From an uncultured archaeon (GTDB lineage Archaea > Iainarchaeota > Iainarchaeia > Iainarchaeales > 1-14-0-10-31-34), in the NCBI GenBank assembly GCA_964608675.1, contig CAZSOZ010000004.1:1-64000 (forward strand): DNA of 64,000 nt. Direction: 5' to 3'. Made by a program: the position numbers and the translations under genes. The notes under the pieces were generated by a model. That model ran no database searches. It was not told where the DNA came from and saw nothing but the letters and a program-made list of their open reading frames with translations. Shown one piece after another: positions 1 to 64,000 of the stretch (its first letter is position 1; every line of letters begins with the position of its first letter).

Positions 1-664
1 ATTCTTTATGCAGTTCCGGAATTAAATCGCTTCCTGCAATATAAATAAAGTTTCCTGCTGCAAACGGAAGCAAAAACATCAATAAGTTTTCTATTTTAGT
101 TGAAATCAATATAACTGTTATTGCTCCAAGTAATGCACCTAAAGCTGAAAGAAAATTCATTAACAATGCTTTTTTTCTTGTAAATCCTGAATGAATTAAT
201 ACTCCAAAATCTCCTATTTCTTGGGGTATTTCATGGAAGATTACTGCAATTGTTGCTGCAATACCTAAAGTAGTGTTAGCCAAATATGCTCCTGCAATAA
301 TCATTCCGTCAATGAAATTATGTATTCCATCTCCAATTAAATTCATGTATCCAAAGCTTTTCAATTCACATTTTCCTGCAGGAAAATTATGGCAGTGATG
401 CCAGTGAATTGTTTTTTCAATTAAAAAAAACACTGCAATTCCTGAAAGCAAGTACAATGAAATTTCTGTTTCAAAACCGAATTCTTTTACTGCTTCAGGC
501 AATAAATGCAGGAATGCTCCTCCAAACAGTGAGCCCGCAGAAAAACTAACTAAATACAAAACTATTTTGCTTAAGAGTTCTTTATTTAATCCAAGAGTAA
601 TTATTCCAATAAAAGACATTAAACTGACAATTAAAACGCTTCCAAAAATATAAATTAGTTCCAT
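1..664 (-). CDS. ZIP-family divalent metal (Zn) transporter, 3' end truncated by window edge
   Basis: Manual translation from ATG at 664 gives METNLYIFGSVLIVSLMSFIG...FSAGSLFGGAFLHLLPEA...HWHHCH...GDGIHNFIDG...FHEIPQEIGDFG, which are ZIP signatures. Confidence 0.9.
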   Translation of the reverse strand, partial: MELIYIFGSVLIVSLMSFIGIITLGLNKELLSKIVLYLVSFSAGSLFGGAFLHLLPEAVKEFGFETEISLYLLSGIAVFFLIEKTIHWHHCHNFPAGKCELKSFGYMNLIGDGIHNFIDGMIIAGAYLANTTLGIAATIAVIFHEIPQEIGDFGVLIHSGFTRKKALLMNFLSALGALLGAITVILISTKIENLLMFLLPFAAGNFIYIAGSDLIPELHKE

Positions 665-684
665 TTAGTATTATTAAATTAAAT

Positions 685-1476
685 TCAATTTAAATTATTT
701 GTGTATTTATAGTAAGCAACTAAAATTCCTTTTTCATTTCTTAAAAATAATTGGTCTCTGTTATTGTTCCATATATTTCCTTTTTTCCAGTAAAACTCGT
801 TTTTTGAATTTTCTCCGTAACCAGAATAAACTCTCACAAAACTTTTTGCTTTTAATTTTATTGCAGGAAAAAAATATTGGTTTGTGGCTTCATCTTTTAA
901 ATAAAATCCGTTTAAGTCAATAGAATAATTGCAGTCATTTGAAAACTCTGCAAATTCTCCTGTGAATTTGTTTTGATTGAATTCAAAGCCTGTAAGTGAA
1001 ATGCATTTGTCTAAAAAGTATTGTTCTTTTGATTCTTTCCATAAACATTCTTTTTTTTCTTTCATTGCTTTTTCTTGTAATTTCATTAATTCAGGAATGT
1101 TTTCATAAGAATAATAATGAGCCAGCCCTTGCTCTAAAAGCATTTTGTTTATGCTTTTTCCTTGAATGCAAATGTTTCCTAAAAGTCTTCCATACCTGTC
1201 AAATTCATTTCCTTGAACTAAAATTTGTTTTCCTAAAACTTGTTTTTTTAGAAAATCTTTTGCTTCCTGAAAACAGGCTTCGTTTTTTTCAGGAGTGTTT
1301 ATTCCTTTTAATCTTATTTTTGTCTTTCCTGCTTCAATTGTGTCTCCGTCTATTATTCTTGAAACAGTAAATGTTTTTCCTTGAATGCAGTTGAATTCAT
1401 TTTTTTGTTCAATGCATCCAAACAAAAAAATTAAAGTCACAGCTAAAATCAATAAAAAAATTTGTTTTTTTTGCAT
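685..1476 (-). CDS. Lipoprotein with thermonuclease (SNase) domain and C-terminal lamin-tail domain
   Basis: LFGC lipobox; IIDGDTI, IRLKGINTPE and DRYGRLLG SNase motifs; EFAEFSN..IDLNGFYLKD..IWNNNRDQLFLRN lamin-tail pattern. Confidence 0.85.
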   Translation of the reverse strand: MQKKQIFLLILAVTLIFLFGCIEQKNEFNCIQGKTFTVSRIIDGDTIEAGKTKIRLKGINTPEKNEACFQEAKDFLKKQVLGKQILVQGNEFDRYGRLLGNICIQGKSINKMLLEQGLAHYYSYENIPELMKLQEKAMKEKKECLWKESKEQYFLDKCISLTGFEFNQNKFTGEFAEFSNDCNYSIDLNGFYLKDEATNQYFFPAIKLKAKSFVRVYSGYGENSKNEFYWKKGNIWNNNRDQLFLRNEKGILVAYYKYTNNLN

Positions 1477-1509
1477 AGGTTATTTAATTAATTCATGTAA
1501 ACTTTTTTT

Positions 1510-1812
1510 ATGGATTCTTTTCAGCAGGCAGTTTACTGGCTTATTGCAGGCTCTAAAGGAGGAATCAACAGAGCAAAAATTTTGTTTGCTTTGGAAAAAG
1601 AGCCAATGAACTCTAATGTTTTGAGCAAGAAAATGAAGGTGGATTATAAAACAATTCAGCATCATATTTCTCTTCTTTTAGAAAATCATTTGATTGTAAA
1701 AACAGGAAGCAAGTATGGCCAAGTTTTTTTTGTTTCCCCACAATTAAAGGAAAACTGGAGTTTGCTTAAAAAATTGTTTGAAAAGAAAATTTTAAAGGAG
1801 GAAAAAAAATGA
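1510..1812 (+). CDS. ArsR-like winged-helix transcriptional regulator
   Basis: WLIAGSKGGINRAKIL...PMNSNVLSKKMKVDYKTIQHHISLL, typical archaeal wHTH. Confidence 0.85.
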   Translation: MDSFQQAVYWLIAGSKGGINRAKILFALEKEPMNSNVLSKKMKVDYKTIQHHISLLLENHLIVKTGSKYGQVFFVSPQLKENWSLLKKLFEKKILKEEKK

Positions 1813-2222
1813 AATCAAAGAATTTAATGCAGACAGCAGGAGTTTTGATTGCAGCAGTTTTACTTATTTTTGTTTTGTCTTTTTTTTTGAATGCAGTTTT
1901 TCCTGAAAGAATGGGAAGAGGGATGTTTTTGTTTTTTGAGAAATTCATAATGTTTAAAGTAATTCTTTCTTCAATTAATGCTTTTTTATTGATTTATTTG
2001 ATTTATAATTATGTTTCTGTTTACAATGAAATTAAATCACAGTTTTCTTTGGGTTTAATTGTAATTGCTTTGGCTTTGTTTGCTTATGCAATAACAGATA
2101 ATCCTTTTTTTCATTTGATTTTTGGTTTAAGAGGACCTGCCGGTTTAGGAGCATTTAATATAATTCCTTCGCTTTTCACTTTAATTGCAGTGTTAGTTTT
2201 AATTTATTTAAGCAGAAAATAA
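1809..2222 (+). CDS. Small multi-pass membrane protein co-transcribed with the wHTH regulator
   Basis: About 4 hydrophobic segments; ATGA-type overlap with the upstream gene. Confidence 0.75.
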   Translation: MKSKNLMQTAGVLIAAVLLIFVLSFFLNAVFPERMGRGMFLFFEKFIMFKVILSSINAFLLIYLIYNYVSVYNEIKSQFSLGLIVIALALFAYAITDNPFFHLIFGLRGPAGLGAFNIIPSLFTLIAVLVLIYLSRK

Positions 2223-2279
2223 AAAAAAAGAGAAGGGGAAGAAGAATAAATCTTCTTCTGTTTAGAGGAATTCTAAATT

Positions 2280-2837
2280 TTATTCTGTTGCTGTTTCAGC
2301 AAAAGGACAGTTTCCTTTTCTCATGCCTTTTTCTATTCCGTGCATTCCCTTGAATTTGCTTTTTTTAAACCCGTTTTCTATTCCTAGTTGTTCTCTGATT
2401 GATTGAGCGGTTTCAAAGTCTTGGGATTGTATTGCAGAATGCATTTCAGAAAACAAGAAAAAATTGTTTTCATTGATTACTGAAAGCATTTCTGTATTTC
2501 TTGGATTATTGTTTTCTTTCATTAATGCTTTCCAAGCCGTAAAATCATTGTTTTCTATTGCTGTTTGGATTTCTTCCTGCATTAACTGCATTTCTTTCCG
2601 GTTCTGGTTTCTTTCCTGCATTCTTTCTTTTATTGCATTAAAGTTTTCTTCAGTTAAATTGTTTTCCTGCAACTGCTTCCATGCCTGAAAGTCATTGTTT
2701 TCTATTGCTGTCTGCATTTGCTGTCTGGTTTCTGAATCAAATTCTGTTCCTGTTCCAAAGTTTCCTCTAAAAGCCATTGCAGTTCCTGCTGCAAGCAGTA
2801 CAAAAAGGATTCCTACTACAAGTATTTTGTTATTCAT
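2280..2837 (-). CDS. Secreted helical protein with internal repeats
   Basis: GAGGTGA RBS before ATG 2837; signal peptide ending AMA; repeats TAIENNDFQAWK, TAIENNDFTAWK and SAIQSQDFETA. Confidence 0.75.
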   Translation of the reverse strand: MNNKILVVGILFVLLAAGTAMAFRGNFGTGTEFDSETRQQMQTAIENNDFQAWKQLQENNLTEENFNAIKERMQERNQNRKEMQLMQEEIQTAIENNDFTAWKALMKENNNPRNTEMLSVINENNFFLFSEMHSAIQSQDFETAQSIREQLGIENGFKKSKFKGMHGIEKGMRKGNCPFAETATE

Positions 2838-2945
2838 TTTTTCACCTCGCAAAAGTTTAATACTAAAATAATTATTTTGAGGCATTTAAATAGAATTTTC
2901 CGGTTTTAAACCCAAATTCAGCCGTAATTTTTGAAGAAACAGTTT

Positions 2946-4157
2946 TTATTTTTTGAATTTTTTCATTTCCATTTTTTTGAATAATTTAATGTAGTCCATT
3001 AAATGCCTTGTAATTAAAAAATTATTTTTTACGTGTTCTTTTCCTTGTTTTCCGAGTTTTTTTCCTAGTTTTGGGTTTTCAACTATTTGAATTATTTTTT
3101 TGGCACATGTTTGAGGGGTATCAGCTAAAAAACCGGTTTTTCCGTTTAAAACTTGTAATGGAATTCCTCCTACATTGCTTGCAATAACTGGTGTTTCTTT
3201 CCATAATGCTTCGCTTATAGTTAAAGCAAATCCTTCTCTTATGGATTTTTGTATTACTGCATCAGAGCTTCTTTGCAGAACGTTAACCAAAAAACTGTTG
3301 TTTTCTGTTAAAAGAGTTATTGATTTATCATGGTTGACCATGGCTTTTATTTTATCGTAAACTTTTTTTCCTTCAGGGTCGTCGTCTGCCGTGTTTCCAA
3401 GAAGAATCAGTTTGCAGTCTGTTTTCTTTTTTGCAAGCCGAAAAGCTTTTATTGTTCCAGGAAAATCTTTCCATTTATCAAATCTTGCAATCATTGAAAT
3501 TATTGGTTTGTCTAAATCAATGCCTCTTTTTGAAAGAAATTTTTTGCATTTTGCTTCTTTTACTTCTTTGTTTTTTTCATTTAATGGGTCTATTGAAGGA
3601 TGAATTATTTGATGAGGGTTTTTTAATTTTTGAACAAATTTTTCGTGTGAAAAAATCACTGAATCATATTTTTCCACGAATTTTTTAAGGTACTGCCATA
3701 CTTCAGGATTTGGATGAGATAAATCTAAATGCAGCCTCCAAATCCATGAATGTTTTTTGTTGTAGTATTTAATTAAAGGAAGAGGCTGAGGGTCATGAAC
3801 TATTACGTAATCATGGTCTTCTATGTGCTGAATGGATGAGTTTCTTTCATTGTATTCTTCGTATATTTTCTTTTTTATTTTGCTTAAATTTATTTTTTCT
3901 CCGTGCATTGCATTATGGAATTTTTTTGTTATTCCAAAAAAATCAGGGGAGCCTGTTATTACTCTCCAGCCTGTTTTCATTCCTGTATCGTTCATTAAGT
4001 AAGCTAAACTGTTTAAGAGTTCTGCTACTCCTCCGCCGTAATGAGTTGAACTAATGTGAACAAAGTGTCTTTCTTTTAATGGCTCGGATTCAGCATAAAT
4101 TTTTTCAAGTTTTTCTTTTCCTATTATTGACTTATATTTTGGAAGAAATTTCATCAT
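2946..4157 (-). CDS. treT: TreT-like glycosyltransferring trehalose synthase (GT4)
   Basis: HISSTHYGGGVAELL, TKKFHNAMHG, VHDPQP, WRLHLD, RFDKWKD, DDPEG and EGFALTISEALWK motifs. Confidence 0.85.
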   Translation of the reverse strand: MMKFLPKYKSIIGKEKLEKIYAESEPLKERHFVHISSTHYGGGVAELLNSLAYLMNDTGMKTGWRVITGSPDFFGITKKFHNAMHGEKINLSKIKKKIYEEYNERNSSIQHIEDHDYVIVHDPQPLPLIKYYNKKHSWIWRLHLDLSHPNPEVWQYLKKFVEKYDSVIFSHEKFVQKLKNPHQIIHPSIDPLNEKNKEVKEAKCKKFLSKRGIDLDKPIISMIARFDKWKDFPGTIKAFRLAKKKTDCKLILLGNTADDDPEGKKVYDKIKAMVNHDKSITLLTENNSFLVNVLQRSSDAVIQKSIREGFALTISEALWKETPVIASNVGGIPLQVLNGKTGFLADTPQTCAKKIIQIVENPKLGKKLGKQGKEHVKNNFLITRHLMDYIKLFKKMEMKKFKK

Positions 4158-4205
4158 ATTTTTTAGGAAAGCAATCTTTAAATTAATTGCCTTTTTTTTT
4201 CAGTT

Positions 4206-6176
4206 TTATTGCTTTAATTTTTTTATTATTTCTTTGACGCCTTTTATTGAAGGATTTTCTGTTGTCTGGTTTGCAAGTTTTTTGAGTTTTTCGTCTGCGT
4301 TGGCTAATGCAACTTTAAAGCCGGGATTAACAAACATATCTATGTCGTTTTCTCCGTCTGCAATTACAATGGTTTTTTCTAAATCTATATTTAAGTATTT
4401 TGCTGCAAGCCTTACTCCCATTCCTTTATCTACTCCTTTTGGCAGAGTCATTATTTCGTCTACGTTTTGAATGAATTGAAGTTCTTCTGTTAGTTTGCCT
4501 AATGCTTTTTTTATTTTTTCTTTGTCTTCAAGCCTGTTGCTGGTTATAACTTTTCCTATTGTTGTTTTCGGCAAATTTAATTTTTTGATTATTTTTTTTG
4601 CTTTGTTCATGTATTTTGTGTTTATTACAAATGTTTTTGTTGTTCTAGGAAAAAATATTACTGCTCCGTTTTCTGCTACAATACATCTCCAAATATTTAT
4701 TTTTTTTGATAATTCTTTAACGTAATCAAATGGCCTGCCTGTTGCAAGAAACAAGTCTTTTTCAAGTTTTTTTAATTCATTTAATAATTTTATGTCTAAA
4801 TCTTTTTTGTCGAAAACTGCTTTTGGAGGCTTGTCTGTTATTGTTCTGTCAAAATCTGTTATTATTGCTTTTATTTCAGAGAAATCAAGGTGTTCTATTT
4901 TGTGGAATTCATTTTTTTCTTTTATTAGTTTGTTGTAGAGCATTAAATGTTTTTCTATTCCTTTTTCCATTTTGAATTCTTCTTCGATTATTTTAAGAGA
5001 GTTTTCTGACATTTTTTTTGCTAGTTTTTCGTCTGAAAGCACTTTAATTATTTTTTTTGAGGTATCTTTGACTGCGCCTGCTTTAACTAAATAACCATTT
5101 TTTCCGTTTTTTATTTGCAGGGGAATTCCCCCTACTTTTGTGCCTATTACTGGTTTTCCGCAGGCCATTCCTTCGCTTACACTTAACCCGAATCCTTCGT
5201 TTTTTGAACATAATGCAATTAAATCAACTGAATTGTATACTTCCGGAAGAAGAGTGTATTCAATGTTTCCTAAAAACAAGACTTTTTTTTGTAAATCTAA
5301 TTTTTTTACTAGATTTTTTACTTTTTTTGCCAGTGTTTCTCTTTCTTTTGATAGTTTGGAACTCATTGATTTTTCTCCGACAAAAACCAGTTTTGCATCA
5401 GGAATTTTTTTTAAAATTTTTGGCATTGATTTAATTAATTGTTCGTGTCCTGATTTTGAATCAACTCTTTGAACTGAAAGAATTATTTTTCCTTTTTTTG
5501 GAATTCCATATTTTTCTTTGGTTTTTTCTTTGTTGATTTCCATGGGCTTAAATAAATCTGTGTTTGCAATCGGATAAATTAATTCAGTTTTTTCTTTTAG
5601 CAGTCCTTTTTTTACTGCTGCTTTAATGTATTCAGGTGAAGAAAAAACTATTTTGTCGTATTCGTTTAAGTGTTTTATTAAAAAGTCTGACAAATGTTTT
5701 GACATTTTTGTGCTGAAGGGAATATGCCATGTTAAAATTAATGGTGTTCCTCTTGGAACATATTTGTATGTAAACAATAATTGAAAGTCATGTATGTGCA
5801 CGATGTCTGCAGGAGATTGTTCAAGCAGTTCTTTTAGTTCTTCTCCGAAATATTCATTGACTTGGTTGTAGTTTTCGTATCCTGGCATTTGATGAGCAGG
5901 TTTATTGAATTCGCTTTCTTTGTAGTGGCTTCCTTTGTATACTGCTTCTTTGAATTTGCTGTATTCCTGCATTATTTCTTTGTTGATTGGTTCTTTTGGA
6001 ACACGATGAATGTCTATTCCTTTTATTTCTGCTTTGTTTTCTTCTCCTGAAGGCCTTAAATGAACTTCAACTACGTCGTTTCCTTTTTTTACTATTTCGT
6101 TTGCTAGATTTAAAAGATAAGTGGATACTCCTCCTATATGAGGATAAAAAGACTGGCTTGCAAAATATATTTTCAT
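4206..6176 (-). CDS. GT4 glycosyltransferase fused to C-terminal HAD-II phosphatase
   Basis: GT-B motifs GGVSTY, HIHDFQ and EGFGLSVSEGMACG; HAD motifs DFDRT, ATGR, ENGA, DKG and DGENDIDM. Confidence 0.85.
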   Translation of the reverse strand: MKIYFASQSFYPHIGGVSTYLLNLANEIVKKGNDVVEVHLRPSGEENKAEIKGIDIHRVPKEPINKEIMQEYSKFKEAVYKGSHYKESEFNKPAHQMPGYENYNQVNEYFGEELKELLEQSPADIVHIHDFQLLFTYKYVPRGTPLILTWHIPFSTKMSKHLSDFLIKHLNEYDKIVFSSPEYIKAAVKKGLLKEKTELIYPIANTDLFKPMEINKEKTKEKYGIPKKGKIILSVQRVDSKSGHEQLIKSMPKILKKIPDAKLVFVGEKSMSSKLSKERETLAKKVKNLVKKLDLQKKVLFLGNIEYTLLPEVYNSVDLIALCSKNEGFGLSVSEGMACGKPVIGTKVGGIPLQIKNGKNGYLVKAGAVKDTSKKIIKVLSDEKLAKKMSENSLKIIEEEFKMEKGIEKHLMLYNKLIKEKNEFHKIEHLDFSEIKAIITDFDRTITDKPPKAVFDKKDLDIKLLNELKKLEKDLFLATGRPFDYVKELSKKINIWRCIVAENGAVIFFPRTTKTFVINTKYMNKAKKIIKKLNLPKTTIGKVITSNRLEDKEKIKKALGKLTEELQFIQNVDEIMTLPKGVDKGMGVRLAAKYLNIDLEKTIVIADGENDIDMFVNPGFKVALANADEKLKKLANQTTENPSIKGVKEIIKKLKQ

Positions 6177-6288
6177 TTTTTATCTCTTTTAATATACAAA
6201 AAGATTGTTATTATAAAATTAAAGTTTTTAAGGCAGTTTAATGCATTTCTTTTAAATTCTTATTCCAATTAATTTTTTGTGTGGTTTA

Positions 6289-7503
6289 ATGAAAAGAAAA
6301 AGCATTCCTGTTAAAGTAGGAAATATTGTTATTGGAGGAAACAATCCTGTTGTAATTCAATCAATGACAAACACGCCTACAGAAAACATTAAGGCAAGCG
6401 TTTTGCAGATAAAAGAATTAGCTGATGCAGGAAGCGAATTAGTAAGGCTTACAGTAAAAGATGATATTGGAGCAAAAGCAATTCCTGAAATCAAGAAATC
6501 TTTAATTAATGAAGGATATGAAATTCCTTTGATTGGAGACTTTCATTATAATGGTCATGTCTTGCTTACAAAATATTCTAAGTGTGCTGAAGCTTTAAGT
6601 AAATTCAGAATTAATCCAGGTAATGTTGGATTTGGAAAAAACAAGGATGAAAATTTTGAAGCAATGATTAAAACTGCAGTGAATACAGGCACTCCAATCA
6701 GAATCGGAGTCAATTGGGGTTCGTTGGATCAAACAGTTTTAAAGAAATTAATGGATGAAAACGCAGGAAAAGGAAACCCTAAAACAAATAATGAAGTTTT
6801 AATTGATTCTATTGTTGCAAGCGCACTTGAAAGCACTCAGAAAGCAAATGATTTGGGTTTAGAAAACAACATGATTGTTTTGTCTGCTAAAAGTTCAAGG
6901 GTTCCTGATATGATTAAAGCTTATGAACTGCTGGCAGAAAAATGCAGTAATTCTCTTCATTTAGGAGTTACAGAAGCAGGAGGAGGAATCAAAGGAGCAG
7001 TTCATACTGCTTCGGGTTTAAGTGTTTTGTTAAACAAGGGAATCGGAGATACAATCAGGTGTTCGTTGACTCCAACTCCTGATTCAAAGAGAACCGATGA
7101 AGTTAAAGTCTGCAGGCATGTGCTTCAAAGCCTTAAACTGCGTGCTTTTTGTCCTGAAGTCACTTCTTGTCCGGGATGCGGAAGAACTACAAGCAAAGTT
7201 TTTCAGGAAATTGCTTTAAGTATTCAAAATTTTTTGGAAGAAAAAACTCTTGAATGGAAATTAAAGGGATTCAAGGGCTTTGAAGGAATGGAAGTTGCAG
7301 TAATGGGATGTATTGTAAACGGCCCCGGAGAAAGCAGGAATGCAAACATTGGTTTAAGTCTGCCTGGAGCAGGAGAAACTCCTTCTTGTCCGGTTTATAT
7401 TGACGGAAAACAAACTGCGGTCTTGAAAGGAAACACTAAAAAATTAACTAAGGAATTCAAAAAATTAATTCAAGAGTATGTTGAAAAACACTACAAAAAT
7501 TAA
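6289..7503 (+). CDS. ispG: (E)-4-hydroxy-3-methylbut-2-enyl diphosphate synthase IspG/GcpE
   Basis: IQSMTNT, GDFHYN, RINPGN, RIGVNWGSL, HLGVTEAG, GIGDTIR, SCPGCGRT and VMGCIVNGPGE (3 Cys plus Glu Fe-S ligands). Confidence 0.97.
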   Translation: MKRKSIPVKVGNIVIGGNNPVVIQSMTNTPTENIKASVLQIKELADAGSELVRLTVKDDIGAKAIPEIKKSLINEGYEIPLIGDFHYNGHVLLTKYSKCAEALSKFRINPGNVGFGKNKDENFEAMIKTAVNTGTPIRIGVNWGSLDQTVLKKLMDENAGKGNPKTNNEVLIDSIVASALESTQKANDLGLENNMIVLSAKSSRVPDMIKAYELLAEKCSNSLHLGVTEAGGGIKGAVHTASGLSVLLNKGIGDTIRCSLTPTPDSKRTDEVKVCRHVLQSLKLRAFCPEVTSCPGCGRTTSKVFQEIALSIQNFLEEKTLEWKLKGFKGFEGMEVAVMGCIVNGPGESRNANIGLSLPGAGETPSCPVYIDGKQTAVLKGNTKKLTKEFKKLIQEYVEKHYKN

Positions 7504-8354
7504 ACTGTAAAAGTTTCTATTGCTGTAGGATAACTTTTTTTGAGTTCTTTAATTGTTTTTTTTGACTCTTTTTCTGTTTTTGGAAAACAGAACACAGTGC
7601 TTCCTGAACCGCTCATTAAAGCATTAAAAGAATTTTTTTTCATTTTTTCTTTTAGTTTTTTTATTTCAGGAAAATCTTTTAAAACAGAGAATTCAAAATC
7701 GTTGTGCATTAATCCTGCAAGTTCTTGAATTTTTCTTTTTTTTTCTATTTCTTTTTTTAGTGTTCTTGAAGCAAGAGTTTTTCCTGATTTTTTATAGTTT
7801 ATTTTTGAATAGGCTTTTGGAGTGGAAACAGGTATTCCGGGATTGCAGATTAAAATCCTTGTTTTTGGGAAAGATTTTATTGGCAGAATTTTTTCTCCTC
7901 TTCCTGAAGCAAAAGCAGTTTTGCCGTATAAAAAGAAAGATGTATCCATTCCAATGCTTTCAGCTGTTTTTTGCATTTCTTTTTTTTTCATTTTTAACTG
8001 CCATAATTCATTTAATCCTTTTATTGTTGCGGCTGCATTACTGCTTCCTCCTCCAAGACCTCCTGCTACAGGAATTTTTTTGTTTATTTTAATTTGAATT
8101 CCTTGTTTGACTTCAAATTTTGTTTTAATTAATTCTGTTGTTTTCCAGCATAAATTTTTTTCGTTTAATGGAATTTCTTTTTTATTGCATTCAATTTTAA
8201 TTTTGTTTTCTTTTAATTCTTTTAAGGTAATTTCGTCTTTTAATTCGAGTTCCTGCATTATCATTTCTAATTCATGATAGCCGTCTTTTCTTTTTTTAAT
8301 TATGTCCAGAGTTAAATTGACTTTTGCAGGAGAATCAATTTTTAGTTCTTTCAT
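7500..8354 (-). CDS. ispE: 4-diphosphocytidyl-2-C-methyl-D-erythritol kinase IspE
   Basis: SPAKVNLTLDI..R.DGYHEL, KIPVAGGLGGGSSNAA, GMDTSFF, GRGEK, VSTPKAY, HNDFE and MSGSGSTVF. Confidence 0.95.
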   Translation of the reverse strand: MKELKIDSPAKVNLTLDIIKKRKDGYHELEMIMQELELKDEITLKELKENKIKIECNKKEIPLNEKNLCWKTTELIKTKFEVKQGIQIKINKKIPVAGGLGGGSSNAAATIKGLNELWQLKMKKKEMQKTAESIGMDTSFFLYGKTAFASGRGEKILPIKSFPKTRILICNPGIPVSTPKAYSKINYKKSGKTLASRTLKKEIEKKRKIQELAGLMHNDFEFSVLKDFPEIKKLKEKMKKNSFNALMSGSGSTVFCFPKTEKESKKTIKELKKSYPTAIETFTV

Positions 8355-9006
8355 TTAAATCACTGTATTCTATTATTCTTACGTCGACTGCAAGAACTTC
8401 TTTTTCGTTTGCAATTAATGGATTAATATCTATTTCTTTTATTTTTTCTTTCATCATTAAATTATTTACTTTTATTAAATTGTTTTCTAGTTCTTTGAAA
8501 TTAATGCTTTTTTGTCCGCGGATTCCTTTTAGAATCGGATAACCTTTGATTTCGGTTATCATTTCTTTTGCGTCTTTTTTTGTTATTGGACAAATTCTTA
8601 TTGAAACGTCTTTCATTAATTCAACAAAAATTCCTCCCAATCCAAACAAAATTACGGGGCCAAATTGTCTGTCTTGTTTTCCTCCGATTATTACTTGTTT
8701 TCCTTTAATGAATTTTTGTATAAACATTCCTTGTATTTCTGCTTTTGGAGCATTTTTTTTAATGTTCTTTAAAATTAAATCATATTTTTTTTGTGCTGTT
8801 TTTTTGTTGGGTATTTTAAGTTCTACTCCGCCTACATCGCTTTTGTGGCTTATTTCTTTTGAAATTATTTTTAGGGTTATTGGGTACCCTATTTTTTTTG
8901 CTGTTTTCAGCATTTCTTTTTTTGTTTTAACCAGTTTTCCTTTTACAAATTTTATTCCATGTCTTTCAATTAATTTTTTTGATTCAATAAAATTCATTTT
9001 AATCAT
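8335..9006 (-). CDS. ADP-forming acetate-CoA ligase beta (ATP-grasp) subunit
   Basis: GYPITLKI.S..ISHKSDVGGV, DRQFGPVILFGLGGIFVE, LKGIRG and EIDINPL. Confidence 0.9.
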   Translation of the reverse strand: MIKMNFIESKKLIERHGIKFVKGKLVKTKKEMLKTAKKIGYPITLKIISKEISHKSDVGGVELKIPNKKTAQKKYDLILKNIKKNAPKAEIQGMFIQKFIKGKQVIIGGKQDRQFGPVILFGLGGIFVELMKDVSIRICPITKKDAKEMITEIKGYPILKGIRGQKSINFKELENNLIKVNNLMMKEKIKEIDINPLIANEKEVLAVDVRIIEYSDLNERTKN

Positions 9007-9114
9007 TTGATTTAAGTGTTTTAGTTAATTTAAATTTTTATGTTCAAAAAACACATTATTTTAAATTAAACCCTTCTTTTTTTATTTAAAATAAAAAAAA
9101 AGAGGTATTTTTTT

Positions 9115-10377
9115 ATGGCTAAATTAACTGCTTTAGGAGGCGCACAAGAAGTCGGAAGAAGTTCTTTTCTGCTTGATGTCGGAGAAAAAATTTTATTGGA
9201 CAGAGGAATAAAATTAGGTTCTGATGAAACCGAGTTTCCTTTGCCGGTTAAAACTAATCTTGATGGTATTGTTATTTCTCATGCGCATTTAGATCATTCA
9301 GGAAATCTTCCTGAATTATACAATAAATCAAATCCTTTTGTTTATATGACTCATCCTACTTTGGATTTAAGCAAGATTTTGTGGCTGGATTCACTTAAGA
9401 TTGCAAAATTTGAAGGCATTGACCCTGAGTTTTCAACTGAAGAAATAAAGAAAGTTATAAATAATACTTTTACTTTGCCTTACAGAAAAAAAGTTTTTTT
9501 GGGGGAAAGCAGTTCAATTGAATTATTTGATGCAGGGCACATTCTTGGTTCGTCTATGGTTAAAGTTGAATCCAAAGAAAAAAGTGTTGTTTATTCAGGA
9601 GACTTTAAAATGCAGGAAACAAGATTGTTTAAGGGAGCTGACAAAAAAATTGGAAACGCTGATGTTTTAATTATTGAATCAACTTACGGAGACAGAAGCC
9701 ATCCTGAAAGAAAAGAATTAGAAAAAGAATTTGTTGAACAAGTTAATGAAACTATTGCAAGAGGAGGTTTTGCTATGGTTCCGGCTTTTGCTGTGGGAAG
9801 AAGCCAGGAATTAATTGACATTCTGCATGAACATAAAGTTGACGCTGAAATTTTTTTTGACGGCATGGGGCAGAAAGCAGCAGAAACAACTTTGTTGTAT
9901 CCTGAATTATTAAAGAATCCAAAGAGTTTAGGGAAAGCTTTGCATTCAGCTCACTGGATTAAAAAAGGAAAAAGAAAGCCTGCAATAGACAAGCCTTCTG
10001 TTATTGTTACTTCTGCCGGAATGCTTGAAGGAGGTCCAATAATCTGGTATTTAAAGAAGCTTCATAAAGACAAGAATTCAAAGATTTTTCTTACAGGCTA
10101 TCAGGTTGAAGACACTAATGGAAGAAAATTAATGGAAAAAGGAGTAGTTGATTTGGATGGAGAAAGAGTTAAAGTTGAAAACCAAGTCCAGTGGTTTGAT
10201 TTTTCTGCTCATGCATCCAAAGAAGAATTAATTGAGTTAACTAAAACAATAAATCCTGAATTGGTTGTATGTGTTCACGGAGACCCTGAAATAATCACTG
10301 GTTTTCAGGGAATGTTAAAAAGAGAAGGATTTAATTCTGTTGCACCAAAATTAGGGCAGGAAATAAAATTTGATTGA
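9115..10377 (+). CDS. Beta-CASP metallo-beta-lactamase ribonuclease (aCPSF2-like)
   Basis: LGGAQEVGRS, HAHLDHSG, AGHILGS, ESTYG, FAVGRSQE, FSAH and VHG. Confidence 0.9.
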   Translation: MAKLTALGGAQEVGRSSFLLDVGEKILLDRGIKLGSDETEFPLPVKTNLDGIVISHAHLDHSGNLPELYNKSNPFVYMTHPTLDLSKILWLDSLKIAKFEGIDPEFSTEEIKKVINNTFTLPYRKKVFLGESSSIELFDAGHILGSSMVKVESKEKSVVYSGDFKMQETRLFKGADKKIGNADVLIIESTYGDRSHPERKELEKEFVEQVNETIARGGFAMVPAFAVGRSQELIDILHEHKVDAEIFFDGMGQKAAETTLLYPELLKNPKSLGKALHSAHWIKKGKRKPAIDKPSVIVTSAGMLEGGPIIWYLKKLHKDKNSKIFLTGYQVEDTNGRKLMEKGVVDLDGERVKVENQVQWFDFSAHASKEELIELTKTINPELVVCVHGDPEIITGFQGMLKREGFNSVAPKLGQEIKFD

Positions 10378-11144
10378 AAATGAATTTTTTCATTGATTCA
10401 TTGAAAAATTCTTTGACTGCATTAAAAGATGAACCAAAACTTTTTTTGCCAAAAATTTTTCTTTCAATTTTGTGGGGAAGCCTTCTTTTATACAACGTTA
10501 ATCTTTTTTTTAGAATTCAGGAATTAACTGTTCTGCCTGAAAACATTTTTTTTGAATTAATTTTATTTTTAATTATTTTTTTTGTGTTTTTTGTTTTGGA
10601 TTCAGTTATTAATTCTGCTTATCCTTTAATGATTGAAAAATACCTTAAAAAACAAAGTTTTTCTGTTTTGAATTCAATTAAATTTGTTTTAATGAATTTT
10701 TTTAAAATAGTTTTTCCTGTAATGCTGGTTTCTGTTGTAATTTTTTTTGTTTTGATTCCGTTTGTTTTAATTTTTTCTTTTTTTTTAATGCAAAAAAATT
10801 TTTTTCTTTTGATTTTTTCAGGTTTAATTGTTTTATTAGTGAGTTTTGTTTTAGTGGTTTTGTTTTATTTTATTTATCCGGTTGCTTCAATTGAAAGAAA
10901 AGGAATTCCTTCAGTTTTTAATTCAATTAAAAAATCCAGAAAAAAATTAAGAGAAGCTTCTTTTGGTTCTTTTATTCTGCTTTTATTAAGTTTTGTTTCT
11001 GCTGTCATTGTTTCTTTAGAGCAGGCTTCTGCAGTTAGTTTTATAGCATTATTTTTCTTTATTTTATTAAGGATTTTAACTGCATTGTTTTCAACTTATG
11101 CAATGGTTTTAAACCCTGTTCTTTATTTCAAAAACGAAAAATGA
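10374..11144 (+). CDS. Multi-pass membrane protein of unknown function
   Basis: About 6 hydrophobic helices; in operon context. Confidence 0.7.
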   Translation: MKMNFFIDSLKNSLTALKDEPKLFLPKIFLSILWGSLLLYNVNLFFRIQELTVLPENIFFELILFLIIFFVFFVLDSVINSAYPLMIEKYLKKQSFSVLNSIKFVLMNFFKIVFPVMLVSVVIFFVLIPFVLIFSFFLMQKNFFLLIFSGLIVLLVSFVLVVLFYFIYPVASIERKGIPSVFNSIKKSRKKLREASFGSFILLLLSFVSAVIVSLEQASAVSFIALFFFILLRILTALFSTYAMVLNPVLYFKNEK

Positions 11145-11150
11145 TTTTTT

Positions 11151-11849
11151 ATGAGTTTTAAGTTTTGTCCTGAATGCGGAAACAGAAAAGGCCCTTTTAT
11201 TAAAGGCTTCTGCAAAGAATGTTTTCTGAAAAAATATAATCCTTTAATTTTTCCTGAAAGAATTGATTTAAGTTATTGTTCAAGATGCAGTAAAATTAAA
11301 ATTCAAAGAAACTGGATTGAATTGAATTCAATTGAATTAATTGACTTCATTAAAAGCAAAATTAAATCAAAGGAAGCAGAAATTCAGGGCATTGAAGTTG
11401 AATTAGAAAAAGTAAACGAAAAAAACTTTAATGCTTTTCTTAAAGTTAAAACTTTAATTGATTCAATTCCTCTGCTTTTGCATAGCGTAATAAAATTAAG
11501 GCTTGTTTCAGGAATATGCGATGCATGCATGAAAATTTCTTCTGATTATTTTGAAGCAACAATCCAGTTAAGGTTTTCCAGGGATTTTAAAGAAAAAAAA
11601 AGGGTTTTGGATAAATTTCAGGAATTAATTAATGAAATGAATAAATCTGATGCTTTGGCAAGAATTGTTAAAATAAATAAATTAAAGAACGGTGTTGATT
11701 TAGTTTTAAGTTCTAATCGTGCAGCAAAAGTTTCTTCTGAAAGAATTGCAAAAAAATACAATAAAAAAATAACGCGTTCTTTTTCTGTTGTCGGCACAGA
11801 CAAAACAGGAAAAGAAAAAAGAAGATACACTTACTGCATTAGGTTTTAA
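11151..11849 (+). CDS. NMD3-family ribosome export/biogenesis protein
   Basis: Four CxxC pairs followed by YFEATIQLR. Confidence 0.85.
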   Translation: MSFKFCPECGNRKGPFIKGFCKECFLKKYNPLIFPERIDLSYCSRCSKIKIQRNWIELNSIELIDFIKSKIKSKEAEIQGIEVELEKVNEKNFNAFLKVKTLIDSIPLLLHSVIKLRLVSGICDACMKISSDYFEATIQLRFSRDFKEKKRVLDKFQELINEMNKSDALARIVKINKLKNGVDLVLSSNRAAKVSSERIAKKYNKKITRSFSVVGTDKTGKEKRRYTYCIRF

Positions 11850-12550
11850 ACTTCGAATTCTTTTAAGGTATTTATTATTTCTTCAATAGATTTGTTTGAT
11901 GTAATTAAAGGAATTTTTTCGCTTTCTGCAATTTTTATTGCCAGAGGGTCAACTTTCTTTTTTATTCCGTGCAATACAATTATTGAAGGCTTCATGTCAG
12001 TTGAAAACCTTCCTATTTTTACTGCAATCATCGGGCTTCTTCCGTTTTCTACTGACTGAAAAATTAAAGCTCTTTCAGGGGTTTTTCCGTACAACTGCAT
12101 GTATTCATGAACAGGAATATCTAATATGACTTTAAGTGAATCAATTATAGTGTAGCCGTAAATGCTGGTTTCTTTTAGTCTGCTTGGATTAGCCATAATT
12201 TTTCCGTTTATTTTTTTTAGGAAATCTGTACCGCTTAAAGCTGAATAAAATTCACGGACTCCAAAAATTTCTTTTGCCGGCTTAAAGTCTTTTTCTAATT
12301 GCCTTTTTATTTTTCCTCCTCTTTTTTCGTCAATTAAAATCAGTGAAGTTACAAGTCTTTTAACTATTCCTATTCCTGGACTTTGTCTTCTTCCTCCCTC
12401 GTAATCAGAAATTGTAGAAGAACTTACTTTTAAGTGGTCAGCTAATTCTGTTTGAGAAACTCCAAAGATTTCTCTCCATTTTTTCATTGCTCCGCCGGGA
12501 TCTTTGCTTAAACAGATTTCTCCTGCCATAATAGATGAAAGTTTGTCCAT
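11846..12550 (-). CDS. Conserved archaeal XRE-HTH transcriptional regulator with C-terminal DRTGG-like domain
   Basis: MAGEI.LS.DPG.AMKKWREIF.VSQTELA..L.VSSSTISDYEGGRRQSPG; GRSPMIAVK. Confidence 0.85.
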   Translation of the reverse strand: MDKLSSIMAGEICLSKDPGGAMKKWREIFGVSQTELADHLKVSSSTISDYEGGRRQSPGIGIVKRLVTSLILIDEKRGGKIKRQLEKDFKPAKEIFGVREFYSALSGTDFLKKINGKIMANPSRLKETSIYGYTIIDSLKVILDIPVHEYMQLYGKTPERALIFQSVENGRSPMIAVKIGRFSTDMKPSIIVLHGIKKKVDPLAIKIAESEKIPLITSNKSIEEIINTLKEFEV

Positions 12551-12725
12551 AGCAAGAATTAACAAAAAAACAGTTAAAAAACCTTTTCGTCGATTGCCAT
12601 TTAAAAATACTGTTTTTTTCAGTTTTTGTCGAAGTAGGTTTTTTTAAATTTATAATTTATTGCGTGCAATAGGTTGGCCCTTTTTCGTGCTTAAACGGCG
12701 AAACAGCAGGACCGAAGGTCGTGTG

Positions 12726-12752
12726 TTTTGATTAAACTTTTCTTAAAAGTTT
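12726..12752. repeat. Palindromic intergenic repeat, copy 1 (TTTTGATYAAACTTTT-n-AAAAGTTT family)
   Basis: TTTTGATTAAACTTTTCTTAAAAGTTT; related copies at 26914, 48490 and 48520. Confidence 0.7.
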
Positions 12753-12799
12753 ACGGGTCTACCGCCTGTAAAATGTTTTCGTTTAATTTAATTATTCTT

Positions 12800-13042
12800 C
12801 TATTTGTCCTGAATATTTGTTGGATTCTCTTGTTTTATTTTATCAGGGCGATAAACAACAAAGTAGTATAAGGCTATTCCCAGTATTCCTGCAAAAAACC
12901 ATGTTGCGACCCAAATTAGTTTCATCCTAAGAGGCCTTTTGATTTTTGCCAAATGTTTTCTCATTATAATCCAAGGAATCACCCATAACAAAAGGTAAAT
13001 CAGTATGATTGTTGTCCATCCTAGAGATTCAATTAAACCCGT
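12800..13042 (-). CDS. Small two-TM membrane protein (PLDc N-terminal-like); start codon appears to be ACG or mutated
   Basis: Frame stays open back to ACG at 13042, which follows GGTAATTAA (same context as the starts at 53774 and 62623); LIWVATWFFAGILGIALYYF. Confidence 0.55.
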   Translation of the reverse strand, partial: TGLIESLGWTTIILIYLLLWVIPWIIMRKHLAKIKRPLRMKLIWVATWFFAGILGIALYYFVVYRPDKIKQENPTNIQDK

Positions 13043-13077
13043 TTAATTACCAAGAATATTTAAACTTATTGCAGCTC

Positions 13078-13097
13078 TATCGAGCGTAGCGAAGATA
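13078..13097. repeat. GNA-triloop mini-hairpin repeat TATCGAGCGTAGCGAAGATA
   Basis: 19/20 identical to 13224-13243 inside the tRNA intron. Confidence 0.75.
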
Positions 13098-13126
13098 GTG
13101 CGCTCCCTTCTGAGGAGAAGCTCGGA

Positions 13127-13313
13127 CGGGCCTACCGGGAGTCGAACCCGGGTCCACAGCTATCATCCAACTGCCACTAATTTTATTTTTTTTTTAGAGT
13201 AAAATTTTCTAACAAAAATGCTTTATCGAGCGAAGCGAAGATAATGTTCTGGCGTCAACCGACAGTGGCGGTTGTTTAGGAGGCTGTCATCCTATCCACT
13301 AGACTATAGGCCC
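13127..13313 (-). tRNA. tRNA-Arg(CCT) with 115-nt intron at 37/38 (exons 13277-13313 and 13127-13161)
   Basis: Acceptor GGGCCTA/TAGGCCC, D arm GTCT/GGAT, anticodon stem ACAGC/GCTGT with loop CT-CCT-A|A, T arm CCGGG-TTCGACT-CCCGG; intron ends are complementary. Confidence 0.9.
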
Positions 13314-13353
13314 GAAAAAATTGTTAAAAGAAAAAACTTTTAATTGAAAGCTT

Positions 13354-14655
13354 TTAGAGTTCCCTTAAATAGCCCCATGAATGAAGTTTGTCTGAATCTT
13401 CATACCATCTGTTGCCTATGTCTGTTCTGTAATACATGTTTGGAATCATAATGTTTTTTACTCTTGAATAAAGCTGGTTTTGTGCCTGTTTCATTGTTGG
13501 GCCGGTTCCGCATACAATTAATACTACTCCTGTTTTTCCTGTTATAACCCATTCTCCGTTAACTAGTTTAACGTCTTCAATATGTATTCCTTCTGTGGGT
13601 TTTTTGAAGAAAACAATTGAGTCTTTTGATTTAACGTTGAATGTTTCGTCGTCATCAAAAGGAAAAGGAGGAACCACAATTCTTATTCCTATTTGAAAAC
13701 CGCTTTTTGTTTTTAGTTTTGTTTTTTCTCCTTTTGCTAAATCATAAAAAAAGTTTCCTATGGAAGTTATCATTCCTTCCTGTTGAATGCTTATTGTTGG
13801 ATAACCAAACCTTGAAGTGAATTCTAGTGGATAAATTCCGTTGTTGTTTACAATGCAATTAATGTCTATGTATCCTATGTAGTTTTCTTCTGCAAGTTTT
13901 GCTTCAAGTTTTTTTAGAGTGTTGTTGAATATTTTGTTTGGCCCGCTCCAGAACATTGAAGTTCCCATTTCGCCTGTGCTTGGCCCCAAGTTGCCGGGAA
14001 AAAGTTTTTTGTTTTCAAAGTTAACGTTTATTGGATAAATGAATTCTTTTCCGTTAAAGAATGCTCCTACTGCTATTTCTACTCCTGAAACTTTTTTTTG
14101 AAGCTGGAACACTGGAATTTTTTTTGCCCATGCTTTGTTGTAGTCTTCTAAAACTTGTATTACATCTTTTCCGTCGTCTTCTTCTCCTACAAAAAGCAGG
14201 CTTTTAATGTTTTGTGCTTGACCGCTGGGTTTTATTACATATTTTCTTGGGTTTTCTTTAACGTAGTTTATTGCGTTTTCAAATGAAGTGAAGTCTTTGT
14301 ATGGAATTATTGGTATTCCGTATTTTTTTAGTTCTTCTTGTCCGAATGTTCTGTTGTCTTCTAATTCGTCTGTGTAGGGTGTTCCGCCTATTACGAGTTT
14401 TCCTTCTTCTCTTAATTTTTTTGCTTTTTTTCCTTGTCCTAAAACATCATCAAATACTATTAAGTCTGCCCAGTCAATTTCTTTTTCCCAGTTGTCTGTT
14501 TTTGGAACGAATCCGTCTGCTACTTCTTTGTCGTCAGGGTTTTCAATGTAATATTTTGCTTGATGGCCTTCTTTTATTGTCTGCCATGCAATGTCTCCGA
14601 TTAATCCATCCAAGGAAACAAATAAAATTTTTTTTGGTTCTTTTGTTGTATTCAT
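13354..14655 (-). CDS. Divergent phosphoribosylamine-glycine ligase (PurD-like ATP-grasp enzyme)
   Basis: ELEDNRTFGQ, YVIKPSG, ENKKLFPGNLGPSTGEMG, LEFTSRFGYP and YYRTDIG; lacks the canonical N-terminal GSGGREH motif. Confidence 0.75.
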   Translation of the reverse strand: MNTTKEPKKILFVSLDGLIGDIAWQTIKEGHQAKYYIENPDDKEVADGFVPKTDNWEKEIDWADLIVFDDVLGQGKKAKKLREEGKLVIGGTPYTDELEDNRTFGQEELKKYGIPIIPYKDFTSFENAINYVKENPRKYVIKPSGQAQNIKSLLFVGEEDDGKDVIQVLEDYNKAWAKKIPVFQLQKKVSGVEIAVGAFFNGKEFIYPINVNFENKKLFPGNLGPSTGEMGTSMFWSGPNKIFNNTLKKLEAKLAEENYIGYIDINCIVNNNGIYPLEFTSRFGYPTISIQQEGMITSIGNFFYDLAKGEKTKLKTKSGFQIGIRIVVPPFPFDDDETFNVKSKDSIVFFKKPTEGIHIEDVKLVNGEWVITGKTGVVLIVCGTGPTMKQAQNQLYSRVKNIMIPNMYYRTDIGNRWYEDSDKLHSWGYLREL

Positions 14656-14681
14656 AATTATTTTTTTTTGAATATTGTTTT

Positions 14682-15251
14682 TTAAATTAAAAGCATTAAA
14701 GTTAATCCTGTTATAACAGGAATAGTGTAATTGTCTTCTATTGGAAGGTATTCTGCTGACATTCCAAGTACTGCTGCAGTTAAAGCAGTTGAAATAGGAA
14801 ACAAAATTAACAAATAAACAAAGGAAACAAGAATTCCTGTAATGCTTCCTTCTAAAGTTTTATTGTGAATTTTTGTTTTTCCTATTAGTTTTCCAAAAAC
14901 AGTTGAAAAACTGTCTCCGAACACTAAGGGAATTACTGCGCCAATTAAAATTAATATGTTGTTGTAAAACAGAATTCCTGCTAAAAGTGTTCCTCCAAAA
15001 AAAGTTAATGCTCCTTTTCCAGGAATTTGTTTTTCGGTTTTTCTTCCTGCATAATTCAATAAAATGTTTATTTGTTTGTTTATTATTGGAATACTTTTTT
15101 TTTGTTTTATTTTAAGTGAAATAAAATATCCTGCAAAAAGAATCAGCATGTTTGCAATCAAAAAATTTTGGCTTCCAAGAATTCCTATCAGCAGAATTAT
15201 AATGCATCCAAAAAAATAATGAAAAAACTGTCTTCTGAATTCTTTTTTCAT
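14682..15251 (-). CDS. Dolichol/phytol kinase-like membrane protein (CTP-dependent polyprenol kinase family)
   Basis: EFRRQFFH, FGDSFSTVFGK.IG, KTLEGS and EDNYTIP. Confidence 0.8.
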   Translation of the reverse strand: MKKEFRRQFFHYFFGCIIILLIGILGSQNFLIANMLILFAGYFISLKIKQKKSIPIINKQINILLNYAGRKTEKQIPGKGALTFFGGTLLAGILFYNNILILIGAVIPLVFGDSFSTVFGKLIGKTKIHNKTLEGSITGILVSFVYLLILFPISTALTAAVLGMSAEYLPIEDNYTIPVITGLTLMLLI

Positions 15252-18169
15252 TTTTTTGTTCCCTGCAAAATTATTATAACTGAAATTAAAATTAAAATTA
15301 TTCCAATAAAATTTGTTTCCGGCAGGTTTTCCAGTTTGTTTTCTGCCGGCAGAACCCAAAAATGGTCTTCTAATACATCGTTTATTGGTTGTTTGTCTTT
15401 TATTGGCCCGCTTCCGCTGACTAAATAAGCTGTTGCTACAACTCTGTATGGATTGTTTTCCAGTATTTCTGTAATGGATGTATCAAAGTCAACTGAAAAT
15501 TCTTGTTGTTTGTTGGATTTAGTTATTTTTGTTTCAGAAAAAATTTCTGCAATAAAGTTTCCTTCTTCGTCGAATACTTCAAATCCAACTTGAGTGTTTA
15601 AATCAACTTTGTATTTGTCTAAGTATTCGCTTGGAGTCATTTTGTTTGTTATTACTGCTCTGAATTCAACTAGATTGTTTTTTGGAACTTTAGGAGGAAT
15701 TACTTCAAATGAATCCATTCTAAGTGAATCAGGTCTTATAACATAAATGTATGTATCGCCTCTTATTAATACATTTAAAGAATCAGGATAATATTTTTTG
15801 TCTATTATTGTTGCCATGTTAATGGGTTTTTTTCCTGTTTTACTGCATTTAATTATTGCACTTGATGTTACGTCTTCGTTAACTGGATTAGTGGGATTGA
15901 ATTCAGAGTCCGTTAATCTGCATCCTTGTTGTTCTGGATATTGACAGTCTTCTTCTATTGGACCGCATTCACTTGAATAAACAATCCATTTAATTTCCTG
16001 AATGTCTGCTATGGCTGGTTCATTGTCAACTGCTTTTCCTGAAATAGTTGAATTTTCATCAATTATTGCATAATATGGAGCATTCAAGTCTGCTCTGAAA
16101 TCCAATACATATACATCAACTTTGTCTGCATGAAGTTTGCTTGTTTGAGGATCTGTTCCATAATAAATTAATGTTCTGTGTCCTGGTGTATCACATACTA
16201 AATCGTTTTTTGCAGTTATTTTTTGGTAGTCTTTAGTAATGCTTTCAGTAGTTTGAGAGTTTGGCATGATACAGCTTGTATCAAAATAGTTTTTGGTTGG
16301 ACGGTTCATTAAAACATCAAGAATGCATTGAAATAATCCTTCATTGTTTAATCCGTCTTTGCATACTACCCATGCTTTTTCGTGCCCGCCTGATCCAAAA
16401 GCAAAATAATGGTTTGTATCTGTTTCATAATTCCTTAACCCAAAAGCTTGTGCAAAAATTTGTACTCCGAACATTCCCATGTAGGCAGGTCCTTTTAAGT
16501 CAATGCCCGGCGGACCCTGATCTTCAATAAAACTATCAGGAGACTGGACTTCAAAAGAATTAATATCCAGAATGTTTGAATTTATTTCTGTTGAATTATT
16601 TCCTGCATCAGTTATTGTAATATTAAAATCTCTTGAACCTAATTTATTGCATTTTATGTCTGCATAAAAATGCATTTGGTTTACGTCTTCAAAATTCAAA
16701 GGAGTGTAATTTGGTTCATTATATCTTACTTTTAGTCTGGGTCTTTTGTCTGCTGAAGAATTGCATGAAGCAATATCAGTGTATTTGTTCTGCCAATCTG
16801 CTTCAAGAATCCAGCCGGAATATTTTATGGGGTTTTCATTTAATTGAAGCTGAAGGGAATTCGTTACATTCAAGGTTTTTTGAACACTGCTTAAATAATA
16901 ATTTGATATTCCTGAAACCAGATTAGAAGAATCTTCAGGAGTACTTTTTTTGTCTGCACAAGTTGAATTCCCGCAGTCTCCATTATAAGTATTAAATGTT
17001 CCTGAATCGTCTCCTGTTAGTCCGGTTCCTGCATTCTTCCAAAAGTTTCCTGACATCCAGTTATTCCAGTTTGCTTCATTGGCTTTCCAGTCATATTTCC
17101 ATAAATGGTATGCAAACAAATCGTTATGTGAGTCAGTTGGAGATGAATCAGTAAATGAATTAATATATAAATCGAGTTCAGCTAAATCAATTAGTGCATC
17201 AACAGGAATTCCTAAATCTTTGAATCTAATTAATCCTTTTTTATAATAGCCTTCTCCTCCGGAAAAATAAGCGTCAACTTCCATTAAAACTGAAGAACCA
17301 TAATTTGCAGTTGGATTAGCTTTAGAAATAAACGTGTCTTCGCATCCTGAATAAAATCCTGTTTCATTTTTGAATACTTTTGTTTTTAACGGTAATTCAA
17401 ATTTTTTATGATGGGAAGAATAAATTGTTGTAATTAAATCATCTGAAATCAGGTTTTTTGATAAATCAGTTATTCCTGCACTAATTATTTCGCAGTCGTC
17501 TGCTACTTTTACTTCAAATGATCTTGCATAATAATCTTCTTCCCATAATGTTTCATTTGTATCCCAGACTTTAATGAAATGGTTTGTGTCTTGTCCTGCT
17601 ATTGCCCAAAAATAATTAAAGTCATACAAAGGAGGAATTTCTGTTCCTGAAAGAACAGTAAAAGTTAAGTTTTTTCTTTTAGAATCTTCTTCATCAAAAG
17701 CGTAAGGAGAATCTTTAAGGCAGTAATCGCCTCTTGCTTCAACTGCATATTCTCCTGGAGCAGGGCAATTTAATGTCATTTCTGTTTTAAGTTGTCCAAT
17801 ACATGTACCAAAACCTTCAGTGTATGTGTTTTCTGCTGAATATTCTTTCAGAGTGCATCCTGCTGGAGGCTTAAACATGTTGGCATCCTGTCTGTTTCCT
17901 CCGTTTTCGCAGACATTTTCTGAAATATTATATGTCTGCCATAATACTCCTGGTTTATATCCTCCTAAAATGCAGTAGTCTTCGTCAGGGAATTCATCTA
18001 AGCTGGTGAAAGAGTATTCCATGTATAAAGTAAAATCTTGTCCTGCAATAATTGGCTGGCTGAAATCAAAATTGTATTCTTCTGGAGGCGCCCAGTTTTC
18101 TGCAAGAAAACCAGCATTAACTAAATTAAAGAAAAGAAATAAACACAAAACAAAAATTATTTTTTTCAT
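15248..18169 (-). CDS. Large Cys-rich cell-surface protein with DNRLRE-like domain and C-terminal membrane anchor
   Basis: Signal peptide; EDTFISKANPTANYGS..L.V..KGLIRF..L.IP..A.I..AEL.LY...RPRLKV pattern; C-terminus LPETN plus TM plus KK. Confidence 0.7.
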   Translation of the reverse strand: MKKIIFVLCLFLFFNLVNAGFLAENWAPPEEYNFDFSQPIIAGQDFTLYMEYSFTSLDEFPDEDYCILGGYKPGVLWQTYNISENVCENGGNRQDANMFKPPAGCTLKEYSAENTYTEGFGTCIGQLKTEMTLNCPAPGEYAVEARGDYCLKDSPYAFDEEDSKRKNLTFTVLSGTEIPPLYDFNYFWAIAGQDTNHFIKVWDTNETLWEEDYYARSFEVKVADDCEIISAGITDLSKNLISDDLITTIYSSHHKKFELPLKTKVFKNETGFYSGCEDTFISKANPTANYGSSVLMEVDAYFSGGEGYYKKGLIRFKDLGIPVDALIDLAELDLYINSFTDSSPTDSHNDLFAYHLWKYDWKANEANWNNWMSGNFWKNAGTGLTGDDSGTFNTYNGDCGNSTCADKKSTPEDSSNLVSGISNYYLSSVQKTLNVTNSLQLQLNENPIKYSGWILEADWQNKYTDIASCNSSADKRPRLKVRYNEPNYTPLNFEDVNQMHFYADIKCNKLGSRDFNITITDAGNNSTEINSNILDINSFEVQSPDSFIEDQGPPGIDLKGPAYMGMFGVQIFAQAFGLRNYETDTNHYFAFGSGGHEKAWVVCKDGLNNEGLFQCILDVLMNRPTKNYFDTSCIMPNSQTTESITKDYQKITAKNDLVCDTPGHRTLIYYGTDPQTSKLHADKVDVYVLDFRADLNAPYYAIIDENSTISGKAVDNEPAIADIQEIKWIVYSSECGPIEEDCQYPEQQGCRLTDSEFNPTNPVNEDVTSSAIIKCSKTGKKPINMATIIDKKYYPDSLNVLIRGDTYIYVIRPDSLRMDSFEVIPPKVPKNNLVEFRAVITNKMTPSEYLDKYKVDLNTQVGFEVFDEEGNFIAEIFSETKITKSNKQQEFSVDFDTSITEILENNPYRVVATAYLVSGSGPIKDKQPINDVLEDHFWVLPAENKLENLPETNFIGIILILISVIIILQGTKK

Positions 18170-18234
18170 TATATTGCCTTTTTTTGCAGGAAAATATAAG
18201 TGTAAGGTTTTAATTATATTTATCGTTTTTGGTT

Positions 18235-18528
18235 TCAGGCTTTTCTGCCGAATAAAAAAGAATTAGCTGATTCAAAAGGTTCAATCAAGCAGTATTTGAA
18301 TGCTTTTTTTTGAATTAGTTTTTTTTGAATTAAACAGTCAAGAATTTCTTTTATTTCTTTTTCAGGCATTTCAAGAAGTTCAGTTAATTCATCCAAATAA
18401 AGTTCTTCAAATTTAAGGATTGCAGAAAAAACTTTTGTATGGGTTTCAGAATAAAATTTTTTTTGTTGCTTTGCTTTAATGCAGGCTAATTCAACCATGT
18501 TCAATTTTCTCGCCTTTTGAAAAGACAA
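18235..18528 (-). CDS. Small winged-helix (TrmB-like) protein; start uncertain
   Basis: KVFSAILKF..LYLDELTELLEM...IKEILDCLIQKKLI followed by a beta wing. Confidence 0.5.
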   Translation of the reverse strand: MSFQKARKLNMVELACIKAKQQKKFYSETHTKVFSAILKFEELYLDELTELLEMPEKEIKEILDCLIQKKLIQKKAFKYCLIEPFESANSFLFGRKA

Positions 18529-18647
18529 TCCGGTTTCTTGGAAACCGAACTGCCTTTAGGCCTTCCATTGCCTGCAAAAATCTTTTTTTTAAGAATTAAA
18601 ATAAATGAGGTTTAAAACAAATCAACTTAAAGGTTTATTTTTTTGAA

Positions 18648-18956
18648 TCAGAATATTTTTTTGATTTTTTTTTTGAAAATTTTTTCTGCTTCTTTAAATA
18701 ATTCTTTTCCTTTTTTTGTAATTGAATAAACTGTTTTGTTTTCTTCTTTTTTTGAATTAACATAGTCTCTTGCTTTCAGTTTGTATAAAACCACGTAAAC
18801 AGTGACTTCTCCCGGAAGAAAACCAAATTCTTTTTCAATTTTTTTTCTAAGCAAATAAGGATGGCATGATTCTTTTTTCAGCAGAGAAAGAATGTAAATC
18901 CATAATATTTCTATTCCTGTTTTTTCTTTAAGTCTTTTTATTTCAGCAGTATTCAT
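18648..18956 (-). CDS. PadR-family transcriptional regulator
   Basis: ILSLL..ESCHPY.L...GEVTVYVVLYKL...Y.ITKKGKE. Confidence 0.85.
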   Translation of the reverse strand: MNTAEIKRLKEKTGIEILWIYILSLLKKESCHPYLLRKKIEKEFGFLPGEVTVYVVLYKLKARDYVNSKKEENKTVYSITKKGKELFKEAEKIFKKKIKKIF

Positions 18957-19053
18957 TTCTATTAAAAATGAAAAGAAAAGAATTTAAATACAGAAACGCA
19001 TACTATTTTACTATCATAAAACATTTATGAATATAAAATGGTGGTTTTTTTTG

Positions 19054-20157
19054 GTGGAAAAAGAAATCAGGGTTGCGGTTGCAGGAGTAGGAAATTGTGC
19101 TTCTTCTTTGGTTCAGGGAGTTCATTATTATAATGCGGTTTTAGGGTCTGATGAATTGGTTCCTGGTTTAATGCATAACGTTTTTTCTGGATACAAAATT
19201 TCAGACATTAAATTTGTTTCTGCTTTTGATATTGATAAAAGGAAAGTCGGAAAAGATTTAAGCAAAGCAGTTTTTGAAAAACCTAATTGTACTCCGGTTT
19301 TTCAGAAGGAAATCCCTGAATTGAATGTGCAGGTAAAGAAGGCGCCGGTTTTGGATGGTTTTGCTTCTCATTTAGAGGATTATCCTGAAGATAAAAGATT
19401 TGTTGTTTCAGATGAAAAAGCAGTTGACGTGACAGAAGAATTAAAGAAAGCAAAAACAGATGTCTTGCTTAATTTTATGCCTGTTGGTTCAGAGGAAGCA
19501 ACAAAATATTATGCTAAAGCTTGTCTTGATTCAGGGACAGGAATGGTTAATTGTATGCCTGTTTTTATTGCTTCTCATTCTGAATGGGAAAAAAAATTCA
19601 GGGACAAAAAAATTCCAATTGTTGGAGACGATATTAAATCTCAGGTTGGAGCAACAATAACTCACAGAGTTTTAACTAAACTTTTTTCTGACAGAGGAGT
19701 AAAACTTGACAGAACTTATCAATTGAATACAGGAGGAAATACTGATTTTTTGAATATGCTTGAAAGAAAAAGACTGAAAAGCAAGAAGATTTCTAAAACT
19801 GAATCAGTTCAATCTCAGCTTCCGCAAAAAATGAATGCAGATGACATTCATATTGGTCCAAGTGATTATGTTCCGTGGCAGAAAGACAATAAAGTTTGTT
19901 TTATTAGAATGGAAGGAAGAAAGTTTGGTGATGTTCCTTTGGAATTGGAAATGCGTTTGAGTGTAATGGATTCTCCTAATTCTGCAGGAATAACAATTGA
20001 TGCTTTAAGGGCAATTAAAGTGGCTAAAGATAGAGGCATTGGAGGAGAATTAACTTCTTGTTCTTCGTATTTTATGAAGCATCCAATGTATCAGTTTCCT
20101 GATTCTGTATGCAAGACAATGGTTGAAGAATTCATTAAAGGAGAAAGAGACAGATGA
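19054..20157 (+). CDS. ino1: myo-inositol-1-phosphate synthase
   Basis: GVGNCASSLVQG, GDDIKSQVGAT, QLNTGGNTDFLN, SKKISKT, GPSDYVPW and DSPNSAG. Confidence 0.95.
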   Translation: MEKEIRVAVAGVGNCASSLVQGVHYYNAVLGSDELVPGLMHNVFSGYKISDIKFVSAFDIDKRKVGKDLSKAVFEKPNCTPVFQKEIPELNVQVKKAPVLDGFASHLEDYPEDKRFVVSDEKAVDVTEELKKAKTDVLLNFMPVGSEEATKYYAKACLDSGTGMVNCMPVFIASHSEWEKKFRDKKIPIVGDDIKSQVGATITHRVLTKLFSDRGVKLDRTYQLNTGGNTDFLNMLERKRLKSKKISKTESVQSQLPQKMNADDIHIGPSDYVPWQKDNKVCFIRMEGRKFGDVPLELEMRLSVMDSPNSAGITIDALRAIKVAKDRGIGGELTSCSSYFMKHPMYQFPDSVCKTMVEEFIKGERDR

Positions 20158-20747
20158 TTTCTGAAAACAGGGAAAAGTTCAAGAGTATTTCAATCAAAAC
20201 CGGCTTGATTTTTGGAAAGCTTCCTCTTTCGCCTAATCAATGGACTCTTTTTTCTTTAATCCCCGCTCTTCTGACTTTTTATTTTTTAGTTAAACAAAAT
20301 TTTGTTTTTGCAGTGTTTTTTTTTGCAATAGCTGCGTTTGTTGATGTAATTGATGGTGCGGTTGCAAGAGTGCAGGGAAAAACAACAAAAAAAGGCGCTT
20401 ATCTTGACACTATCATTGACCGTTATGTTGAATTAATTGTTTTTTTAGGGTTATTTTTAATTCAATTGCCTTTCTTTTATTTTTCTTCTCAGTTTTGGAT
20501 TTTATTGTGTTTATTTGGAAGCATGATGACTACTTATTCTAAGGCAGCAGCAAAAGAAAAATTGTTGTTGGAAAGAGAATTGAAAGGCGGTTTAATGGAA
20601 AGGCCTGAAAGACTAATTTTATTATTCTTAATCATTTTAAGTGGAATTTTTTCCCTGCAATACCTTGTCTATTTGCTTGCATTGTTTGCTGTTCTTACAA
20701 ATCTTAGCGCCTTGCAGAGAGTTTTGAAAGCTTTTTCTTTGGCTTAA
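20154..20747 (+). CDS. CDP-alcohol phosphatidyltransferase (probable archaetidyl-/phosphatidylinositol-phosphate synthase)
   Basis: SPNQWT; DVIDGAVAR...GAYLDTIIDR signature; GLMERPER; overlaps ino1. Confidence 0.9.
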   Translation: MISENREKFKSISIKTGLIFGKLPLSPNQWTLFSLIPALLTFYFLVKQNFVFAVFFFAIAAFVDVIDGAVARVQGKTTKKGAYLDTIIDRYVELIVFLGLFLIQLPFFYFSSQFWILLCLFGSMMTTYSKAAAKEKLLLERELKGGLMERPERLILLFLIILSGIFSLQYLVYLLALFAVLTNLSALQRVLKAFSLA

Positions 20748-21997
20748 CTTGCTGTTGGGTTAACAACTTTTCCCATGAATAGAATGCTTTCTGTTGAATT
20801 TTCTTGGATTATAAAAATAAAAGGATGATCTGCCTTAAAAATTATTGGTTCAGAAGGCCCTGTACTTGTATATCCCACTATAACTCCTGTTGCTGCTGTA
20901 GCTTCTGTTCCTTCTTCATCTACCTGAACAAAAGATTGGTGGATTACTTTGCTGATGAAAAGGTTTTCGTTTACTTTGCTTGAATCAAACATTCCAGTGA
21001 AATCTGCATTAGAATTGAAAGCTGTAGGCATTCCTATTTCAGATAATATATTTCCAATGAAATATTTTGTTTCAAACTTGAATTTTGGAAAATAAACATA
21101 AACTTCTTTTTTGTGCATTGTTTTTTTCCATTCATTCAGTTTTTCTGTTGAAAGCATTGATTCAATTTTTTTTAAGTCATTTTTTGGAAGCAGTACAATC
21201 ATGGACAGGTTTTTTCCTTTATAAGGCATTTCAAGTATTTGGAGTTCTTCTGTTTCACTGTAATTGAATTTTTCTGAGTCTTCTTTTAATCTCATCATGT
21301 CTGCCTGAACGATTGTATTTTCATTTACTTTAAAGTCTTCTTTTTTTGTTTTGGTTTTGTCAAATTTAATTGTCCAGTCTCCTTTGAAGTAAATTGCATT
21401 AGTTAAAACTAATCTTGTTGTTGGATTAAGTGTTCCTGAAGGAATCAAATCCTTTATTTTGTCATTTGTTTTTTCTTCCACCCAGGAATTAATTGTTTTT
21501 CTTGATTCTTCTGTTTTATTTACAAAATTTAAGTTAGTTAATTCAGCTGAATAATAATTTTTTGTTGTGTTAATATAATTTTCCAGAAAAGGAAAGTTTT
21601 TTTGAGCCCATAAAGCGTTTGCAGTTGAAAGCTGATATTCAGAATTTTTTTTGTTTAATAGATTGTGTAGTTTTGCAAAAGAACTTCTTCTATCTAAATC
21701 ATTTTCCTGAAAATTTAATGTATTTCTCATTTCTTCTGCAGTCTGCCCTTTTGCTCCTTCATAAGTCATGGCTAAAGCTGAAGAAATGCTCCAAGGAGAA
21801 AAAAACAGGTTTTGTCCTTCTTTATTTAATTTTGAATACATTTTTAATGCAAATTCATTGTTTCCTTTTACTGTTTCTTTTATTCCTGTTTCAGTTGCTT
21901 TAGAGTCATCCAGAATTTGTTCTTCTAACGGTGCAGGATCAATACATCCAAAAAATAAAATACTTAAACTTAATACAATTAAAATTTTTGAGTTCAC
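20744..21997 (-). CDS. Serpin (serine protease inhibitor), lipoprotein
   Basis: FFGC lipobox; NLFFSPWSIS, INSWVEEKTNDKI, NAIYFKGDW, hinge VDEEGTEATAAT and FKADHPFIF. Confidence 0.95.
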   Translation of the reverse strand: MNSKILIVLSLSILFFGCIDPAPLEEQILDDSKATETGIKETVKGNNEFALKMYSKLNKEGQNLFFSPWSISSALAMTYEGAKGQTAEEMRNTLNFQENDLDRRSSFAKLHNLLNKKNSEYQLSTANALWAQKNFPFLENYINTTKNYYSAELTNLNFVNKTEESRKTINSWVEEKTNDKIKDLIPSGTLNPTTRLVLTNAIYFKGDWTIKFDKTKTKKEDFKVNENTIVQADMMRLKEDSEKFNYSETEELQILEMPYKGKNLSMIVLLPKNDLKKIESMLSTEKLNEWKKTMHKKEVYVYFPKFKFETKYFIGNILSEIGMPTAFNSNADFTGMFDSSKVNENLFISKVIHQSFVQVDEEGTEATAATGVIVGYTSTGPSEPIIFKADHPFIFIIQENSTESILFMGKVVNPTAS

Positions 21998-22053
21998 GCA
22001 AAAGTATTACACTTTAATTTATTTAATTCTTTCTTTTAGATGAGTTTTTTTCC

Positions 22054-22716
22054 TTATTTTTTTTCACAGTAAACCAGCAAATGATCTTTTTGGAATGGCT
22101 CCAAAAAAACAGTTTTTTTAATTAAAAATTCTTTTTCTAATTTATTTTTTTCTTCGTTTAAAATTTGCTTGGAGCTTTTTTGTGAAATGCTTCTGGCTTT
22201 AATTGAAATCATTGCTTTTTTTCCTTTTTTAAGGAATGTTTTTGCGTTATTCAAAAAAATTTGTGTCTGGTTTTTTTGAGAGATATCTTGAAACAAAAAA
22301 TCAAATTCTATTTCTCCGATTTCTTTTTTTGTCTGCTCTATGTTATTAGCGTCTTCCAGATATGGAATCAAATTTTCTCTTTGTTCGCTTAATTCAACGA
22401 GTTTCTGCATTACTCTTGCACTGACATCAATTCCTATAATTATTCCTTTTTCTTTAATTATGTCAGAAATATGGGAAATTGTTGTTCCTTCTGCTGCCCC
22501 CAAATACAATACTTTCATTCCTTGTTTTAGAGGAGAAGGAATTCCTTTTTTTAATCCTGCACCTAATTTTGATCTGAATGGATTCCATTCACGGAATTCT
22601 TTTCCTTTTATTTTCAGTATTTTTTCTCCGTAAACTTTTTTTCCTTTCACTAAATTTTCAGTGTAATTTTTTCTTCCGTCTGAATAAATTCCGTCAAAAA
22701 TTTGTTTTAATTTCAT
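22054..22716 (-). CDS. flpA: Fibrillarin-like rRNA/tRNA 2'-O-methyltransferase
   Basis: VYGE, REWNPFRSKLGA, VLYLGAAEGTTISHISDI, DISQ and LEPFQKDH. Confidence 0.95.
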   Translation of the reverse strand: MKLKQIFDGIYSDGRKNYTENLVKGKKVYGEKILKIKGKEFREWNPFRSKLGAGLKKGIPSPLKQGMKVLYLGAAEGTTISHISDIIKEKGIIIGIDVSARVMQKLVELSEQRENLIPYLEDANNIEQTKKEIGEIEFDFLFQDISQKNQTQIFLNNAKTFLKKGKKAMISIKARSISQKSSKQILNEEKNKLEKEFLIKKTVFLEPFQKDHLLVYCEKK

Positions 22717-22750
22717 AAAAAATCAATTTAATTATTCAATTTATTTTTTT

Positions 22751-23551
22751 TTATTTGTTTAATTCATGTAATTTTTTTTCTAATTTTTTTTTCATTTCTT
22801 TTGAGTTTCCTTTTCCTTTAAAATAATCTTCTTTTACTGCAATAGTTAGTTTTCCTGCTAAAATTCTTGCAAATTTTCCTTGTTTGCTTCTTTTCACTTG
22901 TTTTAGCATTGGGTGCCCGAAAATATAGCCATACTTTGGAGGCTTTGCTCCAGATTTAATGTGATTGAATAATGCTTTTTCTGCTCCAAGCAATTGAATG
23001 GTTGAAGAAGGCATTAAAGCCAGTTTTTTTATTGAACCTGCTTTGGCTAGCATTCTTGCTCCAATTAATGGTTCAGCTAATTCTGAAAAATTTGGAAGCA
23101 GTTCTTTCATTTCTTTTTCAATAAATTTGCTGATTTCATTTCTCTGTTTTTTTATTTCAATTCCTTTTTCTGCCAGCCCTGTGATTTGAATTAAAGTTTC
23201 TTCATTTAGTTTTGCGCCCATTGAAACCTTGGATTTTTCAATTATTTTTTTTGCTTTTTCTTTGTTTTTATAAACATCTAAAATCTTTTTTTCTGAAAAA
23301 TTTTTTCTGTCGCCAAGCAAAACTAATTTTAAATAAGTGTCGTTGTCTTCAATCAAAGAATTTAATTCTGGAAAATGAGTTGAATACCATTCTCTTGTAT
23401 TCTCTGAAATCAAATTGCTCATTTTATCCAGTTCTTCTATCAATGAAACTGCTTTGATTATGTGAATGTCTTTTTCTGAAAAAGTTTTTGCAACTTTTTC
23501 TTTGGTTTTTTTGAGCAGTTTTATTTTTAATTCCTTGTTCATTTCTTTCAC
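22751..23551 (-). CDS. nop5: Nop5 (Nop56/58) box C/D RNP protein
   Basis: REWYSTHFPEL, MPSSTIQLLGAEKALF and PPKYGYIF. Confidence 0.95.
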   Translation of the reverse strand: MKEMNKELKIKLLKKTKEKVAKTFSEKDIHIIKAVSLIEELDKMSNLISENTREWYSTHFPELNSLIEDNDTYLKLVLLGDRKNFSEKKILDVYKNKEKAKKIIEKSKVSMGAKLNEETLIQITGLAEKGIEIKKQRNEISKFIEKEMKELLPNFSELAEPLIGARMLAKAGSIKKLALMPSSTIQLLGAEKALFNHIKSGAKPPKYGYIFGHPMLKQVKRSKQGKFARILAGKLTIAVKEDYFKGKGNSKEMKKKLEKKLHELNK

Positions 23552-23605
23552 TTATAAGCTTTTTATCGCAAATTATTTATAAAGAATTCTAAATTAATTG
23601 ATATC

Positions 23606-25105
23606 ATGACTCAAAATAAACCGCAGATTTTAATGGATTTAAGTTTGAGGAGAAGCATTTTTTTTCCTTCAGCTGAAATTTATGGTGAATCATTTAGCGG
23701 TTTTTGGGATTACGGTTTTTATGGAACTGCAATAAAAAATAAGATTGTTGAGGCTTGGAGAAAAGATTTAGTTGAAAAAGAAGGTTTTGTTGAAATTGAT
23801 GGTGCCCAGATATTGCCAGAGAAAGTGTTTAAGGCTTCAGGGCATTTAGAAAACTTTAATGACCCTTTAATTCAATGTTTAAAATGTCATGCTCTTCATC
23901 GTGCAGATTCTTTGTTAGGAGAAGAATTTGAATTAACTGAAGGAACTCCAATTGAAAGATTTGATGAATTAATTCAAAAAAACAAAATAAAGTGCCCTTC
24001 ATGTAAAGGTGAACTCGGAAAAACAAGAAAATTTAATTTAATGATGGGAATTGATGTAGGTGCAACAGGAAAACTCAAAGGCTATTTAAGGCCTGAAACT
24101 TGCCAAAACATTTTTTTAAATTTTAGCAGAATCCAAAAAACAATGAGAAAAAACCTTCCATTTGGAATTGCGCAAGCAGGCAAATGTTTTAGAAATGAAA
24201 TTGCTCCAAGGAATTCAATTTTAAGGATTAGAGAAATAAACCAAATGGAAATTGAAGTGTTTTTTAATCCATTTAAAATAAACGAAATTGAAAACTTTAA
24301 GGAAGTAGAAGAATTTGAAGTAAGAGTAAGACTGGAAAAAGGCAGTGAAGAAGAATTAATTAAAGCAAAAGATTTAGTTTCAAACAAACTGGTTTCAGGT
24401 AAATTAATTGCTTATTATCTTGTTCGTGTTCAGGAATTTTATGAAGGTTTAGGAATTCCAAGAAAAAAATTAAGGTTCAGGGAAGTTTCAGAAGAAGAAA
24501 GAGCTTTTTATGCTAAAGAAGGATGGGATTTTGAAGTTGAAACTTCTTTGGGTTGGATTGAATTAGTGGCAAACAATTATCGAACTGATTATGATTTAAA
24601 AGGCCATGCAAAAGTTTCTTCAACTAATTTAAAATTAAAAGAAGAAGAAAAAGAATTTTTTCCGCATGTATATGAAATTTCTGCAGGAATAGATCGAACG
24701 CTTTATGTTTTATTAGAGCTTGCATTAAAAGAAGAAGAAAAGAAAGGAGAAAAAAGATTGTATCTTTCTCTTTCCCCCAAGGTTGCTCCTTTTGCTGCAG
24801 GAGTTTTTCCTTTAGTTAACAAAGACGGCTTAGACACAATAGCCAATGAAGTAAAAGATATGTTACTTGAAGAAGGATTTAATGTATTTTATGACAAAAA
24901 AGGCAGTATAGGAAAAAGGTATGCCAGAGTTGATGAAGTAGGAGTCATTGGAGCAATAACCATAGATTATCAAACAAAAGAAGAGGATACAGTTACATAT
25001 AGGGATAGAAATTCAATGCAACAAATTAGGGTTAAAATTAGTAAACTTCCGGATATCTTGAGAAAGGTAAAAAAAGGAATTTCAATTGAAAAATTAAATT
25101 CATAG
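23606..25105 (+). CDS. glyS: Glycine-tRNA ligase (archaeal/eukaryotic alpha2 type)
   Basis: ASGHLENFND, LRPETCQ, FRNEIAPR, EISAGIDR and SIGKRYARVDEVG. Confidence 0.95.
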   Translation: MTQNKPQILMDLSLRRSIFFPSAEIYGESFSGFWDYGFYGTAIKNKIVEAWRKDLVEKEGFVEIDGAQILPEKVFKASGHLENFNDPLIQCLKCHALHRADSLLGEEFELTEGTPIERFDELIQKNKIKCPSCKGELGKTRKFNLMMGIDVGATGKLKGYLRPETCQNIFLNFSRIQKTMRKNLPFGIAQAGKCFRNEIAPRNSILRIREINQMEIEVFFNPFKINEIENFKEVEEFEVRVRLEKGSEEELIKAKDLVSNKLVSGKLIAYYLVRVQEFYEGLGIPRKKLRFREVSEEERAFYAKEGWDFEVETSLGWIELVANNYRTDYDLKGHAKVSSTNLKLKEEEKEFFPHVYEISAGIDRTLYVLLELALKEEEKKGEKRLYLSLSPKVAPFAAGVFPLVNKDGLDTIANEVKDMLLEEGFNVFYDKKGSIGKRYARVDEVGVIGAITIDYQTKEEDTVTYRDRNSMQQIRVKISKLPDILRKVKKGISIEKLNS

Positions 25106-26689
25106 AATGCTGGCGATTTCCCTGTCTTCTTTGACTAAATTATTGCAGAACTCTTGTAAGTTAAAATTTAATATGTTGCACATTTTTTCTAAGGTTTTAA
25201 TTGGAATTCTGCTTTTTCTTTTTTTCCAAGCTGAAAGTGTAGCTTTTTTTATTTCTAATGCATTAGCAAACTCTTTATCGTAAACAAAATTTCTTTTTAT
25301 TGCATCAAAAAGCTTCTTATGGTATTTTTCATTAAGAGATACTGTTGTTTTTCCACTAACATTTTTTGGGTTTAGTGACTTGGTCTTATTCGATAAGCTA
25401 ATTTTTTTTTGATTTAATAATGTTTTTAAATAATATCTGGCTGTTGATTGACCGCAGTTAAAATGTTTTGTTAAAAAAACAATGTCGCATTTTTTTACTT
25501 TTCTTAACAGTTTAAGTATTCTTTCTTCAGAAATTTTAGTGACAGGAGAATCTTTTATTATTGGTTTTGCATTTAAGTTTCCAGCGAGCCAATGAATCAA
25601 TTTCCATTTTTGAGTTTTTGGTTCAAAGTATTCTAATAATTTTTCCTTTTTGTTTTTTAAGTAAGCATTTATTACATATTGCTTTTCATGACTTTTGGTA
25701 ATGCCAAATCCTATGTTATCTTTTTTCCATATTTCTGCTATCGATTCAATTAACTTTTTGCTATTTGAACTGAAAGTCATTTTTCCTTGTTTTGTAACGC
25801 AACCATCAAAAGTGAGTAAGCCTAAAGCAAATGCTTTCCTAATTTTTAGGTTTGATTCCTTAATTATTTCAGGTTCAAAAGCTTCATCTGATTTTTTTCC
25901 CGGCCAAATGGAAAAAAATATAATAAGATAACGTGCCATAACCTTGTTTGAATAGATAATTCTCCACATGTTTTCTCTTCTTTTAAAACTCACTGGTTTT
26001 GCTTCAAATTCTTTATCAATTAAACTTTTGAAAAAAAGAACAGTGTCTTTGTATGCTTCGCTTAATTCAATTGTGTAATGGCTTTGACTCATCTTAGCAT
26101 TACCTAGCAACGAGTCAATAATTTTGTTATTTGTTCTATTTCTATTAATATTCAAACAAAACTGGTTTCTTGTCTTTGAATAGTTCTCTGAAAAACTACA
26201 TTTATTTTTTAAAAGAACAGCTTTAATGCCATCTAATTCTTTTTTTTCTTTTGCAGCGAAAACTAGTTGTATGCTCATGCTTCCATCAGCCATAAAAGAA
26301 CCTAAAAATTTAGACAAGTTTGTATTCAAATTTTTAATAGCTTTGACAGGTTTTGAAGATGCAGAATTGACTTTCAGATAACTTATGTTCTGATTAATTT
26401 CTTTTAATATTTTTTTATCATTTGCATATTCGCTCATTTTCAATATAACTGGTATTGGAATGAATTCTCGTTTTCCTTGAAAAATCATTTTAAATGATGG
26501 GTGAGAGCAACCTAAATCTTTGGAAAGTCTTCTACTTAGTTCTTCTCGGCAAATGCTTTCTTTAATTAATACTGTTTTTTCTAAACTGTTAATTAAGTTT
26601 GGGAGTTTTTTTCCTGAAACGCAAATCCAACTTCTAGGATGAAAATCTAAGTTATTGTGAAGTAATAATAGATTAAAAATTCTATTCAT
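25100..26689 (-). CDS. Free-standing double-motif LAGLIDADG endonuclease-like protein with HTH domains
   Basis: FLGSFMADG and FALGLLTFDG; PGKKS linker; wHTH and C-terminal XRE-like HTH; no intein splice residues. Confidence 0.75.
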   Translation of the reverse strand: MNRIFNLLLLHNNLDFHPRSWICVSGKKLPNLINSLEKTVLIKESICREELSRRLSKDLGCSHPSFKMIFQGKREFIPIPVILKMSEYANDKKILKEINQNISYLKVNSASSKPVKAIKNLNTNLSKFLGSFMADGSMSIQLVFAAKEKKELDGIKAVLLKNKCSFSENYSKTRNQFCLNINRNRTNNKIIDSLLGNAKMSQSHYTIELSEAYKDTVLFFKSLIDKEFEAKPVSFKRRENMWRIIYSNKVMARYLIIFFSIWPGKKSDEAFEPEIIKESNLKIRKAFALGLLTFDGCVTKQGKMTFSSNSKKLIESIAEIWKKDNIGFGITKSHEKQYVINAYLKNKKEKLLEYFEPKTQKWKLIHWLAGNLNAKPIIKDSPVTKISEERILKLLRKVKKCDIVFLTKHFNCGQSTARYYLKTLLNQKKISLSNKTKSLNPKNVSGKTTVSLNEKYHKKLFDAIKRNFVYDKEFANALEIKKATLSAWKKRKSRIPIKTLEKMCNILNFNLQEFCNNLVKEDREIASIL

Positions 26690-26813
26690 AACATCTTTAT
26701 GTATTCAACTTAATAAAAAGCCACTGTTTTGATAGCAGGTTTAGAGCAACATCATTAAAATTAATAAACTATTTTAAGCTTTTTTTCATATATTTTTTAT
26801 CTTAAAAGGTACT

Positions 26814-26885
26814 GCTGGCGTAGCACAATAGCAGTGCATTGCTTTCGTAAAGCAAAGGTTGGGGGTGCAAGTCCCTTCGCCAGCT
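26814..26885 (+). tRNA. tRNA-Thr(CGT)
   Basis: Acceptor GCTGGCG/CGCCAGC, D stem GCAC/GTGC, anticodon arm TTGCT-TTCGTAA-AGCAA, T arm GGGGG-TGCAAGT-CCCTT. Confidence 0.85.
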
Positions 26886-26913
26886 TTAAAGCAGTGTGGC
26901 TTTATCCCGAACA

Positions 26914-26940
26914 TTTTGATAAACTTTTATTAAAAGGTTT
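26914..26940. repeat. Palindromic intergenic repeat, copy 2
   Basis: TTTTGATAAACTTTTATTAAAAGGTTT. Confidence 0.65.
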
Positions 26941-27005
26941 TGAGGGCGTGATTCCTCCCAGGGCTTTAAATTATTTTCCTTCTTTTTTTTTGTTTCTTGA
27001 TTTTT

Positions 27006-27206
27006 ATGAAATGCGTTAAATGCAATAGTTTTGCAGTTAAATTGAATTCAACTGGAGTGCCTGTTTGTTCAAGGCATTCTAATTCAAAAATTAAGGCGCC
27101 TTTGTGTCCTAACTGCAAGCTGGAAATGACAATAAGAAAAGGGAAGTTTGGTGCTTTTTGGGGGTGCAAAGCTTTTCCTATGTGCGATGGCATAAGAAAA
27201 ATCTGA
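27006..27206 (+). CDS. Small protein with topoisomerase-type C4 zinc ribbon plus N-terminal CxxC/CxxH finger
   Basis: CPNCKLEMTIRKGKFGAFWGCKAFPMC. Confidence 0.8.
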   Translation: MKCVKCNSFAVKLNSTGVPVCSRHSNSKIKAPLCPNCKLEMTIRKGKFGAFWGCKAFPMCDGIRKI

Positions 27207-27287
27207 ATTATTTTTTTCTATTTCTTTTTTTTTTGTTTGATTGTTTTGTTTGATTATCTTTAATTGGTTTTTGTTCTTATTTTTATT

Positions 27288-28616
27288 ATGAAGTTTGCGG
27301 TTTTTGATGTTGATGGAACTTTAGTTAATGGTTCGATTGGCGCTGATTTTGTTGAATGGCTTTCAAAAAGAAATCACTTTCCAAAGAAATACTCTGTTAA
27401 AATAAGAAAAGCAATTCAAGAACAGGAAAAAGGAAGAATCTCTTATGCTAAAAGAGGGGAATTATTAATTAAATACTGGGCTTTAGGTTTTAAGGGAAAG
27501 AAAAAAAGTGAAATAAAAAAACTTGCATTAGAGTTCATTGAGTCCTATGAAAAAATTTTTTTTGGTTCACAGGAATTAATGCTTTTATTGAAAGCAAAAA
27601 ACTATTATTTGATTGCTTTGTCTAGAGCGTTTGAGGAAATCCTTGAAGCATTAAAATCAAGGCTTTTTTTTGACTGTATTATTGGAACAAAATTTGAAGT
27701 AAAACAGGAAAAATATACTGGAAAACCTTTGAATGAAATGTGGGACGAAGAAATAAAAGGAAAATTGTTGGTTGAAGTAATCAGAAAAAATAATTTTGAT
27801 TTAAATGATTCTCTTGCTTTTGGAGACAGCGAACAGGATTATTTTATGATGAGTCTAGTTGAACGGCCGATTTGCTCTAATCCTTCAGGTAAACTTGATG
27901 GGTTGTGTGAAAACCGCGGATGGAAAAGATTTAATTCAATTGAATATGCTTTAAATGAATTAAAGCAGGGAAAAATTGTTGCAGAACACTCTTGGTTTGA
28001 GCATTACGCAAAAAAATACAGAAGGTTGATTATGGACAAAGAAATGTTTGAAGACGTATTAAAAAAAGGCAAACCTTTTCTTAAAACAGTTAAAAGGCAG
28101 GTAAAAGAAAAAGCAAGGCTTTTGGAAACAGGCTGTGGGTTGGGAAGAACTGTTGTGGCCTTGTCTTTAATGGATTACAGAATAACTGCAATTGATTCTG
28201 ATGCAAGGCTTTTGGAGACAGCAAAAATTAACACAAAAAATTACGGCAAAAAAATTGAATTTAGGGAAATGAATTTTTTTGAGGTATTGAATGTTTTTGG
28301 AGAAAATTCTTTTGATGCAGTAACCCATCAAGGGGTATTAGAGCATTTTTCTGATTCCAGAATGAAAAAATTACTGAAATTGCAGTTAAAAATTGCGCCA
28401 AAAATAATTTTTTCTGTTCCCTTAAAAACAAAAGAAAATTTTGAGTATTTCAAGTATGATAAAATCGGGCACAGAAATTTGTGGACTAAAAAAAAATGGA
28501 AGCAGTTTTTATCTGAATTTAATGTAATTGAATTTTTTGAAGCAAAACAAAGAACAAAGAATTTAATTGTTGTAATTAAAAGAAAAAAAATAAAAGAAAG
28601 CAAAAAGTATGGCTGA
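27288..28616 (+). CDS. HAD-IB (SerB-like) phosphatase fused to class I SAM methyltransferase
   Basis: FDVDGTL and AFGDSEQD; LLETGCGLG, AIDSD and FDAVTHQGVLEHF. Confidence 0.85.
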   Translation: MKFAVFDVDGTLVNGSIGADFVEWLSKRNHFPKKYSVKIRKAIQEQEKGRISYAKRGELLIKYWALGFKGKKKSEIKKLALEFIESYEKIFFGSQELMLLLKAKNYYLIALSRAFEEILEALKSRLFFDCIIGTKFEVKQEKYTGKPLNEMWDEEIKGKLLVEVIRKNNFDLNDSLAFGDSEQDYFMMSLVERPICSNPSGKLDGLCENRGWKRFNSIEYALNELKQGKIVAEHSWFEHYAKKYRRLIMDKEMFEDVLKKGKPFLKTVKRQVKEKARLLETGCGLGRTVVALSLMDYRITAIDSDARLLETAKINTKNYGKKIEFREMNFFEVLNVFGENSFDAVTHQGVLEHFSDSRMKKLLKLQLKIAPKIIFSVPLKTKENFEYFKYDKIGHRNLWTKKKWKQFLSEFNVIEFFEAKQRTKNLIVVIKRKKIKESKKYG

Positions 28617-28622
28617 AAATTT

Positions 28623-29342
28623 ATGGAAAAAAAGTTTGCGGTTTTTGATGTGGATGGAACTTTGCTGGAAATGGCTGTTCCAACTGATTTTATTTTGTGG
28701 CTTGTTGAAAAAAACAGGTTTCCAAACAAAACAGTGAAAGAAATAAAGAAAATAATTAAACTTCATGAAGCAGGAAAAATTTCGTGGAAAGAAAGAGGAT
28801 ACAAAGTACTGCATTTTTGGGCAAAAGGATTTAAGGGAAAAAAGAAAGCAGAAATTCAAATGCTTGCAGAAGAGTTTATGAAAGAATACAATAAAATTTT
28901 TCTTGGTTCAATTGAAGTAATGAATTACTTAAAAAAAGAAGGCTATTATTTGATTGCAGTTTCTCGTTCTTTTGAGGAAATTCTTAAGGCATTAAAATTA
29001 AAACTGCCTTTTGATTTTGTTGTTGGAACAAAATTTGAAGTCAAAAAAGGAATTTTCACTGGAAAACTTGAAAACAGAATGTGGGAACACAAAATAAAAA
29101 AACAGGTTTTAATGGAATTAATTAAAGAAAAAAATTTTTCTTTAGAAAAATCTTTTGCTTTTGGAGACAGTGAACAGGATTCGCATATGATGAAATTAGT
29201 GGAATTTCCTGTTTGCGTTAATTCTTCTTTTGAATTAAAAAGGATTGCTGAAAAAAACAACTGGAAAACTTTTAATTCAATTCAGGATTTCTTTTTTGAA
29301 TTAAAGAAAAAAGGAATTCAAAACCTTAATTTAAAAAAATAA
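28623..29342 (+). CDS. HAD-IB phosphatase, tandem paralog of the upstream HAD domain
   Basis: FAVFDVDGTL, WAKGFKGKKK, SRSFEEIL, GTKFEVK and AFGDSEQD shared with the upstream gene. Confidence 0.9.
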   Translation: MEKKFAVFDVDGTLLEMAVPTDFILWLVEKNRFPNKTVKEIKKIIKLHEAGKISWKERGYKVLHFWAKGFKGKKKAEIQMLAEEFMKEYNKIFLGSIEVMNYLKKEGYYLIAVSRSFEEILKALKLKLPFDFVVGTKFEVKKGIFTGKLENRMWEHKIKKQVLMELIKEKNFSLEKSFAFGDSEQDSHMMKLVEFPVCVNSSFELKRIAEKNNWKTFNSIQDFFFELKKKGIQNLNLKK

Positions 29343-29343
29343 A

Positions 29344-30156
29344 TTATAAACGTCTTTTTGGTTTTATTTTTTGTTTGCTTCTTTTTTTTTCGGCGTTTTC
29401 TCTTCTTTTTTTTGTTAGATGTCTTTTTTTTGTCATTTGTTTTTTTATTGTGTTTGCAATTTCTTTTGGTTTTATTTCAATCATTCCAATTTTTTTTATG
29501 TGTCTTGCGAGCCTTTGAATGTTTTTTTTATTTACTTCAGTGAATACTGGGTCAACTGTTTTTTTAATGTTTTCAGGAATTGAATTGTTATTTAATCTGT
29601 AAAGATGTCTTCCTATTTGGAGTCCTAGTCCCTGCATTCTTAATTTAAAGTACTGAAATTTAGTCATTTTTTTTAAATTTATGTTGAATTGTCCTCCAAC
29701 TTCAATTAAATCAAAATGTTGTTTTAATCCAAAAGGCTTTTTGAAAACTTCAGGATATTTTTTTAGGGCGGGGTTAACGAGTCCTTTTCGGTTTATTATA
29801 GATACTGCTTCTTGATATCTTTTAAGCATTATTTTGTGAGGAATGCTTCTTAGCTGGAATCCTGCTGCGCTGATGGCTATTGCGCCTATTGCTGCAGGAA
29901 GATTTCCTGATGCTGCAGAAACAAGTCCTGCTCCAATCATTAAATTAGAAAAAGTAGTCGTTATAGTTTTTGCATCTCTTGCAGAATGCAGTGTTTTCAT
30001 TTGTCCTTTTTTGGGTTTCTGTCCTTTTAAAATAACGTCTCCTATTGTCTGAGACCTGAGTTTTTTTTGGAGTTCTGGATTAAGGTCTTTGAATGGAATT
30101 TTAATAATTTTTTCATTGCCCTTAATTGTTTTATTTTTTTTTTTCATTAAATTCAT
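29344..30156 (-). CDS. Hypothetical highly basic protein with small-residue hydrophobic hairpin
   Basis: 270-aa ORF; MIGAGLVSAASGNLPAAIGAIAISAAGF segment; K/R-rich C-terminus. Confidence 0.6.
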   Translation of the reverse strand: MNLMKKKNKTIKGNEKIIKIPFKDLNPELQKKLRSQTIGDVILKGQKPKKGQMKTLHSARDAKTITTTFSNLMIGAGLVSAASGNLPAAIGAIAISAAGFQLRSIPHKIMLKRYQEAVSIINRKGLVNPALKKYPEVFKKPFGLKQHFDLIEVGGQFNINLKKMTKFQYFKLRMQGLGLQIGRHLYRLNNNSIPENIKKTVDPVFTEVNKKNIQRLARHIKKIGMIEIKPKEIANTIKKQMTKKRHLTKKRRENAEKKRSKQKIKPKRRL

Positions 30157-30244
30157 GTTTAAATAATATTTTTTTGTTAATAAAAGCTTTTTCTGAGAAA
30201 AACAATTAAATAGTCTTTTGTGTATTTTTTTATTTGTGGATTTA

Positions 30245-30682
30245 ATGAAATTAAATGAAATGACTGATGATAAAATGGATGACTTTTTGTTTAAAGGTCT
30301 TGTGGTTGTTTTAATTGTTGTTTTGTCTGCTTTAATGATTTATTCTTATTTGAATTTAGAGCCTGAAACTTTTACTCAGGTTTATTTTATTCCAGATAAA
30401 ATTCCTGATTCAGTTCAAGTAAATGAGAAAATTCCTGTTGTTTTTGAAATAGATAACAGAGAAGGAAAATCAATTGAATACGAATATAAAATGTTTTTTG
30501 AAGGAGAACAAGTTAATTTTTTTGAAAGAAGTGTTTTGGTTGAAAACAATGAAAAAAAAAGGATTACTGAAAAAATTGTTTTTAGTGACTCCACTGATGG
30601 AAAACAAAAATTTGTTGTAGAAGTTTATAAACCTGAAATGGAAGAACCTTATTCAATTTGGTTTTGGATTGAAGTCAAATAA
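30245..30682 (+). CDS. Membrane-anchored DUF1616-like Ig-fold protein
   Basis: TM helix, then ETFTQVYF..., IDNREGKSIEY and YSIWFWIEV. Confidence 0.7.
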   Translation: MKLNEMTDDKMDDFLFKGLVVVLIVVLSALMIYSYLNLEPETFTQVYFIPDKIPDSVQVNEKIPVVFEIDNREGKSIEYEYKMFFEGEQVNFFERSVLVENNEKKRITEKIVFSDSTDGKQKFVVEVYKPEMEEPYSIWFWIEVK

Positions 30683-30775
30683 TTTTTTTTTAGGCAGGGC
30701 TGAGTGAAACGAATGCCGTGTTCGGATGCCAGCTGGCCGTGACAGCTGTGGTTTTGGATTGAAGTCAAATAATTT
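30659..30775. repeat. 27-bp direct repeat (30659-30685 and 30749-30775) flanking a 63-bp GC-rich insert
   Basis: TGGTTTTGGATTGAAGTCAAATAATTT occurs twice, 90 bp apart. Confidence 0.85.
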
Positions 30776-31877
30776 ATTTTTTCTTTTTTTTCTTTTGTTT
30801 TTTAGTTTTATTTTTTGGCTTTAAAGCTGAATCAAGGAGTTTTTTGGCTTTTTTGTAGCCTAATTCTTTTTCTAGTTCCTGTATTTTTTTGTTTCTGTCG
30901 TCAATAATTTTTTCAAATTCTTCTAATAGTTTGTCTTTTTCTTTCATTGCACTTTTTTCCATTTGCATTTTTTCTCTTAAATCCTGTTCTATTTCTTTTT
31001 TTGCCTGAATTTTTGATTCATTTAATTTAAGGAGTTCTTTTGAGTACATGCTTCTTAAGTTAAGGGAATCTGATTCTATTTCCATTAACATTTGTTTTGC
31101 ATTATCTCTTTCTGTTTTAAGCATTGAAATTATTTCGTTTGCTTTTTCTGTTAATTCAGTTGAAAGATTTTCAAGTACTTTGCTTTTTAATCTTAATTCA
31201 TTGAATTCAGAGTTAACTGAATCCATTTTTTTTCTGAAGTCCGCAAAACCGTTTTCAATGATTCTGCTTTCTGCTTCGGTTTTTCCTGCTAATTCCATGA
31301 ATTCTTTTTCTTTTTCTCCTGCACTTTTTTCTCCTAAATTTACTTCAAGGCTTTTATGCTTTAATTTTTCGTATTTTTCTCTTAAGTTTTCTAATTCTTT
31401 TTCTTTTGTTTGAAGCAAATTTAATATATTTTTTGCTGTAGCTTTTTCTTGTTCAGGGGTAATTCTTTCTTTTATTGCATGCAAATGAACTCTTTCTATT
31501 GCAAACCTTGTTTTTAACAGCAGGGACATTATTTTTTCTCCGACAAAAGCATATAATTCTGGCACTTCAGTTTTGTCTTTTAAGTCAAATGGAATTTCTT
31601 TTTTTGCTTCTTCTAATGCAATGTTTCTTCTTAATGAAATAAGTGTTTTGCTGTAAGCTTTAATTAATGGAGTTAAATCAGGGGAATCCACTGAAGGTTC
31701 TTTTTCTATTCTTTTATGGAGTTCTTCAATTATTTCAAGTATTTCTTCTAGTCTTGCAATGGTTTTGTTTACTGCGTGAACAAAGATTTTTCTTGAATAA
31801 TGCTTCCATTCGTTTGAAGTAATACTTTCGTGCAGTTCGTTTGCTTTATACAGCAATTTATCAAGAATGTTTTCCAT
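30774..31877 (-). CDS. Coiled-coil hypothetical protein
   Basis: E/K/L heptad-rich, 367 aa. Confidence 0.7.
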   Translation of the reverse strand: MENILDKLLYKANELHESITSNEWKHYSRKIFVHAVNKTIARLEEILEIIEELHKRIEKEPSVDSPDLTPLIKAYSKTLISLRRNIALEEAKKEIPFDLKDKTEVPELYAFVGEKIMSLLLKTRFAIERVHLHAIKERITPEQEKATAKNILNLLQTKEKELENLREKYEKLKHKSLEVNLGEKSAGEKEKEFMELAGKTEAESRIIENGFADFRKKMDSVNSEFNELRLKSKVLENLSTELTEKANEIISMLKTERDNAKQMLMEIESDSLNLRSMYSKELLKLNESKIQAKKEIEQDLREKMQMEKSAMKEKDKLLEEFEKIIDDRNKKIQELEKELGYKKAKKLLDSALKPKNKTKKQKKKKKK

Positions 31878-31935
31878 AATCCCATATTTATTTCATCCTT
31901 TTAGTTTATATTTTTATTCCATTTTTTCTTTTTTT

Positions 31936-32922
31936 ATGGTTAAAATAAAGCACGATAAAGGATTCTTGTTTGGTGAAACAGTAATTGACCCGCATGTTTG
32001 TTCGGTTAAAAGAAAAAATTTTATTATTTCTCATGCTCATTCGGATCATGCAAAAGTTTCCAGAGCAAAAGAAAAAACTTTTTTTATGACTCCTGAAACA
32101 AAGAAATTAATTGCTTCAAGGCAGAAAAAAGAATTTAATTGCAGTGAATCGGTTTTCAAAAAAAAGTTTGTGTTGGATGAAAACGAGTTTGTTTTTTTTC
32201 ATTCAGGGCATATTCTTGGAAGCTCTCAGATTCAAATTAATTCAGGGGAAATTGTGTTTACTTCAGATTTCAAGTTAAGTGATTCTGTTTTGTTTAAAGG
32301 CGCAGAAGTTTTGGAGGCTGAAACTTTGGTGGTGGAATCAACTTTTGGTTTGCCTGAATATGTTTTTCCTGAAAGAAAAAAAGTTTATGAACAAATAGAA
32401 AAATGGGGCAAACAGGAATTAAAGGAAAACAGGCTTTTAGTTTTGGGAGGTTATTCTGTGGGAAAAGCACAGGAGTTAACTAAGATTTCAAATGTTTTTT
32501 TGAATGAAACGCCTTTGATTCATCAGGCAATTCTGAAACCTAATCAAGTGTATGAAGAGCATGGAGTTAATTTAGGAAAATTTGAGTTGTTGAATCATAA
32601 CTTAAAGGATTTTAATGTTTTGATTATGCCTCCTCATTTAATGAATCCTGATTTAATTAAGGCTTTGGAGATTTCTTGTGGAAGAAATGTTTCTCCTGCT
32701 GTTTTTTCTGGTTGGAATGGTTTTTATGGAACAAAATCGTTTCCTTTGTCTGATCACGCAGATTTTAATCAGTTAATTGAATACGTAAGAGAATCAGGGG
32801 CAAAAAATGTTTTGACTCATCATGGTTTTGCAGAAGAATTTGCTTTGTCTTTAAGAAGAAAACTTGGAGTTAATGCAAGGCCTTTGAATGGAAATTCTCA
32901 GAGTTGTCTGCTGGATTTTTAA
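31936..32922 (+). CDS. Metallo-beta-lactamase/beta-CASP nuclease (ligase-associated exonuclease-like)
   Basis: SHAHSDH, SGHILGS, ESTFGLPEY, YSVGKAQE, LSDHADF and THHG. Confidence 0.85.
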   Translation: MVKIKHDKGFLFGETVIDPHVCSVKRKNFIISHAHSDHAKVSRAKEKTFFMTPETKKLIASRQKKEFNCSESVFKKKFVLDENEFVFFHSGHILGSSQIQINSGEIVFTSDFKLSDSVLFKGAEVLEAETLVVESTFGLPEYVFPERKKVYEQIEKWGKQELKENRLLVLGGYSVGKAQELTKISNVFLNETPLIHQAILKPNQVYEEHGVNLGKFELLNHNLKDFNVLIMPPHLMNPDLIKALEISCGRNVSPAVFSGWNGFYGTKSFPLSDHADFNQLIEYVRESGAKNVLTHHGFAEEFALSLRRKLGVNARPLNGNSQSCLLDF

Positions 32923-32963
32923 AACAGAAAACATTAAGTATTTCTTTGAACTATTGATTTATT

Positions 32964-34139
32964 ATGATTGATTCAAATTTGTTGTTGTTTTTTGTTGTAG
33001 TTTTGTTTGCTTTTGTTTTTGGCGAAATTTTTTACAGGTTTCATTTGCCAAGAATTATCGGGCAAATTTTTGCAGGCCTTGTTTTGGGTTTGCCTTTTTG
33101 GACTCAAATTTTTTCTTTGGAAAGCAATCAAATGATTTTGGTTTTATCTGAATTGGGCATAATTTTTTTATTGATTTTAACTGGATTGGAAATTGATTTA
33201 AGCAGATTAAAGCAGTGCTCTAAGGAAGTTTTTTTTATTTCTTTTTTTTCTGTTTTAATTCCTTTTATTTTTGGTTTTATTTTTGTTTTTTTGGTTTATA
33301 ATTCTTTGATTTTTGCTTTTATTGGAGGAGCTGCTTTGTCTGTTACTTCTGAGGCAACTAAATCTATTACTTTAATGAAAAAAAATGTTTTTAGAACTAA
33401 TTTAGGGGAAATAATGGTTTTATCTGGGGCAATAAATGTTATTTTTGAATTAGTTTTTTTGTCTTTGCTTTTGTTTTTTGTAGGAGAAACTTCTGGAAGA
33501 GATTTGGCTTTAATTCCTATTGAAATGATTGGTTTTTTGGTTGCAGTTTTTATTGCATTAAAGCTTCTGCCAAAATTTGTTGCTTTGTTTAAGCAGGAAA
33601 GTGAAGATGAATATTTTTCTTTGGCTTTATTGATTGCTTTTGGAATTGCTTTTTTGGCTTCTTTGCTTTCATTAGGAACCATTATAGGGGCTTTGGTTGC
33701 AGGGCTTTTATTAAGAAAGGCATTTAAATCAGAAAAAGTAGAGCATGCAATTGAAAACCATTTAAGGGTTTTGACGTTTGCTTTAATTATTCCTTTTTTT
33801 CATTTGCATATTGGATTAAATTTTGCTTTTGAATCGCTTGTTTTGAATCCTTTAATTATTTTTGCGGTGTTAATTATTGCTTTTTCTGGAAAAATAATTG
33901 GAACTTTAATTACAAAGCCTTTTTCTGTGCTTTCATCGAAACAACTTATTTTAGTAGGGTGGGGAATGAATTCAAGGGGGTTTATGGAATTAATTATTTT
34001 GTCTATTGTTTTAAGAAGTCAAATAAGTTTTCCTGAAGAACTTTATACGGCAATTGTTTTTATGACAATAATTACAACAATTGCTTTTCCTATTGCATTA
34101 GATTATTATTTAAAAAAATATCCTAACATAATGAATTAA
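32964..34139 (+). CDS. CPA2 cation:proton antiporter
   Basis: LPRIIGQI.AGLVLG, ELGIIFLL..TGLE, GKIIG and GMNSRG. Confidence 0.85.
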   Translation: MIDSNLLLFFVVVLFAFVFGEIFYRFHLPRIIGQIFAGLVLGLPFWTQIFSLESNQMILVLSELGIIFLLILTGLEIDLSRLKQCSKEVFFISFFSVLIPFIFGFIFVFLVYNSLIFAFIGGAALSVTSEATKSITLMKKNVFRTNLGEIMVLSGAINVIFELVFLSLLLFFVGETSGRDLALIPIEMIGFLVAVFIALKLLPKFVALFKQESEDEYFSLALLIAFGIAFLASLLSLGTIIGALVAGLLLRKAFKSEKVEHAIENHLRVLTFALIIPFFHLHIGLNFAFESLVLNPLIIFAVLIIAFSGKIIGTLITKPFSVLSSKQLILVGWGMNSRGFMELIILSIVLRSQISFPEELYTAIVFMTIITTIAFPIALDYYLKKYPNIMN

Positions 34140-34169
34140 TTTAATTGTTTTTTGCAGTTAATTTTTTTT

Positions 34170-34871
34170 ATGAACCCCAAAAAACTTTACGAAAAACTGT
34201 TTTTTGTTTATGGAGAACAAAAATGGTGGCCTATAACAGATAATAAAAAAATTTTTCCTGAATACCTTGAAAGGAAATCTTTAACAGAAAAACAGAAGCT
34301 TGAAGTGTGTTTTGGAGCAATTTTAACGCAGAATACTTCTTGGAGAAACGTGGAAAAAGTAGTAATTCAGCTGAATAAAAATAATTTAATTGACGCAAAA
34401 AAAATTTTAAAAACAAGAAAAGAAAAATTATCTGAATTAATTAAAAGTGCAGGATACTTTAATCAGAAAACAGTTTATTTGAAAGAATTTTGCAGGCATT
34501 TAAAGAAATACGATTTTTCAGTTAACTCTTTTTTTGTTAATTCAAGTGATTTAAGAACTGAATTGCTTTCAATTAAGGGAATAGGAAAAGAAACAGCAGA
34601 TTCTATTTTATTGTATTCTGCAGGAAAACCTTTTTTTGTAGTTGATGCTTACACTAAAAGAATAATGGAAAGATTAACAGGAAAACAGGAAAATAATTAT
34701 GATGTTTTGCAGGATTTATTTTATTCATCTTTGGAGAAAAATGCTTTTTTGTTTAATGAATTTCATGCTTTGCTTGTAGAGCACGCAAAACAGTTTTGTC
34801 AAAAAAAACCTTTATGCAAAAATTGTTTTCTGAAAAAAGAGTGTTTTTCTGCAAAAAGCAATTTATTTTAA
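34170..34871 (+). CDS. Endonuclease III-related HhH-GPD DNA glycosylase with 4Fe-4S motif
   Basis: GAILTQNTSW, LLSIKGIGKETADSILLY, VVDAY and C-x6-C-x2-C-x5-C. Confidence 0.9.
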   Translation: MNPKKLYEKLFFVYGEQKWWPITDNKKIFPEYLERKSLTEKQKLEVCFGAILTQNTSWRNVEKVVIQLNKNNLIDAKKILKTRKEKLSELIKSAGYFNQKTVYLKEFCRHLKKYDFSVNSFFVNSSDLRTELLSIKGIGKETADSILLYSAGKPFFVVDAYTKRIMERLTGKQENNYDVLQDLFYSSLEKNAFLFNEFHALLVEHAKQFCQKKPLCKNCFLKKECFSAKSNLF

Positions 34872-34906
34872 AATGAAACTCTCTATAAAATAGAAAGAGT
34901 GGTTAA

Positions 34907-36307
34907 ATGAAGAGAACTCATTATTGCGGGGAACTGGCTGAAAAAGATGAAGGAAAAAAAGTTGTTTTAGAAGGCTGGATTCACAGCATAAGAAACCAGA
35001 AAAAATTTGCTTTTATTGATTTAAGGGATAGAACAGGTTTTACTCAGTTGTTTGTTTCAAAAAAAGATAAAAAAACACAGGAAATGGTTGATTCTTTTTT
35101 GAATGAATTTGTTTTAAGAATTCACGGCATAGTAAAAAAAAGACCTGATCCTAATCTAAAGATTTCCACAGGCAAAATTGAAGTTAGTGTTCAGGGAATT
35201 CAAGTTTTGAATCCTTCAAAACCTGTTCCTTTTGCTGTTGAAGATGAAGTGAAAGCAAACGAGGACACAAGATTAAAGTACAGGTATTTGGATTTAAGAA
35301 GGCCTAAAATGTTTCAGAATCTGCTGTTAAGACATAAGGTAATTAAAACAATGAGAGATTTTTTTGATTCACAGGGTTTTCTTGAAGTTGAAACCCCTGA
35401 ATTATCAAAGAGCACTCCTGAAGGCGCAAGAGATTATTTGATTCCAAGCAGAAAATTTCAAGGCAAATTTTTTGCTTTGCCTCAAAGCCCGCAGATTTAC
35501 AAACAGCTTTTGATGGTTGCAGGAATAGATAAATATTTTCAGATTGCAAAATGTTTTCGTGATGAAGATTTAAGAGGGGATCGTCAGCCTGAATTCACTC
35601 AATTGGATTTGGAAATGAGTTTTGTTGAAGAAGAAGACATTTATTCTTTAATAGAAAAAATGATGCAGTATGTTTTTGAAAAAGCATTGAATGAAAAAAT
35701 AAAGATTCCTTTTCCTAGAATGGCTTATGCTGAAGCAGTTAAAAAATATAAGACAGATAAACCTGATACAAGAAAAGAAACAAAACAAAAGCATTCTTTT
35801 TTGTGGGTAATTGATTTTCCTTTGTTTGAAGAAAATGAATTAAAACAGGTTGTACCTTGTCATCATCCTTTTACTCAATACAACAAAGAAGACGAAAAAT
35901 TGTTTGATTCAAGAAACAAAAATGAATTGTGTTCGATTAGAAGCCGTTCCTATGATTTGGTTTTGAATGGAACAGAATTAGGAAGCGGTTCAATAAGAAT
36001 TTATAATCAGGGCTCCCAGCAAAAAATATTTGATTTTTTAGGGATAACTAAAAAAGAAGCAGAACAAAAATTTGGTTTTCTGCTTAAAGCATTTCAGTAT
36101 GGTTGTCCTCCTCATGGGGGTTTTGCAATAGGATTAGACAGACTGTTAATGATTTTAACTGAAAGCATTTCCATAAGAGAGGTAATTGCTTTTCCAAAAA
36201 ACAAGCATAATGTTTCTTTGATGGAGGAAGCTCCAAGCACTGTTGAAAAAGAGCAGTTAGATGAACTTGGAATCAAAATAAAAAAAGAAAAAAAAGAATT
36301 AGAATAA
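34907..36307 (+). CDS. aspS: Aspartate-tRNA ligase, bacterial type, without GAD insertion domain
   Basis: MKRTHYCGEL, RLKYRYLDLRR, STPEGARDY, LPQSPQ, FRDEDLRGDRQPEFTQLD, HHPFT and PPHGGFAIGLDR. Confidence 0.93.
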   Translation: MKRTHYCGELAEKDEGKKVVLEGWIHSIRNQKKFAFIDLRDRTGFTQLFVSKKDKKTQEMVDSFLNEFVLRIHGIVKKRPDPNLKISTGKIEVSVQGIQVLNPSKPVPFAVEDEVKANEDTRLKYRYLDLRRPKMFQNLLLRHKVIKTMRDFFDSQGFLEVETPELSKSTPEGARDYLIPSRKFQGKFFALPQSPQIYKQLLMVAGIDKYFQIAKCFRDEDLRGDRQPEFTQLDLEMSFVEEEDIYSLIEKMMQYVFEKALNEKIKIPFPRMAYAEAVKKYKTDKPDTRKETKQKHSFLWVIDFPLFEENELKQVVPCHHPFTQYNKEDEKLFDSRNKNELCSIRSRSYDLVLNGTELGSGSIRIYNQGSQQKIFDFLGITKKEAEQKFGFLLKAFQYGCPPHGGFAIGLDRLLMILTESISIREVIAFPKNKHNVSLMEEAPSTVEKEQLDELGIKIKKEKKELE

Positions 36308-36342
36308 AAAAAAAATTTGACTGCTCTGGCAAAGAAATGCTG

Positions 36343-36801
36343 TTATTCTGTTTCCTCTAATACAATCATTGTAATAGTTTTGTCTATTCCTTCAATGTTT
36401 CTGAGTTTTTTTGTTATAAAACTGTTTAATTGCTGGACGTTTTTTGTTCTGACTTTAATCATTAAATCCATTTCTCCTGTAATTATGTCTGCTGATTCAA
36501 CAAATGGAAGCCTTGAAATTTTTTTTGCTATTTCCTGTTGTGAAATTTTGTGTTTTAAATTATAGTTTACGTTAGCCATAATGTAAGCGCACAATTTTAA
36601 TCCCATTTTGTGGGGGTCTATTTCAATTGAATATTTTTTGATTATTCCCTGTTCTTTTAATTTTTTTATTTTGTTGTGGACGGTAGTTAAGGGAATTTTT
36701 GTTTTTTTTGAAATCTGCCTTGAAGAAAGTTTGCTGTTTTTTTTCAAAAACTCAAGAATCTGCTCGCTTTTGTCGGAAATTTGTTCGCTTTTTTTAGGCA
36801 T
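36343..36801 (-). CDS. Lrp/AsnC-family transcriptional regulator
   Basis: N-terminal HTH (TTVHNKIKKL..GIIK) and RAM domain ITGEMDLMIKV; divergent from the asparagine synthetase gene. Confidence 0.9.
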   Translation of the reverse strand: MPKKSEQISDKSEQILEFLKKNSKLSSRQISKKTKIPLTTVHNKIKKLKEQGIIKKYSIEIDPHKMGLKLCAYIMANVNYNLKHKISQQEIAKKISRLPFVESADIITGEMDLMIKVRTKNVQQLNSFITKKLRNIEGIDKTITMIVLEETE

Positions 36802-36919
36802 AATGGAACAAATGTTCCAAAAAGCATTTAAATTATTGTATTTTTTAGAATTTTTTTCCATTTTTTTGGGATTTTTCTTATATAGTTCTTTGTGCAGTAT
36901 TATTTCAGGTGATTTTTTT

Positions 36920-37837
36920 ATGCAGAAAACTTTGATTCATTTAAAGAAACCTGAATTAAGGGAAATAATGAAAATTCAGTCTGCTGCATTGAAAGCAGTT
37001 GACACTTTTATGTATTCGCGGGAAATTTTGCATTTAATGCCTGTGATGCTTTCTCCTGTGACTGACCCTTTAAACCATGATGTTTATGATTCTTCAATTG
37101 ATTATTTGGGGCAGAAACTTCAGTTAACTAAAAGCATGATTCTTCATAAACAGCTTGCAATGCTTTCTGATTCAATTAAGGGAATTTATATTGTTTCTCC
37201 TAACGTAAGGCTGGAGTTTGAATCCTGCAGTAAAAGCGGAAGGCATTTAATTGAATTTTCTCAGATTGACGTTGAATTAGCAGGAGCTTCTGCTAAAAAT
37301 TTCATGGATTTCACTGAAGACCTTTATTCTTATGTTTTTTCTTTTGTTAAACAGGAATGCAGAGAGGAACTTGAAAAACTTGACAGAAAAATTTTTGTTC
37401 CATCAAGTCCTTTTAAAGTATTTGATTCAACTGAATTAAAGAATGAATTCGGAGAAGACTTTGAAAAAGTTGTTTCAAAAAAAGAAAAATATCCTTTTTG
37501 GATTACTGATCATTTTAGGGAATTTTACGATAAACAGGATGAAAAAACAGGAAAGCATATAAACTATGATTTGGTTTATCCTGAAGGATTCGGCGAAGCT
37601 TTGTCTGGAGGAGAAAGAGAATTTGAATTCAATACAATAAAGAAAAAAATGCTGGAAAGAAAAATGGATTTAAGTTCTTATCAAGCTTATCTGGCTGTAG
37701 CAAAAAAAGGGTTTTTGAAGCCGACTGCAGGAGGCGGTTTTGGAGTTGAAAGGCTTGTAAGATTTTTGTCCGGAAAAAAACACATCAGGGACGCAGTTCT
37801 TTTTCCTCGTGTTCCTGGAGAAAAAATAGTTTTATAG
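36920..37837 (+). CDS. Archaeal asparagine synthetase A (AsnRS-paralog type lacking anticodon domain)
   Basis: SPVTDPL, LTKSMILHKQL, SPNVRLE, GRHLIEFSQ, REFYD, GEALSGGERE and GGGFGVERL; RBS GGTGA before ATG 36920. Confidence 0.9.
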   Translation: MQKTLIHLKKPELREIMKIQSAALKAVDTFMYSREILHLMPVMLSPVTDPLNHDVYDSSIDYLGQKLQLTKSMILHKQLAMLSDSIKGIYIVSPNVRLEFESCSKSGRHLIEFSQIDVELAGASAKNFMDFTEDLYSYVFSFVKQECREELEKLDRKIFVPSSPFKVFDSTELKNEFGEDFEKVVSKKEKYPFWITDHFREFYDKQDEKTGKHINYDLVYPEGFGEALSGGEREFEFNTIKKKMLERKMDLSSYQAYLAVAKKGFLKPTAGGGFGVERLVRFLSGKKHIRDAVLFPRVPGEKIVL

Positions 37838-37888
37838 CGTTAATTCCTTTAAAAATATTAATGCATTTAAATTTATGAAAGTGGTTTA

Positions 37889-39184
37889 ATGAAAAAAGAA
37901 TTTGTTTCAGTAAAGGAAGCCTTGAAAAAAAAAGGCAGTGTTTCGGTCAGAGGCTGGATTAAACGTAAAAGAGAATTAAAGGAAAAAATTTTTGTTTTGC
38001 TGAGGGATGAATCAGGTGAACTCCAGTGCATTGTTGAATCCGAAAAAATAAATAAAAAGGATTTTGAAGAACTTCAAAAGAATTCAATTGAAGCTTCAAT
38101 TGAATTAACTGGTAAATTAAAGGAAGATAAAAGAGCTCCAAACGGATGTGAATTAATTGCTGATGACTTAAAGATTGTTGGTTCAAGCGAAAACTTTCCT
38201 ATTCAAAAAGATTTAAGCGAAGAATTTTTGTTGGATGTAAGGCATTTGTGGATGAGAAGCAGTAAAATGACTGCAATAATGAAAATCCGTTCCACTATAT
38301 TGTATGCAGTAAGAGAGTTTTATAAAAAAGAGGGCTATTTTGAATGCAGTCCTGCAATTATTACTCCTAATGCTTGTGAAGGCGGAACAACTTTGTTTCC
38401 TTTGAATTATTTTGGTGAAAAAAGATTTTTGTCTCAGTCAGGGCAAATGTATTTAGAGGTAATGATTTTTTCTTTAAGAAAAGTTTTTGGTTTAACTCCT
38501 TCTTTTCGTGCAGAAAAATCCAAGACCGCAAGGCATTTAACAGAATACTGGCATCTTGAAGGAGAATGTGCTTGGATGAATATGGAAGACCAAATGCATG
38601 AAATAGAAAAAATGGTTTCTTTTGTATGCAAAAAAGTTTCAGAAGAAAACCCTGAAGAATTAAAGGTTTTGGAAAGAAAAACTGAAGACCTGAAAGCAAT
38701 TAGGGTGCCGTTTGCAAGAATTTCTTATGATGAAGCTTTGGATGTCTTGGAAAAAAAACATAAAAAGAAAATTCCTTGGGGATCTGACTTAAGCATTAAA
38801 GAAGAAAAACTTTTATCAAAAGACGAAAAAATTCCTTTTTTTATTTATGGTTATCCAACTGAAATAAAGGCTTTTTATGCCAAAGAAATTCCTGAAGACA
38901 AAAAGAAATGTTTTTCTTTTGATTTAATTGGCCCTGAAGGCTATGGTGAATTGTGCACTGGAGGCCAAAGAGAAGACATAAACGAAAACATGCTGAAAAA
39001 ATTAAAGAAAGAAAAACTTCCTTTGGAAAACTATAACTGGTATCTCGATTTAAGAAAATATGGAAGTGTTCCTCATTCAGGTTTTGGCATTGGAATTGAA
39101 AGATTGTTGAGATGGATTTGCAGACTGGATTCAATTAAAGACACAATTCCTTTTCCAAGAACAATGAACAGAAGTTATCCATAA
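37889..39184 (+). CDS. asnS: Asparagine-tRNA ligase
   Basis: RHLWMR, CEGGTTLF, LSQSGQMYLE, FRAEKSKTARHLTEYW, GGQRE and PHSGFGIGIER. Confidence 0.93.
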   Translation: MKKEFVSVKEALKKKGSVSVRGWIKRKRELKEKIFVLLRDESGELQCIVESEKINKKDFEELQKNSIEASIELTGKLKEDKRAPNGCELIADDLKIVGSSENFPIQKDLSEEFLLDVRHLWMRSSKMTAIMKIRSTILYAVREFYKKEGYFECSPAIITPNACEGGTTLFPLNYFGEKRFLSQSGQMYLEVMIFSLRKVFGLTPSFRAEKSKTARHLTEYWHLEGECAWMNMEDQMHEIEKMVSFVCKKVSEENPEELKVLERKTEDLKAIRVPFARISYDEALDVLEKKHKKKIPWGSDLSIKEEKLLSKDEKIPFFIYGYPTEIKAFYAKEIPEDKKKCFSFDLIGPEGYGELCTGGQREDINENMLKKLKKEKLPLENYNWYLDLRKYGSVPHSGFGIGIERLLRWICRLDSIKDTIPFPRTMNRSYP

Positions 39185-39197
39185 AAAAAATTTGAGT

Positions 39198-39719
39198 TCA
39201 GCCGGTTTTTCTGTATCCTTTTTTTCTTTCTTCCATTTTATGTCTTATCATTCTTATGTCTGTTATGTTTCCTTTAATGCTTCTTTTTGATTTGTTCCTT
39301 CCTTTTTGTCCGGTTTTAATTAAGTGTTCAAGTCTTTTCCATTCAGAGGATTTAACAGTTATTCCTTCCTGATAAAATTTTAAAAGAAGCTTAAATAATT
39401 CTGCTTTTTCTGCTTGATTTAATTTCAGTTTTCTGAATCTTATTGGAAGCATTCCTTGTTCTAATGACTGCATTATTTCATGCATTGCTCTTTGGTTTTC
39501 AGGCAAAAGTTTTATTTCTGCAACACTTTCAATGCTTTCTTTTGGATTTCCTTTCCTTGTTTTTCCTTCTTTTACAGTTAATTTTTCAAATTGTCTTGCA
39601 GCTTTAATGAATTGTTCTCTTGCTGCTTTTTTCATTTGATTTAATTTTCTTTTAGTTGCCTGTCTGTAGGCTCTTCTTGCAAGGCTTCTTGCAGGCTTTC
39701 TTACTTTTCCAGGAGGCAT
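39198..39719 (-). CDS. Hypothetical highly basic protein
   Basis: ORF starting MPPGKVRKPARSLARRAYR; K/R-rich. Confidence 0.55.
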   Translation of the reverse strand: MPPGKVRKPARSLARRAYRQATKRKLNQMKKAAREQFIKAARQFEKLTVKEGKTRKGNPKESIESVAEIKLLPENQRAMHEIMQSLEQGMLPIRFRKLKLNQAEKAELFKLLLKFYQEGITVKSSEWKRLEHLIKTGQKGRNKSKRSIKGNITDIRMIRHKMEERKKGYRKTG

Positions 39720-39773
39720 AATTAATTCAAAAGTGAAAGTGATTAAATAAGTTTTTGTATTTTTTATTAATGG

Positions 39774-40676
39774 ATGTATTTGGAAGAGCATTTGGACGGC
39801 ATAGACAAGGAAATAAAGGAAATTATATTGTGTGTTGCTGAAAAATCAAAAAAAATTCAAAAATCTTTTTTTAGTCATAATAAGCTTGCTGGTTCAAAGA
39901 ACATTTATGGAGAACACCAGCTTGAATTAGACAAACTTGCAGACAAAATGATTTTGAATGCAATGGAAGAATCCAACAGAGTAAAATCAATGGTTTCTGA
40001 AGAACAGAATGAAATAATTCACATAGAAAAATCTGAGGGAAGTTATGGTGTTGTTGTCGACCCTTTAGATGGAGTAAGCTGTCTTCAAACTAATCTTGCA
40101 GTAGGAACAATTTTGGGTGTTTTTGATGAAGGAAACATTATGGAAAAAGGAAAAAAAATGGATGCAGCAATGTATGTTTTGTACGGCCCCCAAACAAGTT
40201 TGGTTTATACTGCAAAAAAAGGAGTTCATGAATTTGTTTTGAATCCAAAAGCAAAATTTGTTTTAAGAGCAGAAAACATTAAGATTCCTGAAAAAGGATT
40301 AATTTATGGTTCAGGAGGAATCAGAAAAGACTGGACAAAAAATCACTGCAAGTTTATTGAAGAATTAGAAAAACAAAATTATAAAGTTCGTTTCAGCGGT
40401 TCTTTTACTGCGGATTTCCAGCAGGTTTTAATGTACGGCGGGCTTTTTTGTTATCCTGAAACAAAATCTCTTCCTAAAGGAAAGCTTAGGCTTTTATTTG
40501 AATGCAATCCTATTGCTTTTATTGCCAAGCATGCAAAAGGAAATTCCACTAATGGAAAAAAATCAATTTTGGAAATAAAACCGGAAAAAATTTCAGATAG
40601 GACTCCAGTTTATGTTGGAGGAAAAAAAGAAATTGAATTAACAGAAAAATTTTTAGGAGGAAAAACAAATGTCTAA
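39774..40676 (+). CDS. fbp: Fructose-1,6-bisphosphatase class I
   Basis: N..GE.QLELD, SEE, DPLDG, VGTI.G, RFSGS..AD and KLRLLFECNP. Confidence 0.92.
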   Translation: MYLEEHLDGIDKEIKEIILCVAEKSKKIQKSFFSHNKLAGSKNIYGEHQLELDKLADKMILNAMEESNRVKSMVSEEQNEIIHIEKSEGSYGVVVDPLDGVSCLQTNLAVGTILGVFDEGNIMEKGKKMDAAMYVLYGPQTSLVYTAKKGVHEFVLNPKAKFVLRAENIKIPEKGLIYGSGGIRKDWTKNHCKFIEELEKQNYKVRFSGSFTADFQQVLMYGGLFCYPETKSLPKGKLRLLFECNPIAFIAKHAKGNSTNGKKSILEIKPEKISDRTPVYVGGKKEIELTEKFLGGKTNV

Positions 40677-41850
40677 ATTTAATGCTGTTCCAAGCAATTT
40701 AATGTTTGATGCCTTAAAGAATGAAAAAACTATTATTATGGCCTGTAATGTAAGGATAACAAAAGGAATTCTTAAAGGAATTTTTAGGGCTGCAAAAGAA
40801 ACTGATTCTCCTGTAATAATGGAGTTAGCTAAATCTGAATCAAATTTAGATGGAGGATACACTGGATTAAAACCAAAAGATTTTTCTCAGCAGTGCCTTG
40901 AAACTGCATCTGAAACAGGCTGTAATATATGGAGCCTGCATGCAGATCATTTAACTGTAAAGAAAGGAACTGAAGAAGAATTAAATGAATTAAAAAAATT
41001 AATTGATGCACAAATTTCTGCCGGATTCAATTCTTTTGCTTTGGATGCATCTTTTTTGTTTGATTTTCAGGGAAAAACAATTGAAGAAGAATTAAAGCCA
41101 AACATTGAAGTTACAGCTGAATTAGCTGACTACATTAAAGAAAAAATGAATGGAAATGAATTTGGTTTGGAAGTGGAAGTAGGAGAAATAGGCAAAAAAA
41201 ACAGTACAGGAATGGTTTTAACTTCTCCTGAAGAAGCAGTTGTTTTTATTAAAGCTTTAAACAAAAAAGGAGTTTTTCCTAATTTGATTGGAATAGCAAA
41301 TGGTTCAACTCATGGAAACATTTATGATGAAAAAGGCCGTGAAATAAAGCAGGTTTCAATTAACATAGGGCAAACAAAAGCTGTTTCTGAAGCATTAAAA
41401 AAAGAAGGGTTGAATGTAAGAATAGCACAGCACGGCATTACAGGAACTCCAAGGGAATTAATTAAAGAAAAATTTCCTGCAGGCGACATATTAAAAGGCA
41501 ATGTGGGAACTTTTTGGCAGAATATTTTTTATGATGTAATCAAAGTAATGGAACCCGAATTATATAATGAATTAATTGAATGGACTTTAAATTCTTTCAG
41601 AGAAGAAGCAGTAAAAAAAGGGTGTCATAGTGATGAAGAAATAATTGGAAAATACTTAAAGTATGCAACAGGAGCAAAAAACGAAAACGGAAAAAAGCTT
41701 TTTTTTGATAAAATTTATTTTTTAGGCAGTGAAACTGAAAAAGCACTTGAATCCAAAGCATATTCTGAAGCAGTAATGTTTTTTGACGCCTTTCATTCAA
41801 AAAAAACAGCAGAAAAAATAAGAAGTCATATCAAAAGAATTAAAATCTAA
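40669..41850 (+). CDS. fba: Class II fructose-bisphosphate aldolase
   Basis: HADH, DAS, EVEVGEIG, GSTHG and AQHGITG. Confidence 0.9.
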   Translation: MSKFNAVPSNLMFDALKNEKTIIMACNVRITKGILKGIFRAAKETDSPVIMELAKSESNLDGGYTGLKPKDFSQQCLETASETGCNIWSLHADHLTVKKGTEEELNELKKLIDAQISAGFNSFALDASFLFDFQGKTIEEELKPNIEVTAELADYIKEKMNGNEFGLEVEVGEIGKKNSTGMVLTSPEEAVVFIKALNKKGVFPNLIGIANGSTHGNIYDEKGREIKQVSINIGQTKAVSEALKKEGLNVRIAQHGITGTPRELIKEKFPAGDILKGNVGTFWQNIFYDVIKVMEPELYNELIEWTLNSFREEAVKKGCHSDEEIIGKYLKYATGAKNENGKKLFFDKIYFLGSETEKALESKAYSEAVMFFDAFHSKKTAEKIRSHIKRIKI

Positions 41851-41915
41851 AAAAATTCCAAAAAAAGCAAAAATTTCTTGAATTCGATTATTGTATTATT
41901 CTGCAATTATTGTAC

Positions 41916-41932
41916 CAAAAAGCCTTTATAAA
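41916..41932 (+). promoter_or_regulatory. Candidate BRE-TATA promoter (CAAAAAGCCTTTATAAA)
   Basis: Purine-rich BRE plus TTTATAAA; ATTATTGTA direct repeats upstream at 41887 and 41906. Confidence 0.5.
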
Positions 41933-42090
41933 CTCCAAAATACTATTGTTGTATAAAACATTTATCTTTCCTTCACCTCGGAAAAAATTTCGCCTCACGA
42001 TTTTTTTTCCTCCTTTTTCTTTTTTTTTTACTTTTTTTAAATGATTGTTTTTAATTCTTTTGCAGTAAATTATTTTCAGGAGGTACTTTT

Positions 42091-42465
42091 ATGAAGAAAC
42101 TTTTGTTTTTGTCAGGATTATTTTTGTTTATTCCTTTGGTTTTTGCCCAGCAGGCTCCATGGGATTTTTTAAGACCTTTAACTGATTTTGCTTATTCTGT
42201 TGATTCAATTACAAGGTTTTTGGTTTTTATTTTTTCTTTGGCTTTATTTTTTATTTCAGTGAAAGCTTATTTTAAAAGCAAATCAAAGAGATTTCTGTTT
42301 ATTTCTGGAGCATTCTTTTTGTTTGCAGTTAAATGGTTTTTGAAAATAGCAGATTTGTTTTTTAGTCCGGGATATTTTTTGGCTGATGCATCAGAAAACA
42401 TTTTTGAGTTATTGATTTTAGTTTTTTTGTTTACTGCTTTGTTTTTTAAGCCGAAAAAAGGTTGA
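42091..42465 (+). CDS. Membrane protein with signal peptide and 3 TM helices
   Basis: GGAGGT RBS; ALFFISVKAYFKSKSKRFLFISGAF pattern. Confidence 0.75.
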   Translation: MKKLLFLSGLFLFIPLVFAQQAPWDFLRPLTDFAYSVDSITRFLVFIFSLALFFISVKAYFKSKSKRFLFISGAFFLFAVKWFLKIADLFFSPGYFLADASENIFELLILVFLFTALFFKPKKG

Positions 42466-42476
42466 CGTGTTTTTTA

Positions 42477-42998
42477 ATGAAGGATGATGCTTTAAATCTT
42501 GAATCAAGAAGAAAAATATATGATTTGATTCAAAAAAATCCAGGCCTGCATTTCAGGGAAATTGAAAGAAGAACAGGACTTGCAGTAGGAAGCCTTCAGT
42601 ATCATTTGGATTACCTTCAAAAAAATCATTTAATTAAATCTTTTAGGCAGGGAAAATTTTTAAGGTATTATTCTGTTAAGGAGTCGGTTGTTGAAGAAAA
42701 AGCAGGAATGTCTTTTTTAAGGAAACCGAGTGCAAGAAAAATTATTTTGTTTTTATTGGAAAAAAAGAAGGCAAACAATTTTGATATTTCTAAGGCAGTA
42801 AGCTTATCTCCTTCTACTACTTCTTGGCATTTAGATCAGTTAGTTAATGAAGGAGTGGTAGAAAAAGAAAAAAGAGGAAGGGAAAGCTTTTTTTATTTAA
42901 TTAAACCGAATGAAATTGCTTCTCTTTTGGTTGAACACCAGCAGTCTTTTGTGGATGAATTAGTTGACAGTTTTGTTGAAGTCTGGGAAAAAATTTAG
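42477..42998 (+). CDS. Double winged-helix (ArsR-like) transcriptional regulator
   Basis: RRKIYDLI..NPGLHFREI...GSLQYHL and STTSWHL..L...G. Confidence 0.9.
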   Translation: MKDDALNLESRRKIYDLIQKNPGLHFREIERRTGLAVGSLQYHLDYLQKNHLIKSFRQGKFLRYYSVKESVVEEKAGMSFLRKPSARKIILFLLEKKKANNFDISKAVSLSPSTTSWHLDQLVNEGVVEKEKRGRESFFYLIKPNEIASLLVEHQQSFVDELVDSFVEVWEKI

Positions 42999-43191
42999 TT
43001 TTTATTCTGTTAATTCGTTTTTAGGGAATTCTTTTTTTTTCTATTTCTTTTGCTTCTTTTCCGCAACAATTTTCTGCGTCCTTTTTTTGTATTGTATTCG
43101 TTATAATTGCATGCACATAAATATTTTTTTATTCAACCGCTCTCTTGAAGCCAAATAAATTATTTTTTATTTAATAATGTTTTTTAATTTT

Positions 43192-44103
43192 TTATTTGGT
43201 TATTTGGGTTCCTGTCAGGCCGTTTATTGCAGGCAGAAGTTTATTCAAAGAAGTTATTATTGCTTTTTTTCCGCCTTTTTCTATGAATTCAATGCAGGCT
43301 TCAATTTTTGGAAGCATTGAGCCTTTTCCAAATTGTCCTTCTTTAATTAATTTTTTTAGTTCTTTTGATTTTATTTTTTCTATTTTTTTCTGGTTTTTTT
43401 TGCCGTAATTTAAGTAAACGAATTCAACGTCAGTTAAAATAATTATTTCTTTTATGCCAAGAGAATTCCCAAGTAATTGTGAAGCTTTATCTTTGTCTAT
43501 TACTGCTTCAACTCCTTTCCATTTGTTTTCTTTTTTTATTACAGGAATTCCGCCTCCTCCGCAGCAAACAACGATTGTTCCTTTTTCTGTTAATTCTTTT
43601 ATTGTCTTTAATTGAATTACTTTTTTTGGTTTAGGGGAGGGAACAACTTTTCTGTATCCTCTTCCTGAGTCTTCAATGAAATTTTTTATTTTTTGTTCTT
43701 TAATTTTTTCTTTTGAATAAAAAGGACCGATTGGCTTTGAAGGATTTTTGAATGCAGAATCTTTTTCATTTACTTCTATTTCTGTTGCAATTGTAATTAT
43801 TTCTTTTTTTGGAAGAAGGTTCCTTAAAGATTTTTGAAGCATGTAGCCTATTTGGCCTTGAGTCATTGCGTCTTCTACATCCAAAGGCATTTTTGGTATT
43901 TCTTTACTGCAATTCATTTGAATTTCAAGGTTTCCTACCTGCGGTCCATTGCCATGAGTCAAAACAACATTGAATTCTTTTTTTATTAGTTTTGCAATTG
44001 TTTTGGTTGTTTTGTCAATGTTTTTAATTTGTTCTTCGAAATAGCCTGTTTCTCCTTGTTTGATTAAAGCATTTCCTCCTAATGCAATCAAAAATTTTTT
44101 CAT
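43192..44103 (-). CDS. arcC: Carbamate kinase
   Basis: ALGGNAL, THGNGPQVG, PSKPIGPFY, GYRKVVPSP, GGGGIPV, AVIDKD and GSMLPK. Confidence 0.95.
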   Translation of the reverse strand: MKKFLIALGGNALIKQGETGYFEEQIKNIDKTTKTIAKLIKKEFNVVLTHGNGPQVGNLEIQMNCSKEIPKMPLDVEDAMTQGQIGYMLQKSLRNLLPKKEIITIATEIEVNEKDSAFKNPSKPIGPFYSKEKIKEQKIKNFIEDSGRGYRKVVPSPKPKKVIQLKTIKELTEKGTIVVCCGGGGIPVIKKENKWKGVEAVIDKDKASQLLGNSLGIKEIIILTDVEFVYLNYGKKNQKKIEKIKSKELKKLIKEGQFGKGSMLPKIEACIEFIEKGGKKAIITSLNKLLPAINGLTGTQITK

Positions 44104-44157
44104 GAGAATTAATTATTTAAAGTTAAGATTTATATTTTATACTGGTGTTTTATTTAA

Positions 44158-45522
44158 ATGACTAAAAAAATAAGGTTTTTTATTGCAGTTTTTGCTGTTC
44201 TGCTTTTTTTTTCTGTTTTGTTTTTTCCTTTGGAAATTTTGCCTTTGCAGAAAGTGGTTTTGGCAGTATTGTTTTTGGCAATGATTTTGTGGTTTTCTGA
44301 ATTAGTTCCTTTGCATATTACTGCTTTTATTGTATCATTTCTTTTGATTGTTGCCGGTGGATTTTATGATAAAACTGTTTTTACTCCAAAAGAAGTTTTT
44401 TCTCCTTTTTTTGATCCAGTGATAATGCTTTTGTTAGGAGGCTTTGTTTTGGCTTTAGGACTGCAAAAACATGGATTAGACAAGTTTATCACTTTTCATT
44501 TACTTAAAAAAGTTGGCTGTAAACCCAAAAATTTTTTGTTTGGTTTAATGTGTTTAACTGCTTTTTTTTCTTTTTGGATGTCAAACACTGCTTCAACAGC
44601 GATTCTTCTTCCAATAGCAATAGTTGTATTGAATTCAAATAAATTAAAGCCTTTGGATTCACGGTTTGGAAAAGCTTTGGTTTTGGGAATTGCTTTTTCT
44701 GCTACAATTGGAGGAATCGGAACAATAATTGGTTCTCCTCCTAATGCAATGGCTTTAAGTTATTTAAATGATGAAGAAATTTCTTTTGGTTTTTCAGACT
44801 GGCTAATGTATGGAATTCCGTTAACAATTTTATTGCTTCCAATTGCATGGTTTGTTTTAATTAAATTTTTTCATCCGGAAATTCATGAAATTAAAATAGA
44901 TTTTTCTTTTGAGCCTTTAACTAAAAAACAAAAGCTTGTTTTATTGATTTTTGGGGTAACTGTTTTAATGTGGTTAACCACTAAAATTCATGGAATTCAT
45001 TCTGCTGTTGTTGCTTTAATTCCAATTATTTTATTGTATGCTTTTGGCTTGCTTGAAACAAAAGACATCAATAAAGTTTCTTGGTCAGCTTTAATTTTGT
45101 TTGGAGGAGGTTTAACTTTGGGGAATGCAATTCAGTTAGTTGGATTAGATAATGTTTTTGCAAGCTTATTGTTTGATTATCTTTCAGGGCAGGCAATATT
45201 AATTATTCTTTTTGCTTTAGCGGTTTTTGCTGTGATTTTTACTTTAGTTGCTTCTAATACTGCAGCAGCAGCAATCAGTATTCCTTTGGTGATTCCTCTT
45301 GCAAGAGGATTAGGGATTCCTGTGGAAATTGCAGTAATGGTTATTGCAATTGGAGTTTCCTTGGATTTTATTGTTCCAATTGGAACACCTCCAAGCACTA
45401 TAGCTTATTCTTCTGGCTATATCAAAACAAAAGATATGGCTAAATCAGGAATAGTAATTGCAGTTTTAGGAATACTTTTGCTTACTTTACTGGCTTTTTT
45501 TGTCTGGCCTTTTTTGGTTTAA
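44158..45522 (+). CDS. DASS/SLC13 sodium:dicarboxylate or sulfate symporter
   Basis: MSNTAST, GGIGTIIGSPPN, SNTAAA and PIGTPPS. Confidence 0.92.
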   Translation: MTKKIRFFIAVFAVLLFFSVLFFPLEILPLQKVVLAVLFLAMILWFSELVPLHITAFIVSFLLIVAGGFYDKTVFTPKEVFSPFFDPVIMLLLGGFVLALGLQKHGLDKFITFHLLKKVGCKPKNFLFGLMCLTAFFSFWMSNTASTAILLPIAIVVLNSNKLKPLDSRFGKALVLGIAFSATIGGIGTIIGSPPNAMALSYLNDEEISFGFSDWLMYGIPLTILLLPIAWFVLIKFFHPEIHEIKIDFSFEPLTKKQKLVLLIFGVTVLMWLTTKIHGIHSAVVALIPIILLYAFGLLETKDINKVSWSALILFGGGLTLGNAIQLVGLDNVFASLLFDYLSGQAILIILFALAVFAVIFTLVASNTAAAAISIPLVIPLARGLGIPVEIAVMVIAIGVSLDFIVPIGTPPSTIAYSSGYIKTKDMAKSGIVIAVLGILLLTLLAFFVWPFLV

Positions 45523-45976
45523 CTTTAAATTTATATTTCGTTGGAGTTAAAAGATGAATAAGGTTTGTTGTCCTTCTTAATTTTGTCCTAAATTTTTTTG
45601 TTTTTTTCCATCCAATGTCTTCAATTAATTTTTTTTTTATTAAAGAATTAATCATTGCTCTTGAATTTTTTGTTAATTGTTTGGTGGTAAAAAATTTTAT
45701 TCCTTGGCTGATTAGTTGATCAAAAAAAATCCTTAAAGGATAATTTCCTTTTTTTTGTTTGAATTTGACTGATGCACGATTATTCTGCCAAATATACCTT
45801 ATGTCACAAACATTGCCTTTTTTTTTATAGGCAATAAAGCAAATTAACTCTTCTTCTTTTCCTAAAGCCTTAATTTTTGATCCCTTTAATTCAGTGGCTT
45901 TTTTGAATTTCATTCGAGCCAAAAAAGGAATTTCTTTTAATTTTTCAGTAATCCAGTACTCTTGTTTTTTTTCCAT
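45482..45976 (-). CDS. Hypothetical basic protein
   Basis: 165-aa K-rich ORF overlapping the 3' end of the DASS gene; weakly GNAT-like beta pattern. Confidence 0.45.
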   Translation of the reverse strand: MEKKQEYWITEKLKEIPFLARMKFKKATELKGSKIKALGKEEELICFIAYKKKGNVCDIRYIWQNNRASVKFKQKKGNYPLRIFFDQLISQGIKFFTTKQLTKNSRAMINSLIKKKLIEDIGWKKTKKFRTKLRRTTNLIHLLTPTKYKFKVKPKKARQKKPVK

Positions 45977-46019
45977 AATAAAATCATGTTTTGTTTGTTT
46001 AAAAAACATTCTTATTTTT

Positions 46020-46430
46020 TTATTCGCCTAAAACTTTTACTAGAATTCGTTTGTTTCTTTGTCCGTCAAATTCAGCGTAATAAATTTGTTCCCATGTTCC
46101 AAAATCAAGTTTTCCTTTGGTTACTGCAATTAAACTTTCTCTGCCCATTATTGTTCTCATTAAATGAGAAAAAGCATTGTCTTCGCCGGTTAAATTATGC
46201 TTGTATTTTTTGTTTGGAACAAGTTTTTTCAGCCATTCTTGGTAATCCTGAATTAACCCTGTTTCAGCGTCATTAATGTAAACAGAAGAAGTGATATGCA
46301 TTGGATTAACCAATACTATTCCTTCTTTTATTTTGCTTTTCTTTACAATCTCTTCAACTTTTTCTGTGATGTTAATGAATTCAATTCTGTTTTTTGTGTT
46401 AAAGTAAAGGTATTCTGTATGAGATTTCAT
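46020..46430 (-). CDS. yjbQ: YjbQ/UPF0047 (secondary thiamine-phosphate synthase) family protein
   Basis: [23 protein letters not shown] and [13 protein letters not shown]. Confidence 0.92.
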
Positions 46431-46502
46431 AATAAGTTTTTTGTTTACAAACTCTTTTATTTTTTTTTGGTGTAACTGTTGTCTTTAAACAGGTTTTTTG
46501 GA

Positions 46503-46706
46503 TTAAGCGATTGCAGTTTGTCTGGGTAGCATTGCTTTTAGCATATCTATTGTAGTTTTGCTTGCATTTAATATTTCTATTTCAACCGGCTTGTTTTCTT
46601 TGGTGTAGTGTGTAATTATATCTCCTTCTTGTTCTGCAAAATCAGGTTTTTCAGATCTAAGCTCTATTACCATTATATCTGTTTGCTTATCATATTTATA
46701 TTTCAT
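46503..46706 (-). CDS. DUF2283-family putative antitoxin
   Basis: YDKQTDIMVI...PVEIEILNAS. Confidence 0.85.
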   Translation of the reverse strand: MKYKYDKQTDIMVIELRSEKPDFAEQEGDIITHYTKENKPVEIEILNASKTTIDMLKAMLPRQTAIA

Positions 46707-46932
46707 ATCTTTCCCTCTTTGATTTATAAGTGGTTATGACTGTTAGGGAGTTAATGGTTTTTTCATATATAACTCTTATCACATAGCCGTTTAAAGGCTT
46801 TTGTGCAATTTTTCTGTTGTAATTTCCTTCAATAACTATTTTGGGGGAATTCACGCAATCAGTTACCTGTTTTTCACTCAAACAGTATTTTTTCATTCTC
46901 TCTTTTGCGTGACTTGAAATTTCTATTTTCAT
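46696..46932 (-). CDS. DUF4258-family putative RelE/BrnT-like toxin
   Basis: SHAKERM, IRVIYE and VITTY; overlaps the DUF2283 gene. Confidence 0.85.
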   Translation of the reverse strand: MKIEISSHAKERMKKYCLSEKQVTDCVNSPKIVIEGNYNRKIAQKPLNGYVIRVIYEKTINSLTVITTYKSKRERYEI

Positions 46933-47036
46933 TTAACAAATAAAGAAAAGAAAATAATAAATTAGAATGCTTTAATTTGCATTGGCTCGCAAAAAAACCT
47001 AAAACTTAAAATAAGGTTTTATGCTTACTATAAGCT

Positions 47037-47331
47037 ATGACTGGAGAAAAAGAAATTCTTCTTAGCAGAAAAATTCATTTTGTCCCTTTGGCTATTCTTT
47101 TTTTATTTTTTTTTGATTGTTTTTTATTTTTTTGATGTTGGTGGGGCAAGTCCCTTCAAAGAAAAATCAATTTATTTTAGGTATCTTGCTATCGTGCTCT
47201 ATGCTTTAGGAATGGTTGTTTTAATCGAGGTTGGTACCAGAATCATGGTTTACGTTTATGGCGGGTCAATGAAACCAGAAGACTCAAGAAAAAAACTTTA
47301 CAGTGACTTAAAGAATAAACACAAAAAATAG
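47037..47331 (+). pseudogene. Small two-TM protein, apparently frameshifted in a poly-T tract near 47098-47114
   Basis: ATG 47037 frame (MTGEKEILLSRKIHFVPLAIL) is out of phase with the downstream open frame (FYFFLIVFYFFDVGG...KNKHKK). Confidence 0.45.
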
Positions 47332-47350
47332 CATATTACTTATACGTAAT

Positions 47351-47494
47351 CTAAGTAATATGCATTGGATTAACTAAAACTAGTCCTTCTTTTATTTTGC
47401 TTTTAGAAACAACTTCTTCAACTTCTTTTGTAATGTTAACAAATTCTATTCTGTTTTTTGTTTTAATTTCAAGGTATTCAGTGAAAGATTTCAT
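47351..47494 (-). pseudogene. Truncated 5' paralog of yjbQ (47 aa)
   Basis: [47 protein letters not shown] aligns with residues 1-47 of 46020..46430. Confidence 0.85.
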
Positions 47495-47569
47495 AAAAAT
47501 TTTTTTGTTTCAACATGTTTTTAATGAATTCCCTTTAATTTATTTTTACTGTATTTAAGGTGTTTTTTT

Positions 47570-48430
47570 TTGATTGCAAAAAACAATAAAGCAAAATTGT
47601 GTTCTTCATGCAAAGAACTTAATCTTCACTGTGGGACAATTGTTTTTTGCACTGACAGAAGAGTTAATGCTGAAGCTGTTTCTAATGCTTTAAAAAAACA
47701 GGGTTTTCCTGAAGAACTGGTTTTTTGCGTTAAAAGCTCTTATGGTCATGAAAGTGCAGGGAACAAAATTCATGAAAGCGATCCTTTAATTGCACAGGCG
47801 TTAAAATTGGGAATTGGCCCAGGGCATTTCGGAAAAATTGTTTCTGTTTTTGGGCACAGCAGTAAATGTGGGGGAATGAATGCACAGCATGAACTGCATA
47901 AACTTGAATTTTTAATTGAAAAAGAAAAATTAAATAAAAACAAAAAAAAAGCAAAAGAATTAAAAGAAAAATTAAATGAATTAAAAAAAGATGCAATTTC
48001 AGGATGGGTTGCATTAGATTTAAATGAATTTAAGTCTTTGGTTTCAGAACTTAAAAAAAAGTTTTTAGAAAAAGAATTTGAAGAATTCTTGTTTTCTGAT
48101 GACTTCAGAATTCTTTTAGAAGAATTTAATGTTTTTGTTCAATTAAAAAAATTAATTAACCGCAAAGATTTTCAGGAATATTATTTTAATGCTTTTAAGG
48201 ATGGAAGAGGGAAAATTAAATTGATTGCAGGAATTTATTCTCCTAAAGAAAAAATTTGCAGGGGCGCTTACTGTACTTCAACAGGAAAAGTAAACTTTGA
48301 TTTTCCTTTTATTTATTCTGTGTTTGGAGAAAAAAAAGTAAAAGAAATACTTTCTTTTTTTAATTTATTTCATTTAAAAGGAAAACCTGAAATAGAATAC
48401 AAAATAAGTTATGGGAAGGAAGGGATTTGA
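47570..48430 (+). CDS. Divergent beta-class carbonic anhydrase-like protein
   Basis: FCTDRRV (CxDxR), AGN, FGHSSKCGG (His/Cys ligands), EFNVFVQLKKL and IAGIY; 3' end overlaps tRNA-Ile. Confidence 0.65.
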   Translation: MIAKNNKAKLCSSCKELNLHCGTIVFCTDRRVNAEAVSNALKKQGFPEELVFCVKSSYGHESAGNKIHESDPLIAQALKLGIGPGHFGKIVSVFGHSSKCGGMNAQHELHKLEFLIEKEKLNKNKKKAKELKEKLNELKKDAISGWVALDLNEFKSLVSELKKKFLEKEFEEFLFSDDFRILLEEFNVFVQLKKLINRKDFQEYYFNAFKDGRGKIKLIAGIYSPKEKICRGAYCTSTGKVNFDFPFIYSVFGEKKVKEILSFFNLFHLKGKPEIEYKISYGKEGI

Positions 48431-48485
48431 ACCCTTGACCTCCCGGTTATCAGCCGGGTGCTCCACCAAACTAAGCTACCCTCCC
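48412..48485 (-). tRNA. tRNA-Ile(GAT)
   Basis: GGGAGGG/CCTTCCC acceptor, CCCGG-CTGATAA-CCGGG anticodon arm, AAGGG-TTCAAAT-CCCTT T arm. Confidence 0.95.
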
Positions 48486-48489
48486 AAAC

Positions 48490-48550
48490 AAACTTTTTAG
48501 AAAAAAGTTTGATCAAAAAAAACCTTTTTAGAAAAAAGGTTTGCTAAAAA
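48490..48550. repeat. Palindromic intergenic repeat, two tandem copies between tRNA-Gln and tRNA-Ile
   Basis: AAACTTTTTAGAAAAAAGTTTGATCAAAA and AAACCTTTTTAGAAAAAAGGTTTGCTAAAA. Confidence 0.75.
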
Positions 48551-48612
48551 TGAAGTTTATGCTAAGCAGTAATAAAAAGTACTTCAAGTAAAACAATTTA
48601 AACTTAATGAAA

Positions 48613-48685
48613 TAGCCCCGAGGAGATTCGAACTCCTGTCAACGGGTCCAAAGCCCGCCATCCTTGGCCACTAGACTACGGGGCT
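48613..48685 (-). tRNA. tRNA-Gln(TTG)
   Basis: AGCCCCG/CGGGGCT acceptor (archaeal A1-U72), GCGGG-CTTTGGA-CCCGT anticodon arm, AGGAG-TTCGAAT-CTCCT T arm. Confidence 0.95.
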
Positions 48686-48920
48686 AAAAATGGGCTATTA
48701 ATGTAATTAAAACAGAAATAGACTATAAAAAAGTGTGGGAAAAAACTATTAAATATTAATAAGCCGGCAAAAACAAAACAAAAAAAGAAGATAAATCTGA
48801 AAAAGCTAAAGGAGCTTTGTGTAAATAGTGCTTGAAATTGCTTACTTTTTACACAGAGTGAACACTTTTTACACAGGTTAAATTTATTAATTTCAAAAGT
48901 TAATAATTTAGTTGATTAAA

Positions 48921-49163
48921 ATGGCTGACTTTTGGGAAACTATTTTTTATATTGCTTTAGGAGTTTTTATTTTGTGGGCTTTGTTAAAAAGTTTTGGTAT
49001 AATACAAAGTCCTGCATGGCTTGAAGTTGGCGTTCCAGCAGTTTCTGGCGGAGTAGCTATTGGAAGTTTTTATCAAAAGTTTAGGCAATTAGAAAAAACT
49101 GTAGAAGAAATAGGAAAGAAAACTAATGAAGTCTATGAAAAATGTCCTGCAGTTAAGCACTAA
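48921..49163 (+). CDS. Small two-TM plus coiled-coil protein (transposon cargo)
   Basis: Hydrophobic pair followed by KFRQLEKTVEEIGKK. Confidence 0.65.
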   Translation: MADFWETIFYIALGVFILWALLKSFGIIQSPAWLEVGVPAVSGGVAIGSFYQKFRQLEKTVEEIGKKTNEVYEKCPAVKH

Positions 49164-50355
49164 AATTTATTTCTATTCCTAATTCATTTGTTTCATGAAT
49201 TACAACAACTATGTTATGACATAAGACTTTCAATAACAACTCGTTTTTTTGTGCTGTGTGTGTTTTTGATTTCAGGCAGTCGTTAAATTTTGATTTTATC
49301 ATAAAAAATGTTGTTTCTATGTTGCTTCTTTTGTGATAGTGTTGCATGAATTCTTCTTGGTTGAATTTGAAGTAGTGATACATTTTTCTTCAAATGTGGT
49401 TTTTTCCTTTTGGAATTCCTCTTGCACTTTTTTTGAATGGAATGTAAGCTGTTCCGCCAAAGTCATCAATTAAAGCAAGGTTATCTCTTGAACTGTAAGC
49501 CATGTCTGCTGAAAACTCTTGAATATCAAAACCATTTTGTTTTGTTTGTGTGGCTAATGGAATTAAGTTAGGGCTATCTCCTGTGCCTGTTCCATGACTT
49601 TTTGATACTTCACAGCTTGTTATTATGTTTGTTTTTGCTCCGCAGACTGCATGAAGTTTAAGCCATTCATGTCGTCTTTTTGTATTGTGTTTTTCTTTAC
49701 AGTATTCATTAAATTTTGTTGTTCTGAATCCAGTTGAATCAATGCAAAATTTTTCTTCACAAGTTTTCAAAACAATTCCTGACTTTGAAATTAATTGCTT
49801 TAAAGTTTTGGTTATTTGTTTCTTTTGCGTGAAGTGTCCGATTGAAGCAAAACAAGGGACTTTTTGAATTAATCCTTTTTCTTTTGCAAACTTTAAATCT
49901 GACATGAATCTTCTTAAAGAAAATTGAGAATAAACTTTTAGTGCTGAAGCAAACATTAAATCTTTTTCTGAAATTTTAGGTCTGCCAAAACTATAATCTG
50001 CTTCTTCAATGTTTTCTAATAAATCTTTTAGTAATTCCATGAATCTTTCTTTTTCTGTTTCTTGGCTTTTATTGTAAGCACTCCAAGTTTGAGGATAAGT
50101 TAATCTTTTTGTTTCAATTTTGCTTACTCCGTTTTTGATTGTAATTTTTTGTAAATAGTATTGAACTGCAAAAGCGTGTTTACAAGTGCAATCACTATTC
50201 TTATGGTCAGGACAACTACAAGAATAATCCTTTCTAACAAAATAATTTTTATTTCCTGATTGGCTTGGAACTATCCAGCCATCAACTCCGCTTTGAATTG
50301 TTTTAGTTTTTGCAATTTCAAAACCTTTCTTTTTTCTTAAATCCATTTTACTCAA
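49153..50355 (-). pseudogene. SWIM zinc-finger plus DDE transposase (IS4/IS5 clan) interrupted by one in-frame TGA at 49390-49392
   Basis: SWIM CSCPD...CKH; IDSTG, ADMAY and YHKRSNIETTFFMIK (YREK). The two ORFs are in the same frame: NHI*RKMYHY. Confidence 0.9.
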
Positions 50356-50361
50356 CCTCTC

Positions 50362-50412
50362 ACATACTTATTAAGTACATACTTTATAAGTGTATACTAT
50401 TAAAAACCTTTC
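50362..50412 (-). promoter_or_regulatory. Transposase promoter (CGAAAGGTTTTTAATA) and tandem 15-bp candidate operator
   Basis: ACATACTTATTAAGT (50362-50376) and ACATACTTTATAAGT (50377-50391), each partly palindromic, lying between the TATA box and the GAGGT RBS. Confidence 0.6.
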
Positions 50413-50431
50413 GGTTCAATAAAGTATATAA

Positions 50432-50632
50432 ATGGGAAATAACTTGTATAGTCCAATGGCAGTATTCAAGAAAAAAATAACAGTAACTATGTTACGTTGT
50501 GAAAGATGTGGTTATGAGTGGCAACAGAGAGGTAAAAAACTCCCTGAAGTGTGTGCTAATCTAAAATGCAAAAGCAGATATTGGAATAGACCAAGACAAC
50601 AACGAAAAACAAAGAAAGATGGTAAAAAATGA
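50432..50632 (+). CDS. Small Zn-ribbon protein, divergent from the transposase (candidate regulator)
   Basis: CERCGYEW...P..CANLKCKS.YWNRPR; basic tail; start may be ATG 50456. Confidence 0.75.
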   Translation: MGNNLYSPMAVFKKKITVTMLRCERCGYEWQQRGKKLPEVCANLKCKSRYWNRPRQQRKTKKDGKK

Positions 50633-51942
50633 GCGTCACAGATAATTCAAGAAGAAGTTTAGGAGTTCATTTAACTTCAGTAAACACATTTAAAAAATAC
50701 GTTTTTCCAAAAATTAAAAACAAAATAAATGACTTTATTTGGGTTGACTTATTTGCAGGAGAAGGCAACCTTATTTTACCTATTCTTGAAAGTATTTCAA
50801 AAGACAAAAGAATTCAATTTTTTAAGGAAAACATTTTCTTGTTTGATATTCAAAAAGAAATGGTTAAAAAATCTGTTGAAAATGCAATAAAATATGGGAT
50901 ACCTAAAGAGATTGCAGAAAAAAACATAATTCAGCAAGATACCTTAAAAAATTTTCCAAAATTTTTACATGAACTAAATAAACCAATTTTCCATATAACT
51001 AACCCCCCTTATCTATATTTAGGGTATATAGGAAAACACAAAGAAATGAATATTCACTTAAGTTATTTTGAAGGATATAATAAAGGATATCAAGACTTAT
51101 ATCAAATTGCCTTAATAAATGACTTAAGAAATAATCTACAAAAAATGATTTACATTATTCCATCAAATTTTTTATTTGGGGCAGTAATTTCAAACAAAAT
51201 AAGAGATGACTTTTTACCACAATACAAAATAAATGAAGCAGTAATTTTTGAAAAAAAAATATTTGAATTTACTGGCACAAATGTAATGATTTGTTTTTTT
51301 GAAAAAACTGAAAAATTAAATAGGATAATTGAATTTAATGCAACAAAAATTAACAGCCACGAAATAACAAGGCACTATATTTTAACTAAAAAAAACAAAT
51401 TTAGGGGCGGAAACTATTTTGAAGAATATGTAAAAACAAGAAAAGCAGTTAACCCCCTTGAAGTTAAATATTATTTAAAACAAGAAGAATTAGAAAAAAA
51501 CAAAGGAAATAATAAAGTCATTCTTTTAGATTCAAAAAATTATACAGGGAAGAGTTACTCGCAAAAAGAATTTTTTGTAAACAATAAGTTATTTAATAAA
51601 ATTAAATCAAATCCTTTGTTTATAAGGACAGTTGATACTGGTTCAGAAGAAGGCAGAGCTGGTTTATACAACATAAAAAAAACTTTTGAAGTTGACGGAA
51701 TTTTTGTTAGTGGTGCAACTTACAGAACAAACCCAATACAACTTTTCATTACTCCAACTTTAAAAAACAATGATTCTGAAAAATTAAAAGAACAATTTAA
51801 TCAAACTCTTGAAAATTTAAGAGATAAAACTGACAGTGAATTTATGACTACTTACAAATATACTAATGGAACAGGAAAGTATATTAGAAAGTATTTAGGG
51901 TTAAGTCAAGCAAAAAAGCTTTTACAAACAATAATTTTGTAA
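50629..51942 (+). CDS. N6-adenine DNA methyltransferase (gamma motif order)
   Basis: Motif I VDLFAGEG, motif IV TNPPY, IIPSNF; intact 437-aa ORF. Confidence 0.88.
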   Translation: MSVTDNSRRSLGVHLTSVNTFKKYVFPKIKNKINDFIWVDLFAGEGNLILPILESISKDKRIQFFKENIFLFDIQKEMVKKSVENAIKYGIPKEIAEKNIIQQDTLKNFPKFLHELNKPIFHITNPPYLYLGYIGKHKEMNIHLSYFEGYNKGYQDLYQIALINDLRNNLQKMIYIIPSNFLFGAVISNKIRDDFLPQYKINEAVIFEKKIFEFTGTNVMICFFEKTEKLNRIIEFNATKINSHEITRHYILTKKNKFRGGNYFEEYVKTRKAVNPLEVKYYLKQEELEKNKGNNKVILLDSKNYTGKSYSQKEFFVNNKLFNKIKSNPLFIRTVDTGSEEGRAGLYNIKKTFEVDGIFVSGATYRTNPIQLFITPTLKNNDSEKLKEQFNQTLENLRDKTDSEFMTTYKYTNGTGKYIRKYLGLSQAKKLLQTIIL

Positions 51943-51948
51943 ACAAAA

Positions 51949-52751
51949 TTATCTTTCATTTTCTTTTATAAAATCAGGTAGTAAAAGAGCACTTAAAGCA
52001 TTTCCTGTTGAATTACAAAGACGTTTATAATATCTGCCACTTTCTTTAAACCAAACTACTCCATCAACTATAGCTATTCTTATAACATTTCCTGATTTTT
52101 CTTCAGAAAATTTAACTATATTAAAATATTGATTATCTTGTCCGCCACCACCAGCAGAAATAAATTTTGCTCCACCAACTATAAACTTTCCATTTTTTAG
52201 TTTGGCAATAAAATCTACATCTCCTTTTTCTTCAAGTTTACATTTTAATTCCTTTTCAGCAAACCATTGCATTTGTTTATCTGAGGCATTAAGAAAGACT
52301 GTTGAATTAGAAACTTTAAAGTCATTTAAAGAAACAGAAGGATATCCTATAGTTTTAACCCATGCCTTAAAAGCGTTTCCTAATCGTTTACTTGCACTTT
52401 TTGGTTCATTACATCTGTCTACAACTTCTCGCCAACTTAATTTTATATCCTTTTTGCTATGCGTTGTGTGGTTTGTGGATTGTTTTCTATTATCTTTTCA
52501 TTAAGCTTTAAAGAGCCCATATATGAATCTTTAATAGGTGCTGCTTCTTTTCTGGAAAGAATTGAAATGCTTTTCACTAATTCTTCCATATTTTTTTCTT
52601 CATACGCTTTTTTTATTTTATTCATTAATTCCTCAGAAATATCTCTCTTTTCTTCTGTTTGTGCAGGATAAACAGAATGGAGTTTATCTAAATATCCTTT
52701 AGAATTAGCAAAATTAATGCTTTTTTCAACCCAATTATTCATATTAACCAA
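51949..52751 (-). pseudogene. Tsp45I-like type II restriction endonuclease, frameshifted near 52446
   Basis: WVEKSINFAN..GYLDKL..VYP, PIKDSY and NPQT; after a frame change KLSWREVVDRCNEPK...NASDKQM...VDFIAK..GKFIVGGAKF..GGGQDNQ. Family recognised from memory. Confidence 0.75.
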
Positions 52752-52804
52752 TAAAATATGCTATTACCTTTATTTAAGTTTTGGGATTTAATAATATTGG
52801 TAGT

Positions 52805-53023
52805 ATGGGCGGTTCATTAAATTACGAAAGAAGTTATGAAAAACTTCAGAAAGCAAGAAGCTTATCGGAAGAAGAAAAAAAAATAATTATGGCACGAAAA
52901 AGAGGGTTTCCTAATTGTAAGGGATTATATCCTGATTGCCCTGAAGTTCCTGATAAAAATTGTAGTCAATGTAAGACCTGCCCTGTTTTAGACGAAACAT
53001 ATGAAAGAAGTTATAAAGTTTAA
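52805..53023 (+). CDS. Small Cys-rich protein (transposon cargo)
   Basis: NCKGLYPDCPEVPDKNCSQCKTCP; ends immediately before the right-end boxes. Confidence 0.55.
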   Translation: MGGSLNYERSYEKLQKARSLSEEEKKIIMARKRGFPNCKGLYPDCPEVPDKNCSQCKTCPVLDETYERSYKV

Positions 53024-53127
53024 GGACTTTTTACACGGTTTTTTTACTTTTTACACAAAAACGACTTTTCACACAAAGCTAGCTAAAGGCAAACCATTAA
53101 ATAGTTCTTTTTGTTTTATTTTTTTTT

Positions 53128-53697
53128 ATGTTAATAAAATTTTTTTTGCCTGCAATTTTGTTTTTATTTTTGTTTTCTTTTGGGTGTTTTGATTTAATTA
53201 AAGAAAGCCCTGGAGAAAAAGCAGTTAAATTGGCTGATCAACTGCCTGAAATTGATGTTACTGAAAGGCTGATTAAAAGTTTTGAGAACTCAGATGAATG
53301 TACTTTGAATGTTTATATTGAAAATTATTCTAGTTTACTGCAGGTTCAGGGAATGGGTTATTTTGAGCCAACACAGGAACAAAGAAAAGAAATGGGGTTG
53401 GCTTTAAATAAAACAAAAGATTGGGTTAATCAATGTAATCCAAGGCTTTCCAGACAACTGGAAATGCAGTCAGAAAACAGTTATGTTGTTTATTATGAAA
53501 TGGAAACAAACAAAGATGCGGTTTGTGATGTTTCTTCTGAAAAAGTGAAAGTTTTTGTTGATTTACGAGAAGAAAAAGCGATAATTGAAGAAGGTTCAGT
53601 TTCTCAAAATAGTATTGAAGTGCTTGAAGAAGTATTGCATTATATGGGACCTTGTGCAGGATTAATGTTTTTTTCATTGACTGTTATTGAAGAATGA
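53128..53697 (+). CDS. Putative lipoprotein
   Basis: SFGC lipobox; acidic body with 4 Cys. Confidence 0.65.
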   Translation: MLIKFFLPAILFLFLFSFGCFDLIKESPGEKAVKLADQLPEIDVTERLIKSFENSDECTLNVYIENYSSLLQVQGMGYFEPTQEQRKEMGLALNKTKDWVNQCNPRLSRQLEMQSENSYVVYYEMETNKDAVCDVSSEKVKVFVDLREEKAIIEEGSVSQNSIEVLEEVLHYMGPCAGLMFFSLTVIEE

Positions 53698-53773
53698 TTT
53701 TTTTTTAAAATAGTTTTTTAAAGCTTTTCAACTATTATCTTTTTTTTCTAGAATTGAATCGGGGGTAATTAAA

Positions 53774-54931
53774 TTGTCTGGTGTAGATCCAGTTATATCT
53801 GAAGTAATGTTAAAACTAATTATAATTTTGTTTTCAGCAAAACTTGCAGGATACATTTTTGATCGAATAAAACAACCCAGAGTTTTAGGTGAACTTCTTG
53901 TTGGAGTGTTGCTTGGACCAAGCTTGTTTGGTTATATTACTGGTCATGAAGAAATCCTGATGTTTTTGTCTGAAGTCGGAGTAATTATTTTATTGTTTTT
54001 GGTTGGATTGGAATCCAATATCCATGAATTACTAAAAAGCGGAAAAAATGCTTTAATGGTTGCAGTAATTGGAGTGCTTGCTCCTGTATTATTGTCTTTG
54101 CCTTATCTGCTTTATATTGAAGTATTGGATTTTAATGCAGCTTTGTTTATTGCAGCAACTCTTACAGCAACAAGTGTCGGAGTAACCATGAGAGTTTTAA
54201 GCGAAATGAAAAAAATTACTTCGCTTGAAGGAAAAATTATTTTGGGGGCAGCAGTAATTGATGATGTTTTAGGATTAATTATTTTGTCTGTTTTGGCAGG
54301 AATCGCTGAAACAGGAGGAGTTGAAATACTGAATGTAATTCAGACTATTGTTGTTTCTGCTTTATTCCTTGCAGTAACTATTGTAATTGGAATCAAGTTA
54401 GAAGAACCTATTTTGAAGATGATAAGATATTTGAAGGTCAGAAGAACTTTTATTGTTTCAGCAGTAATTTTTGCTTTGGCTTTGGGGTATCTTGCTCAAA
54501 TGATTGGATTGGCTGCAATTGTTGGAGCATTTGCTGCAGGCTTAATTCTTGAAAGAGAAGAACACAAAGAAAACATCATGAAAAAAACTGAAGTAATTGG
54601 AGACGTGTTTACTCCGATTTTTTTTGTGATGGCTGGAGTTGCAGTTAATGTTTCAACAATTAATATGGATTTGCTTCCATTAGGAATAATTTTATTGATT
54701 ATTGCTTTGGTTGGAAAAATTGTTGCAGGCTTTGGTGTATTTGGAACTCCTGCTTCAAAGATGGCTGTTGGAGTTGGAATGGTTCCAAGAGGAGAAGTCG
54801 GATTAATTTTTGCTACATTTGGGTTAGCGCATTCTTTTATCGGAGATGGAATGTATTCAATTCTTGTTGTAGTAATAATGCTGACTACTTTGTTTACTCC
54901 GCCTGTCCTCAAAAAATTAATGGATAAATAA
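53774..54931 (+). CDS. CPA2/NapA-type Na+/H+ antiporter
   Basis: PRVLGELLVGVLLGP, TATSVG, AAVIDD and GMVPRGEVGL. Confidence 0.92.
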   Translation: MSGVDPVISEVMLKLIIILFSAKLAGYIFDRIKQPRVLGELLVGVLLGPSLFGYITGHEEILMFLSEVGVIILLFLVGLESNIHELLKSGKNALMVAVIGVLAPVLLSLPYLLYIEVLDFNAALFIAATLTATSVGVTMRVLSEMKKITSLEGKIILGAAVIDDVLGLIILSVLAGIAETGGVEILNVIQTIVVSALFLAVTIVIGIKLEEPILKMIRYLKVRRTFIVSAVIFALALGYLAQMIGLAAIVGAFAAGLILEREEHKENIMKKTEVIGDVFTPIFFVMAGVAVNVSTINMDLLPLGIILLIIALVGKIVAGFGVFGTPASKMAVGVGMVPRGEVGLIFATFGLAHSFIGDGMYSILVVVIMLTTLFTPPVLKKLMDK

Positions 54932-54958
54932 AAGAGAGATTCACTTCTCTTTTTTTTT
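54930..54958. terminator. Hairpin plus T-tract between convergent genes
   Basis: AAAAGAGA-gattcact-TCTCTTTT followed by a T run. Confidence 0.4.
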
Positions 54959-55982
54959 ATTTTTTTAAAAGAATAATTAATGCAGTTAATAAAACTGCAA
55001 TAACTGCGGTTAAATTTATTTCAGGCATTTCAGTTAGGTTTCCTATTACTGCAGGCCCTAATTCTATTATTTCATAGCCGGAATTGTTTGCTTTGTTTTG
55101 TTCTGGAATCTGGTTTATAGGAATATAATATGCTTCTCCGTCATCCCAGTATGCGCTGTCTGGATCCATAGGGTCAACAAAGTATTCGGGAGAAGATTCA
55201 ACGTAGTTGCTTACTGTCAGAAATTCTATTTTATAGTTTTGTCTTTCTTCAAAATCATAATTTGCAAGATTAATGTTTAAATCGTATTCTTCGTAGCCGG
55301 GAGCAGAAAACTCTAAATAAAAAGGGGATGGCCCGTAAACTGCTTGTCCTGTTCTTGGATCGCTGATTATTATGAATGCTTTTGCTTGAATTGCTTGATT
55401 TAAATAATAATTTATTTTTGCTTGAACTCTTATTTTTCCGTTCACTGAATACCTGTTTGAGGGCTCTATTTTTGTTATCTGAAAATTCGAAACAGATAAT
55501 ACATCTGTTGTAATTGGTTTAATTGTTATTACAACTGAATCCTGCTTTATTTGTTCTGTTGAATCAGTTATTTTTAATGTAATGTTGTGGTCTCCAATAC
55601 TTAAACCTGAATATGTATGATTTTCATCTGAAGAATACCATCCTGTGTCTTTGTTTGAATCCCATTTAATAATGCAGGGAGTATTTGTGCATGTTAAATG
55701 AGACATGAATTCAATTTCTGTTCCAATATAAAACTGGTTTCCATCTGAAGGATTTAAAATTTCTGCTGAAAGTGCTTCTGCAGGGCATCCGTCACCGGAA
55801 ATATCTTCACATGCCCCCCATTTGCTTGAAACACATCTTTGTATTCCAGAACATCCTTCTGAAGTAGTGCATATTCTGATTCTTCCGTCAATACATCTGT
55901 CGTCAGGCACAAAATCAGCATTTATTAAAACAAGTAAAGAAACAAAAATAAATGCAGTCAAAAAATTTTTTTTGTTCATCAT
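54957..55982 (-). CDS. Cell-surface protein: Cys-rich domain, PKD/Ig-like domains, C-terminal anchor
   Basis: Signal peptide; C..G..R.C....GC.G.Q.C....WG.C; LSIGDHNITLKITDS; MPEIN plus TM plus KK. Confidence 0.75.
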   Translation of the reverse strand: MMNKKNFLTAFIFVSLLVLINADFVPDDRCIDGRIRICTTSEGCSGIQRCVSSKWGACEDISGDGCPAEALSAEILNPSDGNQFYIGTEIEFMSHLTCTNTPCIIKWDSNKDTGWYSSDENHTYSGLSIGDHNITLKITDSTEQIKQDSVVITIKPITTDVLSVSNFQITKIEPSNRYSVNGKIRVQAKINYYLNQAIQAKAFIIISDPRTGQAVYGPSPFYLEFSAPGYEEYDLNINLANYDFEERQNYKIEFLTVSNYVESSPEYFVDPMDPDSAYWDDGEAYYIPINQIPEQNKANNSGYEIIELGPAVIGNLTEMPEINLTAVIAVLLTALIILLKK

Positions 55983-56068
55983 TAGTATTATTGTGTTTCT
56001 GATATTTATTTGTTGTTTAAATAAGAATGCTTTAAATTGTTTTTTGTTCTTTTTTTTAGTTGATTGTT

Positions 56069-56251
56069 ATGGGTTTAACTGATATTTTTAAGAAAAAAGA
56101 AAAAGAAGAAGAAAAACCTGTTCCTGAAGGAAAATATCATGAAGTGTGTGCTTTGTGTGGTGGAACAGGAACAGAAAAAAAGTGGGCAGGACAGTACTGG
56201 CATAAAAAATGCATGAGAAAAGCAAGAAAAGGAGCTAAAGGAATGATGTAA
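56069..56251 (+). CDS. Small zinc-finger protein
   Basis: CALC...WHKKC. Confidence 0.7.
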   Translation: MGLTDIFKKKEKEEEKPVPEGKYHEVCALCGGTGTEKKWAGQYWHKKCMRKARKGAKGMM

Positions 56252-56252
56252 G

Positions 56253-57299
56253 TCATTCAAAAAAAGGTTTTTCTAATTTCATTTTTTGGCCTTTGATTGT
56301 TTTTCCTAAAATAACTGCATTCAATTCAAATTGTTTTTTTAGTTCGCTGACTATTTTTTCTGAATCTTTTTGTGAAACAACTAAAACCATTCCAATTCCC
56401 ATGTTAAAGGTTTTGAACATTTCTTGTTCTGAAATGTTTCCGTTTTCTTTCAGCCATTTAAAAATAAATGGTACTTGAATTTTGTTTTGATTTATTTTGG
56501 CTGTAATTCCTGTAGGAAAAATTCTTGGAAGGTTGTCTATTAAGCCTCCTCCTGTAATATGTGCTATTCCTTTTAATTCAAATTTTTTCATTAAAAATAA
56601 AACTTCTTTTAAATAGCTTTTATGGACTTTTAATAGTTCTCCTCCGATAGTTAAATCTTGTTTTTCTACTACAAATTGTTCTTTTAGGCTTATTTTTGTT
56701 TTTTCAAGAACTTTTCTTGCAAGAGAATAACCGTTTGTATGGAGTCCTGTGGATGGAAGTCCTATTAATGCATTGTTTTCTTTTATTTTTTTTCCTGTAA
56801 TTAATTCTTTTTTTTCTGTTATTCCTATTATTGTTCCTGCTATATCAATTTCTTTTTCGGCGTAAGTTCCGGGCATTTCTGCTGTTTCTCCTGCAATTAA
56901 TGCAATTGAATTTTCTTTGCATGCTTCTGCCATTCCTTTAACTATTTCTTCTATTATTTTTGGTTCAATTTTGTCTGAGGCAATATAATCAAGAAATGCA
57001 ATTGGTTTTCCTCCGTGGCATAATATGTCGTTAACAGAATGGTTAACTAAATCTTTTCCGATTGAATCCCATTTTTTCATTTGTTTTGCAATAATTGTTT
57101 TTGTTCCTATTCCGTCAATGCTTGATAAAAGTATTGGTTCCTTGAATTTTTTTATTTCTTTTAAGTTTATTGCTCCGCAGAATAAACCTGAATCAAGCAA
57201 AACGTTTTCATTAAAAGTTGATTTAACGTGTTTTTTTATTCTTTGAACTGCTTCGTTTCCTTTTTCTATGTTTACTCCTGCTTCAGAATAAGAAACCAT
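56253..57299 (-). CDS. purM: Phosphoribosylformylglycinamidine cyclo-ligase
   Basis: YSEAGVNI, DGIGTK, GETAEMP, STGLHTNGYSL, HITGGG and TFNMGIG. Confidence 0.95.
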   Translation of the reverse strand: MVSYSEAGVNIEKGNEAVQRIKKHVKSTFNENVLLDSGLFCGAINLKEIKKFKEPILLSSIDGIGTKTIIAKQMKKWDSIGKDLVNHSVNDILCHGGKPIAFLDYIASDKIEPKIIEEIVKGMAEACKENSIALIAGETAEMPGTYAEKEIDIAGTIIGITEKKELITGKKIKENNALIGLPSTGLHTNGYSLARKVLEKTKISLKEQFVVEKQDLTIGGELLKVHKSYLKEVLFLMKKFELKGIAHITGGGLIDNLPRIFPTGITAKINQNKIQVPFIFKWLKENGNISEQEMFKTFNMGIGMVLVVSQKDSEKIVSELKKQFELNAVILGKTIKGQKMKLEKPFFE

Positions 57300-57309
57300 T
57301 TTTTTTTCC

Positions 57310-57981
57310 TCACAAAATTTTTGTCCCTGTTTTTGTTCCTGCAATTACAGTGCAGTCTCTTGTAAACAATCCGTTTTCTTTTATGCCTTTTATTAAATTA
57401 AGGTTTTTTTCGAGTTCTTTTGCATTTGTTATTGGAGAATGCATTTGCATGGAAATAACGTAATTGTTGTTTTCTGTTTCAACTGGCATGCATTTGTTTG
57501 AAACCTGAACTATTTCTGCATCAAATTTTTTGTTTAATTTAGTTAGAATTTCAATTGTTTCTGCAGGCTCTACTTCAAGGAGTATTTCTTCTGTTAATTC
57601 TTTGTTTAATTTGCTTTCATCTATTATTACTATAAATTTTTTTGCTTTGTAATCTATTTGTTTTTCTTTCAGGAAAGCATATCCTCCCATTCCTTTAAGC
57701 AGTTCTTTTTTTTGGTTTACTTGGTCTGCTCCGTCTACTGCTATATCAATTTTTTGAATGGAATTTTGGCTTACAACTTTTAAATCTGAGTCTATTGCAA
57801 GTCGCATTGTTTTGTTTGAAGTAGCAATACAAATTAAATCTAGTTTTTCTTTTTTGTTTTTTTCTGCTAGTTTTTTTACGAATATTTCTGCAGTTGAACC
57901 GCTTCCTAGTCCAACTGTCATTCCTTTTTTTATGTATTTTAATGCTTCTTTTGCCGCGTTTTCTTTTTGTTTTTCATTCAT
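57310..57981 (-). CDS. rpiA: Ribose-5-phosphate isomerase A
   Basis: GLGSGST, DGADQ, KGMGG and KEK. Confidence 0.93.
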   Translation of the reverse strand: MNEKQKENAAKEALKYIKKGMTVGLGSGSTAEIFVKKLAEKNKKEKLDLICIATSNKTMRLAIDSDLKVVSQNSIQKIDIAVDGADQVNQKKELLKGMGGYAFLKEKQIDYKAKKFIVIIDESKLNKELTEEILLEVEPAETIEILTKLNKKFDAEIVQVSNKCMPVETENNNYVISMQMHSPITNAKELEKNLNLIKGIKENGLFTRDCTVIAGTKTGTKIL

Positions 57982-58018
57982 TTTTTTCTCACAAAACATT
58001 AATTGAAAAGAAAAGATT

Positions 58019-58930
58019 TTAATTTGGTTTGAATGCCATCAATCCTGCTCCAATTATTCCTGCTTTTTCTTTGAATTTTGCTTTAATTATTTTTGTATTT
58101 GAAGCTCTTTTGAATGCTCTTTTTTTTACTTCTTTTTTTGCCTGCTGAATTAAAATATTTGAATTGCTTAGTCCTCCGCCTAAAACAATTGCTTCAGGGT
58201 TAAAACAGTTTATTATGTTGGTTAAGCCTATTCCAAGAAATGTTCCTGTTTCTTTTAAAATGGAAATAGCTATTTTGTCTCCTTTTTTTGCTGCTTCATC
58301 TACTTTTTTTGGAGTCAACGGCCACATTTTTTTTAGTTTTGATTCAAATAATTCTGTTTTTATTTCAGTTAACTGCATTAAAGGTTTTATTCCAATGTAT
58401 TGTTCTAGGCATCCATTGTTTCCGCAGGAACATTTTGGGCCGTTAAAATTTATTGTCATGTGGCCTATTTCTGTTAAATTGTTTTTTCCTGAATAAATTT
58501 TTTTGTTTATTATTATTCCTGAACCCACGCCGGTTCCTGCAGTTAACCCTATTATTATATTGAATTTTTTTGCGTTTCCAATTAATGCTTCAGCGTAAGC
58601 CATTAGAACTGCATCATTCTGCAGAAAAATTTTTTTTCTTGTTTTATTTTTTAATGCTTTAATTAAATTGGTTTTGTTCATGCAGGCAATGTTAGGGCTC
58701 TGTATTATAATTCCTTTTTTTGGGTCAACGTCTCCTGCAAACCCTATTCCTATTGCTTTTATTTCTTTTGAATCAAGTTTTTTGATTACTTTAATCAGGT
58801 TTTCAATTAATTTTTTTTTGCCGTAATGAGAGTTTGTTTCAATAGTAATTTGCTTTAAGATTTTTCCTTTTTTTGTGATTATTCCTGCTTTAATTTCTGT
58901 TCCTCCTATGTCTATTCCTATTGTTTTCAT
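58019..58930 (-). CDS. ROK-family sugar kinase (glucokinase)
   Basis: GIDIGGT, NDA, GTGVGSG and EIGH..CSCGNNGCLE. Confidence 0.92.
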   Translation of the reverse strand: MKTIGIDIGGTEIKAGIITKKGKILKQITIETNSHYGKKKLIENLIKVIKKLDSKEIKAIGIGFAGDVDPKKGIIIQSPNIACMNKTNLIKALKNKTRKKIFLQNDAVLMAYAEALIGNAKKFNIIIGLTAGTGVGSGIIINKKIYSGKNNLTEIGHMTINFNGPKCSCGNNGCLEQYIGIKPLMQLTEIKTELFESKLKKMWPLTPKKVDEAAKKGDKIAISILKETGTFLGIGLTNIINCFNPEAIVLGGGLSNSNILIQQAKKEVKKRAFKRASNTKIIKAKFKEKAGIIGAGLMAFKPN

Positions 58931-59905
58931 TTAATCACTTAAAAATTTTTTTAGTTTTGTTATCACTGGAACAGGATAAGGGTTTACTTGGTTTTTTAAT
59001 GCAAGATAATATGAAGTGAAATCTCCTAAATAAATTAAATAAAATAATTGTGTTAAAAGGCTTTTTCCTTTTGCAGTGAATTCAAGTATTGTGTTTTCTT
59101 TTGAAAAAACTTTTTTTGTGAATTCAATTCTTTTTTGTGTTTGGCTGTTTTCGTTTTTTGTTTTCAGGAAAACAAACACTCCTTTTTTATAGTTCATGTT
59201 TATTTCATTATGGTTCATTTCTGGAATAACGTTTGCATGACAGAAGTCTTTTGAGTTTTCATTTATTTGTGTCATCCATCTAAAGGAGGCAATTTCAGTT
59301 TTTTTTGTTGAATAAACAAAAACTGTTTTTTTCTGCATTTTTTCTGCTAAATCTGCTGCTTGTTTTTTTATTTTGTTTTTTTCTTTTTCTGCAAGTTCAA
59401 TGAATTCCTGTATTTCTTTTTCTTTTCCTTGAATTAAACCAAGTTTTTTTAATGCAAAAATTAAAGGCACAACAAGAAAAGCTGTTGCTGCTCTTGGAGG
59501 ATATCCTTTTGGAATTTTGATGAAGTAATTGCATTCTTTGCTGAATTTTTTTCCTGAACTTATTCCTAATATAAATGCATTTTTTTGTTTTGCTTTTCTT
59601 GTTCCTTTCAGGGTTTCTTCTGTTCCTCCTGAATAACTTACTGCAATAAACAATGTTTTGTTTGAAACAAATTCAGGGATTGCATAATCATTGTTTGTTT
59701 GAATAGGAATTTTTAATTCGTTTCTGAATAAAGTTTCAAGTATTTTTCCTGTAATTCCTGAACCTCCCATTCCTTGAACCACGATGTTTTCAAAGCTTTT
59801 TTTTTCCAAAGAAACTTTTTTTCCTATTTCTATTCCTTGTTTTATTTGTTCTGGAAATTTTTCAAGCAGTCCTAAATAATTGTTTTCGTCTATTTTTGTA
59901 TTCAT
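58931..59905 (-). CDS. Bifunctional phosphoglucose/phosphomannose isomerase
   Basis: GMGGSG, SYSGGTEET, PPRAA, QINENSK and PEMNHNEI. Confidence 0.92.
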   Translation of the reverse strand: MNTKIDENNYLGLLEKFPEQIKQGIEIGKKVSLEKKSFENIVVQGMGGSGITGKILETLFRNELKIPIQTNNDYAIPEFVSNKTLFIAVSYSGGTEETLKGTRKAKQKNAFILGISSGKKFSKECNYFIKIPKGYPPRAATAFLVVPLIFALKKLGLIQGKEKEIQEFIELAEKEKNKIKKQAADLAEKMQKKTVFVYSTKKTEIASFRWMTQINENSKDFCHANVIPEMNHNEINMNYKKGVFVFLKTKNENSQTQKRIEFTKKVFSKENTILEFTAKGKSLLTQLFYLIYLGDFTSYYLALKNQVNPYPVPVITKLKKFLSD

Positions 59906-59921
59906 TTTTTTTTCACCTTTT

Positions 59922-60740
59922 TTATTTCAGAATCTCAGGAATTAATTCAATTAAATTTGATGCAGTAAAATATTGTCCTTTTTGTTTAAAGGCTTTTTCT
60001 CCTGTAAGCCCGTTAATTAGTGCTCCTGCTGAAGCTGAATCAAATAATGAATTTTTTGTTGCTAAAGCTGAAACAATTCCTGCAAGAACGTCTCCGGTTC
60101 CTATTACTGCCATTCTTGGATTCCCTGTTTTGTTCAGAAAAGTTTTTTTTCTGTTTGAAATTATATCTGTGTTTCCTTTAAGCAGAATTGTTGTATTGAA
60201 TTGTTTGGCTTTTTTTTCAGTTAATTTTATTCTTTCCTTTAATTTCAATGAAGGTTTTAATCCGAATTTTTCTTTGAATTCCATTGCATGAGGAAGATAT
60301 AATGAATTTTCTGGTTTTCCTTTCAGCATTTTTATTGCATCTGCTTCAATTATTTTTTTGATTTTGATTTTTGGAATTAATGCATTAACGAATTCGTTTG
60401 TTTTTTGGTTTTTTGTTATTCCGTTTCCGATTAAAACTGCATCAAAGTCATTTATTTTTTTAAGTATTTTTTTTGCGTGTTTTTTTTCAAAGTAGTTTCC
60501 TTTGAATTTTTTTGTTATTATGTCTGGAGAAAAAGTGTTTATGGCTAAAGCAGCTTTTTCTGGTGCAAACACTTCAACTAAATCAACGAATTTTAATGCT
60601 GATAAAGCGCATAAAGCAGGTCCTCCGATGTATTCAATGCTTCCTCCTATTATTAGCAGTTTTCCGTTTTTTCCTTTGTAGTCATTTTTTTTTCTTTTAA
60701 ATAAAACTTTTTTCAGTATTTTTTTTGAAACAGTTTTCAT
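59922..60740 (-). CDS. nnrD: ADP-dependent NAD(P)H-hydrate dehydratase
   Basis: KGKNGKLLIIGGS..Y.G, IGNG, PHAMEF, LKG and GTGDVLAG. Confidence 0.88.
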   Translation of the reverse strand: MKTVSKKILKKVLFKRKKNDYKGKNGKLLIIGGSIEYIGGPALCALSALKFVDLVEVFAPEKAALAINTFSPDIITKKFKGNYFEKKHAKKILKKINDFDAVLIGNGITKNQKTNEFVNALIPKIKIKKIIEADAIKMLKGKPENSLYLPHAMEFKEKFGLKPSLKLKERIKLTEKKAKQFNTTILLKGNTDIISNRKKTFLNKTGNPRMAVIGTGDVLAGIVSALATKNSLFDSASAGALINGLTGEKAFKQKGQYFTASNLIELIPEILK

Positions 60741-62623
60741 TCTATTCCCTTTTTTTTGAGTTCTTCTTTTAAGATTTTGCTTGCTTGTTTTCCTGAGGCT
60801 TTTCCTTTGATTTGAATCATTGCGTTTCCCATTAAAGCAGAAAACACGTTTGCTCCTTCTGTTTTTATTATTGCAGAATTTTTTTCAATTATTTCTTTAA
60901 TTAAATTTCTTAGTTTTTTTTCTGAGAATTGTTCTTCCTGTAGTTCTTTTATTATTGCATTAACAGGTTTTTCTGGTTCTTTGCTCCATAAAGACAGTGC
61001 TTTTAATTGGTTTTCCTGCAGTAGTTTTTCCTCCCTTGTTTTTTCTAGTATTTCTTCAATCATTTCTTCTGAAATGTTTTCTGTGTGAATTCCCTGTCTT
61101 TTTAATGTAGTGAGGCTTTCTAAAAGCAGTACTGCTGTTTTGGTTGGATTGAATCCTTTTTTTGTGAGTTTTTCAAAGAATTTTGCGTGATTGTTTAATT
61201 TCATTTTTTCTGCTAATTGTTCTGAGATTTTGTATTTGTTGATGTATTTTATTTTTCTTTGTTCTGGTGTAAGAGGAAGATTTTCTTTTATTTTTTCAAG
61301 TGTTTTTTTGTTTATTTTTTTGATCGGAACATCTGTTTCAGGATACATTCTGGCTTTTCCTCCTAATGGTCTGGAGTATTCTGTTGTTCCGTCAGGCAGA
61401 GCATTTCTTGTTTCTTCGGGGATTTCGTTTAATGCTGTAATGCTTCTTTGAATTACAGTTTTTAGTGCTTGTTCTGCTTTTATTTTTTCTGCTGAAACCA
61501 AAACAAATCCGTCTTGTTCTGAGCAATTTAATTTTTGTTTGGTTTTTTCTGTTTCTTTTTCTGAAATGCCGTATTTTGGCAGTTCATCTGAATGAAAGAT
61601 TCCTTTTAATCCGGTTTTTGCTTTAACGTATTTTGCGAGTTCTGTTCCGAATCTTTTTTCTTTTTGAAGTTCTTTCCCTATTAATTTTTTGAATTTTGGA
61701 AGAAGTATTCCGAACACTTTTTTTCCTTTAATCATTTTGCATTCTGTTTCAGAAAAAATTTCAGTTAATTCAATTGTTTCTTGTTTTTCGAGTTCTTCTT
61801 TTGTCAGGTTTCTTTTTGCTAGTTCTGTTTTTAATTCAAGGAGATTAACTTGTCTTTCTGTTTCTTTTTCTATGAATTTGTCTATCATTTCAAGTTCTTG
61901 GACTCCTTTTATTTCAATTCTTGCTCCTTTTTCAATTGAAATATTTATGTCCTGCCTTATGCTTCCTAATCCTCTTTTTGTTTTGCAGGTTCTTCTGAAT
62001 AATTCTCCTATTTTTAATGCAGTTTCTTTTGCTTCTTTTGGGGAATAAATTTCGGGTTCTGTTGCTAATTCAATTAAAGGAATTCCAAGCCTGTCTAATG
62101 AATAAATTATTTGGTTGTTTTTTTCGTCTATTTTTTTTGCTGAATCTTCTTCTAATGCTATTGTTTGAATGTTTATTTCTTTTTCTTTTAATTTAATTTT
62201 TCCTTTTAATGCTATCATGGCTGTTCTTTGAAAGCCTGATGTATTGCTTCCGTCAATTACTGTTTTTCTCATTATATGAATTGAATCAACTATGTTTGAT
62301 TCTGCCATTAAAGCTATTTCAAGAACAGTGTTTAATGCTTGTTCGTCTATTTTTTTTGGGGGTTCTTCGTCTAATTCAATTAAACAACAGGAATCATCAA
62401 AATATTTGTATACATAATTCTGTTTTTTGTTGAATGCCTCTAAAGCTGCTTTATCAAATTCTCCTAACTCTGATGCCACCGGCCTTAATTTTCTTTTAAT
62501 TTCTAAATCTGCTTTTTTTTCCATTATTTTTGATGGACAACGGCAGAACAATTTTCCGGTATTAAGCTGTTGGTGTACTTCTAGTCCGGCTTTTAATCCG
62601 AGTTCTTTGTAATTTAATTCCAT
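60737..62623 (-). CDS. gatE: Glu-tRNA(Gln) amidotransferase subunit E
   Basis: GLEVHQQL, DEEPP, MRKTVIDGSNTSGFQRT, LDRLGIPLIE, RQDINISI and RMYPETD. Confidence 0.96.
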   Translation of the reverse strand: MELNYKELGLKAGLEVHQQLNTGKLFCRCPSKIMEKKADLEIKRKLRPVASELGEFDKAALEAFNKKQNYVYKYFDDSCCLIELDEEPPKKIDEQALNTVLEIALMAESNIVDSIHIMRKTVIDGSNTSGFQRTAMIALKGKIKLKEKEINIQTIALEEDSAKKIDEKNNQIIYSLDRLGIPLIELATEPEIYSPKEAKETALKIGELFRRTCKTKRGLGSIRQDINISIEKGARIEIKGVQELEMIDKFIEKETERQVNLLELKTELAKRNLTKEELEKQETIELTEIFSETECKMIKGKKVFGILLPKFKKLIGKELQKEKRFGTELAKYVKAKTGLKGIFHSDELPKYGISEKETEKTKQKLNCSEQDGFVLVSAEKIKAEQALKTVIQRSITALNEIPEETRNALPDGTTEYSRPLGGKARMYPETDVPIKKINKKTLEKIKENLPLTPEQRKIKYINKYKISEQLAEKMKLNNHAKFFEKLTKKGFNPTKTAVLLLESLTTLKRQGIHTENISEEMIEEILEKTREEKLLQENQLKALSLWSKEPEKPVNAIIKELQEEQFSEKKLRNLIKEIIEKNSAIIKTEGANVFSALMGNAMIQIKGKASGKQASKILKEELKKKGIE

Positions 62624-62682
62624 TTAATTACCTTTTTTATAAATAAATGAGATAACTTAATTTAAAAGTTATTTAATTAGTT

Positions 62683-63738
62683 TTATTTTTGCAGGTAAAC
62701 TGTGTGGGTTGGAAAAGGAATTGAAATTTTTGCTTTGTTTAGTTCATTGTAGATTTCTTTTGTTAATTCTCTTTCTGTTGACCATACTTCAGTGTAATTG
62801 TCGCACCAGAATTTTGCAGTGAAATTTAAAGAAAAGTCTCCCATTGAAAGCATTTCAACTGCAGGTTCTCTTCCTTGTTTTTTTGAAACCATTGGATGAT
62901 TTTTTATTAAATTAATTATGGTTTTCTGGACTTTTTCTGGTTTGGTTCCATAGCTTACTCCAAATTTTATTTCTCCTCTGCCGAATGAATTTGGTTGAGC
63001 ATAATTTATTATTTTGCTGTTGGCCATAGTAGAGTTTGGAACAATTATTACTTCGTTTGAATAAGTTCTTACTCTTGTGCTTCTTAATCCAACTTCTTCT
63101 ATTATTCCTATTTCTCCTGAATCAAGCTTTATTTTGTCTCCTAATTTAATTGATTTGTCTAAAAGAAGGGCTATTCCTCCGAATAAATTTGAAACAGTTT
63201 CTTGTGCAGCAAAAGCTAATGCAAGTCCTCCTATTCCTACTCCTGCCAGCAATGCTGTAACATCAAATCCAACTGAATCCAATAACATGATTGTTCCTAG
63301 AATTATTATTACTGCTTTGCTTCCTTTTGAGAATAAGGGAACCATTTGGTCGTCAAAAGAACTTTTTGTTTTTTTGGTTAAAGGAATCAAAATTTTGTCT
63401 CTGAACGCATCAACAAATCGTATTGCAGTCCAGCCTAAAACAATTATTACTGCTGATTTAAATACTGTTGAAAACAATCCGTTTTGTATTCCAAGATAGT
63501 TGGCTGAAATAAATGCTCCAATCAAAAAAATCACTGCAGCAATTGGTTCTTCTATTATGTCAATTAACACGTCATCCAAATCTGTTTTTGTTTTTGCTGT
63601 AATTTTTCTTCCTATAGTTTTAAAGAAATAGTATGCAATTTTTCCTAAAGCGTATGCTCCAATTAAAATTGTTAATGCAATCAGAATGTCCTGCAATGAA
63701 TGCCCTAAAAAAGTCTGTTGAAGTATTTCCAGAACCAT
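62683..63738 (-). CDS. Small-conductance mechanosensitive channel (MscS family)
   Basis: GIGGLALAFAAQETVSNLFGG, GLRSTRVRT, IVPNS and IPFPT. Confidence 0.93.
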   Translation of the reverse strand: MVLEILQQTFLGHSLQDILIALTILIGAYALGKIAYYFFKTIGRKITAKTKTDLDDVLIDIIEEPIAAVIFLIGAFISANYLGIQNGLFSTVFKSAVIIVLGWTAIRFVDAFRDKILIPLTKKTKSSFDDQMVPLFSKGSKAVIIILGTIMLLDSVGFDVTALLAGVGIGGLALAFAAQETVSNLFGGIALLLDKSIKLGDKIKLDSGEIGIIEEVGLRSTRVRTYSNEVIIVPNSTMANSKIINYAQPNSFGRGEIKFGVSYGTKPEKVQKTIINLIKNHPMVSKKQGREPAVEMLSMGDFSLNFTAKFWCDNYTEVWSTERELTKEIYNELNKAKISIPFPTHTVYLQK

Positions 63739-63862
63739 TAATTCACCGAAATAATATTCTTTGAATGATTAATCATTTAAATCTTGCTTTTTGAATAAAA
63801 AGAATTTTATATGAGTATTTTCTTATTTTTAGTTAACAAATTTTTTTTTGGAGGAACTTTAA

Positions 63863-64000
63863 ATGAAGAAAATAATATTTTTGTTAATTATTCTTTTTTT
63901 GACTGTGTCTTTTGTTGGATGCACTGAAGAAAAAAAAGATAAAACAAATGAAGATAAAAATGAAGATAAAAAAGAAAATGAAAATGTGAGCATTGAATTA
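63863..64000 (+). CDS. Putative lipoprotein, truncated by window edge
   Basis: GGAGG RBS; MKKIIFLLIILFLTVSFVGC lipobox followed by a low-complexity charged linker. Confidence 0.7.
   Translation, partial: MKKIIFLLIILFLTVSFVGCTEEKKDKTNEDKNEDKKENENVSIEL

Follow-up and report, generated by a model that had tools for sequence, protein, structure and literature searches.

Why does an archaeal contig carry two genes of the bacterial route to isoprenoid precursors? Archaea typically use the mevalonate pathway and bacteria the MEP pathway, a textbook difference in isoprenoid precursor synthesis, and the precursor pathways are tied to the debates on the lipid divide and on the metabolism of the earliest cells. 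A preliminary description of the 64,000-nucleotide stretch of DNA analysed here (the window) pointed to the genes ispG and ispE and suggested that the lineage either builds its isoprenoids through MEP or makes HMBPP and MEcPP for another purpose. Here, we find it very probable that both genes function within a complete bacterial MEP pathway, gained by horizontal transfer, which has replaced the ancestral mevalonate supply of IPP and DMAPP in this genus.

The ispG and ispE genes

The ispG (gcpE) gene lies at 6289..7503 on the forward strand. Its open reading frame spans 6277/6289-7503, and the ATG at 6289 gives a long-form product of 404 amino acids, the same as the public gene call. This predicted HMBPP synthase scores 365 bits against Pfam GcpE (PF04551) and exceeds the curated NCBIfam equivalog cut-offs of NF001540 (424 bits, cut-off 345) and TIGR00612 (365 bits, cut-off 280). 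It aligns with the solved GcpE chain 2y0f_A (406 amino acids) over residues 1-401 with 476 bits, and C294, C297, C341 and E348, which we take to be the ligands of the [4Fe-4S] cluster, stand opposite C297, C300, C343 and E350 of that chain. The protein thus shares its length, a full-length alignment and the cluster-ligand positions with the 406-residue bacterial form of 2y0f/4s38, presumably the GcpE of Thermus thermophilus, but is encoded in an archaeal genome. By this likeness, it would reduce MEcPP to HMBPP.

The ispE gene (7500..8354, reverse strand) encodes a predicted CDP-ME kinase of 284 amino acids, which scores 248 bits against TIGR00154 (curated equivalog cut-off 138.7), stays under the respective cut-offs of six narrower IspE equivalog models and scores far lower with homoserine and mevalonate kinase models than with TIGR00154. 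Residues K11 (PAKVNL) and D136 (GMDTSFF) and the loop P95-VAGGLGGGSS-105 align with the solved IspE chains 2v2q, 4dxl and 3pyd; we take K11 and D136 to be catalytic and the glycine-rich loop to bind phosphate. The scores above curated cut-offs and the alignments to solved chains bear out the preliminary description of both genes as intact and equipped with their key residues.

Also as described, the two genes are convergent and their ranges overlap by 4 bp: the TAA stop of ispG occupies 7501-7503, that of ispE, on the reverse complement, 7500-7502, and a single TTAA at 7500-7503 is common to both. The reported overlap of ispE with an acetate-CoA ligase beta gene holds as well and measures 20 bp, from the ispE start at 8354 into the upstream gene on the same strand. 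This acdB-type gene (8335..9006, reverse strand) encodes an ATP-grasp_5 protein (PF13549, 232 bits), the beta-type part of an ADP-forming acetate-CoA ligase, whose top NCBIfam matches, none of them over its cut-off, are archaeal acyl-CoA ligases. Because acdB lies directly upstream on the same strand with this overlap, the two genes are likely co-transcribed. On the forward strand follow a beta-CASP RNase (9115-10377), an open reading frame of 256 amino acids without a family (10374-11144) and NMD3 (11151-11849). NMD3 had been named correctly; the gene first read as aCPSF encodes a beta-CASP RNase whose match covers only positions 175-627 of the 631 of the aCPSF1 model, at a score under the cut-off. 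This block (9115..11849) is kept family-wide, including in sister genera that have neither ispG nor ispE.

A complete MEP pathway without detected mevalonate genes

The window genome (G000; 1.21 Mb, 94.4% complete, estimated contamination 0.64%) encodes all seven MEP enzymes (Dxs, Dxr, IspD, IspE, IspF, IspG and IspH) at scores over curated cut-offs. Beyond IspG and IspE, these are 716 bits for Dxs (cut-off 466), 509 for Dxr (316), 215 for IspD (181), 150 for IspF (116) and 327 for IspH (188). The genes dxr, ispD, ispF and dxs form a cluster on a second contig, with ispD and ispF as separate open reading frames, and ispH is on a third. HMG-CoA reductase (PF00368), which was found in 4/4 archaeal control genomes, had no match in the window genome or in its five congeners. 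A whole-genome search with PF00288 returned ispE as the sole GHMP kinase place in the window genome and no GHMP-family mevalonate kinase, mevalonate 3-kinase or decarboxylase; at 94% completeness, such absences mean 'not found'. The seven enzymes, together with the HMG-CoA reductase and other GHMP kinases that were not found, support the suggestion that this lineage would make its isoprenoids via MEP. In the route that we propose, pyruvate and glyceraldehyde-3-phosphate would be converted to IPP and DMAPP by Dxs, Dxr, IspD, IspE, IspF, IspG and IspH.

What would these precursors be used for? GGPP would be made next by a short-chain trans-prenyl diphosphate synthase; an IdsA-like prenyl synthase is present with a score under its equivalog cut-off. 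Ether lipids would then be built by GGGPS (NF003198, 274 bits, cut-off 247; TIGR01769, 207 bits, cut-off 162), by a UbiA protein (G000:C2:54749-55438) whose best match is DGGGPS (NF009521, 179 bits versus a cut-off of 296), by the CDP-archaeol synthase CarS (NF003114, 172 bits, over the cut-off of 148) and by an archaetidylinositol-phosphate-synthase-like enzyme, and a polyprenol carrier would come from the cis-prenyltransferase UppS (128 bits, over the cut-off of 110). Since GGGPS, CDP-archaeol synthase, the DGGGPS-like UbiA protein and prenyl-diphosphate synthases are kept, MEP most likely supplies IPP and DMAPP for archaeal ether lipids. Glycerol-1-phosphate dehydrogenase (PF13685), found in four archaeal control genomes, had no match in the window genome, so that no gene found there accounts for the glycerol-1-phosphate backbone; the lipids may be made incompletely or with the help of a host. 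Among the partner genes that the preliminary description had named, dxs, dxr, ispD, ispF, ispH and that of GGGPS are thus present in the rest of the genome, those of the mevalonate pathway and of glycerol-1-phosphate dehydrogenase were not found, and the DGGGPS-like gene falls under its cut-off.

IspG and IspH are [4Fe-4S] reductases and need an electron donor. Flavodoxin was found in none of the six genomes of the genus, in which the window lineage differs from the bacterial GcpE of 2y0f/4s38, and POR_N in all six. Because of the flavodoxin result, the natural reductant is probably ferredoxin, which would in turn be reduced by 2-oxoacid:ferredoxin oxidoreductase.

Distribution and origin of the pathway

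Is the pathway a peculiarity of one genome? Among the 196 species genomes of the order, Dxr was over its cut-off in 30, IspG in 32, IspE in 30 and HMG-CoA reductase in 128. None of the 30 Dxr genomes has HMG-CoA reductase and 28 of them have GGGPS, an exclusivity count that comes from related, non-independent genomes and therefore overstates the number of separate events. All six genomes of the window genus carry the MEP genes and none HMG-CoA reductase; for the three sister genera of the family, the counts are 0/3 and 3/3. This is a clean case, in which a whole genus has seven MEP genes, no mevalonate genes found and archaeal ether-lipid enzymes kept, while its sister genera are on mevalonate. 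Two further families (f2 and f31) have neither HMG-CoA reductase nor Dxr over the cut-off, and GGGPS in 0/22 and 1/7 genomes, respectively. Three genomes of the order combine IspG with HMG-CoA reductase, without Dxr or IspE. In the congener G005, stop codons break the ispE match and one TGA lies in dxr, which may be assembly error or decay.

This distribution suggests that the cell tolerates either MEP or mevalonate, not both together, and more than one such swap seems to have taken place in the order, presumably from an ancestral mevalonate pathway to an acquired MEP pathway. Within the genus, IspG identities are 73-78%, close to the 72-80% for the beta-CASP RNase and the 71-77% for the top GatE hits, which shows IspG to be under the kind of constraint typical of housekeeping genes.

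The short and long forms of IspG in the order are split with 100/100 support and share 38-40% identity. This split, the only basis for the count, shows at least two lineages of predicted IspG in the order. The long-form IspG of the genus forms one clade with Woesearchaeota-labelled sequences (94/94 support), and sequences labelled 'Candidatus Mic...' cluster with long forms of IspG from two further families of the order. In a FastTree of 150 IspG rows, the branching at the base of the long-form clade was not resolved, and the quick and the careful trees gave different sister groups for the genus clade, neither placement being supported. Under an AU test, joining all long-form IspG of the order in one clade was not rejected (p = 0.216), and the long form may thus have been acquired once or more often. 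Separate acquisition of the two genes, which the preliminary description had suggested from the convergent layout, is no more than a possibility: the convergent pair is kept throughout the genus, and the nearest named outside relatives of IspG and IspE differ. A scan of named genomes with IspG gave two loci only, and thus no donor can be named from labelled genomes.

We tentatively propose, at slightly less than even confidence, a broader reading: that in this order, probably Iainarchaeales, bacterial MEP has taken the place of mevalonate entirely and on repeated occasions, down to the level of the genus and of the species pair G166 versus G167, with at least two unrelated IspG lineages and the ether-lipid machinery kept throughout. 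If this is true, the order would be a natural experiment showing that, under an archaeal membrane, either of the two precursor pathways can freely stand in for the other, and Iainarchaeota would join the DPANN lineages with MEP.

Alternative explanations

Bacterial-type genes in a metagenome-assembled genome call for caution, as such genomes can be chimeric and bacterial DNA with ispG/ispE could have been assembled into archaeal contigs or sorted into one bin with them. We consider such an artefact extremely improbable. The order of convergent ispG and ispE followed by acdB recurs in four of the five congeners (G001, G002, G003 and G005) and in the named MAG L025, and the fifth congener (G004) shows it up to its contig end, so that genomes of five further species of the genus and that MAG share the same junctions. 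A Logan contig of 32,777 bp spans 5800-9300 with 0 differences; it is the sole full-length independent contig and possibly comes from the source sample, but fragments of a second sample also cross the ispE/acdB junction with 0 differences. One run (X2) has uncovered bins, one of them around 7500. The MEP genes are spread over three contigs of 364, 267 and 110 kb. The 110-kb contig, which holds ispG and ispE, itself encodes fibrillarin, Nop5, GatE and NMD3, and the other five MEP genes stand beside archaeal genes on the two other large contigs; the flanks of the MEP genes include an archaeal-type D-aminoacyl-tRNA deacylase (249 bits, under the cut-off of 272), MiaB-like-B, the beta-CASP RNase and NMD3. 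In base composition, the MEP genes, with GC 0.28-0.36 and GC3 0.16-0.24, are like the genome as a whole (GC 0.323; mean GC3 0.25, computed from ORFs of 300 amino acids or more), and estimated contamination is low. The chimeric assembly against which the preliminary description had cautioned is thus excluded by the congener synteny and the independent contig. None of the RNA runs searched was listed as containing this stretch. The genes being genuinely archaeal, the pathway could still be kept for a use other than bulk lipid synthesis (DXP for vitamins, or MEcPP or HMBPP as a signal or host-exchange metabolite), with lipids or their precursors scavenged. The missing match for glycerol-1-phosphate dehydrogenase and the common host dependence of DPANN archaea would fit such a use, as would the three genomes with IspG and HMG-CoA reductase and the published MEP-bearing Woesearchaeota for which the available part of PMC8421398 reports no GGGPS or DGGGPS. 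But every step through IspH is present in the window genome, together with GGGPS, CarS, prenyl synthases and UbiA enzymes, and GGGPS tracks either precursor pathway, being found in nearly all MEP genomes and almost absent from families f2 and f31. We therefore regard this use as unlikely; the HMBPP or MEcPP role once suggested is not needed for the window genome and may fit the three other genomes of the order.

The replacement of mevalonate by MEP in the genus remains our preferred reading, and its novelty depends on the identity of the lineage, which could be a DPANN group with MEP already described (Woesearchaeales or Micrarchaeota). Some genus-level relatives are indeed labelled 'Candidatus Micrarchaeota archaeon' in NCBI (P0004, P0129), and submitter labels on MAGs are unreliable; those of the relatives conflict with each other (Iainarchaeum, Diapherotrites, Micrarchaeota, plain 'archaeon'), so that we used them as a majority vote only. 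Among the 120 GatE relatives listed, 16 are labelled, 8 as Diapherotrites, 1 as Iainarchaeum, 2 as Micrarchaeota, 1 as Woesearchaeota and 4 as plain 'archaeon'; the closest IspG locus with a name carries the label Candidatus Iainarchaeum. The phylum is small, with 215 species genomes, of which 196 belong to a single order, a pattern that presumably fits Iainarchaeota in GTDB and not Nanoarchaeota or Micrarchaeota. HMG-CoA reductase in 128 of these 196 agrees with the mevalonate use published for Iainarchaeota (PMC10936187, in its available part) and for Diapherotrites (PMC6107057), and the separate ispD and ispF are unlike the fusion that the accessible text of PMC8421398 gives for Woesearchaeota subgroup J. 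Membership in a known MEP lineage is thus improbable, if less so than the alternatives above, and the phylum of the window genome is probably Iainarchaeota (Diapherotrites).

Relation to known systems

The MEP pathway of Woesearchaeota was reportedly treated by Castelle and Banfield in 2018. In the parts available of the following sources, MEP is widespread across a Woesearchaeota clade with 52 genomes (PMC8204110) and also occurs in subgroups F and J of Woesearchaeota (PMC8421398), among Nanoarchaeota MAGs (PMC10936187) and in the Micrarchaeota orders Norongarragalinales, Zaosheniarchaeales and Micrarchaeales (PMC12892359). The last, a 2025 paper, states that MEP had formerly been detected in Woesearchaeales only, and in its available part does not name Iainarchaeota as carriers; our literature searches for MEP in Iainarchaeota (Diapherotrites) found no report. 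The swap of mevalonate for MEP is therefore already known in other DPANN archaea, with Iainarchaeota probably an added lineage, and the novelty implied by the preliminary description was overstated. Because the phenomenon is published for other DPANN groups, what the present case contributes is breadth and a tractable system for comparison rather than a new principle.

As far as the accessible texts go, the Woesearchaeota pathway (PMC8204110, PMC8421398) is likewise bacterial, horizontally acquired, housed in small DPANN genomes and present in place of mevalonate. The window lineage differs in probably belonging to another phylum and in its convergent ispG and ispE, which are separated from the remaining five MEP genes. 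Whereas ispD and ispF are mostly fused in subgroup J, and GGGPS and DGGGPS are reported lacking there (PMC8421398, available part), the window genome has the two genes separate and encodes GGGPS, CarS and a DGGGPS-like enzyme. The Micrarchaeota orders, as given in the available text of PMC12892359, likewise have a complete transferred MEP pathway in a phylum otherwise equipped with mevalonate and archaeal lipid genes; the mutual exclusivity of MEP and HMG-CoA reductase (0/30) is a statement about the window order, not about Micrarchaeota.

Other candidate genes in the window

An AA_kinase gene at 43192-44103 was considered as a leftover isopentenyl phosphate kinase of the mevalonate pathway and rejected, as it is a carbamate kinase. 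On the forward strand, an inositol-3-phosphate synthase gene (19027-20157; PF01658; TIGR03450, 470 bits, under the cut-off of 638) is followed by a CDP-alcohol phosphatidyltransferase gene (20154-20747; PF01066). The best match of the latter protein is archaetidylinositol-phosphate synthase (NF040950, 139 bits, under the cut-off of 180), and it would be a downstream user of CDP-archaeol.

The isoprenoid genes of the source genome

The window carries ispG (6289-7503, + strand; 404 aa from the ATG at 6289 in the public gene call, stop codon TAA at 7501-7503) and ispE (7500-8354, - strand; 284 aa), both identified from an ORF listing and a family scan. IspG scored 424 bits against NF001540 (cut-off 345) and 365 bits against TIGR00612 (cut-off 280), and aligned along its full length with the solved GcpE chain 2y0f_A (406 aa; 476 bits), whose C297, C300, C343 and E350 are matched by C294, C297, C341 and E348. 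We take these three cysteines and one glutamate to be the [4Fe-4S] ligands, which the preliminary description had already read from a full-length protein. IspE reached 248 bits with TIGR00154 (cut-off 138.7); several narrower IspE models remained below their own cut-offs, and homoserine kinase and mevalonate kinase models scored far lower than TIGR00154. K11, D136 and the PxxGGLGGGSS loop, presumably the catalytic residues and the Gly-rich loop named earlier, are all present and aligned with solved IspE chains.

The other genes of the seven-gene bacterial isoprenoid-precursor (MEP) pathway, which it had been proposed to look for, were all found in the source genome, G000 (1,206,741 bp, 53 contigs, 94.4% complete, 0.64% contamination), and their products (Dxr, IspD, IspF, Dxs and IspH) all exceed the curated cut-offs. 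A 364-kb contig carries, in a row on its minus strand, dxr, a 145-aa ORF, ispD, ispF and dxs, flanked by genes for D-aminoacyl-tRNA deacylase and pyruvate,phosphate dikinase, and ispH resides on a 267-kb contig adjoining genes for an archaeal-type MiaB-like-B protein, ferritin and superoxide dismutase. The ORF between dxr and ispD (G000:C1:232523-232960, genome:contig:coordinates, - strand), outside the window, gave 0 matches in an NCBIfam search. HMG-CoA reductase, the marker of the usual archaeal mevalonate pathway, was not found in this 94.4% complete genome and, with IspE as the only GHMP kinase found in it, neither a mevalonate kinase nor a related decarboxylase was detected. An AA_kinase gene in the window, considered as a mevalonate-pathway remnant, is a carbamate kinase. 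With a complete MEP set and HMG-CoA reductase not found, the earlier suggestion that this lineage builds its isoprenoids through MEP is well supported.

Archaeal lipid enzymes accompany the pathway: GGGPS, CDP-archaeol synthase and UppS score over their cut-offs, and an IdsA-like trans-prenyl synthase and a UbiA enzyme with DGGGPS as its best match lie below the equivalog cut-offs. [quoted passage not shown] Across the genus (G000 and its congeners G001-G005), the 2-oxoacid:ferredoxin oxidoreductase alpha domain occurs in 6/6 genomes and flavodoxin (PF00258) in 0/6, yet the NCBIfam name for the IspG of the window is 'flavodoxin-dependent'. Based on the content of these MEP, lipid and ferredoxin-oxidoreductase gene sets, MEP most likely yields IPP and DMAPP that would feed archaeal ether lipids and polyprenols, with ferredoxin as the probable source of electrons for IspG and IspH; activity, flux and electron donor are predicted from gene content.

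Genomic setting of ispG and ispE

As had been described, the two genes are convergent: their stop codons use one common TTAA and thus overlap by 4 bp, and ispE overlaps by 20 bp the preceding gene on the same strand, the acetate-CoA-ligase beta-type ATP-grasp_5 gene acdB (8335-9006, - strand). The archaeal surroundings were also confirmed, the same 110-kb contig encoding NMD3, a beta-CASP RNase, fibrillarin, Nop5, GatE and an archaetidylinositol-phosphate-synthase-like enzyme.

Could this arrangement be a product of assembly? The layout of ispG facing ispE and acdB is kept in four congeners (G001, G002, G003 and G005), in G004 up to the contig end, and in a named MAG (label Candidatus Iainarchaeum archaeon) whose pair is flanked by TreT, acdB, the beta-CASP gene and the ORF after it. 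A 32,777-bp Logan contig spans positions 5800-9300 with 0 differences; its run, from a microbial mat, is possibly the source sample itself, so that the assembly is independent but the data perhaps are not. In a second sample from that study, fragments again with 0 differences cross the ispE/acdB junction, and GC and GC3 values in the MEP genes match those of the genome. Chimerism, which the preliminary description had kept in view, and contamination can be set aside.

A block of acdB, beta-CASP, a 256-aa ORF, NMD3 and an HTH gene is conserved family-wide, and two sister genera have an aminotransferase gene downstream of acdB, at the position of ispE in the genus of the window. This class I/II aminotransferase lies at 8093-9307 in the locus from one genus (L064, G006:C1) and at 4108-5283 in that from the other (L066, G008:C1), with an IS200-type transposase about 1 kb beyond it in G006. 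Directly upstream of ispG (2946-6176, - strand), a TreT-like glycosyltransferase gene (410 bits against a cut-off of 775 with the Thermococcales trehalose synthase model) adjoins a gene for a 656-aa GT4 glycosyltransferase-HAD-IIB phosphatase fusion, and together they have the look of a pair for making compatible solutes. Among named relatives, one (locus L025) extends far enough upstream for comparison, and there only the TreT-like gene has a close counterpart; the fusion gave a weak 31% cross-match onto that gene.

Distribution across the order

Is the replacement of mevalonate by MEP confined to this genus? One order makes up most of this small phylum (196 of 215 species genomes), and HMG-CoA reductase was found in most genomes of that order (128/196, over cut-off). 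In the same order, Dxr (over cut-off) occurs in 30/196 genomes, IspE (E <= 1e-20) in 30/196, IspG (E <= 0.001) in 32/196, 31 of them over cut-off, and GGGPS (over cut-off) in 158/196. HMG-CoA reductase was found in 0 of the 30 genomes with Dxr; 28 of these have IspG, 29 IspE and 28 GGGPS, the two that lack GGGPS being 81% and 74% complete. Within the genus, MEP genes occur in 6/6 genomes, with one IspG truncated at the end of its contig, against 0/6 for HMG-CoA reductase; for its three sister genera the counts are 0/3 and 3/3. The same flip is seen between two genera of another family (f24), and between two genomes of a single genus (G166 and G167). Relatedness among the genomes means that they are not independent samples; the figures show a pattern and do not count separate events. 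Dxr was found in 0/19 genomes of the phylum outside the order.

Some genomes depart from this picture. Three (G027, G098 and G144; e.g. G144:C1:643978-645006) combine a short-form IspG with HMG-CoA reductase and have neither Dxr over cut-off nor IspE, and this lone IspG has no obvious role. Weak or partial Dxr occurs in 22 further genomes: 19 weak in family f2, one weak in G011, and partial in G194 and G170, the latter below cut-off beside HMG-CoA reductase. The f2 matches (19/22 genomes, E 1e-4 to 1e-20, ORFs of ~380 aa; e.g. G040:C1:96788-97216 and G066:C19:16686-17783) may represent a divergent Dxr-like reductoisomerase with another function; IspG, HMG-CoA reductase and GGGPS were not found in f2. 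Neither pathway was detected in 38 genomes, the majority in f2 and f31, where GGGPS occurs in 0/22 and 1/7, respectively. In the congener G005 (10 contigs), the ispE match runs over two frames with internal stops and dxr contains one TGA (G005:C2:307946-308790 and G005:C9:80898-82028), reflecting either indel assembly errors or gene decay.

Origin and relation to earlier reports

The order contains two forms of IspG, the long one of the window and a short one (337-370 aa) that is 38-40% identical to it and stands in tandem with ispE in two genomes; the split between them has 100/100 support. In a careful tree (LG+C20, 55 rows), all DPANN-associated long-form sequences form one clade (94/94), which takes in the genus, three further families of its order, and sequences bearing a Woesearchaeota or 'Candidatus Mic...' label, with sequences labelled Deltaproteobacteria, Rickettsiales, Gemmatimonadetes and Melainabacteria outside it. 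No sister group of the genus clade is supported (57/33), and an AU test did not reject a single clade for the long forms of the order (p = 0.216). The closest named IspG locus is labelled Candidatus Iainarchaeum; named IspE relatives are Nanoarchaeota, Woesearchaeota, Bacillota (Paenibacillus, Desulfuribacillus), Limnocylindrales and Nitrospinae. Since identity outside the genus does not exceed 61% for IspG and 47% for IspE, the sequences and the tree indicate an acquisition that is older than the genus and fully ameliorated, with no named donor. Among 120 GatE relatives listed, 16 carry organism labels: 8 Diapherotrites, 1 Iainarchaeum, 2 Micrarchaeota, 1 Woesearchaeota and 4 plain 'archaeon'. 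Together with the label of the IspG locus, the small size of the phylum, its make-up of chiefly one order and the prevalence of mevalonate genes in it, these labels make Iainarchaeota the probable phylum of the source genome.

MEP in DPANN archaea is an established phenomenon. In earlier reports, MEP enzymes are described from a few DPANN genomes and put down to transfer from FCB-group bacteria (PMC6107057), from a monophyletic Woesearchaeota clade of 52 genomes (PMC8204110), from Woesearchaeota and Nanoarchaeota MAGs of oxygen-deficient zones (PMC10936187), and from three Micrarchaeota orders, earlier detection being said to concern Woesearchaeales only (PMC12892359). Woesearchaeota subgroups F and J are described with MEP, a fused ispD/F gene and an affinity to Firmicutes, and without GGGPS/DGGGPS (PMC8421398), whereas G000 has ispD and ispF apart and GGGPS present. 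For Iainarchaeota and Diapherotrites, mevalonate genes are reported (PMC10936187, PMC6107057), including the Iainarchaeota MAGs of the same oxygen-deficient-zone study (PMC10936187); literature searches on this phylum found no report of MEP, and supplementary tables or figures may list such genomes. What appears to be new is MEP in the probable phylum Iainarchaeota, the complete switch from mevalonate to MEP throughout a genus whose sister genera use mevalonate, the strict mutual exclusion of the two pathways across the order, and the retention of archaeal lipid enzymes alongside MEP.

Other genes in the window

The window of this DPANN archaeon also encodes a full-length serpin of 417 aa (20744-21997, - strand; 425 bits on PF00079), and three consecutive class-II Asp/Lys/Asn-type tRNA-synthetase-like ORFs (34907-39184, + strand), the middle one (36608-37837) without an anticodon-binding domain. 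A staphylococcal-nuclease and lamin-tail domain fusion with a lipoprotein-like N-terminus (685-1476, - strand) and a 973-aa protein with a CBM96 module (15248-18169, - strand) are candidate surface or secreted proteins.

Follow-up and report, generated by a model that had tools for sequence, protein, structure and literature searches.

Insertion sequences (ISs) can carry genes other than their own: in the ISfinder concept, a transporter IS (tIS), or unit transposon, is an IS with passenger genes located inside its inverted repeats. IS903, a bare IS, duplicates 9 bp of its target, as does the element described here. The ends of Tn7 are asymmetric and contain multiple transposase sites; we liken the ends of the family described here to them. 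The eukaryotic MULE/MuDR transposases belong to a Mutator-type catalytic family and have a C-terminal SWIM zinc finger.

Mobile units that carry defence genes are described in two earlier reports. Transposon-like restriction-modification (R-M) units with inverted repeats and 8-bp duplications are known (Furuta, Abe, Kobayashi 2010, PMC2853133); in the excerpts of that article, they are isolated bacterial cases, mostly without a transposase, with one likely inactive transposase-like gene. Tn7-like transposons with defence cargo are the subject of the excerpts of a second article (Benler et al. 2021, PMC8649781).

The DPANN archaea have tiny genomes in which the gain and loss of defence genes are little understood. 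Here, we describe a transposon with defence genes located in a 64,000-nucleotide stretch of DNA from an uncultured archaeon ('the window' is this whole stretch), together with its bounded relatives.

A precisely bounded unit transposon

By direct reading of the sequence, the 4268-bp element is bounded exactly at positions 48813-53080; an earlier note on this DNA had described an exact 9-bp duplication, 10-bp inverted ends and 4268 enclosed bp, and its coordinates proved exact. The features are as follows (strand after the coordinates, '.' if none):

48804-48812,., left copy of the 9-bp target-site duplication AGCTAAAGG, identical to 53081-53089
48813-48829, +, left terminal inverted repeat AGCTTTGTGTAAATAGT; family consensus [A/G]GCTTTGT
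48844-48875, +, two subterminal 12-mers ACTTTTTACACA at 48844-55 and 48864-75, each in the orientation opposite to the left terminal repeat; relatives share this layout
48912-49163, +, 83-aa ORF with two hydrophobic stretches, in a variable slot between end and transposase
49153-50355, -, pseudogene of a DDE transposase (PF01609; 400 codons); N-terminal SWIM-type motif (CxCx9CxH), in-frame TGA at 49390-49392
50356-50431,., divergent intergenic region between transposase and cargo operon; promoters inferred from the gene layout
50432-50632, +, 66-aa Zn-ribbon ORF (weak Zn-ribbon matches), a candidate regulator; its last 4 nt are shared with the methyltransferase ORF
50629-51942, +, 437-aa N6-adenine DNA methyltransferase, intact (PF02384; DLFAGEGN and NPPY motifs)
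51949-52751, -, Tsp45I-family type II restriction endonuclease, frameshifted (PF06300)
52781-53023, +, 80-aa Cys-rich ORF (core FPNCKGLYPDCPE...C.TCP), divergent from the endonuclease
53026-53057, +, two subterminal 12-mers (ACTTTTTACACG, ACTTTTTACACA), oriented like the right terminal repeat
53064-53080, -, right terminal inverted repeat (reverse complement AGCTTTGTGTGAAAAGT)
53081-53089,., right copy of the 9-bp target-site duplication AGCTAAAGG

The inverted ends are perfect for 10 bp (AGCTTTGTGT at 48813-48822; reverse complement ACACAAAGCT at 53071-53080) and imperfect beyond the first 10 nt, with 15 of 17 positions matching in all (AGCTTTGTGTAAATAGT vs AGCTTTGTGTGAAAAGT); AGCTTTGT is located at both ends of the window copy. 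Counted on both strands of the genome, the 9-mer AGCTAAAGG occurs eight times, the 10-mer AGCTTTGTGT three times and ACTTTTTACACA three times, with all three copies of ACTTTTTACACA inside the element; a genome-wide search of both strands identified no further copy of the element's ends. The passengers are located within one inverted-repeat pair, the duplication is outside this pair and there is one transposase, that is, the element is a unit (non-composite) transposon. A composite transposon was rejected because the element has a single transposase gene and no two flanking IS copies; the genome's further transposase matches, with 27-46% identity, all come from other contigs.

The insertion point is in an archaeal chromosome, 126 bp upstream of tRNA-Gln; the window also contains a GatE-type ORF (GatB_N+GAD+GatB_Yqey), and GatE is archaea-specific. 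We compared a 10-kb span with 40 related genomes and, using BLAST, the flanks with the syntenic loci in five genomes of the same genus. In these five, matches to the flanking genes are at 74-89%; the intergenic DNA is unalignable and the tRNA region has undergone rearrangement, which leaves no single-copy AGCTAAAGG site readable in these relatives. The stretch is present in three runs of one study, and contigs from one of them (X2) span both junctions unchanged (48659-49169 and 52806-53135). The read contigs give no support for an empty allele (the joints listed have 20-25-letter sides and are located away from the element ends), and a hypothetical empty-site 14-mer has zero matches in the genome. 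No empty site was seen in relatives or in read-derived contigs, so the case for one-piece insertion is made by the duplication and the pattern of the family.

The transposase and its nearest named group

The PF01609 match of the transposase (73.9 bits vs a cutoff of 23, E = 1.9e-20) spans the internal stop, and the Y-2-R-3-E-6-K motif (YHKRSNIETTFFMIK; YREK) is present downstream of it. Using the NCBIfam IS models for family assignment, the best model is NF033579 (IS5_2), with 121.1 bits over profile positions 3-288 of 289; the cutoff of 140 bits is reached neither by the window copy nor by intact relatives (116.5-117.6 bits), and IS903B scores 356. The window transposase and IS903B share 28% identity over 194 aligned columns. 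Because NF033579 is the best model for both the transposase and IS903B, and because both have the GGCTTTGT end, the nearest named group is IS5/IS903, with the family an outlier to NF033579. The earlier note had favored the IS4 clan; the IS4 family was rejected because its model (NF033592) matches residues 331-383 only, with 22.5 bits vs a cutoff of 115.

The candidate ligands of the SWIM-type motif (C46, C48, C58 and H60) are invariant in the homolog alignment; the window copy does not reach PF04434 at E ≤ 0.1. The combination of SWIM and DDE domains, at first taken to be unusual, is not rare: 6500 of 8000 scored candidates match at E ≤ 1e-3, and among the matches listed, 41 of 120 homologs have a precomputed PF04434 match.

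Bounded relatives and their cargo

Including the window copy, we identified 38 distinct bounded elements with [A/G]GCTTTG ends (family end consensus GGCTTTGT) and a 9-bp duplication; these bounded relatives are not mutually independent. The set is made up of 29 of 57 genome-contig loci, seven non-duplicate metagenome loci (9 of 33 are bounded), locus L019 and the window; loci at which two ends could not be detected (28 of 57 and 24 of 33) do not enter the cargo counts. Lengths range from 2571 to 8829 bp in the 36 annotated elements (the two unannotated bounded elements are 2205 and 8353 bp), and the 9-bp duplications of these 36 are exact in 34 and match at 8 of 9 positions in two. At least 25 different duplication sequences occur in the family, with no evident target specificity. 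Separately, locus L031 may represent a bare copy of 1530 bp that lacks a duplication.

Cargo is present in all 36 annotated elements, located to one side of the transposase or to both. A DNA methyltransferase domain is found in 27 of these, vs 2 of 150 flank ORFs of ≥150 aa used as a control (150 of 182 scanned). Four more contain defence-linked genes identified with PADLOC/Pfam (DruA+HerA, an Ago-associated domain, PDC-S01 and HEC-09), so an R-M system or other defence-linked gene is cargo in 31 of 36. In one relative (L089), the transposase and end are 88% and 83% nucleotide-identical, respectively, to the window copy, the duplication is its own (TGAAAACCA) and the cargo is unrelated. In 36 of 36 elements, both ends contain subterminal copies of the element's own terminal 12-mer, with a density 5.7 times that of the interior; these copies co-vary with the terminal sequence across elements. 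These comparisons support a widespread defence-carrying transposon family in archaea, with cargo that varies between bounded relatives.

The proposal in the earlier note of a non-composite transposon with a defence payload is thus borne out by the single DDE transposase, the precise ends and the bounded relatives with variable cargo. Of the traits it had suggested seeking in relatives, the ends, the 9-bp duplications and the variable cargo recur; the divergent Zn-ribbon gene is not universal, and in relatives its position is occupied by RHH-like (by eye, no Pfam match) or AbrB/MazE-like small genes.

To assess chance, we counted exact 9-bp direct repeats abutting exact 10-bp inverted repeats at a spacing of 0.8-12 kb. 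The real window contains one such pair, the element's own; 47 of 200 first-order Markov shuffles were positive (mean 0.27 per window), so the geometry alone is not significant. The pair encloses a transposase gene and matches the ends and the 9-bp duplication of 37 other distinct bounded relatives, and is therefore real; this confirms the transposon boundaries and the 9-bp duplication. The shuffles, as well as the variability of the tRNA-adjacent region among same-genus genomes, would also fit a short IS beside an independently acquired R-M island, with a fortuitous outer repeat pair; however, the right end has the family terminal motif and two subterminal copies that are absent elsewhere in the genome, and the same architecture is found with other cargo in the 37 relatives, so we regard such a juxtaposition as extremely improbable.

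A type II restriction-modification payload

The methyltransferase has a weak match to PF02384 (27.7 bits vs a cutoff of 20.4, E = 2.2e-6) and none in PADLOC, NCBIfam or a PDB sequence search. This putative cognate DNA methyltransferase adjoins the Tsp45I-family endonuclease, which is not one intact ORF (the parts of the PF06300 profile are in two frames). The payload is best read as a type II R-M module of the Tsp45I family that is now broken; its specificity may be of the GTSAC type.

The Zn-ribbon ORF matches only unnamed small rubredoxin-like clusters in the ESM Atlas (score 0.92), and homologous small ORFs are located ahead of methyltransferases in three relatives (L018, L050 and L057). 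The Cys-rich ORF has no match in the ESM Atlas, and its conserved copies elsewhere adjoin methyltransferase-like genes. Both small proteins are candidate regulators of the cargo. For the 83-aa ORF, Pfam, NCBIfam and PADLOC profile searches gave no family match, and it is not conserved in L088 and L089, with transposases that are 88-91% nucleotide-identical.

Decay of the window copy

The window copy is defective, with two single-base lesions, one in the transposase and one in the endonuclease; the gene list of the earlier note holds for the ORFs, but its transposase is interrupted by the in-frame TGA and its endonuclease is split by one frameshift. The first lesion (TGG>TGA at 49390-49392) is upstream of YREK, at a position occupied by Trp in 10 of 10 transposase homologs. 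Of 618 long ORFs in the genome, 187 end in TGA, which is thus an ordinary stop here; its use as a sense codon was rejected. The second lesion is a single frameshift at about 52441-52448, with profile positions 1-95 in one frame and 97-258 of 260 in the other.

Could recoding nevertheless keep the element active, with the transposase TGA read through and the endonuclease frame restored by programmed frameshifting? The frame after the TGA is open and conserved, PF01609 spans the TGA and IS elements often use programmed frameshifts. However, the homologs have Trp and no stop at this position, TGA is a common stop in this genome and the Pfam model represents Tsp45I-family genes as one ORF; also, among the matches listed in a phylum scan, 38 of 40 transposases lack an internal stop (the exceptions among these matches are the window copy and one relative, with one TGA each). 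We judge recoding to be very unlikely.

It is also unlikely, though less so, that the element is intact in the organism and that the TGA and the frameshift arose as errors of sequencing or assembly, or are minority alleles that the assembler fixed. In favor of this, the sequence comes from a metagenome-assembled genome in 53 contigs, the frameshift adjoins a T5 run and the depth over the element is ~3-5 in the covering run. Against this, the X2 contigs reproduce both lesion regions (49203-49773 and 52003-52762) with zero differences or gaps, albeit at low depth and from a run that may be the assembly's own source, and two independent errors in 4.3 kb are judged unusual for short-read assemblies.

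With genuine lesions, the copy is unable to move by itself: the stop precedes YREK, and its ends occur nowhere else in the genome. With the endonuclease frameshifted, function can remain in the methyltransferase at most.

Discussion

We are confident that the window contains a 4268-bp IS5/IS903-related unit transposon with an R-M payload that was inserted whole and is now decaying. In this history, an IS5/IS903-related lineage with a DDE transposase of ~400 aa and an N-terminal SWIM-type zinc motif would have inserted in one piece upstream of tRNA-Gln, with staggered cuts 9 bp apart giving the AGCTAAAGG duplication. The payload would have been a Zn-ribbon gene and N6-adenine methyltransferase operon, a convergent Tsp45I-family endonuclease and the small Cys-rich gene. 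TGG>TGA would then have cut the transposase before the catalytic Glu of YREK and one frameshift would have broken the endonuclease, presumably leaving an immobile element and an orphan methyltransferase. By analogy with IS903, the transposition chemistry is likely to be cut-and-paste; the terminal and subterminal 12-mers are putative sites of transposase binding, which the SWIM domain may read.

A broader proposal, which we advance tentatively and which may well prove wrong, is that an IS903-derived, SWIM-bearing lineage is a dedicated defence shuttle in DPANN and some other archaea: every bounded member would carry cargo, mostly R-M, in slots on both sides that turn over faster than the transposase diverges, between conserved asymmetric three-site ends that co-vary with the terminal sequence. 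If true, such ends would represent a transposition design that has not been described among IS5-family elements, and the shuttle could be a major route of R-M spread among small-genome archaea. The family can be searched for by its [A/G]GCTTTG ends, together with the 9-bp duplication and the SWIM-type DDE transposase; this simple signature delimits cargo to the base and makes defence gene flux, cargo exchange and decay, for example, the orphan methyltransferase forming in the window, countable in metagenomes. A compact single-protein transposase with multi-site asymmetric ends is also a subject for biochemistry. A literature search (IS903/IS5, SWIM, passenger/cargo, DPANN/archaea, restriction-modification) found no description of the family; SWIM, IS903 and passenger are absent from the main text of a 2026 survey of archaeal ISs (PMC13343696), the supplements of which might list such elements.

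Among known systems, IS903/IS903B is similar in its PF01609 DDE domain, Y-2-R-3-E-6-K motif, best model (NF033579) and ends starting with GGCTTTGT. However, IS903B, read from an E. coli plasmid copy located in a composite context, is bare and ~1 kb (1057 bp, one 322-aa ORF, transposase only), whereas the family elements are 2.6-8.8 kb and carry cargo (five further ORFs in the window). IS903B lacks the ~90 extra N-terminal residues and the SWIM-type motif of the family transposase, and the catalytic parts are 28% identical; it has a single 18-bp inverted repeat (18 of 18), and the family ends add subterminal sites. The family resembles a tIS in having one transposase, passengers between inverted repeats and the duplication outside, but its 36 annotated members always have cargo that is mostly defence-related and on either or both sides.

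The R-M units in the excerpts of Furuta et al. (PMC2853133) likewise have R-M genes inside inverted repeats and a short target duplication, that is, they are mobile R-M units; in contrast with the units in these excerpts, the family has a defined transposase lineage and an end consensus, both of which recur across many archaeal genomes. As in the excerpts of Benler et al. (PMC8649781) for Tn7-like transposons, the cargo of the family is dominated by defence systems. The Tn7-like elements use multi-protein machinery and target selectors, whereas one DDE transposase, with no evident target specificity, is found in the family. Finally, the likeness to MULE/MuDR lies in the motif, a SWIM-type CxCxnCxH on a transposase; in the family, the catalytic domain is PF01609 (IS4/IS5-type) and the SWIM-type motif is N-terminal.

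The boundaries and gene content of the element

The 9-bp duplication, the 10-bp inverted ends and the 4268-bp span between the duplication copies, from which the earlier note had proposed a cargo transposon, are exactly reproduced in the sequence. The features are as follows.

48804-48812 and 53081-53089: 9-bp duplication AGCTAAAGG, two identical copies
48813-48822: left inverted end AGCTTTGTGT, adjoining the left duplication
48912-49163: 83-aa hydrophobic ORF
49153-50355, minus strand: DDE transposase (PF01609, E 1.9e-20), its domain spanning an in-frame TGA at 49390-92
50432-50632: 66-aa Zn-ribbon ORF, overlapping the methyltransferase start
start within the end of the Zn-ribbon ORF: predicted N6-adenine methyltransferase, 437 aa (PF02384, 27.7 bits; NPPY motif)
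51949-52751, minus strand: Tsp45I-family endonuclease (Pfam profile; PADLOC REase_II)
52781-53023: 80-aa Cys-rich ORF
53071-53080: right inverted end ACACAAAGCT, the reverse complement of AGCTTTGTGT

The inverted repeat extends imperfectly (15/17 positions), and a subterminal 12-mer, ACTTTTTACACA, starts at 48844, 48864 and 53046, its only exact matches in the whole 1.2-Mb genome (53 contigs, 32% GC, 94% complete); a copy with one mismatch starts at 53026. The repeat geometry by itself is poor evidence for a transposon: after Markov shuffling, 47 of 200 windows still contain a perfect 9-bp direct repeat next to a perfect 10-bp inverted repeat, with the pair spaced 0.8-12 kb apart. The case for the element therefore rests on its enclosed content and its relatives. 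No single-copy empty site was obtained in the related genomes or read-derived contigs compared.

Relatives share ends and 9-bp duplications

Loci of transposase homologs were taken from related genomes, from one genome per species (57 loci) and from metagenomes (33 loci), and each was searched for ends enclosing the transposase. Of these, 29 one-genome-per-species loci and nine metagenome loci hold a bounded element, meaning one with inverted repeats of the [A/G]GCTTTG type plus a 9-bp duplication, and two more (L019, L021) came from related genomes; the other loci were mostly cut by contig ends or had no second detectable end, and were excluded from the counts. After removal of three duplicates (L033=L021, L091=L019, L092=L034), this check, set beforehand, gave 38 distinct bounded elements, the window's included. 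We annotated 36, leaving out L056 and the decayed L116; the annotated 36 measure 2571-8829 bp, and their duplications, which differ in sequence between elements, are exact in 34 and match at 8 of 9 positions in two. Locus L031 is possibly a bare 1530-bp copy, with no duplication.

The family's distribution is patchy and its copy number low, which sets it apart from a proliferating IS. At E<=1e-60, matches occur in 28 of the 215 species genomes from the window's phylum, one to three in each, and these 28 include four of the six species genomes of the window's genus (its own counted).

The ends repeat the terminal motif. With up to three mismatches allowed within 110 bp of the end, all 36 annotated elements have at least one extra copy of their own terminal 12-mer at both ends, at 5.7 times the interior density. 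The copies track the terminal variant, so that TGTGTAAA-, TGTTTAAT-, TGTAAAAT- and TGCCTATA-type ends each have matching copies. In 23 of the 36, the copies at the transposase-proximal end point the opposite way to the terminal repeat, and the copies at the far end run in its direction; four elements have the arrangement mirrored and, with so loose a threshold, nine are mixed. The ends are thus asymmetric multi-site structures.

Two loci are of separate interest. L018 (G001:C27, 357 to about 4556) comes from a genome of the same genus, and its cargo comprises a Zn-ribbon gene together with genes for a C5 methyltransferase, Vsr and an HTH protein. The left end of L018 belongs to the TGTGTAAA type, but the right end, like the subterminal repeats, has the GCTACTAAAGT type seen in L080, and the flanking 9-mers match in an offset register only. 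Recombination between two end types may have produced this element. In the family member L084 (8835-11832) the element's own transposase is broken, and within the element lie a nested transposase of the IS66 family and another PF01609 gene.

The cargo varies and is rich in restriction-modification genes

Variable cargo among homologs, also a check set beforehand, was found as differing restriction-modification (R-M) and defence-linked genes over the 36 annotated elements. A DNA methyltransferase domain occurs in 27, usually with a recognisable endonuclease or type IIG fusion (e.g., MunI, BglII, NgoFVII-like, GmrSD, Eco57I/MmeI-like); another four have genes linked to defence (DruA+HerA, an Ago-associated domain, PDC-S01, HEC-09), one carries a PIN/DUF433 pair, and four are of unknown cargo. 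These counts are not independent, because the elements are related to one another. As a flank control, ORFs of 150 aa or more were taken from the 5 kb outside the elements, 182 in all, and 150 of them were scanned; only two have such methyltransferase domains, the others being ribosomal, tRNA-synthetase, FtsZ, proteasome, TFIIB/TFIIE and similar genes.

Cargo turnover is seen at L089 (6082 bp, with its own duplication, TGAAAACCA), which is 88% identical to the window's element in nucleotides of the transposase and 83% in the adjacent end. Similarity ends at the transposase ORF borders: the cargo is a methyltransferase unlike the window's plus a specificity subunit, and the small gene between end and transposase also differs.

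A small gene divergent from the transposase heads the cargo operon. The earlier note had expected a Zn-ribbon here; this holds for the window, L018, L050 and L057, whereas the gene is ribbon-helix-helix-like in L021, L042, L043, L046, L049 and L063 (our reading of the sequences) and AbrB/MazE-like in L086 (Pfam match), L019 and L041 (our reading). Its position is conserved and its fold is not, which suits a regulator of cargo or transposase better than a core transposition protein.

In the window, neither the Cys-rich nor the 83-aa hydrophobic ORF has a family match in Pfam, NCBIfam or PADLOC. The conserved core of the former (FPNCKGLYPDCPE...C.TCP) also lies directly 3' of methyltransferase-like genes in two other genomes, at L029 (5292-5498) and L028 (7111-7305), where no GGCTTTG-type ends were seen; this small protein may assist or regulate R-M systems in these archaea.

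The window's copy is damaged

All ten aligned homologs (61-92% identity) have Trp at the TGA position. Since TGA closes 187 of 618 long ORFs in this genome, it is an ordinary stop there; the Y-2-R-3-E-6-K motif lies downstream, so the product would lack the catalytic Glu. Two frames share the endonuclease profile, the first covering positions 1-95 and the second 97-258 of 260, which indicates a single frameshift at about 52441-52448. Stop and frameshift are both reproduced, but only in low-depth contigs, and the runs behind these may be the ones from which the assembly was made.

Mobilisation in trans seems unlikely, because no other copy of the ends was found in the genome and the remaining transposase matches there reach identities of only 27-46%. 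A paralogous transposase (G000:C1:337111-338061; L002 1324-2490) is intact, 388 aa and 40% identical; its N-terminus has a CxxC...CxxC zinc-ribbon where the window's copy has the SWIM-type motif, and the 1.3-kb flanks searched showed no ends.

The window holds housekeeping genes and a GatE-type ORF (GatB_N+GAD+GatB_Yqey). To our knowledge, GatE is archaea-specific. Among titled relatives, those closest to the transposase come from MAGs named Iainarchaeum/ainarchaeum, Micrarchaeota, Woese-, Pace-, Nano- and Aenigmatarchaeota, which makes the earlier label of a DPANN-like archaeon reasonable. Upstream, 171-nt direct repeats (46289-46459 and 47353-47523; 81% identical, 1064 nt apart) bracket three small ORFs (46503-46706, minus; 46696-46932, minus; 47080-47331, plus); in same-genus genomes the sequence passes from about 46433 directly to tRNA-Ile at 48411. 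The tRNA-Gln (48612-48686) matches G001:C31 and G004:C120, of the same genus, with an intron-like split of ~47 nt, and its orientation relative to tRNA-Ile varies across these genomes.

Proposed mechanism and fate

By analogy with IS903, a single DDE transposase would bind the terminal and subterminal sites, perhaps via its SWIM region, cut at the GGCTTTG termini and insert with a 9-bp stagger, carrying along all DNA between the ends. Through post-segregational killing, R-M cargo would help to keep the element in its host. In the window's element the endonuclease would have been lost, and then or also the transposase, leaving a fixed orphan methyltransferase. If this enzyme is Tsp45I-like, its predicted target would be GTSAC.

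Comparison with known systems

C46, C48, C58 and H60 (CxCx9CxH, SWIM-type) are invariant between the window's transposase and ten homologs; PF04434 has no match to it at E<=0.1 and is precomputed on 41 of 120 homologs among the matches listed (our count), the homologs numbering roughly 6500 in all. The earlier assignment to IS4 gives way to another: the best NCBIfam model, NF033579 (IS5_2), is covered at positions 3-288 of 289 and gives 121 bits, below its cutoff of 140, against a mere 22.5 bits with the IS4 model. IS903B, an E. coli plasmid element (1057 bp; inverted repeat 18/18, beginning GGCTTTGT), scores 356 bits on NF033579; in the catalytic region, where 194 columns could be aligned with the intact homolog P0001, the two are 28% identical. 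IS903 duplications are 9 bp. The common model and end motif point to IS5/IS903 as the nearest named group, from which the SWIM-type lineage differs by an extra N-terminal domain and to which it is an outlier.

In the literature searched, we found no description of this SWIM-type cargo transposon family, and archaeal IS surveys (PMC6563490, PMC13343696) mention neither SWIM nor cargo in the text covered. Transposon-like R-M units have been described (PMC2853133).
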